Source: Octopus bimaculoides
Taxonomy: Eukaryota
NCBI RefSeq assembly: GCF_001194135.2
Contig: NC_068986.1
Coordinates: 95,678,012 to 95,742,011, forward strand
DNA length: 64,000 bases
Reading direction: 5' to 3'
A program made the translations under genes and the position numbers. Shown in pieces: positions 1 through 64,000 of this stretch. Position 1 is the stretch's first letter. Each line of letters opens with the position of its first letter. The notes beneath the pieces were generated by a model that did not search any database, was not told the origin of the DNA, and saw nothing but the letters and a program-made list of their open reading frames with translations.

Positions 1-346
1 CCTAAACGCCATAACGAAAATCAAACTATAATCATTCTCGCAGTTGTTCAGGTTGTGTGTCAAAAACTTGGAAGATTACCTTAAATAAAAAGAACAGAGA
101 AACTATGTGAGAGGTTCCCAACAGCAGGAAATGTCTGCCATGGCACCGCAGAATCTGTTTTGTTCATCTTTCTCATATGGTAAATGACATTTGCACATAA
201 CAGGAACTGAACATTTATGATGTGTATTTCTTTAAGCTAGGTCAAAACGAGTTTAGATGGAAGTAGGGTCTGCATTAAAATATATGTAATATAGAAATGT
301 TGATATTCTAAAATGTAATGTAATATATATATATGTATAATGTATG

Positions 347-383
<37 letters not shown>

Positions 384-443
384 CATTACATTTCAGAATA
401 CGCACACTTATTGCCAATCTAAGAAAAAAATGAGAAGAGTTGT

Positions 444-1319
444 TTAACGTCTATATCCACCCATACTACTACCACCACCACCTCTACCGTAACCCCTACC
501 GTAAGGTCCACCAGTATTACGATGTGAGAAATTACCTTGTCTTTGGGCCCCACCGAAAGATCCGTTGCCGTAATTGGATCCGAAACTACTACCATAGCCA
601 TTATTGTAACCATGGCCTCCGTAGCGCCCGTCACTGCCTTGGTAATAACCGCCGCCGTTGTTGTAGTTACCCTGGTTCGATCCCCAGTTGCTACTGTAGC
701 CGCCTCCACCACCGCCGCCGCCGCGACCGCCTGAACGACCTCCGGCTCCTCCACGACCGCCCATTTCAGTCTTCGATACAGCTTTCTTAACTTCGATGCT
801 TTTGTCCCCTAAAGGAAATCTTTTCCTAATTACACACTTGTCTACACAGTCGAAATCATCAAAGGTGACAAAGCAGAAACGCTTCTGCTTACCAGTTGCC
901 TTGTCTTTAATCATTTCCACTTTTTCAATCCTGCCGTACGGGCAGAATAGTTCACGGATTTCTTCTTCGCTTGTCGTCTCTTCCAGGCCGCCGACGAACA
1001 TTTTCTTTACCGACGCCTGAGTCTCCTCAGATCCATCGCGTGGCATGGCGCGCTTCGTGTCCAGAGTCTTCTTATCGAGCGTGTGTGGTCGCTGTGCCTG
1101 AGCCTTGTCTAGTTGTGCAGCCGACTGGTAAGTGACAAAGCCGAAGCCACGAGAACGATTGTTGGTCGGATTCTTCATCACCACGCAATCTACAACTTCA
1201 CCCCAAGTTTCAAAGTACTGGCGAAGAGTATCTTCTGTAGTCTCATTATTGAGACCTCCGATGAACAGCTTGCGGAATTTTTCTGCGTTGGGGTCATCGT
1301 CGCAATAATTCCCCGTCAT
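444..1319 (-). CDS. hnRNP A/B-family RNA-binding protein (two RRMs plus Gly/Arg/Tyr/Asn-rich low-complexity tail), single coding exon, 291 aa
   Basis: The ORF track starts at a TTG (1499); the first ATG is at 1319 (MTGNYCDDD...). RRM1 has RNP2 LFIGGL and RNP1 RGFGFVTY; RRM2 has MFVGGL and KRFCFVTF; RGG/YGG-rich C-terminus. No introns in the CDS. The exact paralog (A1/A2B1/A3-like) cannot be assigned by eye. Confidence 0.93.
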   Translation of the reverse strand: MTGNYCDDDPNAEKFRKLFIGGLNNETTEDTLRQYFETWGEVVDCVVMKNPTNNRSRGFGFVTYQSAAQLDKAQAQRPHTLDKKTLDTKRAMPRDGSEETQASVKKMFVGGLEETTSEEEIRELFCPYGRIEKVEMIKDKATGKQKRFCFVTFDDFDCVDKCVIRKRFPLGDKSIEVKKAVSKTEMGGRGGAGGRSGGRGGGGGGGGYSSNWGSNQGNYNNGGGYYQGSDGRYGGHGYNNGYGSSFGSNYGNGSFGGAQRQGNFSHRNTGGPYGRGYGRGGGGSSMGGYRR

Positions 1320-1810
1320 TTTTAATTCGGTGTGTTGTAGTAGCTTTTTCTCCTCAACAATGGAATCCGACTGAAATTCAGGTTTGATGACGGAGTTTAC
1401 ACAAATATATTTTTTCCTTTCTTCTTCAGTAATATTATATTCGCTGATAGCAGAAGAAATGAGAGAAGATAAAATTCCAAGGCGACTTTTTATAATCAAA
1501 CTGTGGTATTCTTTCTTCCTGGCTTGCTTGCTTCCGCAGCAGATGAAGAAGAAAAGCTGGCCATGCGAAAGATACGATTTTTACTATAGATTCTGTTTGT
1601 GTTTTTTTCTTTGTTTTATTGGAAATTTTACTAAATTTCCGACGAATATAAAAAACACATTGTCGATATGTTTTTCTCGTTTACCATTCACCTCTAATTA
1701 ATTTTTTAATTACCTTCGACCTCAATCGACTACGAAAATAAAATTCTTGAATAAAACTTTATACGACAATTTAAATAACCGCTGAACCACATGGTATGCG
1801 ATAGAGCCAT

Positions 1811-1836
1811 CCAATTGGTTGGTAAACAGCCAATCA
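1811..1836 (-). promoter_or_regulatory. Possible CCAAT-box pair upstream of the hnRNP gene
   Basis: CCAATTGG at 1811-1818 and AGCCAATCA at 1828-1836, about 500 nt upstream of the ATG. Motif match only. Confidence 0.3.
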
Positions 1837-2577
1837 CAAATCACATAACTGACCTACTTTTTCTTCTCTCCTCCAAAAACTTAAAATTTGTCTCAAGATG
1901 AAGGGTCTCCTTGTAAATTACACTATATATATATTCATATACACACACACACACACACACATAATAAATCTTTAAAAAATATAACCTCTTTCTATTTGCC
2001 CAGAGTTAACTAGCTAGAAAAGTGTTTCGTAATTTTTCTAAAATTCTTCTTTTAGACAAAGGTCTGTAAACGCGAAATATTCACGTAGAAATGTATTAAT
2101 TTTGTTCTTTCTTTCTCTAATCAAATGATGAAGGAAAATAGACAAAGAAATAATTGCATTTATCACTAGAGATAATGCTTAAGTGTAGTATTATGTTTGT
2201 CTGAACATTATTTATTTTTCAAGGCCATATCTAGCCCGGATTAAGTTTCTTTTTATTACCCTGTGGTCATAGGAAAAAAAATACCATTACTATTGAGTCG
2301 ATCGATATTGGAAGGTGCTCCAGCAACGATCAATTTTGTAATTAAAAAATGTGCTTGCTTTTATTACAGTGTATGATTAGAGAGAGACGAGCTACTTTTT
2401 TTCTCGGACACCGTATCGTGAATACTGTACTAAATTTAAATAAATGCTGTTACTGATTTATATAATAACCATCGGGCAACGTGAATACTGTGCGAAAAAT
2501 ACATATTACTATTCGGTAATTTTTCCCCAATATCTAATGCATTGATTTTTTCTTTATTGAATGTGTGTATTCTGACT

Positions 2578-2815
2578 AAGGCGGTGAGCTGGCAGAATCG
2601 TTAGCGCATCAGACAGAATGTTTAGCAGCTCTTCTTCCGGCTCTTTACGATCTGTGTTCAAATATCGGCGAAGTCAACTTTACTTTCAATCCTTTCCAAA
2701 TAGATAAAAATCAAGTATTAGTCAAGTACTGGGATTGATATAATCGACTAACCTCCTCCCGCTAAAAATTGCTGGCCTTGTGCCAAGATTTAAAGCGATT
2801 ATTAGATGATTCTCG
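2578..2815 (+). mobile_element. SINE-like interspersed repeat, family A (head AGGCGGTGAGCTGGCAGAATCGTTAGC)
   Basis: The same head and body recur at about 11507-11740 (+), 24933-25150 (+), 32240-32460 (-), 40980-41170 (-), 44980-45175 (+) and 57505-57680 (-). Confidence 0.7.
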
Positions 2816-5800
2816 GCACCAAGTACAAATCCTACCGAGGTCAAATTTTTCCTTCAGCTTTCCAAGATTTCTTTAAAAAACACACTAATCCAGGACAGTG
2901 GAACAGTGGATTCGCAGAACTGTAAAAATGTCAGATTGATGCATTGTTATACTTGTTTTAGCTCTTGTGTTCTGAATCCCATATTGGTCTACTTGGATGG
3001 TAGACCACCTTGAGTGCCTATAGCAGAATCCACTCTTTCACCCCAGGTCCCTAGTTTGAAGATAGCTTCCTCCCTCCCTGTAAAGAGTCCTCAGCACTAC
3101 CTTCACTTCTGGCGCATTGTTTTCCTACCCTGGTGACTATTACTGTGTCTTACCTTCTACAATCCTCTCAAAATATTTCACCTAATAATTCATCTTCACT
3201 GCAATGGCCCTCCTTAGAGAATAACCTCCTCAATTTTTAATATTTATCACAAATATTCAAGATGAACACCAACATTTTTTTAATATTTAGTCAAAGACAG
3301 AAGGGCAACACCAATGACCCTTTATTTTTCAGAGCCTCCAAGAGTTATTGAAAGAAGTGAGGAGATTATCCTCAAACTGGATACCTGACTCGAATGCTTG
3401 CAACTGAGTGAACTCTGCTAAAGGTAACTAAGGCATTAAAAAGAATGATAGATTGAGTTTACCTCCCAAAATCTCAAAACACAAAAATCAGAACAAATAC
3501 CATAAGACATTAGTTCCACAAACTCCCACCTTGGACAAGTACATCAGCCTCAAAAGGATGGAAAGCAGAGATCTTACATCCAACCCTTTCTCTTATCTTA
3601 TAAATGAAGCATATTTTCTTTATATTTGAGAAGAAATTTTCCTAAGTGGCCTACCATACAAAAATATGTAATATACTAACAGTAACAAGTAGGGCTGTAT
3701 GGTTTCAGGTTCAACCCCACTGGGACAACTTGGGTATTTGTTTTCTACCATAGTTTTAGCTCAACCGAAGCTTTATGTGTGAGATTTGGGTTGAAGTAGA
3801 AGCTCATTGGAGGGACTGTTCATGTTCTTGGTTGGCAGATAATCCATCTGCCAGTTTAGCATTACCCACTTGGTTATCGGGTATCCTTAATGGAGAGCAT
3901 TTTGTTGATATCTGAGGATAATTTCCTCTAACCAGTGAACATAGGCCCTGCAAAGAAGCATGGACATTACCCTTCCTCTTCTGACCAAGCCATTAAAAAC
4001 ATTAAAAAAAAAAAAAAAATTTATCAATCAAAAAAATTGTCATTTGTCTGATGGATCAAGGCTAACCTGAAACAATATAAGAGATAATGCTTAAGTGTAG
4101 TATTTACCTGAAACAATATAAGAAAAACAATCACTCATCATTTTGTCCTATTGCTGGCTGTTTACCACATGTGAAGTTTACTAACAAATTACAGCCTCTA
4201 CCCCTGCAAGTCTCTATAGTGTATAATATTTAAATGTACTGAGAAAGTTGTATTCAACTAGTCAGTAAGTCATCCATCACTCTGATAAACAGTATGCCAC
4301 ATTTCTTCATTCATCCCTCTGTAACTCACCCTGCATCAACCAACCAACTACATCTTTTTTCAGTGTAAATCAGCACATGAATTGTTAGAAGTAGTAGCCA
4401 AATTCTTCTCCAACCAGACATCATCTTAAAAAAAAAGAGGAAGGACACAGTGGATAATATAGTCCTGAATACATTGTCTAAAAATATGATAGAATGGGCA
4501 TAGTTGGAATGCATGGTCAAAGTGACATGGAACTAAACATCATCTTGTAATGGACTGTGCTGAGGCAGGTTTTAGTTGATACTATCGCAGTCAACCAATA
4601 TTCAGTCCTCTTGATGATCATATGAATGACCTGCTACTTGGTCAGCTTGAGAGCACTGTGATGACAGCTAGAGACACTGTTGCTTGGTACCGAGATATTC
4701 ATTTTACCTTGACCCTTCACTATTTAAAAAGGTAGTATATGGCCCAAATATTCCACCTGCTTTATGTTCAAACTGGCCAGATCTGGCTTCTCACGCCAGC
4801 CCTACAATATCATTCTAAAAGTTAACACCTCATCAAAATCTCAAAGCTACAATATAATGCAATATTAATTCAAAACAATAAAGAAGTAAGCATTACTTTT
4901 GACAGAATAATATAAAATGCTAAAAGGTTAAAATCTTAACCAACTGAAGTTAATAAGATCTTTCCAACTTAAATAAATCAGTTGACCAGGATGCTGAAGA
5001 GAACTGACAATGTGATATTAAACTCTTTCTTTCTCTAATCAAATGATGAAGGAAAATAGAGTTTTGAAGGAATATTTACATCACAAAAACCACAGACAGA
5101 GGCATGTGATTAAGAAGTGTGTTTCACAACCACATGGTTTCCAGTTTGATCCCACAATGGGCAGGAGCCCTCTACCATGATCTCAAGTTGACCAACACTG
5201 ACAGCTAAATATTGAAAAAAAACCCAAAAAACAAACAAACTAAGGCTGTATAAAATAAAGTTGCCTTACCCAAACCCACAAAATGCAGGCATGGCTATAT
5301 GGTTAAGAAGCTTGCTTTGCAGCCACATGGTTTCAGGTTCAGTCTCCCACTTCTGAATAAATAAGGTTTTCCTGCCAAAAATATCTTTCAGTTTAAAAAC
5401 TTGCAAACACCGTTATGATCTTATATTATGTTTTGTTTTCTTTCTTATACTTATTCCTTTTTAGCATGAATAGCATCTCACTGCATAGAAATGTCATGGC
5501 AACTTTTTTTCACCAAAGAAAAAGGAAAACAATGAAGTCTTGACTGCACTTTCTAGCATTTATCTTGTATCTTGTTCAGAGTTAACAGACGTATATTATT
5601 TGTGTATGATATGAAGATTTCTGTATAATATTTATAAATACAGAAATCTTCATATACACATTTGCATTGAACATGTCCTTTCTCTTGAACTAAAAAATAG
5701 CAGGATATTCATTCTTTTTCATATTCTCACAAGCACCTATTTTGTCTAGCCATCACATATATACAGTTTTCTTCTTTTCACAAATAGCAATAGGGACCAA

Positions 5801-8192
5801 GACTATATTTATTCAAACTTTAGTTTGAATAAATTTAGTCTTGGCCACTAGTCTCAACCACTATTACTATTTGTTAAACTGAATTCATAAATTCATTCTT
5901 TTATTATTATTTCTTTAACGTCCACTTTTCCATAGTAGCATGGGCCAGATGGAGTTTATCATCTTACATATATTCTCTGTTTGACTAGACTTATCGGTTT
6001 CATTTATATCCTTCGGTGGTCAGCTGAAATTTTATTTCTCATCTCTCTTCAAATGGAGACCTTTAACTTTTGACCCTTAATCCTCAATTATCCTAAAAGT
6101 CCTACTACTCTTTCAACCATTATCTTATATAACCAATACAACAGTACCTAATTTCATTCACGATATTAACCTGGACACTTGATCTGATACTTATTCCTTC
6201 AGAAATCATAGGATACCAAATGCAAAGAGGATATTTGTATAAGGGGAGCGAACTCAGACAAACATATACACCACAGACCACTTTGGTTTAAATATATGGG
6301 ATTTTGTTTACCAAATATCAAGTAGAAGGTATTGGTCAACTTGAGATCATGGTAGAGGGCTCCTGCCCATTGTGGGATCAAACTGGAAACCATGTGGTTG
6401 TGAAACACACTTCTTAATTACATGCCTCTGTCTGTGGTTTTTGTGATGCAAATATTCCTTAAACCCTGAGGGACTTTAGAGACCAATCTTCAGCTCAACA
6501 TTGTTTTCATAGTAATAAGTTGATAGGCTACCAGCCTATTTCAGGTGACAATTGCCAGGTGATTTGGTACATATTACTGACAGCTAAATATTGAAAAAAA
6601 AAAAAAAACAGAAACAAACAGGCTGTATAAAATAAAGTTGCCTTACCCAACCCACAAAATGCAGGTGTGGCTGTGTGGTTAAGACGTTGGGCGTCTTCTA
6701 CTATAACCCCAGGGCAACCAATACCTTGTCAGTAAATTTGGTAGACAGAACTGTGTGGAAGCCCATTGTGGTGTGTGTGTGTGCATGCATGTATGTATGT
6801 CTATTTGTGTTTGTCTCCCACCTCCTCTTGACAATTGATGTTGGTTCGTGTACATCCCTGTAACTTAGCAGTTTGCCAAAAGAGAACAAGGGAATAAATA
6901 CTAGACTTTAAAAAATAAGTACAAGGATTGATTTGTTTAGCTAAACCCTTTAAGGTGCCGCTCCAGTATAGCCACACACCAATGACTGAAACAAGTAACA
7001 GATAAAAGATAAAAAATTATATTGTCTGAAGTCACAAGCGTAGCTAGAGTGTGTGCCACATGGGATGGCCCTTCTATTTGTCGCTCTAGATCCCACAAAA
7101 AACACATGGCCTACAGCAGACCCAAAAGTGCCACCCATTTAAAAGTGCTGCCCAGAGTGGGGAGTAGTCCATCCCACACCAGCTCTGTTAATGTCTGAAG
7201 TACATTTGAATTCTAAGTTAATGAGTAGATAGTTGGATGTCTTATTCATTTGGCCACCTTGTCTCTAATTATATTTATTCTTTAGTTTAAGACTGGTTCA
7301 AGAAATAGCAGCCACCTTAACACTTCATAAATGGACTGGATAGATTTTTTTGTGGCACCAGCACTAGTAGGATTTCCTTGTCTCTGGCAAGACTAAAGTG
7401 TCCCTCCTTCTATGTAATGTCTCTATCTATCATTTCTTTTCTTTCCACACAACTGGGTGTGTAAAAAGTAAAACATTTTCTATTATATGATTGGCCCAAA
7501 TCTGTGATTGAACTAAAGAGTTTTTCCTCCATCAATGAAACCTAGAAATTCATGAAATAAAGTGGTGAAAAGTGACCTAAGGATATAGAGCTTCACAAAG
7601 AAGATGATAGGTAACCATGATGATTGGCAACACAAGATGCTGGAGAGGATCTGTTCATCCATGTAAATATAGTGAGACAAAGGGTGAATTGTGGTAGTAA
7701 TGGAGGCTATAAATCCCATTTAAAACATTTCTGTATTACTGAGCTCATATCTCTCTGCACTCACCTTCTTTCTTATTAACTGCATCATGTCACCTGTGTA
7801 AAAATGGATGGCATTGGACTAAGAATTATGGTAGATATATATGCTTTATGATGCTTTGTATATATATATATATNNNNNNNNNNNNNNNNNNNNNNNNNNN
7901 NNNNNNNNNNNNNNNNNNNNNNNNNNNNNNNNNNNNNNNNNNNNNNNNNNNNNNNNNNNNNNNNNNNNNNNNNNNNNNNNNNNNNNNNNNNNNNNNNNNN
8001 NNNNNNNNNNNNNNNNNNNNNNNNNNNNNNNNNNNNNNNNNNNNNNNNNNNNNNNNNNNNNNNNNNNNNNNNNNNNNNNNNNNNNNNNNNNNNNNNNNNN
8101 NNNNNNNNNNNNNNNNNNNNNNNNNNNNNNNNNNNNNNNNNNNNNNNNNNNNNNNNNNNNNNNNNNNNNNNNNNNATATATATATATATATA

Positions 8193-9140
8193 CAGATATG
8201 ACAGAAGTAAATAGACACCTTTATAATCATTAAGATTTATTTAAACCTGAAATTATGCATTCAAACAAATTATTAATTATTATAATTTATAATGTGAATA
8301 TCTAATATTTAGTAGACATGCCCTTTGCATTTTTCAATGCAAGGACCCTATTAGGCATGCTACTGATCAGATGATGAATATTCTCTTGAGGAATTTCTTG
8401 CCAAGTGTCATACAGTAATCTCAAAATATCTGGCTTTGTGGGTGCTTTCTTGTTCCTTTTACAAAGTGTCCTGTCTATTATGCCCCAGAGGTGTTCAATA
8501 GGGTCCATATCTGTTGACTGGCATGGTCATGAAAGTTTTTTTATGCCATTCTTTTCCAACCAATTTTGGGTCTTTTTAGCCGTGACAAGGAGCCCCATCT
8601 TCCGTAAATAAAGTTTTCTTTAATCATTTCATCACTGGAGAAGATTGGAAGGAGTCCTTTATGCAATATGTATACATATTTATCTGAGTTTATGTTTCCC
8701 TCACACTCTACCAGCTCTGATCGACCATTGATCCAAATTGTTCCCCATACCATCACAGAATAGCCATCGTGTTTCATTGTTGGTTACAATCTTTTCATGT
8801 CAAATTCTTGATCGCAGAATCTCTAGACCCACACTCGACCACTGTCAGAAAATATAGCATATCTGGACTCATAAGAAAATATGACAATGTCCCAAAATGC
8901 TGGTGGCCTCTCCACCATCTCACTGGCCCAATCTTTTCCCCACTTGATATTGGCTGGTCAAAGAAGTGGCTTCCTTCTTGCTGCTCTGCCATTGTAGCCA
9001 AGTTTGTGAAGATACTTGACAGTTGTTCTGGGACTGACATTAACTTGTTCTGCTATGTCAGAGGCCTTACAATGAGGATTATCCTCCACACTTCACTTAA
9101 CAAAGTGAAGGGTCCTGTCAGAGGACCCTGGTCAACCTAG
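8193..9140 (-). mobile_element. Degenerate Tc1-like (DD34E-type) transposon fragment
   Basis: Minus-strand fragments GYSVMVWG and PIEHLWGII...AKGMSTKY in shifted frames. A TA-CAGATATGACAGAAGTAAATAGACACC terminal-like sequence starts at 8193. The other end was not found. Confidence 0.7.
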
Positions 9141-9329
9141 GTGAGATGATGTGTACTCCTTCCTCTCTCTCTGGTGAATTGCACAATCATTCTATTAACT
9201 GCAGAATGTGGGATCCAAAGGTTTTATGCTGACAAAGTCCACTTTCAGATTGACCAACAATATGTCCCTCTTTGAAGTTCAGACAGTTCCAAGATAGTGT
9301 TTGCATATGGAAGATGCACAGGAACTGTT

Positions 9330-10862
9330 AAGATTACAGGTACATGGCAAATTGGTTTTCTCAACTGCTCCAGAGGCTCTTTAGAGGTAATGGATAATTT
9401 CTGCTACCTAGGGGACCTTATTAGCAGTAGGGGAAGATGTGCCAAAAGTATAATTGCTAGAATAAGAATAGGATGGAGAAAATTTAGAGACCTTTAACCA
9501 TTTTTGGCTACCAAAGGTCTCTCTCTTCAAGTGAAAGGAAGCTTGTATGATCTATGTGTATGAACAGCAATGCTATATGGTAGTGAGACATGGGCTCTGA
9601 ATGCAGAGGACATGCAAAAACTAGAGAGGAATGAAGCTAACATGCTCCAGTGGATGTGCAATGTCAGTGTACATGTGTGACAGAGCACTAGTGTATAGAG
9701 AGAAAAGTTAGGTATAAGAGAAATCACATGCAGTGTGCAAGAGAAAAGACTGGTCTGGTTTGGTCATGTGATGTGTATGAATATGGACAGTTGCATAAAA
9801 AAGTGCTGATCACTTAAAATGGATGGAACTTGGAGAAGAGGGAGATCTAGAAAGATATGGGATGAAGTACTGAAGGTTGATGGTAAAGGACATGTCTGGT
9901 GGCTTGCTGTACTCAATAAGACCTGCCCACCACAGCAGAATTAATATTGTAAACCACCTTGGTCAATGCTTGTCTGTGAGAAGCTCTGCTCCGCACCTAC
10001 CAGCATCATCACTGTCCCCACCACATGTCAACCATTTCACCCACCTAACACCCATCACTTCTCTATCACCTGAGAGCAGAATAGACACACTGCATCCCCT
10101 GCTTTCTCAGTTATCTACTTCCTGCCTTGAACCACTTCCACTTCCCATTACTTTCTCCCACCTACTGCCTCCACCAGTCACTTCTGTGCCTTCTCTCCCT
10201 GTGTTGTTCTCCATCCTTAACACTTCCCTTACCTGCTATCATCCTCAATGCCCTTGCACACCTACAACAAAAACCCACACGAAAGCCTCTCCTATATTTC
10301 ACTCTATCATTTGCCTTAGTCACCTATATCCTGCCCACCCACCCTGTCCAAACCTCTCTATTACCCCACTTATTCCCATCACCCCAAATGTTCTGACACA
10401 TCTTTTCCACCATCTCTCATACTCTTGCTCCCTTTATCTTACTCTCTAACTCACACTTCTTTCTTTTTCAATTGCAATACTTATGCATCTACTCTACAGC
10501 AAGTCACATATCTTTGTCCCTCTATAACTCTAATTTCTCATCAACTGGAACAAAGGCATCCCTACATCCCCTACTACTCTCTGCTCCCGACTGAGGGGAT
10601 TTTTTGTCTTGGAAGTTACTTGGTGACCCTTTTAGTAATAGTATCACATAAAAGCACTCATACCATGTGAGAAACACTGGTGCTAGTACCCCATTAAAAT
10701 AGCACCAAGTACACTCTGTAAAGTGGTTGGTGTTAGGAAGGGCATCTAGCCATAGAAACCATGCCAAAACAGAAAATGGAAAGTGGTACAGCTCCTATCA
10801 ATCCGTCTAACCCATGACAACATGGAAAACGGCCATTAAATGGTGATGATGATAATGATGAT
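9330..10862 (+). mobile_element. RTE-clade LINE 3' fragment (ORF C-terminus, pyrimidine-rich 3' region, (GAT)n tail)
   Basis: Translation with stops: FCYLGDLIS...ARIRIGWRKFRDL, MLYGSETWAL, RLVWFGHV, RRGRSRKIWDEVLK (about 9330-9960). It ends in the TGATGATG-tailed module seen many times in the window. Confidence 0.75.
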
Positions 10863-12202
10863 GTATATGTACATTTATGTATATATATATATATGTATGT
10901 ATATATCATATATATTACATATATACACATACACATATATATATGTATGTATGTAGACAAACAGACATGTGCACACACATATAGAAAGTGGTGTTGTATC
11001 TGATTCCATAACTGTTATATGTCAGATATCGTGACAGCAAATTCTGGTAAGTTATCAAAAGATAAGGAATATTAGAACTAGGTATGATATGAAGAAAGAA
11101 TTACATCACACACAAAGTTATGCGATTATGTGTGTATGTGTACATATATATGTAAATCTATGCAATATATATGTGTGTGTATGCATGTGTACACACAAAT
11201 ATGTATGCATATGTATATGTAAATATATGCAATATATATATGTGTGTATGTATACACACACACACACACACAAATAAATATATATACATACACACATACA
11301 TATATACATGCATGCATATATATATATGCATGCATACATATATGCATGCATGCATGTATACATATATACATGCATAAAAACATACTGGTGGCGGATCCCT
11401 ATCGTTCGACAATAAGGATTCAATTACTTAATCAACTGATAACTTGCTTTTGCCTGAAACCTTCTACAGGCACTTGTACTCTTAACATAATTCTCAGACA
11501 CAATTAATACGGCAGCGTGTGACAGAAACATTAGCACGCCGGGCGAAATGCTTAGCGGTATTTTGTCTGCCGCTACGTTCTGAGTTCAAATTCCACCGAG
11601 ATTGACTTTGCCTTTCATCCTATCGGGGTCGATAAATTAAGTACCAGTTACGCACTGTGGGTCGATGTAATCGACTTTATCCCTTTGTCTGTCCTTGTTT
11701 GTCCCCTCTATGTTTAACCCCTTGCAGGCAAAAAAAAAAAAAATATTGTACTTTTTGAAATGCAGGTACAATGCATTTCAGTAGGCTTCTATATTGTTAC
11801 CATCAATCCAGTTTCACTCTCACAAGATATGAATTGACCTGGGACTGCAAAGTGTGGCCTGCTCAAGATTCTGCACAGTGAGATTGAGCCCAGAACCTCA
11901 TAGTTGCAAAGCAAATTTTTTAATCATTCAGTCATACTAATCTTAAAGTCTAAGTATCATCATCATCATCATTTTAACATCCACATTTTCCATGTTTGCA
12001 CAGATTGGATGGAATATATTGTGTCAGCTTTCTATGGCCAGATGCACCTTCCGGTTGCCAATCATCACCTGTTTCCTCAAGGTCGGACATGTTCTCACAG
12101 AGTGTTGGAAATGAATAACACTGGTTGTGTGACAATGACACTCATGTACAATAACCATGTGATGTCAAGACAAAAACGAGCATATACACACTCATTCTGT
12201 AT

Positions 12203-12253
<51 letters not shown>

Positions 12254-14469
12254 NNNNNNNNNNNNNNNNNNNNNNNNNNNNNNNNNNNNNNNNNNNNNNN
12301 NNNNNNNNNNNNNNNNTATATATACACATATATGTATATGAATGTGTGAGTTATATATCTATTATATATATATATATTCAAATTCAAAATGGCTGACAAC
12401 TAGCATCACACTTCAAACTCAAGAGTACCAAAGAATTTGAGTAAAACTCTTTTGCTCTATACATGTAACTCCCAATAAATTGGTTGAGTGCCCTTCTTTT
12501 GTTTGTCCACACATACACATAAATGTTGCACATCATCTCACTACTTTTCTGTACTATCTGCCCTTCTGAGCCACTCCTGTATCTCTCACCTTACCCCTCT
12601 CCATACTGGTATTTCCTTTCAACTGTACCTCCCCCCCCCCACTTGTTCAACAATCACTATATTTGCTTCCAGCCCCATCTTTAATCATCTGTTACTCCTC
12701 TTTCATATTCTTATAAAAGTACCTATCCTCTCACAGCCTTAAGAAAGTATCTGTTCTCTCATTCTCTCCCATGACCCTTAACTGTTATCCATACCTCTCT
12801 TATGCTTACCTACTTGTACCTTGAAATGTTGTTCTTGCACCTCATCTCTGCCTTCCTTTATCTCCTTTAGCCATGTGTTTCCTCTAAAGTAAGACACCTC
12901 TGCATGCCCCTGAACCCCGTTCTTTAGCCTTTTGACTCCTGGCATATAGCCATCCACCTTCCCTTCTCAAATATTTCCTCTTAATAGGGGAACTTTTCCC
13001 TATTCTTGTTTTACTGTTCTTTTTCTTCACCAGGCGACTTCACCAGTGCTGGTGACATGATAGAACACCTAGTATATTGGTATAAGTATATTGATATAGT
13101 ATTATTGGTATAAGTGGCTGATGTTAGGAAAGGCATTCAGCCATAGAATGCATGGTCTTGCAGCTCACTGGGTCCTATTAAACCATCCAGCCCATGCCAG
13201 CATGGAAAGCAGACATTAAATGATAACAATGATGATGATGATATATATGAAACATATGCACACACACCAAACAAACAAATAAAGCAAAGAAGGCTGCCAG
13301 TGACTTCCAAATAACATGGCTGGTTAGCTTTGTGTGGTTGACAAAACTGGTCACAGATGATACTTCAAAATCACTGCTAACCATTCTTCTTTGAAAAAAT
13401 AGATTGTATACTCTACATACATGTATTTCGGTTATTGCTATAAAAATAAAGATTTTATTGGAGCTTTATTTAATCTTAAAAAGACATTTTTCATGGTACA
13501 TATGTGCCACAGTTATTTGCCAGTCATCACATTTTTATCTTCAGGATAGTATTTGGAAGTCTAGCAAGTTAATAGTATCATTTTGAATAACAAAGAAGAA
13601 GAATGAACTTGTATTTTATCTCCTTGTTAAATTTTTGTTCTAGATTTTCAAAATTGCTGTTTCAATAATAGCATAATGCTCCATAGAACATAGGAAGTAT
13701 TCCTGTATTCTTTTACTCATTCCAGTGATTTGGATCATATCAATCTCAGGACTTATTTCAGTATAGTACAAATTCTATTTACCTCTATTTATTGAATTGC
13801 TAGGTTACAGTATATGAAATAACAAAATAGGCAACAAAAAATTGTAAGTAATGTAAATATTCTAGGTCATTTTAATATTTTTGAATCAAGCTATGTCAAT
13901 TTAGCTAATTTCGATGTGGTATTTTTGAATTTGTTGTTGTTTCCTAGCATACCATATTTTTAAAAAATCATAACTATAAACACATATTTAGAACAGCTAT
14001 TTAAAAAAAAAAAAGAAACAATAAAATTGTTGACAGATATTTGTCATTCTGATCATCATATTTGTTATGCGTGGTAATCATCCATCTTGTTTTAGTCACT
14101 AGGCATATTCAGCCATGGTACAAATGTGCTAATGGATTTGATATCTTGCCAGCATGGAAGATGGACATTAAATTATGTGGTTGATGATGGTGTTTTTATT
14201 AATAGGTTAATTGGCATAAGCATGCCTGTGTGGATAGTTTTAGGCATGGCTGTATGGTTAAGAAGTTTGCTTCCCAACCATGTGTTTTGACTTCAATTCC
14301 ACTGTGAGGCCCTGGTCTGAGTAAAGCCTTGTGTACCAAGCTCTCCCTGAGAGCTTGGTACTTATTGCCATGATATTGATCTGTTGACATGCTTCTAGAA
14401 TTACTGCTACTTATAGAAAAGCAGGATTAGTAGTCAGGATTTACTCCCCTAGATCTGAAGTACTATAGA

Positions 14470-16980
14470 AAGCTCAAATTGAACATAGGATGGACTTCAG
14501 TGCCTACCCCAATGGCATGCCATGACTCTCGGCAATGGAGTTGAAGCATTGCAAAAGGCCAATAACAGCCACAGAAATACAGGATGTAATGATGGGCTGC
14601 ATGAGGAAAAAATTTCCCAGGTTTGGATGGTCTGCCCTACAAGCTTTACTTTTATATCCAAGACTTCTTTGGTGGCCTTTTAGCAAATATCTACCACAAT
14701 TGGCAGCAGAATGGGAGAATTCCTAGTTCTGTGAGCCAAGAAGCAGTGGCACTACAAAGAAAGGATTTTGAGCGGGGGGAGGGGATATGAAATAGAAAAT
14801 TTGAGGCCTATAATCCTGCTGGACGCAGATTTCAAAATTTTGGCCAAGGTGTTAGCAAGGAGTTGGCACTTGTTATCAAGGAACTGATTGGGGATGGTGC
14901 ATGTTTACAGAGGCTTTGAACAATTTGAATCAATTAAAAGCCTTTGATAGGGGTCAACTACCAGTACTTGGTAGCCATTTTTAATCCTGTTTTTTTTTTT
15001 GTTTTTGTAGCTAGATAACTGCAATATACAGCAACATCTGCTCAGTAATTCAGGTGAATGGTTACTTATTGGAATCATTCAGGATCATGTACCCAGTCTA
15101 TCAAGAGTGTCCTCTCTCATCTCTTTTGTATATACTGGCTCTAGAGCCATTACTGCAGAAATTGGAGGTGTTGAGAGGTAACCCACATGAACTAAGACAT
15201 GGGAGAACAATGCTGGCATATAGACCCAATGAGCTCTCTTCTAAAAGAATACAAGGTGGTGACAAGCAAAAATTAAGCAAGAAAAGTTAGTGGATCTGCA
15301 AATCAGCACCTGGCGATGCTGGAAGGATGGACCAGTAAAATTACTCAGGGCTTGGTTTGGTCCAGATCTCCATGTGGGGAAGAACTGGGATGAGGTGAAG
15401 AGCAGGGAAGCCAATCTCACCCAGAAATGGTTTCAGAGAAAGCTTCTCTGAAAGGTCAGGCAGAGGTGGTGAATGTGTGCATCACTTCTGTCATATATTA
15501 CCACCTGATAGTCATGCCCAGTTTACATCTGACAAAACTGGAGCACACACTTCTGCTTTCTATAGAGGGAATGTGCTCCACTGATCAGGCACTACATTTA
15601 TTGTCAACGTCTGCTAAATGGAAGACTGGGCATGTCATGGCTGCTGATGCATTTCCTTGATGGTGAGCTGGTGTGGCCATCATTTGTCTGGCTTACTTTT
15701 CTGCAGCTCATCTCTTTGAGCTGCAATCCTGGATCAAATATAGACCAAGGCAGGGTTCCTGGTACATAGAGTGTCGTCAGATGCTCAGTGTTCTGTCAGT
15801 TGGGCAATGCAGGTGGTGGAAGTTCCACTTTGGCATTCTATAGAGGGCTAGTGGCAGGTAAGTGTGATGATGTTCTCAGGGAGACTCTGGGAATTAACTG
15901 GCTGGTGTGTTCCAAATGACTTTTGGGCTAGGGCCCATAGATAATTTCCAAAAATCCCTGAGTTGGCAGGCATGGAAGTGCAGTCATTCAGGGTTTGTCT
16001 GAGATATGCACAGATTGATGAAACTATTGTCCAGTGCCCAAGTATTGGTGACTTCTAGGTTTATGTCGAATGCCTACTATCAAGTGTGTGGAGTCGCAAT
16101 GGCCCAGTGGTTAGGGCAGTGGACTCGCGGTCATAGGATCGTGGTTTCGATTCCCAGACCGAGTGTTGTGAGTGTTTATTGAGCGAAAACACCTAAAGCT
16201 CCACGAGGCTCCGGCAGGGGATGGTGGCGAACCCTGCTGTACTCTTTCACCACAACTTTCTCTCACTCTCACTTCCTGTTTCTGTTGTACCTGTATTTCA
16301 AAGGGTCAGCCTTGTCACACTGTCACGCTGAATATCCCTGAGAACTACGTTAAGGGTACACGTATCTGTGGAGTGCTCAGCCACTTGCACGTTAATTTCA
16401 CGAGCAAGCTGTTCCGTTGATCGGATAAACTGGAACCCTCGACGTCGTAAGCGACGGAGTGCCAACTCCACTCCACTATCAAGTGTAGGTCAGATCTGGC
16501 TATCAGCTAAATCCAATGTGGAGATTGTCCTGCTGCCTTTCTTTGGCCAGGGAGGGTAGGCAGTGTTCATTTGTCTGGTAGCATTAGTGGAAGAGGTTGT
16601 GTGGAGGGCCAGATTGAGAAAGCTGAAGACAGATACTTTTCTCTTTGGCCAAGTCATCAATTTTTCAAGTTTCACATGAAAAGGAAGGTAAGAGGGAAGT
16701 CCTGGCTCCCAGCAATTTTATTAAAAGGTGGGTGAATGTGGCAAGAATATATACCTGTAGATTGAAGGAAGATGATGTGGAGAAGGCATTTACCCTAGTG
16801 GTCAAGGCGGCCGTTTTGTGGGGTTTCCATGAGCAACCCTTGGAAGTCTCCCTCTCCTGAGTAATTTTTTGGTTGCTAGAATTTATATTATCGTTTTTAC
16901 TTTTTGCACACTTCTATCTATGTATCCCCACATCTAATGTTTTTTGTGAACTCGTAGTGGTAAATAAAGAAAGCATTATC
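14470..16980 (+). mobile_element. 5'-truncated Tx1-like (L1 clade) non-LTR retrotransposon, degenerate
   Basis: RT motifs LRPIILLDADFKILAKVL (about 14800), a KAFDRV-like remnant, and VNGYLLESF...QECPLSSLLYILALEPLL (15054-15290). C-terminal region and AATAAA-containing 3' end near 16965. Many stops and frameshifts. Confidence 0.75.
16088..16474 (+). mobile_element. tRNA-derived SINE inserted into the Tx1-like LINE, with 12-bp TSD
   Basis: A-box TGGCCCAGTGG and B-box-like GGTTTCGATTCCC in the head. Flanked by exact ACTATCAAGTGT at 16076-16087 and 16475-16486. Confidence 0.88.
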
Positions 16981-17448
16981 ATGAAATTTATCAAACATTT
17001 GAACTTTCAATATTTCCTATTGCTGTGAAGCTTACAGAATTCTTAAATTTTCAATATGTAATTTTGTTATGAAACCTATATAATATTTGCCTTTTTGGAG
17101 CATATTTTATCACTTTGGACTTTTTCCTGTATTCAGTTTCTTTTAAGCTTTTATCTTGCATTTTTATCTACCATTGAAAAACAAAAATATGACAGAAACT
17201 AGTACAAGATTTTAAAAATTTGTAAACTNNNNNNNNNNNNNNNNNNNNNNNNNNNNNNNNNNNNNNNNNNNNNNNNNNNNNNNNNNNNNNNNNNNNNNNN
17301 NNNNNNNNNNNNNNNNNNNNNNNNNNNNNNNNNNNNNNNNNNNNNNNNNNNNNNNNNNNNNNNNNNNNNNNNNNNNNNNNNNNNNNNNNNNNNNNNNNNN
17401 NNNNNNNNNNNNNNNNNNNNNNNNNNNNNNNNNNNNNNNNNNNNNNNN

Positions 17449-17482
<34 letters not shown>

Positions 17483-17564
17483 ATAATAATAATATTAGGG
17501 ACAAAATCCAAAATTACAGGTAAAAACTCAATTAAAAACTTCATGAACCTTGGTTCTTTTCCTT

Positions 17565-17566
17565 AA

Positions 17567-17627
<61 letters not shown>

Positions 17628-17700
17628 TATAAATATATATTTATACACACACACATATATATATATTTATACACACACACACACATATATATATATATAT
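17565..17700. repeat. Compound (TA)n/(CA)n microsatellite (representative of dozens in the window)
   Basis: Similar tracts at 321-381, 10870-10980, 11130-11375, 18620-18860, 39730-39868, 41580-41880 and 60025-60195; most assembly gaps abut them. Confidence 0.95.
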
Positions 17701-18619
17701 TTATTAGACAGCGAAAAAGGTATGTGTATGTAGAGGGGTATTTAATATACTTGTATTAACAGGAAAGAAAATTCCCAAAAAGTGAGCAGCCTGTCAACTT
17801 TATAGGTAGGGCAGGTCACAACAAAGAAAGTTAATGAGGACTGATGTCCTAAGAGAATCACACTATTTTGTCAATTTGCGCGTGTGTGTGTAATAATATA
17901 CACGCATACTTATAGAAAGATATATTTATTCATGAATGTATATAACTTCATCCATTTCCTTACTCATGTGACAAGTTTTAAGTATTACAATTTGTAACAG
18001 TAATCTTTAAGTACGATTCTTTATTTATCTATCTAGTAAAGGAAGTCAGTGATTGACTAACTTGGAAGACGTTAAGTAGTAGCCATTAAGGCGGGAGACT
18101 TCATTGTTATCACATGAGCTAATTATGGAGGGAAGGAGGACGGCTTAAAGAAAGAGGGAGAGAAAAGTAGAGAACAAATAGTTCAGAGCAAAAAAAAAGA
18201 AAAAAATACGGTAGGCGAAGGAGAAAGAGAGAGATAAGAAGTAAGGGCAGGAAATGGTGAAAAAAGAGGGACAGGGCAAGATGGTTTCTGATAAACATAA
18301 AGTTGACGAGAAGAGGGGAGAACAAGTAAAAGTTGTATAGGAAATAAGTTAAGGAGGTGAGGCGGGTATGCTTAAACGCAAAGACGAGGTGGAGAAAAAT
18401 ATCTACTCGATCACATGTATTTGTATATATACATACACACACACACTCTCACAATACTTTATTGGAGAATTCATTATTCAAAGGTCAAGAAGACCAGAAA
18501 TCCAAAGAGTACTATGTACTAGCTAAAAAATAATTGTAGAGCTAATGTTCGTGTTATTTTATTTTATAAATTAATGTTTTGGGAGTCTCGGTTTTCGCTA
18601 ATTCATGCTTTGTGTGTGA

Positions 18620-18658
<39 letters not shown>

Positions 18659-21600
18659 TGTGTGTTATACATATATATATTATATATATATACGCATAAA
18701 TATACATACATATATATATATATAATTTCGTTTTGGTGTTAACTAGAGTTTATCCCATTAAGCTCACTCAATTCCCCTTGGTGTGTGTATATATATATAT
18801 GTGTGTGTGTGTGTGTATATATGTATATGCATACACATACATGTTTGTATGTATATCCAAGAGGAAAGATGGACAAACAATTTATATTTAGATGTAAATA
18901 TTTTGATAGCGGTATCAAATATTTAGTGAATGGCTGATATAATGCATAATATGCATTATAATTTGAGCTATTCATCGAATATTTGAAACAGTTATAAAAA
19001 GTATATTTACAGGATATAAATATATGTAACGTGTCATAAATCTAGTCCTAACACTTATAACTGTTTGTCCGTCTTTCCTCTTTGATATTCTGGAATACTT
19101 AAAAGTCTGATTAAGAAGTTAAGAAATCGATCAGTCCGAGCATTAAGTTGGTGCCTATTATTCTATCCTTTCAAGAACATCTTACACACACACATATATA
19201 TATATATATTAGTATTAGAGGCACGTGGCTTTCAGTTTAGGGTGTTGCACTCAATCATAAAATCGTGGTTTCGATTTCTTGACCGAGCAATGCGTTGTGT
19301 TCTTGAGCAAATCTTTTTATTTCACGTTGCTTTAAGTTTACTCAGTTGGTAAAAATGAGTAATCCTACGACGGATCGGTGTCCTGTCCAGCGGGGAGTAA
19401 ATATATGCTACAGAATCAGGAGAGCCGGTTTTATGAGACAATAACTCGGGATGGACTTTTGATGTTTTATACATAAATGCACACACACACACACTCACAT
19501 AGATATGGTTAGAGAAATTGCATGAAAAAGGTAGGGAGAAGCGATGGAGAGGGCAATAAATACTAAAAGGGAGGAAATACTAAGATGGGAGAAGAAAGAC
19601 AAACAAAAGTGGCTTAAGAGGAAGAAAATAAATATAAAGAGAAGGGAAAGGAAATAGAGTCGAAGACGGGTTATGGGGGAAAGTATTGTGATGGCGGGAG
19701 AGACGTGAGTGTTAGAAAGAGGCGACAACAAAAATGAGAGCAGAGCTAAAGTTGTAAGAGAGAGTGTGATGGAAGAAGTGGAATGAGGAAGGGGAGGCGA
19801 TAACGAGTGTAACGTCCTCCATTGTGTGTATGTTTCATACACGTGAGTTGTGTGTGTAACACTTATAAATAGGCGCGTGTTAATTCTTGAGTTGTGTGTG
19901 TAAATTTTAAGGATATGTGTTCACCTTTCGTTTATGATTTGAAGGAGTGGAAGTGAGAATATTAAGTAGTATCAAGATTCTATGTAGACAAAGAAGAACG
20001 GGTAGCGAGTAGTTTAGGTAGTTTTTGCTAGATTTTCTTGTTTGGGATGAGTCATATTTAACAAAGCCTATAAACACTCAACGGTTGTTGCTTGTCTGTA
20101 TTTCGCTTCTCTTTCCAAAAATGTGAAGTGAAATAGAATGACTTCCCAACTATAGCAACGTTGGTTTCAATACACGATTAAAGATAAAAATTCTTTTGAA
20201 ACAAATTCAAAACTTTTCAACGATTCTTCTTGTGAAATCTTGTATTGAAACATGGATATTAGGAAGATCATTGTTTTCCAGTAAAAAACACAGCGGTTCT
20301 ATTTCACTTATTACTAGTCAACCAATTAACTCGTCGATGGCCTAATTAATCGATTTCTTAATTGGTCAACTAGTTAGCTAATAATCGTAAAAAGAAAACT
20401 AAATACAACCAGTGCATGCGTTTCATATTGAGAAAACGATCCTCCCAAATTTAGGTAATAGTGGCGTTGGAGTGGTAGGGAAGTCAGTGATATTCTGCGT
20501 TGGGAAAAGTAATAGAATTTAATAGTTTGAACAGTGAAATATGCTATTGAGCAAGGAAGTAAACAGGGCCAACGTTTCGGATGCTTATCCTTTTTCGTTG
20601 CCATCATCGTCGTTGAAGAGAGAGGGGGAAGAGAGCAGTCTTTAATATTAGGATACAAAGATGCGGACAATAGTGGTATATCGGTTTAACCCCAGGTCAT
20701 CATTGATCAAATGATCAAATGCATTCCAGTCATAACCGTCCCATCTTTTAGGGTTAACTTCTTTAAGTTATGCAGGACTTACATTATTTGAAAGGTCAAG
20801 AAGAACATCTAGAAAAGTTGGATTGCTAATATTATAGAGATTACAGAACAAAAGACGCAACAATTAATAAGAAAAACTGAAGTTAAAGATAAATGGAGGA
20901 TTGTCGGACGGACTATCCCTTACTATAAGAGTTGGTGGATACAGATACTATCTAATGCGCCCTTCTTCTTGAGTTGGAAGGGTGTGATTTAAGATACATT
21001 TCGCAACTGCGTAGAGCCCTACCCACTCATCTGCCCTCGTTGACTCGTAGTAGTGGGCACTTATTTGCTTTTTCCGCCACTAGGCAGCCTCCGTGTGCAT
21101 TGTCCTAAATTCACACTATTACAACGAATGCGTTACACATCAAGCTATGACGATGTCAAACAGGCAACTGCTCTAGTCCTAGGTGGAGACAGCCTCCCCC
21201 AAATCCCACTCACATCGGTATTTGTCTTACTTCTCAAACGCCATTGTCACGAACGGGTGTTTGCCTCACTACTCAAACACCATTGACTAGAATAATTGCC
21301 AGGTTCCCTAAACACCAATATCTCGAGAATAGTCTTTGCGTAAGCTGTCTTGGTACCATTGTTTAAATAAACTGACTGATTGTTTAGCGCCCTAAATGTC
21401 TGTCTAAAAAAAAACTAATCTTAATTTAGGATGCTCATCTACAAGATCGAACACCCAACCCTAAATTGGAGAGGGGGATGGGAAGAAACTAAGAGCGGTA
21501 AAAATATTGACGGTGATAGTAGTAGTAAGTGGTGGTGGGAGAAGGAGTATTCAGAGTGGTGGTGCTATTTCTGTATTCATTGATTGTAGTAGAAGCAACG

Positions 21601-22928
21601 CATGTTTTGGGGGAAGTTGTAGTAAAAAAAAAAAAAAGAAGCAAAAGATGGATGGTAAGAATAAAAGAAATATGAGAGAATAAATGGTGGCGGGAAGAGG
21701 AAAAGGAGGAGAGGCTGGTTAACAAGGACAACAGATGACGTCATGCCTATCTTAGTTCCTTTTGTTAAATTTCAGTTTATCAATTCAATTAATTTTTCAA
21801 GCACAAAATCACAATAAATTTAAATATCGAAACAAAGCTGAGAATAATATATTTATGGCTGTAACGAAAGTTACGAGTGGCTACAGGGCTTCAAGTACCC
21901 TTGTGGTGCTTATAACTGAAATAAATAAAAGAAACCTCCAGAAAATTGCTTTATAAAAAATAATGATAATTACTCTAATTATAATAGTTATATCTGTTTA
22001 CAAATGCCGTACAAATTATTAACTCACACTGAGATAACTATTTATTTACATGGTTCCATAGATGAATAGGAATTAATAGTTTCTGGTTTGAAGTGAAACG
22101 AGTCTATTGTGTTGTAATTCATGGTTTTTATTATTTACAAATTGAAAACTTTAGTGATGTCTTTTTCAAAAGGTGTTTATTTTATACAGCATAATTTTTG
22201 AATGGGATTGCAAATGTGCACGAAGTGTGAACGTTTGCATTTTTACGCACGCATACATGGATATTTATTTCGATCAGAGTAGTAGTTTTATACCCCCCCC
22301 CAAAAAATCCTAATTTATTCCACTTTAAGAATTCTCATTGATAAAAATAATATAGGTTGTTTCAATTTGTCTACTATTTTTGTAAGTTTAGCTTCCATGT
22401 CCAAGGCTCCTCATTTTATCCCTATATACTAGTCATTTTGTTTTTTATAATCGCTTACATGCCTTTTCCGTTTCATATATACATTACCCTATCATTCTAT
22501 CACTCTTTAGTCGTCACCTCTTTCTTTCTTGCTATATATGTCGCTCGATCATCAGCATCATGACATGTCCCCCTCACACTCTCAATTTATACATACTGTA
22601 AATACCCCAATTACTTCGGTTCTTGATTTTATGCGACTGGTAGTTAGACATTAAAATTCGAATACTGCGTATAAGAATTCGATTTACTGCGGTATAATGG
22701 TATGTATAAGAAATGAAAAATAATGTAGTATAATTTCTCCTTCAGCTTCTTTTCCTTCTTTCAACTGCTACCGAATGTATTGCTAATGATTTGTTATTAT
22801 ACATAGCTACATCTGCATATCATATATATGTATTTTGTTTTTCGGAAGCTGGTGTCGAATTAATTATAAACCATGTTATTCAGAGTTACGTTAATCGGGA
22901 GTTTTTCCCTAACCCTCAAGTTATTATC

Positions 22929-23744
22929 ATGAGTACTAAAGAAGAAGAGAGTACCACCAGTACAAGTGGTGGAAGTGTTGAGAAGAAGAAAAGAAAAGTT
23001 GTAGGACTGGAAGAGAAATTAGCAATAATTGATAAATATGAAAGCGGTATTACTAAAGCAAAGATTAGCCGAGAACATGCTATCGGCGAATCAACAGTGC
23101 GCAATATTATTCAGAACTCGAAGATTTATAAAGAAAAGGGACAAAGTGCTGCTTCATCGTCGAATTTCCAAACAACAAGAAACCGAAGCTCTACAATGAT
23201 TGAAATGGAACGTCTATTGTCAATTTGGATCGAAGACTGCAATCAAAAGAACATTCCTTTAAATACAACGGCCATTAAAAAGAAAGCTGTCAGTTTGTTT
23301 GGAGCTGTCCAAAGAAAACGGAAAGAAGAAAAGAAAACCGAAGCGGAAACTAACGAAACATTTTTTGGAAGTTCTGGATGGCTCGTCAGGTTTAGAAAAC
23401 GATCTAAAATGCATAACCTTGGAATTGTAGGGAAAAGCGCGTGTTCGGACGATAGTGCGGCAACTAGACATCCCGCCGAATTTAAACAAATTATTGAAGG
23501 TGCTAGTTGTGATGATCAAGATGAAGCTATGTCGCAAATGAAAGAATTCTCAATTAATGAAATCGATGCAATTTTAAAATTTTTTGAAGATGGAAAGCAG
23601 ATGATAATGAGTTCAGATCCAAATGTAGAAAGAGCGATGCTAGTCAGTAAACAAATTGAAAAAGCACTCAGTTGCTATAGGGCTTTGCGTAAAGAGAAAA
23701 GATTAAAACAAACATCCCTTTTACAATATTTAAAAAAACAATAA
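22929..23744 (+). CDS. Tigger/pogo (TIGD/CENP-B-like) transposase-derived protein lacking the DDE domain, 271 aa, intronless
   Basis: ATG at 22929. N-terminal HTH (LEEKLAIIDKYESG...GESTVRNII), second CENP-B-type HTH (MERLLSIWIEDCNQKNIPL...FFGSSGWLVRFRKR), then a direct jump near 23501 to a TIGD1-like tail (DPNVERAMLVSKQIEKALSCYR...QTSLLQYLKK). No stops or frameshifts; AATAAA at about 23780. Confidence 0.8.
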   Translation: MSTKEEESTTSTSGGSVEKKKRKVVGLEEKLAIIDKYESGITKAKISREHAIGESTVRNIIQNSKIYKEKGQSAASSSNFQTTRNRSSTMIEMERLLSIWIEDCNQKNIPLNTTAIKKKAVSLFGAVQRKRKEEKKTEAETNETFFGSSGWLVRFRKRSKMHNLGIVGKSACSDDSAATRHPAEFKQIIEGASCDDQDEAMSQMKEFSINEIDAILKFFEDGKQMIMSSDPNVERAMLVSKQIEKALSCYRALRKEKRLKQTSLLQYLKKQ

Positions 23745-26700
23745 ACACATTTATTTATTTGCCTTTGCTAATGTAAGTCAATAAAACTAATTAAAACATC
23801 GGTATGATTTTTACACGTTATATATTCAAATACTGCCGTGTCCTTCGCGACATGCCTTGCGTGACTGATGTACTCGTGTATGTCTAACATTTTTTTTACA
23901 CATGAACGTTATCTCTGGTATATATATATTCTTCCACAAATATCCCTTAAGATGTTTTCCTCTTATATCATTATATTAAACTTTACTGATGCTCCACCGT
24001 CTCCTCTTTCCACACACATCTATACAGATATTTCTCCCGCGCTTTGTCTATGCTTACTACTACTACTACTACATTACATTGGTCATCTTTGTCTATAGTG
24101 GACAGAAGCCAAAAATCTGTCAGTAGTCACTCTCCTGTTAACAAGAATAGTAACAGGTATAACAAGCAACATAATCCAACGATGGGATTTTACAGATTTG
24201 CTTGGTCTTATGATATGTATATATGCGTATGCGTGTGTCCATTAACTCAATACTGTCTTTGTAAAATGAAGGAATCGTTTAAAGTTATAAAACATCTATC
24301 ATAAATTCTATTCCCGTCTAGGATGCAGTATCTTAACATCAAACAAATTTAGTATTTGACTGGCATTTTATTTTATCGACCGTCCCAGAACTTTGAAAGT
24401 TGACACAAGCAGAGTATGCAATTAGATGGGCAGTGACCCCGTTTTAGCCCACCAGGTTATCTAAGTGGCATTCCTTGATTGTACTTTTCTAAAATTGGTC
24501 CTTTGTGCCCCAAATATTTAAAGATTTTCAAATAAACTATAACGCTTTTCCTACAAATTCTACTGGCCAATTTTGTCTTTCATCCTTTCAGGATTAATAA
24601 AATAAAGTACTAGGCAAGTACTGGAGTCGATGCAATCAACATACACTGTCCTCTAAAATTACTGCACTTGTTGAAAATTTGTAATCGACATTATATTTTT
24701 ATTTAGTTGATTGCTAGAAACATTTATGTAAAAATATTAAAAGCAATTATTTAGTTGGTCATTTGACAGGAGAATTTGTCACCTTTTTACATTTTAAGTT
24801 CAAATCTCACCAAGGTAAGATTTATATACATGGGTGTATTGCATTTCCTTTTCTTGATACTGCATGGTAGTTGTAAATGAGCATCACTGTCACAGAAGCA
24901 GTGTCATTCATTTCTAATATTCTGCAAAAACAAGGCAGCAAGCTGACAGAAATGTTAGCACACCAGACGAAATGCTTAGTGGTATTTTGTCTGTCTTTAT
25001 GTTCTGAGTTCAAATTCTGTTGAGGTTGACTTTGCCTTTCATCCTTTCAGGGTCGATAAATTAAGTACCAGTTGCATACTGAAATTGATCTAATCGACTG
25101 GCCCCCCCCTCCCCCAAAATTTCAGGCTTCATGCTTAGAGCAGAAAAGAATATTCTGCAAAAACGTCTGGCTATGGGAAAATTCAACCTTGCTTGGAAAC
25201 AGGTGAGAGTTGGAGACAGGGAGGGCAGCCAGCCAAAGAAAATTTACTTCAATAAACTACATCCACTCAATGCATGCATAGAATAACAGACATTAATGAT
25301 AATATGTACTGAATATATATTTTGTAAAATTACACAATGATAACAGGATAGGCATGCATACCCTTAATTGAGCAAGGAAAAGAGAAGTCAATTAACCAGC
25401 TATAGTTACTCCATTAAAGACTCAGCAAATTCAAAAACTGAGGGGAATGATATCTAGATGAGAATGACTCTTATTGAGAAAGTGGCTGTGTAGTAAGAAG
25501 TTTGCTTCCCAACCACATAGTTCTGGGTCCAGCTCAACTGTGTGGCACCTTGGGCAAGTGTCTTCTACTATAACTTCAGGCTGACCAACTCTTGTGAGTG
25601 GATTTGGTAGGTGGAAACTGAAAAAAGCCAACTGTCATATGTATGTGTGTGAGTCTTTGTCCTCACCCACTGCTTAACTGATGTGGGAAGTTTATGTCCC
25701 ACAACTTAGCAGTTCAGCAAAAGGGACTGACAGAATAAGTATGAGATTTCACAAAATGTACTGGGGTCAATTTGTTTGACACAAATAATAAAAGATAAAT
25801 ATCTTCATTATATTTAGGTAAGATGAAATAAAAGGGGCAGCTGGTGTATTGGTTGGATCTGTTGGAGAAGGTAAAGATAGTTTTAATACTCCAAACATAA
25901 GACTTTTGTCAGAAGCAACATATTCTAATCAAGTTAACACAAGCCAAAAGACAGCCTCTACAATGTCATTCAATCTGCTAGAAATTTACCGCCTTCAAAT
26001 TACCAAAAAAGGGAAGGACATATTAGATAATGAAATGCTATATATATATATATACTATATCCAAAAATAAATAAGATGGAACGGTTGTCAGTGGAACCAT
26101 TCTTTAGTTATTGTCTGTTCAATCATGGCTAAGTCAAGACTGAACAACAATATAAATCATCATCATGAACTTGTTAGAAACAACACCAAAATCTTCAAAT
26201 CACGCTTTACTGTCTTAAAAACGGAATTAGAAAAACAGAGTTGTCACGGCTTGGCAAGTCTTTGATCTTAGGTCTCTTCAATTAGATCCGAACTTCGGAA
26301 TATACATGAGAAATCGAGATTTAATTTAGTTCACATACACAAGGGAGAAAACTCTGTTATAAATTTTAAACTTCATTGCTATATTTTACTGAAGAATGTT
26401 TTCACAACCATTCATAGAAAACTTGTCGTGCAGAAAGGAGCTAATCAAATATTTAGGAGGAATAACATATACTTCCATTTTCCCCCAAATTCTTCATGCT
26501 ACAATCCAGGATCATAGTAATTTAAAAAGACAGGGCTTAGTTTTGTACTGTACAGTTTTAGGCAGATGATATGCTTCAGCTCCACTGTAGATAGTATTTA
26601 GAATAGCTTTGAATAGTGGATGCAGCTACCAGCATCCCTTGACACACTGAAATATATATAATGAAACTTCTCTAGTCTCCTTGTATACATACAGAACCAT

Positions 26701-29398
26701 GTGCAGTCCTCAGCAAAATCCATGCTGACATGGGTTGTATGGACTTGCAATACAGAATGACTGCATGTGTTTAAATCCTGTATCATTTCAATGATGAAAC
26801 CTCACTCCTAGCTGCTTTTACCACAATTACTTTCACTATTAATTCTCAAAATTTTTTCATGTAGCATTCACTTACATAACATGTCTAACCCTCATGGTAG
26901 TTTCCACTGACTTGCATCAGCTGAGAATTTTGCTATCACTTGTTAAGGTAAATCTTATGAGCCCCGCCAAAAAGAACTTATACACGGTTGCTTGATCTAC
27001 TAGAAATAGCAATCAAATCTTCCTTAAATCAAATACTAGTAAAATCTTTAAAAAAAAGTAAGTTGACATATGTATTCATAATAATGTAGTTCTGTTTACA
27101 TTGTATTTTAAACAGAAACAGGATGATCACATTTGGAACACCTATGGTGTTAGGTTGGTTCAATAAGAACTGACCTGAGGATAAAGTCATCATTGTCTTC
27201 CATGCTGGCATTGGTTGAACAGAGCTGGTAAGGCTGGGAGGTGCACCAGGCTCCATTGTCTATTCTGGCATGGTTTCTATGGCTGGATGCGCTTCCAGAT
27301 GCCAACCACTCGGTGTACTGGGTGCTTTTAACATGGCACCAGCATGATTTAAATTGAATTAAATTTTAAAAAATTGAAAACCATTTCCAGTTTATTTTAA
27401 TTAAATATTCCATATAAAACAAACAAATAATATACAAAACTTTATAGCTGCCACTTTGCTTTCCCTCAGAGAGAAAAGTATTTTGAAATTTACCCCTTGT
27501 TTCATGTAATGAAGTTTGTTCATGAGTGAGTGGGTGTAATGAAGTTTGTTCATGAGGACAGTCGCTTACTGCAATTATGAGAAAAACAGAAAAAGTTGGT
27601 AGATGGCTAACATCATTTTCCATTAATGCCGGTTTTCCATGCTGGTATGAGTTGGACTGACATAATTATGGTTTTTTTTATGTTCAAATCCTTCACCAAA
27701 GACAGTTGGTAGGCATAATAAGATGAAGCTTGTATTTTCTGTTCTGTGAAAATCCAGTTCTATCTTCATGGTCTGAAGTTCTTATTACTTTTCAAGAATT
27801 GAAATTTCTACAATGAGAAAATAAATACATAAAAGTAATATGAAATAAAATGTAAAACACATCAACAACTACAAAAACAAAAAGTAATATAAAAATAGTA
27901 TAATTTGGTCTGTAAACAGTTATGTGTCTGATTATCTTCAGTCATGTACAACACAACACCCTCACCTCCTTAAAGTTACTATCAATACTAGATAATTTCT
28001 GATGATCTCTCATCTATAACATTGTAAAACTATATCATTATGGTTAGAAATTGGACTGTGGAGTTGGACTTAAAAGCAATTAATGGGTTACTGAAGTCAA
28101 GGTTGATAAAAATGTACTGACTCCAAGTTCAGCTAAATATAAATAATATAATGTATTAAAATTTCCAATTTATATAGTATAGGCACAAATGTAGCTGTGT
28201 GGTTAAGAAGCTTGCTTTACAGTCACATGGTTTTGGGTTCAGTTTCACTGTGTGACATCTTGGGCAAGTATCTTTTACTATAGCCCCAAGTTGACGAACG
28301 AGTGAGTGAATTTGGTAGACAAGAACTGTGTGGTTTGTATGTGATTTATGCGTGTGAGTGCACATGTGTATCTTTGTGTTCATCTTCCTACCATTGACTG
28401 GCAATTAGTGTTGGTTTGTTTATGTCCTCATAACTTAGAAGATTTTAGTCAATTTAGGATTTCTTTCATTTAACCTTTATTCAATAGACATAATATTTCT
28501 TCAATAAATTCTAGAGGAATAAACTGTTCAATATTTTACAATTTTTATTTCATTTAATGTACAATTTCATGTTAACAGTTACTCAAATTTTATGTTGAAA
28601 CTATGCGTTAATCTTGAAATCAAAGACTTATATATCTAATTGACTTCATTTTTTCTAAATGGTAATTTGTTAAGTAGTTTTAACTTTGACTTTCTTTTAT
28701 AGTATTCTTACATCTTATTTCTTTTATATCCTCTTACCCTTTGATAAACATGGCCACTTTTTTTAATTTCTAAGGTTTATTTAAAGCCTAATTGCTTGCA
28801 AGTTTTTTTACAAATACAATAAAAAACAACCAAAGTAGCATAACTATAGGCCTTTAAACCCAAACTTAAACAAGTTAGGATTCCAAAACGTGTCCTGATG
28901 ATTCATGTTGACCTTGTTTATCATATGCTCTCAATCAGTATAAGAAATTTATGATTAATTTAATTACAAGTAGGGAAGTTGAATTCATTGGCATCATAAA
29001 TTGATGAGTCTTATGGAGCGACTCCATAACCCTGCTGAGAAAATACTTCAGTTGCTGATCTAGATTTACATGACAAAACAGGTAAATGTTTTGTTGATGT
29101 CAAATGCAACATCACTGTAACTAATATGAGAATATCCTTGACACACACCTGAAGAAGTGTCCTCATTTCTTGGTTGTCCAATTACTTCAGTCTGTTTAGT
29201 CCCATTCAAAAGATTTATGATCAAAAGATGTTCCAACTACAATATCATTCTATTTTATTTTCAGACACAACGTATCTAAGACTATTCTCCAATATAATAA
29301 TAACAACAACACAGCTCTTTAGCAGCCCATGTGCAGTAGCAGTTTTTGTGGCTAGCAAAGATATAAGCCTTAAACATAGTAACAATAAAGTTTGAACT

Positions 29399-29765
29399 GC
29401 AGGAGTGGCTGTGTGGTAAGTAGCTTGCTTACCAACCACATGGTTCTGGGTTCATTCCCACTGCGTGGCACCTTGGGCAAGTGTCTTCTACTATAGTCTC
29501 GGGCTGACCAAAGCCTTGCGAGTGGATTTGGTAGACGGAAAACTGAAAGAAACCCGTCGTATATATGTATATATATATGTTTGTGTATCTGTGTTTGTCC
29601 CCCCAACATCGCTTGACAACCGATGCTGGTGTGTTTACGTCCCCGTAACTTAGCGGTTCGGCAAAAGAGACCGATAGAATAAGTCCTGGGGTCGATTTGC
29701 TCGACTAAAGGCGGTGCTCCAGCATGGCCACAGTCAAATGACTGAAACAAGTAAAAGAGTAAAAG
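29399..29765 (+). mobile_element. tRNA-like-headed SINE, family B (GCAGGAGTGGCTGTGTGGTAAG...; tail GAAACAAGTAAAAGAG)
   Basis: Best-preserved copy. Degenerate copies at about 6660-7010, 25480-25790, 28185-28440, 34540-34710 (-), 35440-35580 (-), 44620-44790 (-) and 52957-53270 (-). Confidence 0.75.
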
Positions 29766-30562
29766 CACTTTGATGCTCCCTCTTTAACATTCATGTTAAT
29801 CTTAACCTTTAACCTTAATCTTCAACATTCATTATACTCTCACTTATACAAGCAAACAAAGGAATTTCCTTGGGGTTGTTTGATTTCTTTGTAGTTTGTA
29901 CCGAGTGAGAAGGAATGGCAGCACTCAATGAACTTTACAGGATTTCATAGACCAATAAGGACCAGGCAAAGGAAAAACAACTCACACAACTTGAAGGCTA
30001 CTGAAGTAGGAAGTAGCACTTCAATATTAGGCGCAAAGATCTGGTTCTAATTCTGTGAACCTAAGGGCCAGATGACGAGGCTGATGTTAAATCAGGTGAC
30101 ATTAAATTTATCATCTAAGAAATATGTACAGACCATCAAAGAAGATTCCATTTATAAACTGTGTCATCTTGGGACTATAGTGGAAGACACTTGTCCAAGT
30201 TGTTGCAGAGTGGCATCAAACCTAGAACCAAGTAATTGCAAAGTGAATTCTTAACCACATAGCCATATTTGTGCCAGAAATAGCAGCTACAATTCTTTCA
30301 ATCCATACCCTCCCTTCTTAAATAAAGTAGGAGACATCAAGCAATGTGGTCCCTTGTATAAAAAAAAGAGAGGACAGTCACACCTAGGACACCCCTGATC
30401 ATATATATGCTTGATCAGAGAATTGATCTGGGACCAAGCAAAAACAACAAAAACTCAGACATTGTTGTAAATTCTAAAAGAAGCAATAAAAAAATATAGT
30501 GAAAATAAATAAATAAATAATTGTAAATTTACCAATTTAAGAACTGGTTTCTCTACCAAAAT

Positions 30563-30598
30563 TCAATCTTCTGGTTCTTCATCTTCATCTGGAACACA
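30563..30598 (-). CDS. RAD1: RAD1 exon 8 (last coding exon, CVPDEDEEPED*)
   Basis: AG acceptor at 30599-30600, phase 0, TGA at 30563-30565. Matches the CxPDE acidic end of RAD1 proteins. Confidence 0.88.
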   Translation of the reverse strand, partial: CVPDEDEEPED

Positions 30599-30789
30599 CT
30601 GCATTCCATGATGAGACAAAAAAATATCAAATAAATAAATAAAAATTGTCAGTTTGACAATTAGAATTGGTAACTCTTCCATTTTAACATCCACCACTTT
30701 AAATTTTAGCCTCTCCCCTACCATTCTCTCTCAATAACAAACATAACTCAAATAAGAACCGTCCAACCTAACCCATGCTGGCATGGCAG

Positions 30790-31180
30790 ATGGCCCTCCA
30801 AGGGGCACCAGAGGAAACCCCACAAAACCAGTCATCCAGACCACTAAGGCAAGTGCCTGCTTCCTGTTCTCATCTTCTACAGGTGTATGTTCAGAGTAGG
30901 CCTATTCATTCAGACCATACTTGCCACTCATCCACCTTTCAACAAATTTGCTAGGAGACAATGCTTCCTTCTCCATCCTCATTTTGCTTTTCAAGTAAAA
31001 CTTGAAAAGGGTTATGAAGGTTTGGCCAAAGAGAAATCTGACTGTTTTCAGCCCTTTCAATCTTGTCCATCATACAATCTGTTTCGCCAAAGCCACCAAA
31101 GAGATAAAGGCTGCAGTCTCTTCTTAGCCAAAGGAAGGTGGTGGGACAATCTTTATGATGCACTCTCGTTCCTTTCTTCA
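30790..31180 (-). mobile_element. 3' fragment of the same Tx1-like family as 14470-16980, in the last RAD1 intron
   Basis: The reverse complement aligns by eye to about 16520-16840 (e.g. TTTCTCTTTGGCCAA and TTTTGTGGGGTTTCC shared). Confidence 0.65.
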
Positions 31181-31599
31181 AGAGAGAGAGAGAAAATACA
31201 AAATTGATACTATTGTCATCACTAAGGATACTAATAAGAGGTTTAATTAAAATGAATTGACAAAGCATACAGAAATCCAGTTAGCATTTATTATACACCA
31301 CATCTGCTTCTTCATGTAACTTATTAATTATGACACCATCATTGTCTTTTACTGTGGATTATTTTGTTTTGTTTTACTCCAAGAAACAGTATGCACTTAT
31401 AGCTTTCTTCTATTAGTCGTCACCACATCCACTGATGAACCATTTGTGTGTACATAAAATAAACTGAAAATGTGGAAGCTGTTTAAAAGACTAAGAACAA
31501 AGTCATCAATCTTTGCGTTATTTAAAATTACTCTGTATGGATTTCCAGTGGCTGGAGAGAGGCAAGTTAGGCATGGTTTGTTCGATGTGCCATGTTAAC

Positions 31600-31890
31600 T
31601 TAAAAGATGTCTTTGAGGACAAGAGAGATGTGACAGTGGCTAGGTATCAAAGATATATCTAAAAGCAACGTCTAAAAGACTTGAAAGATACAGTTATGTG
31701 GTATGGACATGTAAACATGAATACATGAGGTTATAATGAGTTAATGCTGGAAGGTAACTGTGACAGAGGTAGATCAAGAAAGACATGATGGCTTTACACC
31801 AGAGAGCATTGGGCCTCAAAGATGAGATGATGCAGAATTATAAACCCATTTAACATATGGTAACATGAAAAATGTAGATGTTAACAATGG
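31600..31890 (+). mobile_element. Degenerate RTE LINE 3' fragment
   Basis: WYGHV and RGRSRKT-like remnants resembling the 9330-9960 copy. Confidence 0.45.
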
Positions 31891-32499
31891 TAAATATGCT
31901 GCCATTCTTTAATCCCAAGTTAGCTGTGATTGAGCAGAATTATGACTAAGGACATTTCAGCCATCATCATCCTACTTCTTTTTCAGATATAGCATATCTA
32001 GGACTACATTATCCAATGTGTACACTTTTTTTCAGGATAATATAATGCAATTTGAAAGAGATTTGATTGCTTTTTCAAACAGGTCAAATGCTCATATAGG
32101 AGCTCCTCATATGTGCATGATTGTACATATACAAGAATAATATACATTTGAACAAACAGGTAAAAATATCAGATGAGTGTTGAACTTGTAATCTGAGCCA
32201 TAACACAGTCTTTTTCTTCTCAACAACAGCAATGATAACCCTTTTTACTTTCTACTATAGGCACAAAGTGTAAAATTTGGGGAGAGTCGGGTAGTTGATT
32301 ACATCGATCTCAGTGCCCAACTGATACTTATTTTATCAACCTCAAAAGAATGAAAGGTAAAGTCGGCCTAGGCAGAATTTGAACAGAGTATAAAACCAGG
32401 ATATATTCCATGAAGAATTTTGTCTGGCATGCTAACAACTCTGCCAGCTTGCAGCCTTAACAACAGCAACATTAAGAAATCAATGAAGGGAAAACTTAC

Positions 32500-32644
32500 A
32501 TAAAACTCCACAAAACAGACTTGTCCATCTTCATTTTTTATCATAAACTGGAGAGAAAGGAAGCCACGTCTGTCAACCCTGATGGAAACACGTGAAGAGA
32601 TGGCCAGTGCTTTCACTGATGGCTTTAAAAGTAAGATTTTATAC
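32500..32644 (-). CDS. RAD1: RAD1 exon 7 (R|YKILLLKPSVKALAISSRVSIRVDRRGFLSLQFMIKNEDGQVCFVEFY)
   Basis: 145 nt with AG/GT boundaries; closely matches the RAD1 C-terminal region (RGFLSLQYMI..EDGQICFVEYY in human). Confidence 0.95.
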
Positions 32645-33004
32645 CTGAAAAAGAAAATTTTTGAAAATTCAGAATTTACAATTCTGGAATATTCTTTAAC
32701 TAGTTTCAGACTTGGCAAACATACTGGGGCAGCAACTTTAAATGGTTTTAGAGGCAATTATATCCCTAGCTCCTGTTACAGTATTTTGTCTGGTACTCAT
32801 TTCATCAATTTCTCTTTATCAAATGGCAAAGTTTTCCTTGGCATAAAGAGAGATAATATGATATCAAAATATCATAAGGTACATTTCTTAAAAATCGGAG
32901 TAGAGGCCTTGGTCTCAAGACCACTCTACAAACTGAGGTTGGGGGTAAGCAAGGGCATGCTCCCTGTAGAAAATCCAGCTCCAAAAAATACATGCATACA
33001 TATA

Positions 33005-34334
33005 CAGGATGATTCGTAAGTAACTCCCTATTCTAAAATAATTATAATTTATTCAAATGCTGTAATATGTTTTTCAATTTTTGTGTGTATGTTACTTAAT
33101 GTGTGGCAATTAAACCTATGCTTTTGTTTTCTTTTCAGATCTGTTATATGAATTTGGTTTTTAATCTTGTTAATTTGTTTGAAATTTCAAAGCCCTACAA
33201 AAATGGCTGGACGTCTTACTGTACAGGAACGCGCCCAGATAGCTGCACGTTACGAAGTTTGGAGATCCATTGTTCAAGTGCAAAGATGGTAGAGAACCAT
33301 TAAGGGAAGACATGCTCAAATTGACCCAAAGACAATCAAGAATTGTCATGCAAAACTCATGACTACAGGATCTGTGACTGATACTCAAAGAAGCGGTCGC
33401 TCTTCCAAATTCAGAGACCCTGAGGTAGTGCAAGTTGTTCAAAAAATGTTTACCCATAGCCCACAAAAGTCAATTCGACAAGCAGCAAAAGAAAGTGGGT
33501 TCTCGTTTCGCTGTGTACGTAATGTGCTTAAAAATGAGCTTAAATGGCGTGCTTGGAAGCCACACTACTGCCAAGCACTCTCTGCCGAAGACTGCGACAT
33601 TCGTATGGAGTTTGGAGAGATGATGTTGGCTTGGTTTAGAGATTGGCCCGATCTCTTAAAAAATATTCTCTGGAGTGATGAAGCTGTATTCCACATAGGT
33701 GGGTTTGTAAACCGTCATAACTGCCACTACTGGGCGGGAGAACATCCTTGTGTTACCAGTGAAAAAATGCAGAATTGACCCAAGATAACGGTATGGTGTG
33801 GAATGACTTCGACCATGAACGCTGAAAGGTACCTCACTATGTTGAGAGATGAAATTTGGCCAATTATCAGTGCTTGGGACAATATTGAAGATTTAATTTT
33901 CATGCAAGATGGTGCTCCTCCACACTTTGCTATTGTTGTTCGTGAATGGCTGAATGCCCAATTTCCTGGAAAATGGATGGGTCGTCGTGGTTCACACGAA
34001 TGGCCAGCCAGAAGTCCTGACTTAACACCCTGCGACATTTTCCTTTGGGGTTGGTTGAAAGAACAAGTCTACTCAACCAAACCAAGAAATCTGGAAGAAC
34101 TTGAAGGGAGACTACGTGAAGTTATTAGTTCCATCCCACAAAAGTTTCTTGTGAAATCAGTTGATGCGGTTCATGGTCGACTTGAAAAGCTGGTGGCGAA
34201 TGATGGTGCCCATATTGAATTTTAAATAAAAGTCCATGTAATATACTTTCTTCTCATATTCATTAATTGGAGAAATTATACTTCAAAAATATATTAGTCA
34301 TTTTAGAATAGGGAGTTACTTTCGGATCACCCTG
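33005..34334 (+). mobile_element. DD41D (rosa/Visitor-type) Tc1/mariner transposon, full length, two nonsense codons
   Basis: 35-bp TIRs CAGG(A/G)TGAT(T/C)CG(T/A)AAGTAACTCCCTATTCTAAAAT (3 mismatches) with TA on both flanks. Single frame 33203-34225 with TAG at 33290 and TGA at 33776. Triad WSDE / QDGAPPH / SPDLTPCD with 41 residues between the second and third D. Confidence 0.92.
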
Positions 34335-35016
34335 TATATCACTATTGCATTAATGTCAACTTTGCCATGCTTGCACGGTTCAGATAGAAATAAAATAATT
34401 GAAGAAGACTTGTTTCCAAGCAAGATATTTCCCTATGGCCAGACATGCTTCTAGGGAAGATGGGAAACAAAGGACACTGCATATATGACGGTGATACTTG
34501 TTTACAACTATAGCATGATGTGAAGATTAAGAGAACCCCCAATACACACACACACACAGAGGCCTCCTTCAGTTTCTGCCAGTCAAATCCACTCACAAAG
34601 CTTTGGATGACCCAGGCCTATAGTAGAAGCCATTTACCCAAGATACCAAAACAGTAGAATGGAACCAAAGACCATGTGGTTGGAATGTGAACTTCTTAAC
34701 CACACCGCCATACCTGCACAATAAACACATACATATATATACAATCATACATACACACACACATACCGGCACCACGTAAAAAGCATCTGTGCTGGTACCA
34801 CATAAAAAGTACATCCTGTAAAATAGTTGGTGTCAGGAAGAGCATCCAGCAACCATAGAAATCATGCCAAAACACAACTGGAGCCTGGTGCAGCCCATTC
34901 TCTCTAAACAACATCCACATATATATATATATATATACATACATACATACATACAGACAGACAGACATACACACACACTGCTTTACAGTCAAAGAGTAAC
35001 TAACCTACATAATTAC

Positions 35017-35081
35017 CTATTAGTCTGGGTAGCTTGGCACTGGAAAGATTCAATCATATCAGAATCTCGTGGAAAATCAGA
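35017..35081 (-). CDS. RAD1: RAD1 exon 6 (SDFPRDSDMIESFQCQATQTN+AG)
   Basis: 65 nt, AG/GT; the phase-2 end joins the G of exon 7 to give Arg. Confidence 0.92.
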
Positions 35082-35796
35082 CTGGAAGACAAAGAAAATT
35101 TGATATATGCTAGATTGAAAGAATCAGTAGAGGGTGCAACAAAATATTTTGTGGTATTAGGCCTGTCTGTGTGTGTGTGTAAGTCAACATCATCATCATT
35201 GCTTTAATATCTACTTCTCTATGCTTGCAATAGTCAGATAGTATTCATTGAAGCTGATTAACCTATGGTCTGATACCCTTCCTGTCACCCTCACCAATTT
35301 CCAAGTAAGGAAACAGTTCCCCATGAACAGACATATTTTAAAGAAAGTCTAGAATCAAGGGATACACCTGGTATGACAGTGATGTCCATAACTATTCTGC
35401 AATGTCATGACAAGAAGACACAAACAAACACATAAATACAACAGGTTTCTTTCAGTTTCATTTTACCAAAAAGCTTTGTTTGGCCCAGGGCTATAATACT
35501 AAGACACTTGCCCAAAATGCTACACAGTGAGATTGAACCTGAAACCAAGTAGTTGGCGAGTAAACATCATACCCACACAACACTATATATATATACATAT
35601 GTGGTATTTGTTTTGTGTTTTTAAGAAAAAATGCAGATGGCTCAATACACACTGTGTTTGAATTTGTGTAGAATTTATTATAATTGTACGTTGTAAACCT
35701 GAATATTTCTTCATACTTTGTCGACTGAATGAAGCCTTCAGATAGGAAATATCTAGTTAACCAACACACAACTAATATATATATATCTTCTTTCTT

Positions 35797-36285
35797 CTTC
35801 ATCGTTTAACGTCCGTTTCCATGCTAGCATGGGTTGGACAATTTGACTGAAGACTGGTGAAACCGGATGGCTACACCAGGCTCCAATCTGATTTGGCTGA
35901 GTTTCTACAGCTGGATGCCATTCCTAACGCCAACCACTCCAAGAGTGTAGTGGGTGCTTTTACATGCCACTGGCACGAAGGCCAATGAAGCGGTACTGGC
36001 AACGGCCACGCTCAAAATGGTGTATTTTATGTGCCATCTGCACAGGAGCCAGTCCAGTGAAACTGGCAACGATCTTGCTCGAATGACTTTTCACATGCCC
36101 CCGGCATAAGTGCCAGGAACGCAAAGCTGCGGCACAAGTGTCAGGAAGGCGACGCTGGTAATGATCACGCTCGAACAGTGGTGCCATCACGATTTTGCTT
36201 TCGCTTGCCCCAACAGGTCTTCGCAAGCAGAGTTTAGTGTCCAATGGAGGAGACGTTGGTATGGGGGCCAGTTGTCGAATTTAGT
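35797..36285 (-). mobile_element. (GAT)n-tailed interspersed repeat, family C (RTE-type tail)
   Basis: The CATCGTTTAACGTCCGTTTCCATGCTAGCATGGGTTGGAC module recurs at about 10660-10862, 13040-13240, 27190-27350, 37800-37985 and 62590-62760. Confidence 0.65.
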
Positions 36286-36389
36286 TATATATATGTACAC
36301 ACACACACAAATGTATAGACACATGCATGCATATGCACACGTGTTCCTTTTTTAGGTATGCTGTACCTTTTGCATTGTATCTTACATGC

Positions 36390-36427
<38 letters not shown>

Positions 36428-37078
36428 GTGATATATACACATATCATCATCATTTAATGTCCACGTTCCATGCTGGCAACAGCAAGTCCAACCCATATAT
36501 AAAAATATATGAGATGCACAAAACAGTAACTGAGAGTAAACAAACAAAAAAACAGTTCAAATATGTTTAAGAGATATCTGAAACTATGAGACTTTTTACT
36601 GTAGTTTCTCACGAAGAAAAAATTCTTGCTCAAGACAAAAATATGTCAAAAAAAGTCATTGTCAGCTCAAAGTACCCTTCATTGGCCTAATGGATGCATT
36701 CATTTCAAACTCTTAGTTTTCATCAACAATGACACGTGCTTTTCTCAGGCTATTCTTTTCCTTATCTCTAAACTTTTACCTTTTTCTGATGATGAGCTGT
36801 GCCGAAAATGTCACAACCCCTCTTTTTTTACCATCTTAAACTTTCTCTGAGTATGAATCTAATACATTCCTGTTTATAGTTTTGATTTACCAGAAGAGAG
36901 GCAACTCTGACCTGACAAGGAAGTGAAACTTCCTTTTGTGAAAAGACAAACATTAATAATTGATAACAGTGCATATTGACTGCCAGACAAATAGATTTGT
37001 AAATAAATACTAAGACATGAGCACACAACAAAACATACTTCTGTACGGAACCTTGCTAAACCAAAATCACAAACTTAC

Positions 37079-37201
37079 ATGTGTGCGTCCAGCATTTCCA
37101 AACGTAGACATCCTGAAGTATGGTGGATCAGGTGAGAGAAGAAACTCTAAAACACTACTGGTCATATCTAATTCACTGAATGCTTCACGAAGACATTCTG
37201 A
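37079..37201 (-). CDS. RAD1: RAD1 exon 5 (SECLREAFSELDMTSSVLEFLLSPDPPYFRMSTFGNAGRTH)
   Basis: 123 nt, AG/GT, phase 0; conserved LREAFSELDMTS and PYFRxSTFGNAG. Confidence 0.95.
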
Positions 37202-38583
37202 CTGTAATGAGAAAAGGAGACAGTATTTAAATATGATATGGACTCAAGCATTGAAATATGGTGTGGACCAAAGTCCTCTAGCCCCACAAGAGTGGCTGTG
37301 TGGTAGTGGACTTGAGTCAGAAATGCAAAGATTACTTCCACACCTGCTACAGTTATTGCATACAAGACACTCTACTTACCACTGCCTACTTAGCTGTAAA
37401 ATATGTACTATCGTTTCCTGCTACTGTCATTGTGCTGTGTCTTCATAAACAAGAAATTACATAATCAATCAACCTAGCTGAACAATAAACACTAACACTT
37501 CCTGCTACAAAATACAGTGTTTTGTTCTAAGGAAAGATATTGTATTTAACATGTTAACTGCTACGTGTACCACCTGTGGTTCATTGCAAACTTCACACAA
37601 CTGCCATGTACACTACTGGTGATACATTTTCATAATTTGAGTAAATATGTTATTCTATATTTTTGACATGGTTTCAAGGATATTTAAATAACATGAGTGC
37701 TAAATATTCAAGTTTAATACTGTAATATTGTAAAAATATTTAAAAAATTACATTTCTTTGTAATTAAAGAGTATGCGGTGTGACTATGCGAAATACATGG
37801 TATTGGCACGTAAAAAGCACCCACTACACTCTTGGAGTGGTTGGTGTTAGGAAGGGCATCTGGCTATAGAAACTCTGCCAGATCAGATTGGAGTCTGGTG
37901 TAGCCATCTGGTTCGCCAGTCCCCAGTCAAATCGTCCAACTCATGCTAGCATAGAAAGCAGATGTTAAATGATGATGATGATGAATAAAAGATTGTAGCG
38001 GTGAATGTGTCAAGAGTGTACCTTGATGTATAACAGGTACCATTACTTCCTGCTACAGCTATTGGGGAACATCTTCAAATAAGCATAGACACAAACATAT
38101 ATATTCATTTGTTTGTTTTATGTCCGTCTTTCTTCCATGCTAGCATGGGTTAGGTGAATACATTACTGAGGCATTGTTTTATGTCTGGATGCTCTTCCTG
38201 TCAGTAACCCATACCAACTTTAGTCAAGCACAAATATAAACAAATACACACATACACACAGCAAACATTTTTCAGTGTCTGATCATGAAATTCATTCACA
38301 AGGTTTTGTGCAATCTGGGGCTATAGTACAAGACACTTACACCACAGTAACACTGCAGTACACACACACACACACACACAGAGTTTCTGTCTAACAAATT
38401 CTATTCACAAGTTATTGACTGACCTGAGGCCATAGCAGAAGAGACTAATATCTATTGTTAGAATATATAACAATATATTGAATGGTTATCATAACTTGGC
38501 AAACTAAAAACGTCATCCCTATACACATTTATACTTTAGAGAATGGTAGAAATTTAAGGGATCCAGTGAGTCCCTGCTTTTAC

Positions 38584-38695
38584 CTTCATGATGATTTTGT
38601 TGACAACATTCTCAGTGCAGAAATCGAAGTCCAATACTTCTTCTGGTTCCATAGTTTTGATGCTGCAGTCTGTGAGGACACCATCTTCCTCCAGT
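38584..38695 (-). CDS. RAD1: RAD1 exon 4 (A+LEEDGVLTDCSIKTMEPEEVLDFDFCTENVVNKIIMK)
   Basis: 112 nt, AG/GT; completes the phase-2 codon from exon 3. Confidence 0.95.
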
Positions 38696-39829
38696 CTGGC
38701 CAGGCACATAGATGACAAAAAGAGCAAGAGAAATATTTATACTGAATTATAGGCTTTCCCCCTGTAACCCTCTCCAGTTGACCATCCCTAATTCCATGGG
38801 CTCATAGGTGCTGGTGCCACATAAAAAGTACCTGTGCTGGTGTTGCATAAAAGCAACCAGTACACTCTGTAAAGTGGTTGGTGTTAAGAAGGGCAACCAT
38901 GCCAAAACAGACAAAGAACCTGAACAGCCCCTCAGCATGGAAAACAGACATATGATGATGACGATATGATAAAATACAGAGTGCATGACTGGACGAGAGA
39001 GACAGAGAGTGTGCATTGTATAAGTGTGTGACAGATAAAGAAGAGATGATGTTAGAAGTTATGACAAGAATCTCTTTGATCATAAATTTCTGGACAAGCT
39101 ACGGCTAAACAGCAGTACCACCAACAATATTCACATGTTGAGAGTTTGTCTTGGCCCATTTGCCTGCAGACGGTTGATTTCTGTAGTTACTATCAGTGTT
39201 TTTTTTGGTGATTTAAATGAGTTTTGACCGTTATCTCCAGCAGGTAGACATAGCATGTCCTTTGATTAATTTTAATCCTTCAGCTATATAATGGCTTTTG
39301 GGATTGCAATTGACTATATTATTGATTCTGTTATTATCATTTTTAATTGCTACACTAGATAATAACAGCATCAATAATATCTTTGCAAATATTTTCTCCT
39401 GAATTATTTGCTCCATATTGAAATTATTCTCACACTGGCAGCTGCCATGATTCGGCGCAAAATAAATCAGATGCAGTGCAGACTTTGACGTGACAGGTTG
39501 AGGCTTTCCATCATGATAATGCATGTTGAGGAAGGTGATGCTATAATGCCTGTCCATGTGAGTCCAAATACTTGAATGTATGTTGAGAGTTTATCTTAGC
39601 CTATTTACCTGCAGACCGTTGATTTCTGTAGTTATTATCAGTGTTCTTTTTGGCAATTTAAATAAGAGTTTTGAGTGTTATTTCCAGCAGGTAGACATAA
39701 TTGGTATGTCCTTTGATTAATTTTAATTATACACACACACACACATATATATATATATACATAGACATATATATATACACATATATATATATACAGACGT
39801 ATATACATATACATACACATATATATTGC

Positions 39830-39868
<39 letters not shown>

Positions 39869-40356
39869 NNNNNNNNNNNNNNNNNNNNNNNNNNNNNNNN
39901 NNNNNNNNNNNNNNNNNNNNNNNNNNNNNNNNNNNNNNNNNNNNNNNNNNNNNNNNNNNNNNNNNNNNNNNNNNNNNNNNNNNNNNNNNNNNNNNNNNNN
40001 NNNNNNNNNNNNNNNNNNNNNNNNNNNNNNNNNNNNNNNNNNNNNNNNNNNNNNNNNNNNNNNNNNNNNNNNNNNNNNNNNNNNNNNNNNNNNNNNNNNN
40101 NNNNNNNNNNNNNNNNNNNNNNNNNNNNNNNNNNNNNNNNNNNNNNNNNNNNNNNNNNNNNNNNNNNNNNNNNNNNNNNNNNNNNNNNNNNNNNNNNNNN
40201 NNNNNNNNNNNNNNNNNNNNNNNNNNNNNNNNNNNNNNNNNNNNNNNNNNNNNNNNNNNNNNNNNNNNNNNNNNNNNNNNNNNNNNNNNNNNNNNNNNNN
40301 NNNNNNNNNNNNNNNNNNNNNNNNNNNNNNNNNNNNNNNNNNNNNNNNNNNNNNNT

Positions 40357-40690
40357 GCTGAGACCCCCTTCGGTCACGAATGCCATGGGATTGCACCTAG
40401 AAAGTTACCCTCCCAGGCATAAGTCCGGGCAAGGTTGTTTATGGAAGTCCAGCAGTCGCCCATGCATACCGGTCTCCCCTCTCCACGCCACCAGTGTTAT
40501 CCAAGGGAAAGATAAAGGCCGATACAGCTTGGCACCCGTGATGTCGCAACTCATTTCTACAGCTGAGTGGACTGGAGCAACGTGAAATAAAGTGTCTTGC
40601 TCAAGAACACAACACACAGCCTGGTCCAGGATTCGAACTCACAACCTCACGATCGTAAGCTCGACGCCCTAACCACTGAGCCATGCACCT
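40357..40690 (-). mobile_element. tRNA-derived SINE (truncated by assembly gap)
   Basis: Minus-strand head GGTGCATGGCTCAGTGGTTAGGGCGTCGAGC...GAGTTCGAATCC has clear Pol III A and B boxes. Confidence 0.8.
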
Positions 40691-41192
40691 TCACATATAT
40701 ACATATATGTGTGTGTGTGTGTACATGTGTAAGTGTTGGTACACACAGACACAGGTCACTTGAAGTGGGAACTGCAAACAATTGTTGTTTAAAGTTTTAC
40801 GTTTCAAATCATTAAAGAACTTATTCTATAATATATTAAGAAAACAGATAGCTAGGTTATGTAGAAGTATTTTAAAACAGACATGCAAACTTTTAAAGTT
40901 TTTAAAGTTTTGATTTGAGCTGGATTATACATAATGCAAGGGGAATAACTCGTATTTTTATTATGATCTATGTAACCATAAATTGTTTCGAATTTTGGCA
41001 CAAGGCCAGCAATTTCGGGGTTGGAGGAAAGTCGATTACTTCGACCCCAGTGCTCAATTGTTACTATTCTCAAAATATGAAAGGCAAAGTAAACCTCGGC
41101 AGAATTTGAACTCGGAACGTAATGATGAACGAAATGCTGCTAAGCATTCTGCCTGTCATGCTAATGATTCTGCCAAATGTCATAAAATATGT

Positions 41193-41224
<32 letters not shown>

Positions 41225-41695
41225 GCAATATGTATGTCTGTATGGGTGTGTCACACACACACATAAGCTTCTTTCAGTTTCTGTCTACCAAATTCACTCA
41301 CAAGACCCAGAACTAAAGTAGAGGGCACTTGCCAAATGTACCTCACAGTGGGACTGAATCTGGAACCATGTGGTTGAAAATTAAATTTCTTACCACGTAA
41401 CCACCACATCTGTGCTTGAATACACACACATGAGTAAGCACATAAAGGCAGAACAAGTGCTTGTGTTACCCAGCTATACTGAAATATGCAATGTCTTGAT
41501 CCTATGGCACGGTTGATTTGACAAAAATAGCCTTGATTATTGAGTTGGTGGCACTTTCGGAAGGCAATATGGAGTAAGGACATATATATATATATATATA
41601 TATATAGACATATATATGTATATATATATATATAGACATATATATATATATACATACATACATACATATATATATATAGACATATATACATACAT

Positions 41696-41727
<32 letters not shown>

Positions 41728-41844
41728 NNNNNNNNNNNNNNNNNNNNNNNNNNNNNNNNNNNNNNNNNNNNNNNNNNNNNNNNNNNNNNNNNNNNNNNNN
41801 NNNNNNNNNNNNNNNNNNNNNNNNNNNNNNNNNNNNNNNNNNNN

Positions 41845-41879
<35 letters not shown>

Positions 41880-41881
<2 letters not shown>

Positions 41882-44095
41882 GTTAGGTGTGATGTACAGA
41901 AATTAAATATTGAGAAAATTGGACAGGAGAGCTAGGAAGAAGGGGAGATAATAAAATACTGGTGATCCCAAAACAAAAGTGCGGGTGCGTGTGTATGTGA
42001 GAGTGTGTAAGTGAGAGTGTGTAAGTGTGTGCATGTGGATAGTGGCTAGTGACTTTGATGTGTTGATGTGTAAACGTGTATGTCAGTAATGTGCGTGGTG
42101 TTGGTACTGGGAAGTGGTCATTGCTAGTATGTGTGGAGTGGTGGTATGTGGAGGTGTGGGGATGTGAGGGTGGGGTGTAGGTCTGGGGTGAGGATGTGGG
42201 AGTGGAGGTAGGGTATGTGGGAGTGGCATGTGTGGTGTGGATGGAGGATGGTATCAATGAAGAGAGAAGGTAGGTAGGAGTGAACAGAAGAAGTAGGTGT
42301 CAGATGAAGAGAGGAGAGGAGGGGAGTCAGATGAAGGTGAGAGGACAGTTGAGCCCATGTGGCAGAAAGGAGCAAAGAGAGAATATTAATTCTTGTTCAT
42401 GGCAAATGCGTGTCGAATGGCCCCTGTGCAAAGACAATTTTAACACAGACAGGTGTTGTAATAAATAACTGGTAGAGCAGAAATGGTGCAAGATAGGGTT
42501 GTCATTGCTGAGTCTAATGTCTCGGAGGTGCTCCGTGAATCAGTCAGCCAAGCAGCATCCCATTTGACCCATGTACAGAGAAGGGCATGAGAAACAGTAA
42601 ATGACGTTGCTAGAAGTGCAGGTAAAGGAGTCAGTGATATGATAGGGACGATGATGGGTGTCTGTGAGGATGGTGGTGTTGGAGAGGTAGGGGCAAGTGC
42701 GGCAGCGTGGGCGGGAGCAAGGGAACGAGTCACATTGAGAGGTGGGGTTAGGGAAGAAACTGTGGACCAGGAGGTCACGTAGGTTGTGGGCTTGTTTGAA
42801 AGTGGGAAGGGGTAGGTTGGGGAAGATGTGTGAAATGGAGGGGTCGGACTGGAGTCGCCGGAAGGCTCAAAGAATGGTGCATTGGAGAGGCAGGGTGGAG
42901 GGGTGGTAGGTGAGGGAAAATAGGAGATGGGCAATGGCAGGGTAGGTGCAGGGAGAGAGAGCAGAAGCATGGTCCATGGAACATGCTCTGGCAAGGGGAT
43001 ATCCATGAAGGATGAAGTGGCAAGCCATGAGTTGAGACTGAGTTTCAAAGTCATGGTTGTCACTGCAGAGCCTGTGCAGATGGAGGAATTAGGAGTAGGT
43101 GATGGAGAGCTTGGTGTGGGTACGGTGGGAGGAGGAGAATTTGAGTTATGAGTCTGAGTTGGTGTGTTTGTAGTGAGAGTGGAGTTGTATATGTTTACTG
43201 AAATATCAAGAAAGGAGATGGAAGTGTTGGAAATAGTGCAGGAGAATTCGAGAGCAGGATGGAAGGATTGGACAAAAGAGAAGAAGGATTCTAGTTGTTC
43301 ACGGGAGAAGAGTGAGGTTGCACCGATACAGTCATCAATATAACGACCATATAGTTTGGAAGTGGGACCAGTGAATCTTCAAAATATTTGGGCCTCAACA
43401 TAGCCAAGGAACAGATTTGTATAGTTGGGACACATTCTCATTCTCATGGCCACTCCTGAGACCTGTTGGTAAAACTCCACTGTGAACGAGAAGTAGTTGA
43501 GGGAGAGAACAAGTTCAGCCAGACAAAGAAGTGTGGATGTGTCAGGTTGGGGGTTGGGTTGAAGGTCTAGGAAGTGGCTGAGGGCAAGAAGTCCTTGGTT
43601 GTGTGGGATCACCATATATAGACTCTTGATATCAAGAGTGAAAAGACGTTTAGAAGGTCCAGGAGGGAAGGAGAAAGAGTTGAAAAGATGGAGAGCATGG
43701 TTAGTGTCATGGATGTGGGAAGGGAGGGAAGCCAATAGGGGGGCAAGGACACGGTCAAGGTATTTTGAGACCAGTTCTGTGGGGCAGGTACAGGCGGAGA
43801 CGATGAGGTATCCAGGGTTGTTGGGCTTGTGGATTAAGGGAAGGAAGTAAATGGTGGGGGTACCTGGAGTGCGGACAATGAGTTTGGAAGTGGTGAGAGG
43901 GAGATGAGAGGAGGAGATGAGGTCATGGATAGTGGAGGACACAGTGTGTTGGTAGCTAGGTGTGGGATTGGAGGGCAGAGGGCAATAGAAGGAGGTGTCT
44001 TGAAGTTGGCAGATAGCTTCAGCCTTGTAGAGGTCTGCACGCCACACCACCACAGCTCCACCCTTGTCGGCCGGCTTTATGATAATGTCCTTGTG
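41880..44095 (-). mobile_element. Penelope-like element (RT plus GIY-YIG endonuclease), 5'-truncated and frameshifted
   Basis: IIIKPADKGGAVVVW, YFLPLIHKPNNPG, LFTLDIKSLY, GVAM and YGRYIDDC RT motifs. GIY-YIG-like SNVIYCFSCPSLYMG...TEHLRDIR...EQELIFSL at about 42400-42630. Pyrimidine-rich 3' region. Confidence 0.88.
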
Positions 44096-44231
44096 ATGTC
44101 ACACACATACATATACATATAAATACATATACAGCAAGACACGAAACATATACACAAACACAAAGATGCATAGAGAAAATACACAACCAACACCCACAAA
44201 TCAAGATGACTAAAACAATAACTCTACTCAC

Positions 44232-44326
44232 ATCAGCACCAGTGGTGACCCATAACCACTGTAGCACATCTTGAGGCTGGTCATCACACCAGTGACTGAG
44301 CTGCTACCAAAAATAGTCAGACACTC
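44232..44326 (-). CDS. RAD1: RAD1 exon 3 (ECLTIFGSSSVTGVMTSLKMCYSGYGSPLVL+AT)
   Basis: 95 nt, AG/GT; matches DCLSIFGSS...ALRMCYQGYGYPL of RAD1. Confidence 0.93.
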
Positions 44327-45174
44327 CTACAAGACAGCAAAGAGACAGTGTTGAGGTCCAAAGTGATGGAATATCTTCTAATTTCTTTTAAAGACCATCG
44401 TCAACATCATCATTGTTTTTATGTCCACTTTTCCATATTTGCATGAGACAGATAGAATTTGACAAAACATATTTTCTACAGCAGGATGCCCTCCTGTCAC
44501 CATCTCTCACCTGTTTGTAAGTAAAGTACCATGACTAGGCATACTTTCAAGGAAGAATGGAAATGAATTACACCACTTGTATGATGGTGAGGTTTGTTTA
44601 CAACAATTGCAGGAAGTCAAGACAAGGAAGCATGCACACAAGATGGGTTTCTTTTCGGTTTTGTCTACCGAATCCACTCACAAGGCTTTGATTGGCCTCA
44701 CACTATAGCTGAAGATGCTTGCCCAAGGTGCCACACAGTGGGACTGATCCAACAACTATGTGGTTGGAAAGCAAACTTCTTAACCACACAGCCATGCCTA
44801 CACCAACTATTTTAATGACCATCTACAAGCAATTTAATGAGTAACCATGAGTATTTTAATTACTAATTATGAGTATTTTAAATGATTTTCAAAGTATTTG
44901 AATGACCATTTATGAATATTTTAACTGTAAGTACTTCAATGGGCATCTTATGAGTTTTTCAATCAATATTTACATAAGATGGTGAGCTGGCAGAAATGCT
45001 TAGCGGCATTTCGTCCATCTTCAAGTTCTGAGTTTAAATTCTGCTAAGGTTAACTTTGCCTCTCATCTTTTCGGAGTTAATAAAGTAAGTACCAGTTGAG
45101 TGCTGGGGTCAATGCAATCAACTTACCTCTTCCCTGAAATTGCTTGCCTTGTGCCAAAATTTGAAATCAATATT

Positions 45175-45206
<32 letters not shown>

Positions 45207-45496
45207 NNNNNNNNNNNNNNGGTGCAGGTATGGTGGTGTGGTTAGAAAGGCTTTTCAGGGAAAATTAACTACAACGAATAGCATCTCTCCAGTGACAAGA
45301 GAGAACTTTGTCCCATTTGTTTAGTGATATAGAAACTGGATGAGAGAACTAGCCCTGTATAATCAGGATAGCAAAACAATCTCACTTATTCCACACTCAA
45401 CTATCTTGAATATGGAATGCCTTTGATTATAGTTTTGCTCCGTCAGGCCTGGCCTGTGGCTAAACAACAACAACAACAAAAATAAAACTGTCATAC

Positions 45497-45652
45497 CAAC
45501 AGAACATTAAGGTTGATTTTGAAGGTCAACTGTTCTTCTTTGATTGTGTATTCATGAAATATGGCCGACTGTATGAAAGCATTGCCTTGGATGCATTTGA
45601 AGTCCTCAACTGTCACCTTCAGACCAAGCTCACTAGCAAAAACTGTAGCAAC
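45497..45652 (-). CDS. RAD1: RAD1 exon 2 (VATVFASELGLKVTVEDFKCIQGNAFIQSAIFHEY...FKINLNVLL)
   Basis: 156 nt, AG/GT, phase 0; conserved GxKVTVE..KCxQxNAFIQ. Confidence 0.95.
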
Positions 45653-47934
45653 CTAAGGAAAACAAGAAACAAATGTTGAAAGTTTATCATATAATTGTTT
45701 TATATAACCCCTCCAGCTTCCTTAAGTTAGTGACTCTCAATCTCTTTAGCTTTATGATATACTGGAAAACAAACAAAAAATTACTGGCACACTCCTCCTT
45801 CTCGTCATCATTGTTTTAATGTCCCTTTTTTATGCTTGTATGGGTCAGACAGAATTTCTTGAAGCAGATTTTCTACAGCTGGATGCTCTTCCAGTTGCCA
45901 ACCCTCACTTGTAACCAAACAACATAATATTTCATTAGGTTTTCACAGAAGATAGGAAACAAATGATACTGCTTACAAGTCAGTTACATTTATTTATAGC
46001 TATCATGCAATATCAAAACAGGGAGACACAAACTCACACACATACACATCCGCCAAATCCACTCACAAGGCTTTGGTTGGCCCAAGGCCATAGTAGATGG
46101 TTGGGAAATAAGCTCTTTGCCACATAGTCATGTCTGTACCTATATGTACAGAGTTAAATGTTACATTTTAAAGTAAAAACTTTAAAATATATTTCATACC
46201 TTATTCTATTAATCATCATCATCATCCCTTAATGACTGTTTTCCATGCTGGCAAGCGGGAGAGCTGCACCAGTTTCAGTCTAATTTGGCTTGGTTTCTAT
46301 GGCTGGATGCCCTTTCTAACTCTAACCACTTTAACAAAATTGTGAATAACAGTTTTCAAAAGGACCAAGCCACTAATGTGGATTGTCAAAAGCCTTAAAA
46401 TATGTTTAAAATAAATTAATATGATGCACCTAGATTCCTGTTGAAGGACACACCATTTCAGAACTATATTATGTATTGGTTCAAATTCAGTGATACTTCA
46501 AGTAAATGTGTTAAAAGGGTAGAAGAGACATTGTTGTGTGCTTCCCCACTACAATGTTCAGGGTTCAGTCCCACTGCGTAGTACCATGGCTGTGTTTCTT
46601 CTGTAGTCCAGGAGTGAATAAGACTTTGTGAGTGGATTTGATAGAGGATAACTGTGTGGGAGCCCATTGTGTGTGTGTATGTGTGTGTGTGTGTGTGTGT
46701 GTGTTTGTATATTTGTATACATTTACACTTTTCTGAAAATCATGAGTTACTACAATATTGTCATTTCACCTATCGATAAATTGTCCACTGGCTTTCTGCC
46801 TTTGAAGACATGTAGATATCTTAGCTGAGAAACAGGTAAGGGTTAATGATAGGAAGGGTATCTAGCTGTAAAACAATGTCGCAAGGAAAAAAGAATGGAC
46901 ATATAAACTTTAGAACTTTATACAGCAGACCTGGAGTAGAGATGAGGTTGAAAATGCAATGAAAAGACCTTGACGAACCTAGCTGATTGATTGACTGAAC
47001 TACTAATCAAATAATTGATTAGTTAAATGTTTAACTAATTGACTAATAATAATGAAATAAGGGAAATAGAACCAGGGCGTGTGCTTATATTAGGCATCTA
47101 GACACACACACACACAATTTGCGACAACCTGCAGCCTGTTTCTTTCAATTGAATTCGTGTTAGACACGTTTAAATACGGGTCGCACAGTTTATTACGAAT
47201 CATTATAACAAATATTTATTATAAGCCTTATTACGTCTTGAGTCTCTTATTTGATAGTGGTTATTTAGTTTCCTTAATGACCCTTCCCATAATAAATTGA
47301 ATGTGTCCCATGTCATTATGGCTAGATCCAGTTATTTCTATGTATTCCCGCTGGTTCATAATACACTGTATGAGATTGTTAGTAGAAAGACAGGTAGTTC
47401 ATCTGTACATGTTGGAAAACTTGTCCAAACATGTCAAAAGTTAAAAATGTTACATGCATATATGCTCCAGCGAGGCCTTAGCAGTTTTTGTCTAAAACGA
47501 GCTAAAACGAGCTAAATATGCTAGCAATACACACACACACATACAAATACATATAACACGCAGCACACATACATATTCTCTTCAAAAAAATACAAGAATG
47601 TCAAACTCATACGAACCTCTCGAACAAAATAACAAACTATAGGGCTTGAAGTGAAACTTAAAATGGATCGTTGACATAAATTACCAGTTAGGTAAGTTTA
47701 TACAGCTGCACCTCAGTGTACAGTTAGTTGTATTCCCGACGGTAATTTAGTCCCAAATCCACCTTTGGAGATATAGATACACATCGGCTTTTATCGTCCC
47801 GTGTTTTCCCTTTACTTTTATTTTTTATTACTCATCCAAGTACTTTTTCTTCTATTCAGGATCCTGAAATTCTCCAGTCATCCAGGCTTGTTACACCTGT
47901 GTTTACATTTTGGCAAATTTCTATGGAAACGTTG

Positions 47935-48159
47935 GGCACTACTAAAGCAGCGCGGACCCGAACGCGCAGTCGCGCGTCCGAGCTAGCTAGTCGTGAGTGG
48001 TCGATCCTAACCCTAACCCTAAACACGTATTCATTTGCACACGCAGGTTAGGGATAGGGTTAGGGTTAGGGACAGGGTTAGGGTTAGGATCGACCACGCA
48101 AAACTAGCTAGCGCGGACGCGCGACTGCACGTTCGGGTCCGCGCTGCTTTAGTAGTACC
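47935..48159. mobile_element. Fold-back MITE with telomeric-repeat arms, copy 1 (RAD1 intron 1)
   Basis: 86-bp inverted arms (6 mismatches) starting GG(C/T)ACTACTAAAGCAGC. Inner ends are (CCCTAA)n and (TTAGGG)n-like. Exact 9-bp TSD GAAACGTTG at 47926-47934 and 48160-48168. Confidence 0.9.
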
Positions 48160-49045
48160 GAAACGTTGTAAATAACATTTTGGCGCGATATTCTAGTACA
48201 CTGAAATAACTCTTTGGAGTTAGAAGCCGTTTAAGAATCTTTGGCGATCGTCGAATCTTTTAACCTTAAACCTAAGAAATGTATTTTTCATAACAGTGAA
48301 TTAGAAAAATATTTTAGAGGAAATTCATTTACATTAAGCAGAGTAGAATATTTTCCCGCATTTCAGTATATTAAGTTGGATGCGGAGTTACTCAAAGTTT
48401 TTGCCATTTTTTGGTGTTAATATATTATCACTAACCCACAAAATCTCTAACTTAACACGACATATAAGTACACATGACTAATTAACTTCGACAGAATTAA
48501 GAATTGAAGGAGAATTTACTATAAAATTTTTTAAAATATTTTATATTACTATTTATCAGTAGAAAATTGCAGTCTGTTTTCTATATCAGTAAAAAAATGT
48601 TTTTTTCTCAATTAAAGCTCAAATAAGTTGTTTAAACCTATATCAACCATGATAAAGCAGATGTGTTATCACAGACATTCAAACCAAAACCACCAGGTCT
48701 TTAAATCAGGGCAATATGCGTCGGAACCATGTTACTCGATGTGCACTTTACATTTTAAGACAGTCGGTGCCGGATTCAGCTGCTATTTCTAGCAGACGAG
48801 TTATAACGTAGATGCTCCCTCGTCATGCTGTTTGTCCCATTTTATTTTTGTTGACGATATAAAAGACAATAATTATATTATCATAGTTTGGCTGCCACTT
48901 CTAGCAGAGTGAGCCTTATAGAGACTCCCTCGTGCATTCGGGTGATTATTTTCATTTGTTGACTACTTATGAATTATTATAACTCGTCGCCAAACTATAG
49001 TTCAGCAATCCCAGGCGTTCATTTACAACACTGAAATAAACTTAC

Positions 49046-49156
49046 ATCTTTGAAGTTGACGGCCTTGAGAAGATTGGACATATTGCGGACATTGTCCAAT
49101 TTAGCCACCAGTAAATATTGGTCGTCGTTATCAAAATGTTTCGTAGAAAGCGCCAT
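49046..49156 (-). CDS. RAD1: RAD1 exon 1 (MALSTKHFDNDDQYLLVAKLDNVRNMSNLLKAVNFKD)
   Basis: ATG at 49156, donor GTAAGT after 49046; matches human DDQYSLVASLDNVRNLSTILKAIHF. The eight exons total 843 nt = 280 aa plus stop. Confidence 0.95.
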
Positions 49157-49299
49157 CGCACCACGTTGCCTACTGCTGTTGCCTTCTTCCGGGGTGGAAA
49201 ACAATTTGCTTCATTCAAATACATTCCGTTGGTCCATTTGAGTTATTTCCCTTAACTCATTTAATTTCTTTTTTTATTATATTTCAGTCTACACAGGTG

Positions 49300-49774
49300 T
49301 TAGAGCAAAAAGTAAAGGTAGGAGTATGCATACCATAGGCCACTGTAAGTAGTTGTTCCTGGCAGAATTGATTGATGAAGTGTGTTATAATCCCGAAAAG
49401 GTATGACGAAAGGAACAACTTCTCGAGTTTCGCGACACACATCGCCCAGAACCCATTGTTCGGGCAGCATTATTTGACCCACCTATTTCAACAATTCTGC
49501 CAGAACCACCAATCTTCATTGGATTGCAGAACAAATCGTCTGCGCAAACATCCCGTAAATAATTTTTATAATCTACTGCTGCAGTAGCACCAATTTCTAG
49601 TTCATCCTTACAGATAAAATCAGATTTCTAAGTGGAAGGGCTCCCCTTTCCAACCACGTGCCTCTTCCAACGGACACCGACTCTCGTCATTCTCTTCTAC
49701 TACATCTCCAGTATACACAGCCATGATGTTGTTCCATTTGCATCCTATGATGATTTTCGCATTTCTTCTCCTCA
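49300..49774 (-). pseudogene. Merlin (IS1016/ISXO2-like) DDE transposase remnant
   Basis: Three shifted frames: YWRCSRRE*RESVSVGRGTWLE (Cys-rich N-terminus), YLRDVCADDLFCNPMKIGGSGRIVEIGGS (consensus IGGxGxIVEIDES) and QWVLGDVCRETRE...ILPGTTTYSGLW (consensus WVxGG...I.PGT.I.SD.W). The 5' end runs into the gap at 49775. Confidence 0.78.
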
Positions 49775-50199
49775 NNNNNNNNNNNNNNNNNNNNNNNNNN
49801 NNNNNNNNNNNNNNNNNNNNNNNNNNNNNNNNNNNNNNNNNNNNNNNNNNNNNNNNNNNNNNNNNNNNNNNNNNNNNNNNNNNNNNNNNNNNNNNNNNNN
49901 NNNNNNNNNNNNNNNNNNNNNNNNNNNNNNNNNNNNNNNNNNNNNNNNNNNNNNNNNNNNNNNNNNNNNNNNNNNNNNNNNNNNNNNNNNNNNNNNNNNN
50001 NNNNNNNNNNNNNNNNNNNNNNNNNNNNNNNNNNNNNNNNNNNNNNNNNNNNNNNNNNNNNNNNNNNNNNNNNNNNNNNNNNNNNNNNNNNNNNNNNNNN
50101 NNNNNNNNNNNNNNNNNNNNNNNNNNNNNAATGGTATTTTTTTTTCAATGAAATTTTATATGAATACCTTTGAAACGGCATACATTACGACTATAAAGT

Positions 50200-50395
50200 A
50201 ATTTTGGAGAAAATCTTGAGGTGGGGAGAGGACTTTCGGAAAATTCCCAAGATCCGAATTTTTCCCAACCCTCCCGTTCCTTTGCGCGCATTTTTTTCCC
50301 TATTAGTTTCCTACACATCGTTTTACACCCCTTTCAGTATTTTTTCGTGGGTGGTGGATATTTTCATTTTCGGGACCAGATGTAAACATTAACCA
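50200..50395. repeat. Interspersed repeat also present at about 53280-53590
   Basis: Shared core GACTTTCGGAAAATTC(C/A)CAAGATCCGA, and a GTGTAG(G/A)AAACTAATA motif in opposite orientation in the two copies. Confidence 0.55.
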
Positions 50396-50462
50396 AAATG
50401 GTTTTTCTAAAGAATGGGTACTCGCATGGTTGTGCTAAAAAAAAAACAATTAATGAAGCGGT

Positions 50463-50476
50463 GTTGCCATGACAAC
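50463..50476. promoter_or_regulatory. RFX X-box-like motif GTTGCCATGACAAC in the RAD1/NAA20 intergenic region
   Basis: One mismatch from the ideal palindrome GTTGCCATGGCAAC. An ETS-like ACTTCCG follows immediately; further ETS cores lie at about 51158-51165 (CAGGAAGT) and 51201-51208 (ACTTCCGG). Confidence 0.4.
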
Positions 50477-51333
50477 AAACTTCCGCTGTCAGACGGTGAT
50501 TTAAAATTCATCGGCTAAAAATACGTAACCTTAAATGCTTCTTTTTCATTATAAATTGTCCAAAATAATGAATGCTATATCATCGGCATGGTGCATTTCT
50601 AAAAAATTTCAGATTAAAATTTGTGGTTGGACGAAAACGATCCTTTCAACTGATTAAAATTTTATTTTCGACTCACCACAACAAGTGCACTTTACCAAAT
50701 GTATTTAGACTCAATGTGGTATTAGCCTTTATGATTCAACTACAGGACTTCTCGGCAGCCAAAAAATCCAGCCGTCTAACCCTCGGGCCCTAATTTTAAT
50801 GGTCAAAATAAGAATGAACTAACTAGAGCCTAGCTATGGTGTAAACTCCAGCCTGGACAAACAGCAGCCAGCAGATTTTTTGAATTGCACGCCTAACAAA
50901 AAGTTACTTCGAATTTTATTTTCTTGTGCAGCCCGTTTCTCGCAAAAAGTTGCTCGTTGCCTGTTCTACTCGGTCGTTTGATTGGCTAGAAATAGCAGCC
51001 AAAATAGCCTTCGAATCACATCTTACCATTATTTTTTTAAAAAGGGAAGGACATAGTGGATAATGTAATGTGTAATAAATTAGATCTGTAAGGTTATGGT
51101 GAACATAGTGTAGACTTTATTCCTTATATATTTTCAAACCTAACAATTAACTCGCAACAGGAAGTTGCTGTTTTACTGTCTGAAGTTAAATAAAACCTTA
51201 ACTTCCGGTAAATGTTTCAGAACTTGTAAATTTTTGTCTTGTCCGGCGGTGTTTTTCTTTACTTTCTTATTTCCCCTCTTTCATTTATCATCAACGTATT
51301 TTTTTGGTTTAATTAATTATTATAAGAATTATA

Positions 51334-51855
51334 ATGACTACTATTCGTCCGTTTACTTGTTCGGATTTATTCAAGTTCAACAACGTCAATTTAGATCCAC
51401 TTACCGAAACATATGGGCTGGCCTTCTATATGCAGTATTTAGCTCAATGGCCCGAGTATTTCCAGGTTGCCGAATCACCATCGGGCGAAATCATGGGTTA
51501 CATCATGGGTAAAGCCGAAGGCAGAGCCGAGAACTGGCACGGACACGTTACAGCTCTGTCCGTTTCGCCCGAACACAGACGTCTCGGACTTGCTGCAAAA
51601 CTTATGCATACACTGGAGGAGATTTCCGAACGTAAGAAGTGTTTCTTCGTCGACTTGTTTGTGCGAGTATCGAATAAAGTTGCCGTCGACATGTACAACA
51701 AACTGGGTTATACAGTCTACAGACGTGTACTGGAATATTACTCTGGACTGGACGACGAGGATGCGTTTGATATGCGGAAAGCTTTATCGAGAGACAAGGA
51801 CAAAAAATCTGTGATACCTTTATTGCATCCGGTACGACCGGAGGAATTGGATTGA
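51334..51855 (+). CDS. NAA20: N-alpha-acetyltransferase 20 (NatB catalytic subunit), intronless, 173 aa
   Basis: MTTIRPFTCSDLFKFNNVNLDPLTETY...WHGHVTALSV.PE.RRLGLAAKLM...FVDLFVRVSN...DAFDMRKALSRD...HPVRPE matches NAA20/Nat3 end to end. In-frame TAA just upstream of the ATG. Confidence 0.97.
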   Translation: MTTIRPFTCSDLFKFNNVNLDPLTETYGLAFYMQYLAQWPEYFQVAESPSGEIMGYIMGKAEGRAENWHGHVTALSVSPEHRRLGLAAKLMHTLEEISERKKCFFVDLFVRVSNKVAVDMYNKLGYTVYRRVLEYYSGLDDEDAFDMRKALSRDKDKKSVIPLLHPVRPEELD

Positions 51856-51988
51856 CTATGCAATGCCTTCGTCATGATTAGTGTTCTAGTCATGATTCTC
51901 GCCCTTTTGCCCCTCTTTTACAACCACCCCACCTGACTGCCGAAACCTTAATGCTGTTAATTTATAAATCTGTTGCTATTAATTAGTG

Positions 51989-52221
51989 GGTACTAACTAC
52001 TAAAGCAGCACGGTCCCGAACACGCAGTCGCGTGTCCGCGCTAGCCAGTCTTGAGTGGTCGATCCTAACCCCAACGCTATCCGCAACCCTAACCCTAAAC
52101 ACGTATTCATTTGCACACGCGGGTTAGGGACAGGGTTAGGGTTAGTGACAGGGTCAGGGCTAGGATCGACCACTCACGACTAGCTAGCGCGGACGTGCGA
52201 CCGTGCTGCTTTAGTAGTACC
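51989..52221. mobile_element. Fold-back MITE with telomeric-repeat arms, copy 2 (133 nt after the NAA20 stop)
   Basis: Same family and orientation as 47935-48159, with the same spacer AAACACGTATTCATTTGCACACGC. Its own exact 9-bp TSD TAATTAGTG at 51980-51988 and 52222-52230. Confidence 0.9.
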
Positions 52222-55200
52222 TAATTAGTGTTAGAAATTTCCAGGGATGTTACAATTGTATCCCAGTAATCCTTTATATAAATTTCAGAACAAATGTCTT
52301 ATGTAAAATAACAAAAATTCTTGTTATTGATGTTCTTTCTTGTTTTTAATTCCAGGTATGACATGATCGAAGAGATTTAGAATGAAAAGTATTCAAAATC
52401 AAAACCACTCCGTTTTTCTTTTTCAGCTATTGTGTACTCAGAACTACAGTATCCGATTTGCCATTTTCCCTTAAACGGTAGGGGTGGGTTGGATGGCGAA
52501 AGTAAAGAATACGTACACCCGGTGTGTAGGGTTAGGGTTTTTGTGACGCCGAAAACGGGTAGTGTACGTATTCTTCACCTCCGCCGGTTGGATTTGGCTA
52601 GTATTTCTAGCATATCCACCAACCCAGGAATAGCTGCTATTGTTTAACCGAAGGTCAACTTTAATTAAGTCATAACACAAAGGCTGTAATTTGCTATGAT
52701 AGACACTCATTCCCACGTAAGTTTGGTCGTTAATTTGTTCTAAATTAATTAAAACTTCATTTTGTGAGAGAATGCAATTCATTATGTGTGTTTAAATCCT
52801 GTTACGTAGAAACCGATTTGAATTATTTTTGAATTCTTGGCTAGAAATGTTTATTGTTTTGGGCAAAGTTGTCGAATGTATACGGAAATAGCAGCACCCA
52901 GTAAAAATGGTGGGGACCACAAGCGATATGCTACTTTCGTCCAATTCACATATCACTTTTCTTTTCAGTCATTGGACTGCGGCCATGCTTGGGGCACCGC
53001 CATGAAGGGTTTTAGTCGAACAGATCGACCTCAGTACTTTTTTGAATTATGAAGGCCTAGTACTTTTTCTATCAGTCACTTACGCCGAACCGCTACGGTT
53101 ATAGTCACGTAAACAACCCCAGACCGGTTGTAAAGCGGTGGCGAGACACACATACGATGGGCTTTTTCAGTATTCGTCGACCAAATTCACTCAGAAGATT
53201 TTGATGAGTCCGAGGATATAGTAGGAGATACTTGCTCAAGGTGTCACGCAATGGGACTGAACTCGGAACAGGTGTTAACTGTGTAGAAAACTAATATGAC
53301 AAAAAAATTTGCCCAAACGAACCTGGGGGTGAGGAGACTTTCGGAAAATTCACAAGATCCGATTTTTCTGTCATAACTTTCAGGAAAATGGATATATATT
53401 TAGGGAATCCCACGTTTTTGGTTATGGAGGCTCCAATTCCGAAAAAAAATTTTCAAAAACCGCAATTTCAATTTTCCCTCCCCCTCTTCATTTTTCACTT
53501 TTTCCGTTAACACCCTGCATGCTGTGGGTTTTTTTTTGTTTTTGTTAACGGGTGAAGATCTTTATATTAACCCAAACGTATATTAACCACACAACCACGC
53601 CAATTACTACTAAAATGAATTGTTTGCTGTTTTATCCTATATTATAGACATAAAACAGCAACCTTAGAATTTTTGCTGGGATTTCACATGAGTAATATAA
53701 ATAATAATTTATGAATCATTGGGGGAGCTAGTGATTACAAAGACTAATTAAACTAACTTAATGACCGTTTTATAAACAACCATGCGTTAGAATTTTTTTT
53801 TAGATACTCACAGGTTACAGCATGTTTCTATATGAGCCCTTCCATCTTGTACCGGAAGTTTTTGTCTACATACATATTCGTTACTTTATTTTATTTTTTC
53901 ATATTCGCCTGGAAAAGCTAAATCTTGTCCAAATAATAATTATTACATTTATGTATTTGTTTTCCAAGATTCATGATGTGACCATCCCCAAGTATAACGA
54001 AATAATAATTATTAAACAAAACTGTGCCAAAACAGACAAAAGTTTCATAAAACGAAAATATCTCCGGACAAATTTCAAATCCCCTATTTCCAAGGAAATG
54101 TTGTCATTCTACCTTAACTGTGCCTGTTACTGTGATTAAGGCCCATTTGGTGCAAGTTCTAGGAAGTCTAAATTTTAGCAGTGAATGATCTGTTAGGTTT
54201 ACACATGTGTGTTCAGACAACTTGCCACCTGTTAACATTTATAATTAAATAATTTAAACAATTCATGATCCCAAAATAATTTCATTTTAGTTGAGGCTTA
54301 ATTTTTAATCTCTATCAATTTATTTCAGTAACTTTCAACTACAAAATGATAGCATGCATACATCCTATTATGTCATATATAGTCTCATATATATGTACAT
54401 ACACACCTGACATCTTGTGCCTTTAGTGGAGTCCATTCTGCTGCAAAACACGTGGGTTAGGTTTCAAGTTTGAGGATATCTTTCTCCTTCCCACCTGATT
54501 CAGTGGTCATGAGCACAGCCTTCATGTAATGCACTTTCACTCATGTAAGGCAGCCATTTTATGTACCTAATTTGAAAGATTGCTTAACTGTCTAAACTTA
54601 CAGTAGATACTAACATTTCTCCCCCCCTCCCCTCGCTTTTGAATTTGGCAATATTACTTGATCAAAGACCGGATCCTCAGATTCATTTGTACCACATTGC
54701 AGAGAATATGATCATTTAATGTCCATATTCAATGCTGACATTGAATACCATTTTGATGGTATTCGATGAGCCAGAGAATCAAATTTGAGTTGTATGCTCA
54801 GTAATGATTCCCTGAGCAGACCCTTGGTTGATATTGCTAACAGATGCTGCTTTGCATTCCATTTTGAACTTGAACAATAAAATTACTTGGCTTTGTTTTT
54901 TCTTTTATCTTAAATTTAAAAGCCTCTTATAAATAAGAATTGAAAGGAGCTGACTAAAGTAACAAAGTGTTACATTCAATTTTTGTTTTATTTTCACTTG
55001 TAAGTTATAGTATCTGTATAGTTTACTGTTTTGATTGCAACCAACAAATACTGTAATATCTACAGGTCATAGATTTCTCAAAAACTTATGAGATATCTGA
55101 AACAACAAACAGAATATAATGTTACATCAAAATAAACAGAGAAAGCACAACTTATTTTGGACCTTCATTAATAAAATAAATACCAATCAAATATAGATTT

Positions 55201-55489
55201 GATTATATCAACTATATCTCTGATTGAATATTTGAGAATTTGTGCTCAAGCTGCAAAACATTCTTTTCAGAGAGATTGACTCTAATGTCACATTCTCCAA
55301 TTTAGGCAAAGAAATGTTTTGTCTTGTTATTTACAGTATCATATTATACACTTAAGGAAATGAGGGATTTGACAAACGAGACATGGCTCAGGAAGGAAGT
55401 GACCATTGGCTTAGCAACCGGAAGTTTTATAGAACTCATCCAGGAATAGAACTTTCATAAATGAAGATTCATCACCACTGTACATGAGC

Positions 55490-55900
55490 TTGTCTTTTTT
55501 TTATTGTCCTACTTAAAGCTACAAATCTTATTCAAACACCCCAAAATTGTACTATTTATCCTCTTCCTAAAATTCACAAGCTCAACAATTCTGGTTTTGT
55601 CATCATCTCCACTTGCAGTTGTCTCATTAGCTAATTAGGTTACTCCTTGTTGAAACCTATCTGTCCCACATTACCCAGTGTTACCAAAGTCTTTGGTACT
55701 CAGATGCAAAGACATTTTCAGCTCCCTCATCTTAATTAAACATGCGTGACAAATAAGAGGAAATTTTGCACCCACAGATATCTGCCTCCTCGTCCTCCGC
55801 CTTGCTACACATCTGAACGTGCCTTCCTTACCTTAAACATCTTTCAGTACACCCTGACTCTCCAAATTTCATTTCATGTATGTTAAACCCCTTTACATCA
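55490..55900 (+). mobile_element. Highly degenerate Penelope RT fragment
   Basis: LPKIHKLNNSG at about 55563, homologous to the LPLIHKPNNPG motif of the 41880-44095 element. Confidence 0.5.
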
Positions 55901-56016
55901 TCAGTTTCCGTAATAGTCTCTCAGACCACAAGTTCATTGCAGAAACAAAGGGAGGGGAGATAATTCTGAACAAAAATAAATTTTGAACAGATTACATATT
56001 AACATATGCATACATA

Positions 56017-57281
56017 CAGGGGTTGGATAAAATAATGGAAACACCTTAAAATTTCAAACAAATTTATTTTAATACGGGGTAGGACCGCCTTTGGCAGTAA
56101 TTACAGCTTGAATCCTACAAGGTATGCATCGTACAAAGTTTGAATTGTTTCCAAAGGAATTTTTGTCTATTCTTCAACTAAAACAATCTCCAGTTCTTGT
56201 AGTGATGATGGTGGAGGATATCGACTCATTACTTGTTTTTCTAAAATGCACCATAAAGGTTCAATAATATTGAGATCTGGGGACTGTGGTGGCCAGATAA
56301 GATATTCAATTTCACTAGAATGTTCCTCATGCCATTCAGTAACAATTTTAGATGTGTGAATTTGTGCATTTCATCCTGAAAGATTGTTTCCCTCTGGAAA
56401 CAGTTCTGCGACCATAAGATGAATTTGATCAGATAAAACGCTTAAATGGTCTTGACTATTAATTCTACCATTAAGGGAAACCATTGGGCCAGCAAATTTC
56501 CAAGATAATGCCTCCCACCTCAATAATCACGGATCCTCCTCCATATTTAACAGTTGGAAGAAGGCAGTCTGTGTCAAATGCTTCTTTTGGATGTCTCCAC
56601 ATGTATACTCGGTTGGTGGTCAGAAATAGGGTAAAGGATGACTCATCCGAGAACATTCTTCCACTGCTCTAGGGACCAATTCTGTAAGTTTTTACTCCAT
56701 TCTAAATGCTTTGCAACGTTTGTTTTTGAAAGTAGTGGTTTTCTGATTGCGGCCCTCCTATGAAATTCAGCTTTGTGCAGCTCCTGGCTAACAGTTTTTG
56801 TGGAAACTGGGTTCTCGAGGTGGTCATTAAGCTCTGCAGTAATTTTGGGAGCTGTACTTCAGTGATCCTTTCTAACAATTCACGTAAGAGTCCAACAGTC
56901 CCTATTTGAAAGTTTGGGTTTTCTTCCGGAGTTTTGTTTCGACTGGGAGGTTTTTCCCTCTTTCTCAAAGGCTGTCATTACTTTCGAGACAGTACTTCTT
57001 GATACACCATACATTTCGGCTGTTTTCATTACGCTAGCGCCTACCATATGAACACCAACAATTTGACCTCTTTGAAAGTCTGATAGATCTGGGTTTTAAT
57101 GAATTTTAATTACCTTTCTCTGATGATATGTGAAAAGAAGCCGCAATTTTAGCAAAACATATTAAGCAACACTAATAATAAATCAAAAAACAAAAATAAA
57201 CAAGCTCCCAAGCTTTTGACGGTTTTATAGATATTTCAAAATTATGATGCTAGATGTTTCCATTATTTTGTCGAACCCCTG
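56017..57281 (-). mobile_element. Full-length degenerate Tc1-like transposon
   Basis: 30-bp TIRs CAGGGGTT(G/C)GA(T/C)AAAATAATGGAAACA(C/T)CT with TA flanks. Transposase remnants DLSDFQRGQIVG, FSDESSF, HGG-like YGGGSV, SPDLNIIEPLW and AKGGPTPY*. Start codon lost; frameshifts present. Confidence 0.88.
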
Positions 57282-57796
57282 TACATATGTACACACACAT
57301 TAAATCAACTAGTATTATTTAAAGAAATAAACAAATATCTCCATTCTATATTAGGCTGAGTACTTCACTTTAGATTGTCTTTCCCCAGTTTTTTAATGTA
57401 GGCATTTATGACTTTGTACATATGTGAATATATGTATATATGTGCATCATCTATGCCAAAATGAGTATATGAGCCATAAAACAAAATACTAAAACTTTCT
57501 ACGATACGGACAAGGCCTGAAATTTTGGGAGAGGAGGCTAGTTGATTACATCAACACAAATGCTTGACTAACACTTATTCTATTGAATCTAGAAGGGTGA
57601 AAGGCAAAGTTAACCTAAGCAGAATTTGAACTCAGAAAATGAAACCAGAAGAAATACTGCAAAACATTTTGCCTGATGTTTCTGTGTAAACTCTGCATTT
57701 TATCATGTATTGAGTACTTGATTGAACATAATCATTTTCACTTTTTTGATCAAATGAACTTATGATATATATACATTATGTATATATTACTTAAAC

Positions 57797-57827
<31 letters not shown>

Positions 57828-57878
57828 CATACACACACACACACACACATATATATATTTATATATGTATAAATAAAT

Positions 57879-58989
57879 ACTAGCTGAATAGCCTGTCATT
57901 GCCAGGCAATTTTTACAATAGAATGTTTTAGATAAATTTTTATTTATTCCTTGTCAGAGCATGCCTTCCTCAACAGATAGGTATCTTGATCAGGACAGAT
58001 TTGTGCAATTTTTCGCAAAAAAACTTACTTGAGGATTTTTTCCTTTTTAGATTATTTACATGTCTGTTCAACCATTTCACATGACTTTATTCACTCAAAC
58101 TTCAGAAGTTCTTACAACTTTGATAGTCGTAATGCTTTGCTTTTGTTTGTTTAATAGAAATTCCTCCTAATGATTTTGCTTTCATTTAGTGATAGACAGC
58201 TATCATGCAGAAAATGCCAGCTTCCAAATCCTGTTTTCTGATTAGGTAGAATTGATTAAACTTTAAACCTCAGTAACATTTTTTAGCAATTTTTCTGGAA
58301 CAAGTAAATAATGAAATCGGATTTAACGTGGAAAATTATTTCAATATACCAGGTTTGAAAATTTTAATGTAATTTTAAAATCTCACAATATGCGACAGCA
58401 ACAGTGAAGATCCTACAAAAGTAGAGAGACGGACAGTTATAGAATGTCTCTCTCACAAACGTACACACAGGTAATCATGAGTTTAAAATGGTGTATAGTA
58501 GACATATGTATGTATGTATATATATGTATGTGTGTCTGTCTGTGTGTGAGTGTTTCTTTGCAATGGACAGCAGAAAAGCTACCTACCTCCTCTCCTTAAA
58601 GCTATGTATTCTTCACACCCACTTTTCAGTGTGTGTTGTATCTGTGTATTTACAAAAGTATGTATGCAACGTTGCATGTATATGACAGCTGTATGAATGT
58701 TATCATCCCATTGCCATTGCTGTTCTCACCTTCACTGATATAAGTCACCCTCTCTCTGCTACTACCTTTCCCTCACACTAATACTTTTTGAAACCTCATT
58801 CTATCATATAATTTGCCCAATGTCCCCTGGGTGGGGGAGCACATTATAGATTTTTATTGAAATCCAATTAGCCTATTATTGAACTGGATGTTAGTGTAAC
58901 ATGTATGCAAGGTTTTGTGAATATTGGTTTGCTGGTTTAAGCACTAAGGTGGTAACAGACAGACAGAAATTGCCTTTTATATATATATG
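57879..58989 (+). mobile_element. Helentron/HINE-like non-autonomous rolling-circle element (tentative)
   Basis: Starts ACTAGCTGAATAGCCTGTCATTGCCAGG and ends AAGGTGGTAACAGACAGACAGAAATTGCCTTTTATATATAT, with internal GT/GTCT microsatellites. Layout recognised from the family pattern, not from an alignment. Confidence 0.5.
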
Positions 58990-58996
58990 TATATAT

Positions 58997-59870
58997 ATAT
59001 AAATGAGTAACAAAGATGTACAGGTGTCAATTCATTATGGCTGTTTCAAGTGAGTCCTTTAATTGATTAATGAAAACATTACATCATTTGAAAGAAACAA
59101 TTCTTGTCAGATGACTGCATAGACTTCAAATATAAAGGACATAACCATTTCCTTAACATATTCACATCAATAATGGAACTCAAAATATTTACATTGTTTC
59201 TTTTGTCACCACTCTTTTTATCCTGAGCCCCACTATTTCCTCTGCTACTCTCCAAATTATAGTAGACTTAACAAGGTATGCATTATTACTAAACTCATTC
59301 TGCCACAGATATGACACAAGAAATAATGTAAATATTTTGAGTTCAATTGTTGATGTGAATATGTTAAGGAAATGGTTATATCCTTTATATTTGAAGTCAA
59401 TGCATTCATCTGATGAGAATGGTTTCTTTCATCATCATCATCATCATCATCCAGTGTTTTAAATCCAGATTTTGTCCCTGTTAACAAGGGTGGCTGGATC
59501 TACTTCAATGCCATAGCAACTGTGGTAGGCAGGTGCAGCCCACCCCAACCTTTGGGCTGGCTGGTACACATTCTCCTTTGTTATCATGAGGCTTTTTTGG
59601 AGCTGGATTTTCTATGGGGAGCATGCCCTTGTTTACCCCAACCTCAGTTTTTAGACACAAGTGGTCCCGAGACCAAGGCCTCTACCCTGATTTTCAAGAA
59701 ATGTAATGGAAAACTAGTTAAGGAAAACAGGGATGCTACTCCCTGAGACCCCTTTCAGAGCCCCCCTATCTACTTTCAAATGATGTAATGTTTTCATTAA
59801 TCAATTAAAGGAGTTGCTTGAAATGGCTGTAATGAATTGACACCTGTACATCTTTGTTAACCATTTATAT
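58997..59870. mobile_element. Non-autonomous element with about 98-bp terminal inverted repeats
   Basis: 58997-59094 is the near-exact reverse complement of 59773-59870. No coding capacity inside; the interior 59600-59710 matches a repeat at about 32870-32990. Confidence 0.65.
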
Positions 59871-60024
59871 TTTATTCACATAACTTGGAATCTGTACTTC
59901 GGAAATATTAGCTGGGTTGCGTTGCCTGCCTGTACAGCGTCTTGATATTCAATATTCAATTAATATTGCTTGGGTGTGCAGATGATACCAACCTAGTTGG
60001 TATCTAATTCAACAGAATCTTAAT

Positions 60025-60068
<44 letters not shown>

Positions 60069-60143
60069 TAACTTGGAAATGGATGTGTGGTGTTCAATTA
60101 AATAATAAAATAAATAAATATATATATGTGTGTGTGTGTGTGT

Positions 60144-60193
<50 letters not shown>

Positions 60194-60200
60194 GCATATA

Positions 60201-60675
60201 TGGGCACAGGACGTCAGTAACAGTAAACAACATGAAATACGAAAACCAATGAGTTAAATACGCAAATAATGAGAGAGAAAAAAAAGAACAGTAATACAAT
60301 GAAGGGTCACCTTCATCAGTTGTCGGCTGTCTATCTACTCCCCATTTCAAGCAATCAATGAGAATATGAGTCTTTGAAGACAGTTATTCCCATAAATACC
60401 AAAATAAAATTTTGGATTTATGTCCTGTTTTTGTTCCTAACTTTGACACTCCATAAATCTAAAATTTTATTTTGGTATTTATGGGAGCAACTGTCTTCGA
60501 AGACTCATATTGTCACTGATTGCTCAAAATGGGGAGTAGATAGACAGCTGACAACTGATGAAGGGTCATTCTTTGTATTACTTGTCCTTTTTTCCTCTCG
60601 TTATTTTGCGTATTTAATTCATTTGTTTTCTTATTTCATTTGTTTAATGTTACTGTTGGTGACGTCCTGCACCCA
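60201..60675. repeat. Long palindromic (fold-back) element: about 222-bp arms, 29-bp spacer
   Basis: 60201-60422 pairs with 60452-60675 and sits in (TA)n-rich flanks. The ORF track shows the same peptide (KWGVDRQxTTDEG) on both strands. Confidence 0.85.
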
Positions 60676-61519
60676 TATATATATCTATATACAGTTTAGT
60701 AGCAAACGATTTTTATTTCAGTGGAAGTTGTAGAGAATGAATTAACTGTAAGACAATTTAACTGAATATGCCATCTGATAAGATGGAAATGATAACATTT
60801 TATATATCAAAAATATACATGTATAGTATATGCATATGATAGATATACTTTATAAATATATTTCTTTTCAATCTTTAACCTGCTCTGGATTCTGATCGCT
60901 TATAAAAATAAGTTTAATATTTATAGGTAAAATAAACATCAAGTTGTATATAATTAAATATAAGAGAAGCAGTTTTAGGATAAAAATCTACTTTAAATTA
61001 TAGATGTGTTGCATAAAGCAGATTTTTAGCTGATCTATAATCTAAGTTACCTCAGTTATAATCATCCAGTGTTTTTGTATATTTAGGATTACATTGTTGA
61101 ATGTTCTTTCCTTCTTTTAAGGCAAAGTGGTGTAATGAGATGGAAATTTGACCATATATTTATTAATGGTTTTATTATTGTTGTTATACTTAGTTTCTTC
61201 CAAGATCAGATTATTAATATTTGAGAAGAGTAATATGCTTAGTCGAGAGGATCCACAGTAATTTTAAAAAAATTCATTTTAGAGTGACCTATAAGTAATT
61301 AATATAATATATGCATCATAGTTCCAGTTTATGAGCTGCAACCTAACAAAAACATCATGATAGACTAATTTTAGCAGACTCCAGCACATGTGGTCGATTA
61401 AAGAATTGGAATTTTTCGGAGAATTTTTTGCTTTGAACATTTGTTAATTTAGTCATCAAAATCATGTCTGTCAATGTACCCATGGCCTCTACAGGACTGT
61501 CAAAATCGAACAGTTAATG

Positions 61520-62200
61520 TTTCTTATGAAGAGTTATAAGTCAACAGCAACAGGATGAACAAGTACAGGAAAGGAATTTCAAGGGAACAAAATTCTGAGA
61601 AGGAAAAATTACATGTAGGAGTTAGTGCAGGGCCTGAAGGGAATAGACACAACATGGGTAATAAGAGGAAGTAAGACGAAGTGAACTGAAGATGCCTGAG
61701 TGGCAGTATCATGGGGTGGGCACTGCTGAAAGGTGGTCAGTAGGTCATTGATATATAAAAAGAAGAGTGAGTGGGGTAAAATTGAACCCTGTTGCATACA
61801 AGAGTTGATGGAGAATGGTTAAGAGAGCTCCTGCTGTACATGCTTACAACTGTGCTATTTGACGGAAACTCACTGATTCAGAAGATTAACAGAACCCATA
61901 ACCAAGTAAATTTGCTTTAAGAGGAATGACTATGTACATAACAAAAGCACCTAACTTTCAGATGGCCTAATCCACCTACTGTAAAGAGGTAACAATGGGC
62001 CTGGACTAAAAATAATCATCCTTGTTGGAGGAAAAGCAATCTATATATGTCAGTTAATTTATTGTCTTCCAGTACACTACTTTCAAACTGTTACTGTGTT
62101 TCAAGAAATTACTAGAAACACTCACTATCAGACCAGAGTATCTACAAGCCTCCTTAAACACCTTAACTTGTCTTTTCATGTGTACTCAGAGACCCCACCC
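61520..62200 (-). mobile_element. Degenerate LINE reverse-transcriptase fragment (CR1/L2/jockey-like)
   Basis: QQGSILPHSLFFLYINDLL resembles the PQGSxLGPxLFLxYINDL motif; many stops. Confidence 0.55.
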
Positions 62201-63648
62201 ATTAGACAAACTGTTGCCCTTGTCTGTACATAATTCATCACTGCAGTATTGGTCTCAACTAGATGGATGCATGGTATAATTGAAATAGCATCTAGTTGTT
62301 TGATTGACCTACCTGTATAACAAAAAAAAAATCTTGATCAGAGGTGATCTGAAAGAAACAGAGATAAAACTTTCAAAACATGAACATGCAAAATTTACCT
62401 CCTCTATATTATTGCAACAGTATCTGCTTAGGTTGATAGTGTGCATCTATCTAAAACATTTGTTTATTGAGGTTCCCTTCACAAATAGCAATGAAACAAA
62501 AATGTTATATAGATTCTATTATAATCCCCTTTTAAAAAAAGATTCTCACAGCATACCACTACCACCACCACTGTCACCACCACCACCACCATCATCATCT
62601 AATATCCGTTTTCCATGCTGGCATGGGTTGGATGGTCCAACCAGAGCTGGTAAGGCAAGGGGCTGCATCAGGCTCCATTATTTGTTCTGGCATGGTTTCT
62701 ATGACTGGACCTTCCTAATGCCAACCAGTCTAAAGAGTATACTAGGTGTTTTTTGTATTGGTCCCTTTTGCTGAACCACTAAGTTACAGGGGTGTTATTA
62801 AGTTGTAATGCACACATAAATACATCCATGCACACACACACACACACATACATACGCACACACACACACATACACATGCACAGACAGACAGAGACACACA
62901 CACACATGCACGCATGCACACATACACACATTTACAGTTTTCTTCTCCCAAATTCACTCACAAGGCATCTATAAGCCATTTCCCTTGCTCAAAGCGCCAT
63001 ATTGTCTAACTGAATATGAAACCGTGCGTTTGAAAAGTAAACTTCCTGACTACATGCATGTTAATTGAAAAGATAAAAGCATGACAGAGTTTCAAACACC
63101 ATGGACTTTATTAATATTTCGATTTATCACTGTATTGACCAGACTATCAGATGTGGTTACGAACCACTAGTCACAGTGCACTTCCCCACATTATTGTTGC
63201 CTTCAAAGGATACCATCCTGCTGGCTTAGTGGACAAATTATTTCTACTTACATATCATCATATTGTTTCTCTACATTAATTGTCTGAATGATCAGCAATG
63301 TGACTGAGTAATGATTCACGAAACTTCAGTTTTTAAGATGTTACATTACGTATTGAGTACTTTTTGTTTGTATGTAAGCACAAACATACACCAGTCTCTT
63401 TCTGCTATTACTCTCGAGATTCTACACACTCACTGTTTACCAAAATTCCTGTCATAAAATATTGATTGACACAAGATTACAGAAGAAGGCACTGGCCAAA
63501 GTCATGTGACTGAACTTAAAACAATGTAGTAATGTGATCTTAACCAAACGGCTAATTATACATATATTTCCTTTTTATTCATTTAATTTCTTCGTTAGTT
63601 CCCTGTAATCCGGACTGGTTTAGATTCTATCTCATCCTCTCTCTATAC

Positions 63649-64000
63649 GTACGTCCGTTCGAGCGGAATATGAACGTACGTGCGTCCGTTCAGCCTCCCT
63701 CTACACGTACGTCCGTTCGAGCGGAATATGAACTTACGTGCGTCTGTTCAGCCTCCCTCTGCACGTACGACTGTACGAGCGGAATATGAATGTACGTGCG
63801 TCCGTTCAGCCTCCCTCTAAACGTAAGTCCGTTCGAGTGGAAAATGAACGTAAGTGCGTCCGTTCAGCCTCCCTCTGCACGTACGTCCGTTCCAGCGGAA
63901 TATGAATGTACGTGCGTCCGTTCAGCCTCCCTCTGAAAGTAAGTCCGTTCGAGCGGAATATGAACGAACGTGCGTCCGTTAAGCCTCCCTCTGCACGTAC
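63649..64000. repeat. 58-bp tandem repeat (6 or more units, continues past the window end)
   Basis: Unit GTACGTCCGTTCGAGCGGAATATGAACGTACGTGCGTCCGTTCAGCCTCCCTCT(A/G)CAC; starts at 63649, 63707 and so on. Confidence 0.95.

Follow-up and report, generated by a model that had tools for sequence, protein, structure and literature searches.

The KP repressor of the P element has lost catalysis by an in-frame internal deletion and retains its DNA-binding and multimerisation parts, and the vertebrate genes TIGD1-7, JRK, CENP-B, and POGK/POGZ retain a DDE_1-like domain that is usually inactive. Vertebrate Tigger- and pogo-derived genes are stationary and under purifying selection, and Tigger elements have been recorded in both Mollusca and Porifera (PMC7386202). 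Drosophila cag (CG12346) is a low-copy host gene derived from pogo, has lost DDE_1 by internal deletion and evolves with a dN/dS of 0.195; binding of its product, CAG, to PCNA has been established experimentally (PMC4231638, PMC13548663). The PIP box of the pogo transposase, given as Qxx[I/L/M]xxF[F/Y] (PMC5371812), is kept in Tigger, and PCNA is bound by both pogo and CAG (PMC5371812, PMC4231638). A survey from 2026 recognises, by name, a 'DNA-binding-module pathway' in Tc1/mariner/pogo domestication and sets out six criteria for domestication (PMC13548663).

Here we describe a DDE-less gene of Tigger origin from Octopus bimaculoides, located in a stretch of 64 kb (64,000 nucleotides) that was analysed as a whole and is referred to below as the window. 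We read it, with a probability of about 0.78, as a Tigger transposase gene (pogo superfamily) that underwent lineage-specific molecular domestication and encodes a putative nuclear DNA-binding adaptor. On this reading it would be a clean and recent case of lineage-specific transposase domestication in cephalopods, whose genomes are transposon-rich.

Gene structure and loss of the catalytic segment

The preliminary description of this DNA reported an intact ORF of 271 codons, and the frame does run uninterrupted from the ATG at 22929 to the TAA at 23742-23744 (Table 1). This ATG is the first past an in-frame stop, the frame being closed upstream of it. If ORFs containing N runs are disregarded, it ranks second in length in the window; the chance of a random ORF of this length is estimated at about 1e-9 per start, given 34% GC and about 7% stop codons per random codon. 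The TATA-like motif is enclosed in a well-conserved upstream block (22578-22928) and may, from its sequence, be a candidate core promoter. The poly(A) signal reported after the ORF is present, and there are two such signals. The heavily decayed transposons said to surround the gene were checked in part, and 33359-34225 is occupied by a broken element of the mariner type.

Table 1 Features of the Tigger-derived gene and its flanks. Positions are those of the window; aa, residues of the encoded protein.
Feature	Position	Strand	Basis
Candidate decayed 5' TIR of ancestral Tigger, CTGTAAATACCCCAATTACTTCGGTT, TA in front	22596..22621	+	aligned to 3' TIR of L008 (reverse complement)
TATA-like TTATAAA, about 60 nt 5' of ATG	22864..22870	+	present in alignments of all three species
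DDE-less Tigger-derived gene, single exon, 271 codons plus stop	22929..23744	+	ORF; orthologues P0154 and P0001; pairwise dN/dS over the whole ORF 0.15-0.31 (three species)
CENP-B_N HTH domain (aa 19-64)	22983..23120	+	Pfam PF04218, E 7e-8; pLDDT about 82-95
HTH_Tnp_Tc5, second DNA-binding domain (aa 92-159)	23202..23405	+	Pfam PF03221, E 1.2e-10; pLDDT mostly 84-93
Disordered, fast-evolving linker with deletion scar (aa 161-203)	23409..23537	+	scar at 23516-23522; break of L008 homology, pLDDT, substitution pattern
C-terminal two-helix hairpin (aa 209-229 and 233-270)	23553..23738	+	AlphaFold2 pLDDT 95-97 for aa 210-250; dN/dS 0.05-0.14
Degenerate PIP-box-like motif QTSLLQYL (aa 261-268)	23709..23732	+	identical protein motif in three species
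Two AATAAA poly(A) signals	23740-23745 (overlaps stop codon); 23780-23785	+	read from sequence; kept in O. vulgaris and the Logan species

Both HTH domains named in the preliminary description are recovered by Pfam, and DDE_1, which it expected to be missing, gives no match in the ORF even at E<=1. The bipartite arrangement of CENP-B_N and HTH_Tnp_Tc5 is that of the CENP-B family DNA-binding domain, and CENP-B_N begins with a basic KKKRK cluster (aa 19-23) that is possibly an NLS. Among solved structures, 1hlv, the DNA-binding domain of CENP-B, is the one relative (sequence match 3.5e-5; Foldseek E 1.5e-4, probability 1.0). In an AlphaFold2 model built from an alignment of 29 sequences (mean pLDDT 75.6), both DNA-binding domains are helical and confident (pLDDT mostly 82-95); values below 50 at aa 165-178 and 191-203 mark a disordered segment over the deletion scar.

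The deletion was mapped against P0155, a Tigger transposase of 557 aa encoded on ENA metagenome contig L008, which is the closest full-length relative recovered and carries a complete DDE_1 (Pfam E 5e-47, aa 224-406). At the protein level, octopus aa 8-197 align with aa 2-190 of P0155 (66% identity) and aa 195-271 with aa 478-557 (59% identity); at the DNA level, 22911-23515 of the window aligns with 155-750 of L008 (76.5%) and 23523-23742 with 1631-1859 (72.5%). The homology to L008 stops at 23515 and resumes at 23523, which defines the junction as 23516-23522, and about 880 nt, or about 290 codons, are absent in frame from the octopus ORF. The in-frame excision of the catalytic domain proposed in the preliminary description thereby stands against P0155/L008; the break point that it gave, 23501, does not, the mapped junction lying 5-7 codons downstream. 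The segment lost comprises the whole of DDE_1 and the acidic region after it and starts just before NVDETG, which begins 5 residues past the break in P0155; this agrees with the earlier placement of the break just ahead of the catalytic NxDET motif and with the loss of about 300 residues. Judged from its sequence and predicted fold, the octopus protein is incapable of catalysing transposition or of cutting DNA.

The draft assembly behind the window is gapped, with several N runs, so that the deletion might be suspected to be an assembly collapse, or the ORF to be a single exon within a larger, spliced gene that contains DDE_1. The same junction is found in all three species compared, being identical in independent Logan contigs, which stem from three runs, and in the O. 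vulgaris assembly, which is at chromosome level; because independent assemblies carry it, the deletion is not a collapse, the outcome on which the preliminary description would have been abandoned. A larger gene is opposed by the closed frame upstream of the ATG, by upstream indels between species that are not multiples of three, by the O. vulgaris gene model, which is one exon of 813 nt, and by a tblastn search that detected no DDE_1-like sequence near the ORF. The shared junction, the closed frame, and the single-exon O. vulgaris model rule out both versions, and the chance left to an artefact is vanishingly small.

Orthologous loci, coding constraint, and terminal repeats

The O. vulgaris orthologue (P0154, CAI9724799.1) has 270 aa, is 97% identical and is auto-annotated in GenBank as 'transposable element-derived 1-like [Octopus vulgaris]'; a third, octopus-like species, represented by Logan assemblies of SRR11869384/390/391, has an orthologue (P0001) of 269 aa with 92% identity. 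In O. vulgaris, the locus (L007) lies on chromosome OX597819.1 and is colinear with 14481-32850 of the window at 85-95% identity, the colinear block around the ORF being uninterrupted over 19194-28877; a Rad1 gene lies downstream at the O. vulgaris locus, and microsynteny including Rad1 extends over at least 18 kb. The Logan contig is colinear with 22829-24669 of the window. Since they are colinear and syntenic, the three copies represent orthologous loci, not transposed copies. The orthologues are 92-97% identical to each other versus at most 65% to any transposase, a comparison of identities and not a tree. The three species are closely related and Octopus-like, dS being about 0.14 at most, and the gene has so far been seen in these only; between the window and O. 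vulgaris, a dS of 0.08-0.09 and a flank divergence of about 6% match the values for O. bimaculoides versus O. vulgaris at the locus of P0006, a second Octopus gene described below, as is consistent with O. bimaculoides DNA.

In the comparison with O. vulgaris, identity is 97.2% over the ORF, which has one indel of 3 nt, and 90-96% over flanking bins of 400 nt, each with 2-8 indel events; in that with the Logan species, the ORF reaches 94.6% and shows no indel but this same in-frame one, and the 3' flank reaches 82-88%, gaps taking up 120 positions over 925 nt. Across the two HTH domains (aa 19-160), pairwise dN/dS among the three species is 0.06-0.09, and across the C-terminal module (aa 201-271) it is 0.05-0.14; for the linker, aa 161-200, it is about 0.4 or higher, one pair giving a very high value that is uninformative owing to almost no synonymous change, and residues 188-195 all vary among the three species. 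Neutral expectations were simulated by placing the observed number of substitutions at random with the observed transition fraction kept (20,000 runs). In the HTH and C-terminal modules taken together, 8 of 32 substitutions are nonsynonymous versus 23.2 expected, a count reached in 0/20,000 simulations (P<5e-5); the linker has 15 of 19 versus 14.0 expected under neutrality. Both retained modules are under purifying selection and the deletion-scar linker is approximately neutral, an unusually legible pattern in which the modules are constrained and the scar drifts. The Pfam architecture, the orthologous locus in O. vulgaris, and dN/dS well below 1 in both modules thus support the view of the preliminary description, for which it had named synteny and dN/dS as checks, that this is a domesticated, catalytically dead Tigger derivative.

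The preliminary description found no TA-flanked TIRs, which is correct for the 3' side: no 3' TIR was detectable, the reverse complement of the 5' candidate scoring downstream within the shuffle null. On the 5' side the statement has to be amended, as a decayed, TIR-like remnant is present 330 nt ahead of the ATG. With the 3' TIR of L008 as outside probe, its score is 40 versus a maximum of 38 in 200 shuffles, which is marginal; it is followed by TACTGCGG-like subterminal motifs at 22612, 22663, and 22685, the reconstructed TIR motif contains ATACCCCGGTTACTGCGG, and the site is unique in the window for a search pattern designed from that same site. O. vulgaris lacks ten bases of the remnant, which is therefore not maintained. 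A generic search for an inverted-repeat pair bracketing the ORF gave low-complexity or chance pairs only, and the 5' and 3' UTRs of L008, a full-length relative with a recognisable 3' TIR, showed no significant alignment to the flanks in the window. The TACTGCGGT-like motif occurs 4 times in the window versus 2.2 expected; as it is not enriched, nothing points to a local MITE family. A decayed 5' remnant without a detectable 3' TIR is how an old, immobilised insertion should look.

Neither tblastn nor blastn detected a second copy of the ORF in the 64-kb window. The protein searches were word-indexed; the first gave 5 matches and missed P0006, so that missing matches in it are not evidence of absence, and it was repeated with a profile and an exhaustive library of representatives. 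Above 66% identity, these incomplete searches (5.8 billion protein clusters plus an exhaustive search of 1.84 billion representatives) returned the orthologue cluster only, and P0006 alone, at 44-50%, as another relative from Octopus. Transposon copies are often not gene-called, and protein clusters can miss them; cluster look-ups of short fragment matches revealed no cephalopod transposon copies. The profile protein search found no full-length cognate Tigger in octopus data; the closest full-length Tiggers are on metagenome contigs, and the best named ones are marsupial TIGD1-like proteins with 45-46% identity.

These observations bear on the simplest alternative to domestication, an ordinary non-autonomous deletion derivative of Tigger whose ORF is open only through youth and which has no host function. 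Pogo/Tigger elements typically undergo internal deletions that spare the two ends (PMC4231638), many DDE-less relatives with other breakpoints exist, including P0164 of the same subfamily, and the 5' remnant would fit such an element. Against this, the copies compared are orthologous within at least 18 kb of synteny, strong purifying selection is confined to the two modules, the ORF is without frameshifting indels while its flanks accumulate them, TIRs are decayed or absent, and no paralogues were found in the window or by the protein searches; the absence of a stop codon after 56 neutral substitutions would itself have a probability of about 0.11. We consider a young derivative very improbable.

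The C-terminal module and parallel DDE-less genes

The C-terminal hairpin bears the family signature DPNxER...CY, with D230, R235, and Y250 invariant across 29 relatives. A Pfam search with the C-terminal 77 aa gave no match at E<=10, CENP-B_dimeris included and one chance match aside, and Foldseek gave no significant PDB fold match for the hairpin; a CENP-B-like dimerisation domain was rejected on both grounds. Given that neither Pfam nor the PDB offers a match, dimerisation, which the preliminary description had proposed, or PCNA binding by the modelled hairpin would be a conjecture.

The PIP-box-like motif near the end of the protein differs among the three species by one change, a synonymous one at codon 263. 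Canonical PIP boxes stand at the equivalent place in the nearest relatives (QTTLLQYF in P0155, QASLLKYF in P0164); the octopus motif fails the canonical consensus in having L for F/Y at position 8, and it also has Y at position 7 versus F in the motif of PMC5371812. Among 74 relatives having the C-terminal module, 16, the nearest full-length ones among them, carry a PIP box that counts as canonical by a looser definition, Qxx[ILMV]xx[FYW][FYW], and 31 carry either a canonical box or one with an aliphatic residue at position 8.

The same combination of parts is found in two further genes. The second DDE-truncated gene of Octopus (P0006, CAI9715745.1, in O. vulgaris; P0156, XP_014779662.1, in O. 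bimaculoides) encodes 350 aa in a single exon, ends in a canonical PIP box, QMTLDKYF, and has breakpoints differing from those of the window gene; its dN/dS is 0.16-0.22, with no indels and with 11 of 13 amino-acid changes in the linker. The marsupial gene of LOC105749892 type (P0002-P0004) encodes 323-324 aa, likewise in a single exon yet with other breakpoints, and lies at colinear loci in Gracilinanus and Sarcophilus with a dN/dS of 0.14-0.17 at a dS of 0.23-0.26. Both lie at orthologous loci, are under purifying selection and share with the window gene the two HTH domains, the linker, the C-terminal hairpin, and the PIP or PIP-like end; their identity to it is only 35-50%, and since the breakpoints differ as well, the three genes represent independent deletions and domestications. 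Many more DDE-less relatives keeping both end modules are present in the databases.

Recurrence of the module pair is in part to be expected, since a DNA transposon that is deleted internally retains its two ends, and the combination could be a mere by-product of elements deleting their middles. That three loci are under host-level selection suggests that the pair is useful, and with the Octopus and marsupial parallels the Tigger C-terminal hairpin and PIP tail may be suggested as a functional unit beside the DNA-binding domain. The two Octopus genes, the marsupial gene, Drosophila cag, and possibly Trichuris would then be candidates for a general class of transposase-derived, clamp-tethered DNA-binding regulators, an extension that we put forward as a long shot.

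Proposed mode of action and relation to known systems

A Tigger copy was inserted at this locus before the split of the three sampled octopus species, probably already as an internal-deletion, non-autonomous element. About 290 codons including the entire DDE_1 were lost in frame, the terminal repeats decayed, and what remained of the ORF has been retained by the host ever since. The product may act as a nuclear, sequence-specific DNA-binding adaptor, its two HTH domains presumably recognising Tigger-TIR-like sites, in origin the Tigger TIR or subterminal motif, and its C-terminal hairpin may self-associate or bind a partner, possibly PCNA as do the pogo transposase and CAG. The likely outcome would be repression, or chromatin- or replication-linked regulation, at Tigger-TIR-like sites and not transposition.

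What such an adaptor serves can be seen in two ways. It could be a repressor of the KP type that occupies the TIRs of active Tiggers or poisons their transposase through the shared C-terminal module: the gene keeps the TIR-binding DNA-binding domain and a C-terminal module shared with the full-length transposase, its identity to an intact Tigger transposase is 59-66%, and Mollusca are among the phyla with Tigger elements (PMC7386202). We regard this as unlikely, as the octopus data yielded no full-length cognate Tigger, the closest ones coming from metagenomes, the 64-kb window has no other TIR-like sites of the same family, and selection persists though the element family is apparently extinct or absent. 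Alternatively, the product could be a host transcription/chromatin or replication-linked factor, CAG- or CENP-B-like and independent of transposons. CENP-B, fission-yeast Abp1/Cbh, and Drosophila cag work in this manner (PMC4231638, PMC5371812), two independent genes with the same modules are also under selection, and the PIP-like tail has been conserved; against this, its motif departs from the canonical PIP box, and no CENP-B dimerisation domain was detected. This second version has, in our estimate, somewhat less than an even chance, and we favour it weakly over a transposon repressor because of the lack of a cognate full-length Tigger in octopus data and of related TIR sites in the window.

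With respect to the survey, transposase homology, the absence of flanking TIRs/TSDs, coding constraint, and a clade separate from transposons are the criteria of domestication found at this locus (PMC13548663). The list further asks for a low genomic copy number, for intact, microsyntenic orthologues in distantly related species, and for expression and function; what bears on the first two here is one copy in the 64-kb window and microsynteny between close species. Of the marks of an autonomous Tigger/pogo element, DDE_1 and TIRs with a TA target-site duplication are absent. The novelty implied in the preliminary description was too high, as DDE-less, pogo-derived cag has been described (PMC4231638, PMC13548663) and the orthologue was already on record as CAI9724799.1. 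The gene is of a kind already represented by Drosophila cag and by the 'DNA-binding-module pathway' of Tc1/mariner/pogo domestication, and no new category is needed for it.

Full-length Tiggers (P0155, P0173) match the octopus gene with 66% identity in the DNA-binding domain and 59% in the C-terminal module; they have in common with it the start region, KKKRK, DPNVERAM...LSCYR, and the terminal Q..LLQY, and differ from it in their complete DDE_1, canonical PIP box, and recognisable 3' TIR. Vertebrate TIGD1-7, JRK, CENP-B, and POGK/POGZ share the N-terminal CENP-B_N and HTH_Tnp_Tc5; DDE_1 is wholly absent from the octopus gene, unlike that set, to which it has no orthology. The logic is that of the KP repressor, catalysis being deleted and the DNA-binding part left, but KP elements are mobile, multi-copy, TIR-flanked, and of an unrelated superfamily, whereas the octopus locus is fixed, syntenic, and TIR-less. 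Like cag, the octopus gene lost DDE_1 through internal deletion and is under purifying selection. Unlike it, cag stems from an independent event in another phylum and from a pogoR-like lineage rather than from Tigger; cag is old (genus-wide) and the octopus gene is seen in three close species; and cag lacks a PCNA motif recognisable in its sequence, whereas the octopus gene keeps a PIP-like motif together with the C-terminal hairpin.

Synteny anchor, intronless ORFs and repeats in the window

The Rad1 region shows 94-95% identity to the orthologous O. vulgaris locus (L007), the highest conservation within the syntenic block, and is a synteny anchor usable to date the Tigger-derived gene of the window. 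The RRM_1 ORF carries a Gly/Tyr-rich tail and is hnRNP A/B-like; it could represent either a retrogene or a gene with a single exon. The GNAT ORF looks, as judged by eye, like the N-terminal acetyltransferase NAA20 and is a possible retrocopy.

The mariner-type element is a decayed transposon; its frame is interrupted between the two ORFs, and the DDE_3 match in the second is weak (E 1.4e-4). The compositional outlier, with a GC content of 0.49 and a GC skew of +0.56 (about 0.35 and about 0, respectively, in the rest of the window), is possibly a retroelement remnant; no Pfam match was found for its two long ORFs. Copies of the short interspersed repeat, 70-80% identical, occur repeatedly in the window and in the flanks of both related species, and the Logan contigs, source of the orthologue from a third octopus-like species, terminate in this repeat plus a (TA)n(TG)n microsatellite.

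Features of the window and of related loci
Feature	Location	Strand	Details
RRM_1 ORF	window 444-1499	-	351 aa, intronless; two RRM_1 domains, E 2.5e-34
Short interspersed repeat	window 24554-24660, 45035-45181 and other sites; L001 1695-1787		about 100-200 nt
Rad1 region	window ~30600-32850 = L007 18039-20813	-	orthologue of a portion of the Rad1 gene model (Pfam Rad1) in O. vulgaris
Mariner-type transposase	window 33359-34225	+	ORFs of 139 and 140 aa side by side
Compositional outlier	window 42001-44100	- (ORFs)	ORFs of 207 and 224 aa
GNAT acetyltransferase ORF	window 51334-51855	+	173 aa, intronless; Acetyltransf_1, E 3.9e-17
Second Octopus Tigger-derived gene	L009 4001-5053 (O. vulgaris, CAI9715745.1); L010 4001-5053 (O. 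bimaculoides, XP_014779662.1)		DDE-truncated, single-exon, 350 aa
Marsupial Tigger-derived gene	L005/L006 6001-6972 (Sarcophilus); L011 3001-3975 (Gracilinanus)		DDE-less, single-exon, 323-324 aa

A second Tigger-derived gene in Octopus

The second Octopus gene is independent of the DDE-less gene of the window, whose protein is 44-50% identical to its products, and contains a canonical PIP box. Between O. vulgaris and O. bimaculoides it shows a dN/dS of 0.16-0.22 and zero indels, with amino-acid changes concentrated in the linker.

Full-length and marsupial relatives

Among intact full-length Tiggers, the nearest one found (557 aa; 59-66% identity to the octopus gene of the window) lies on a metagenome contig, L008 (ENA ERZ23491219, scaffold DHAR22-1_..._52744). 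A fragment of this Tigger is present on L004 (GCA_022599525.1, contig JAHZIM010035481.1). The accession prefix of that assembly occurs in a paper about sponge-associated bacteria, so the contig probably derives from the host or another eukaryote and was binned into a bacterial genome. This Tigger lineage occurs patchily (octopus, marsupials, metagenome), a hint that it may have spread horizontally. The marsupial gene, annotated as 'uncharacterized protein LOC105749892', is kept at colinear loci in American and Australian marsupials (dN/dS 0.14-0.17); its deletion breakpoints differ from those of the octopus gene, and it looks like an undescribed, parallel domestication.
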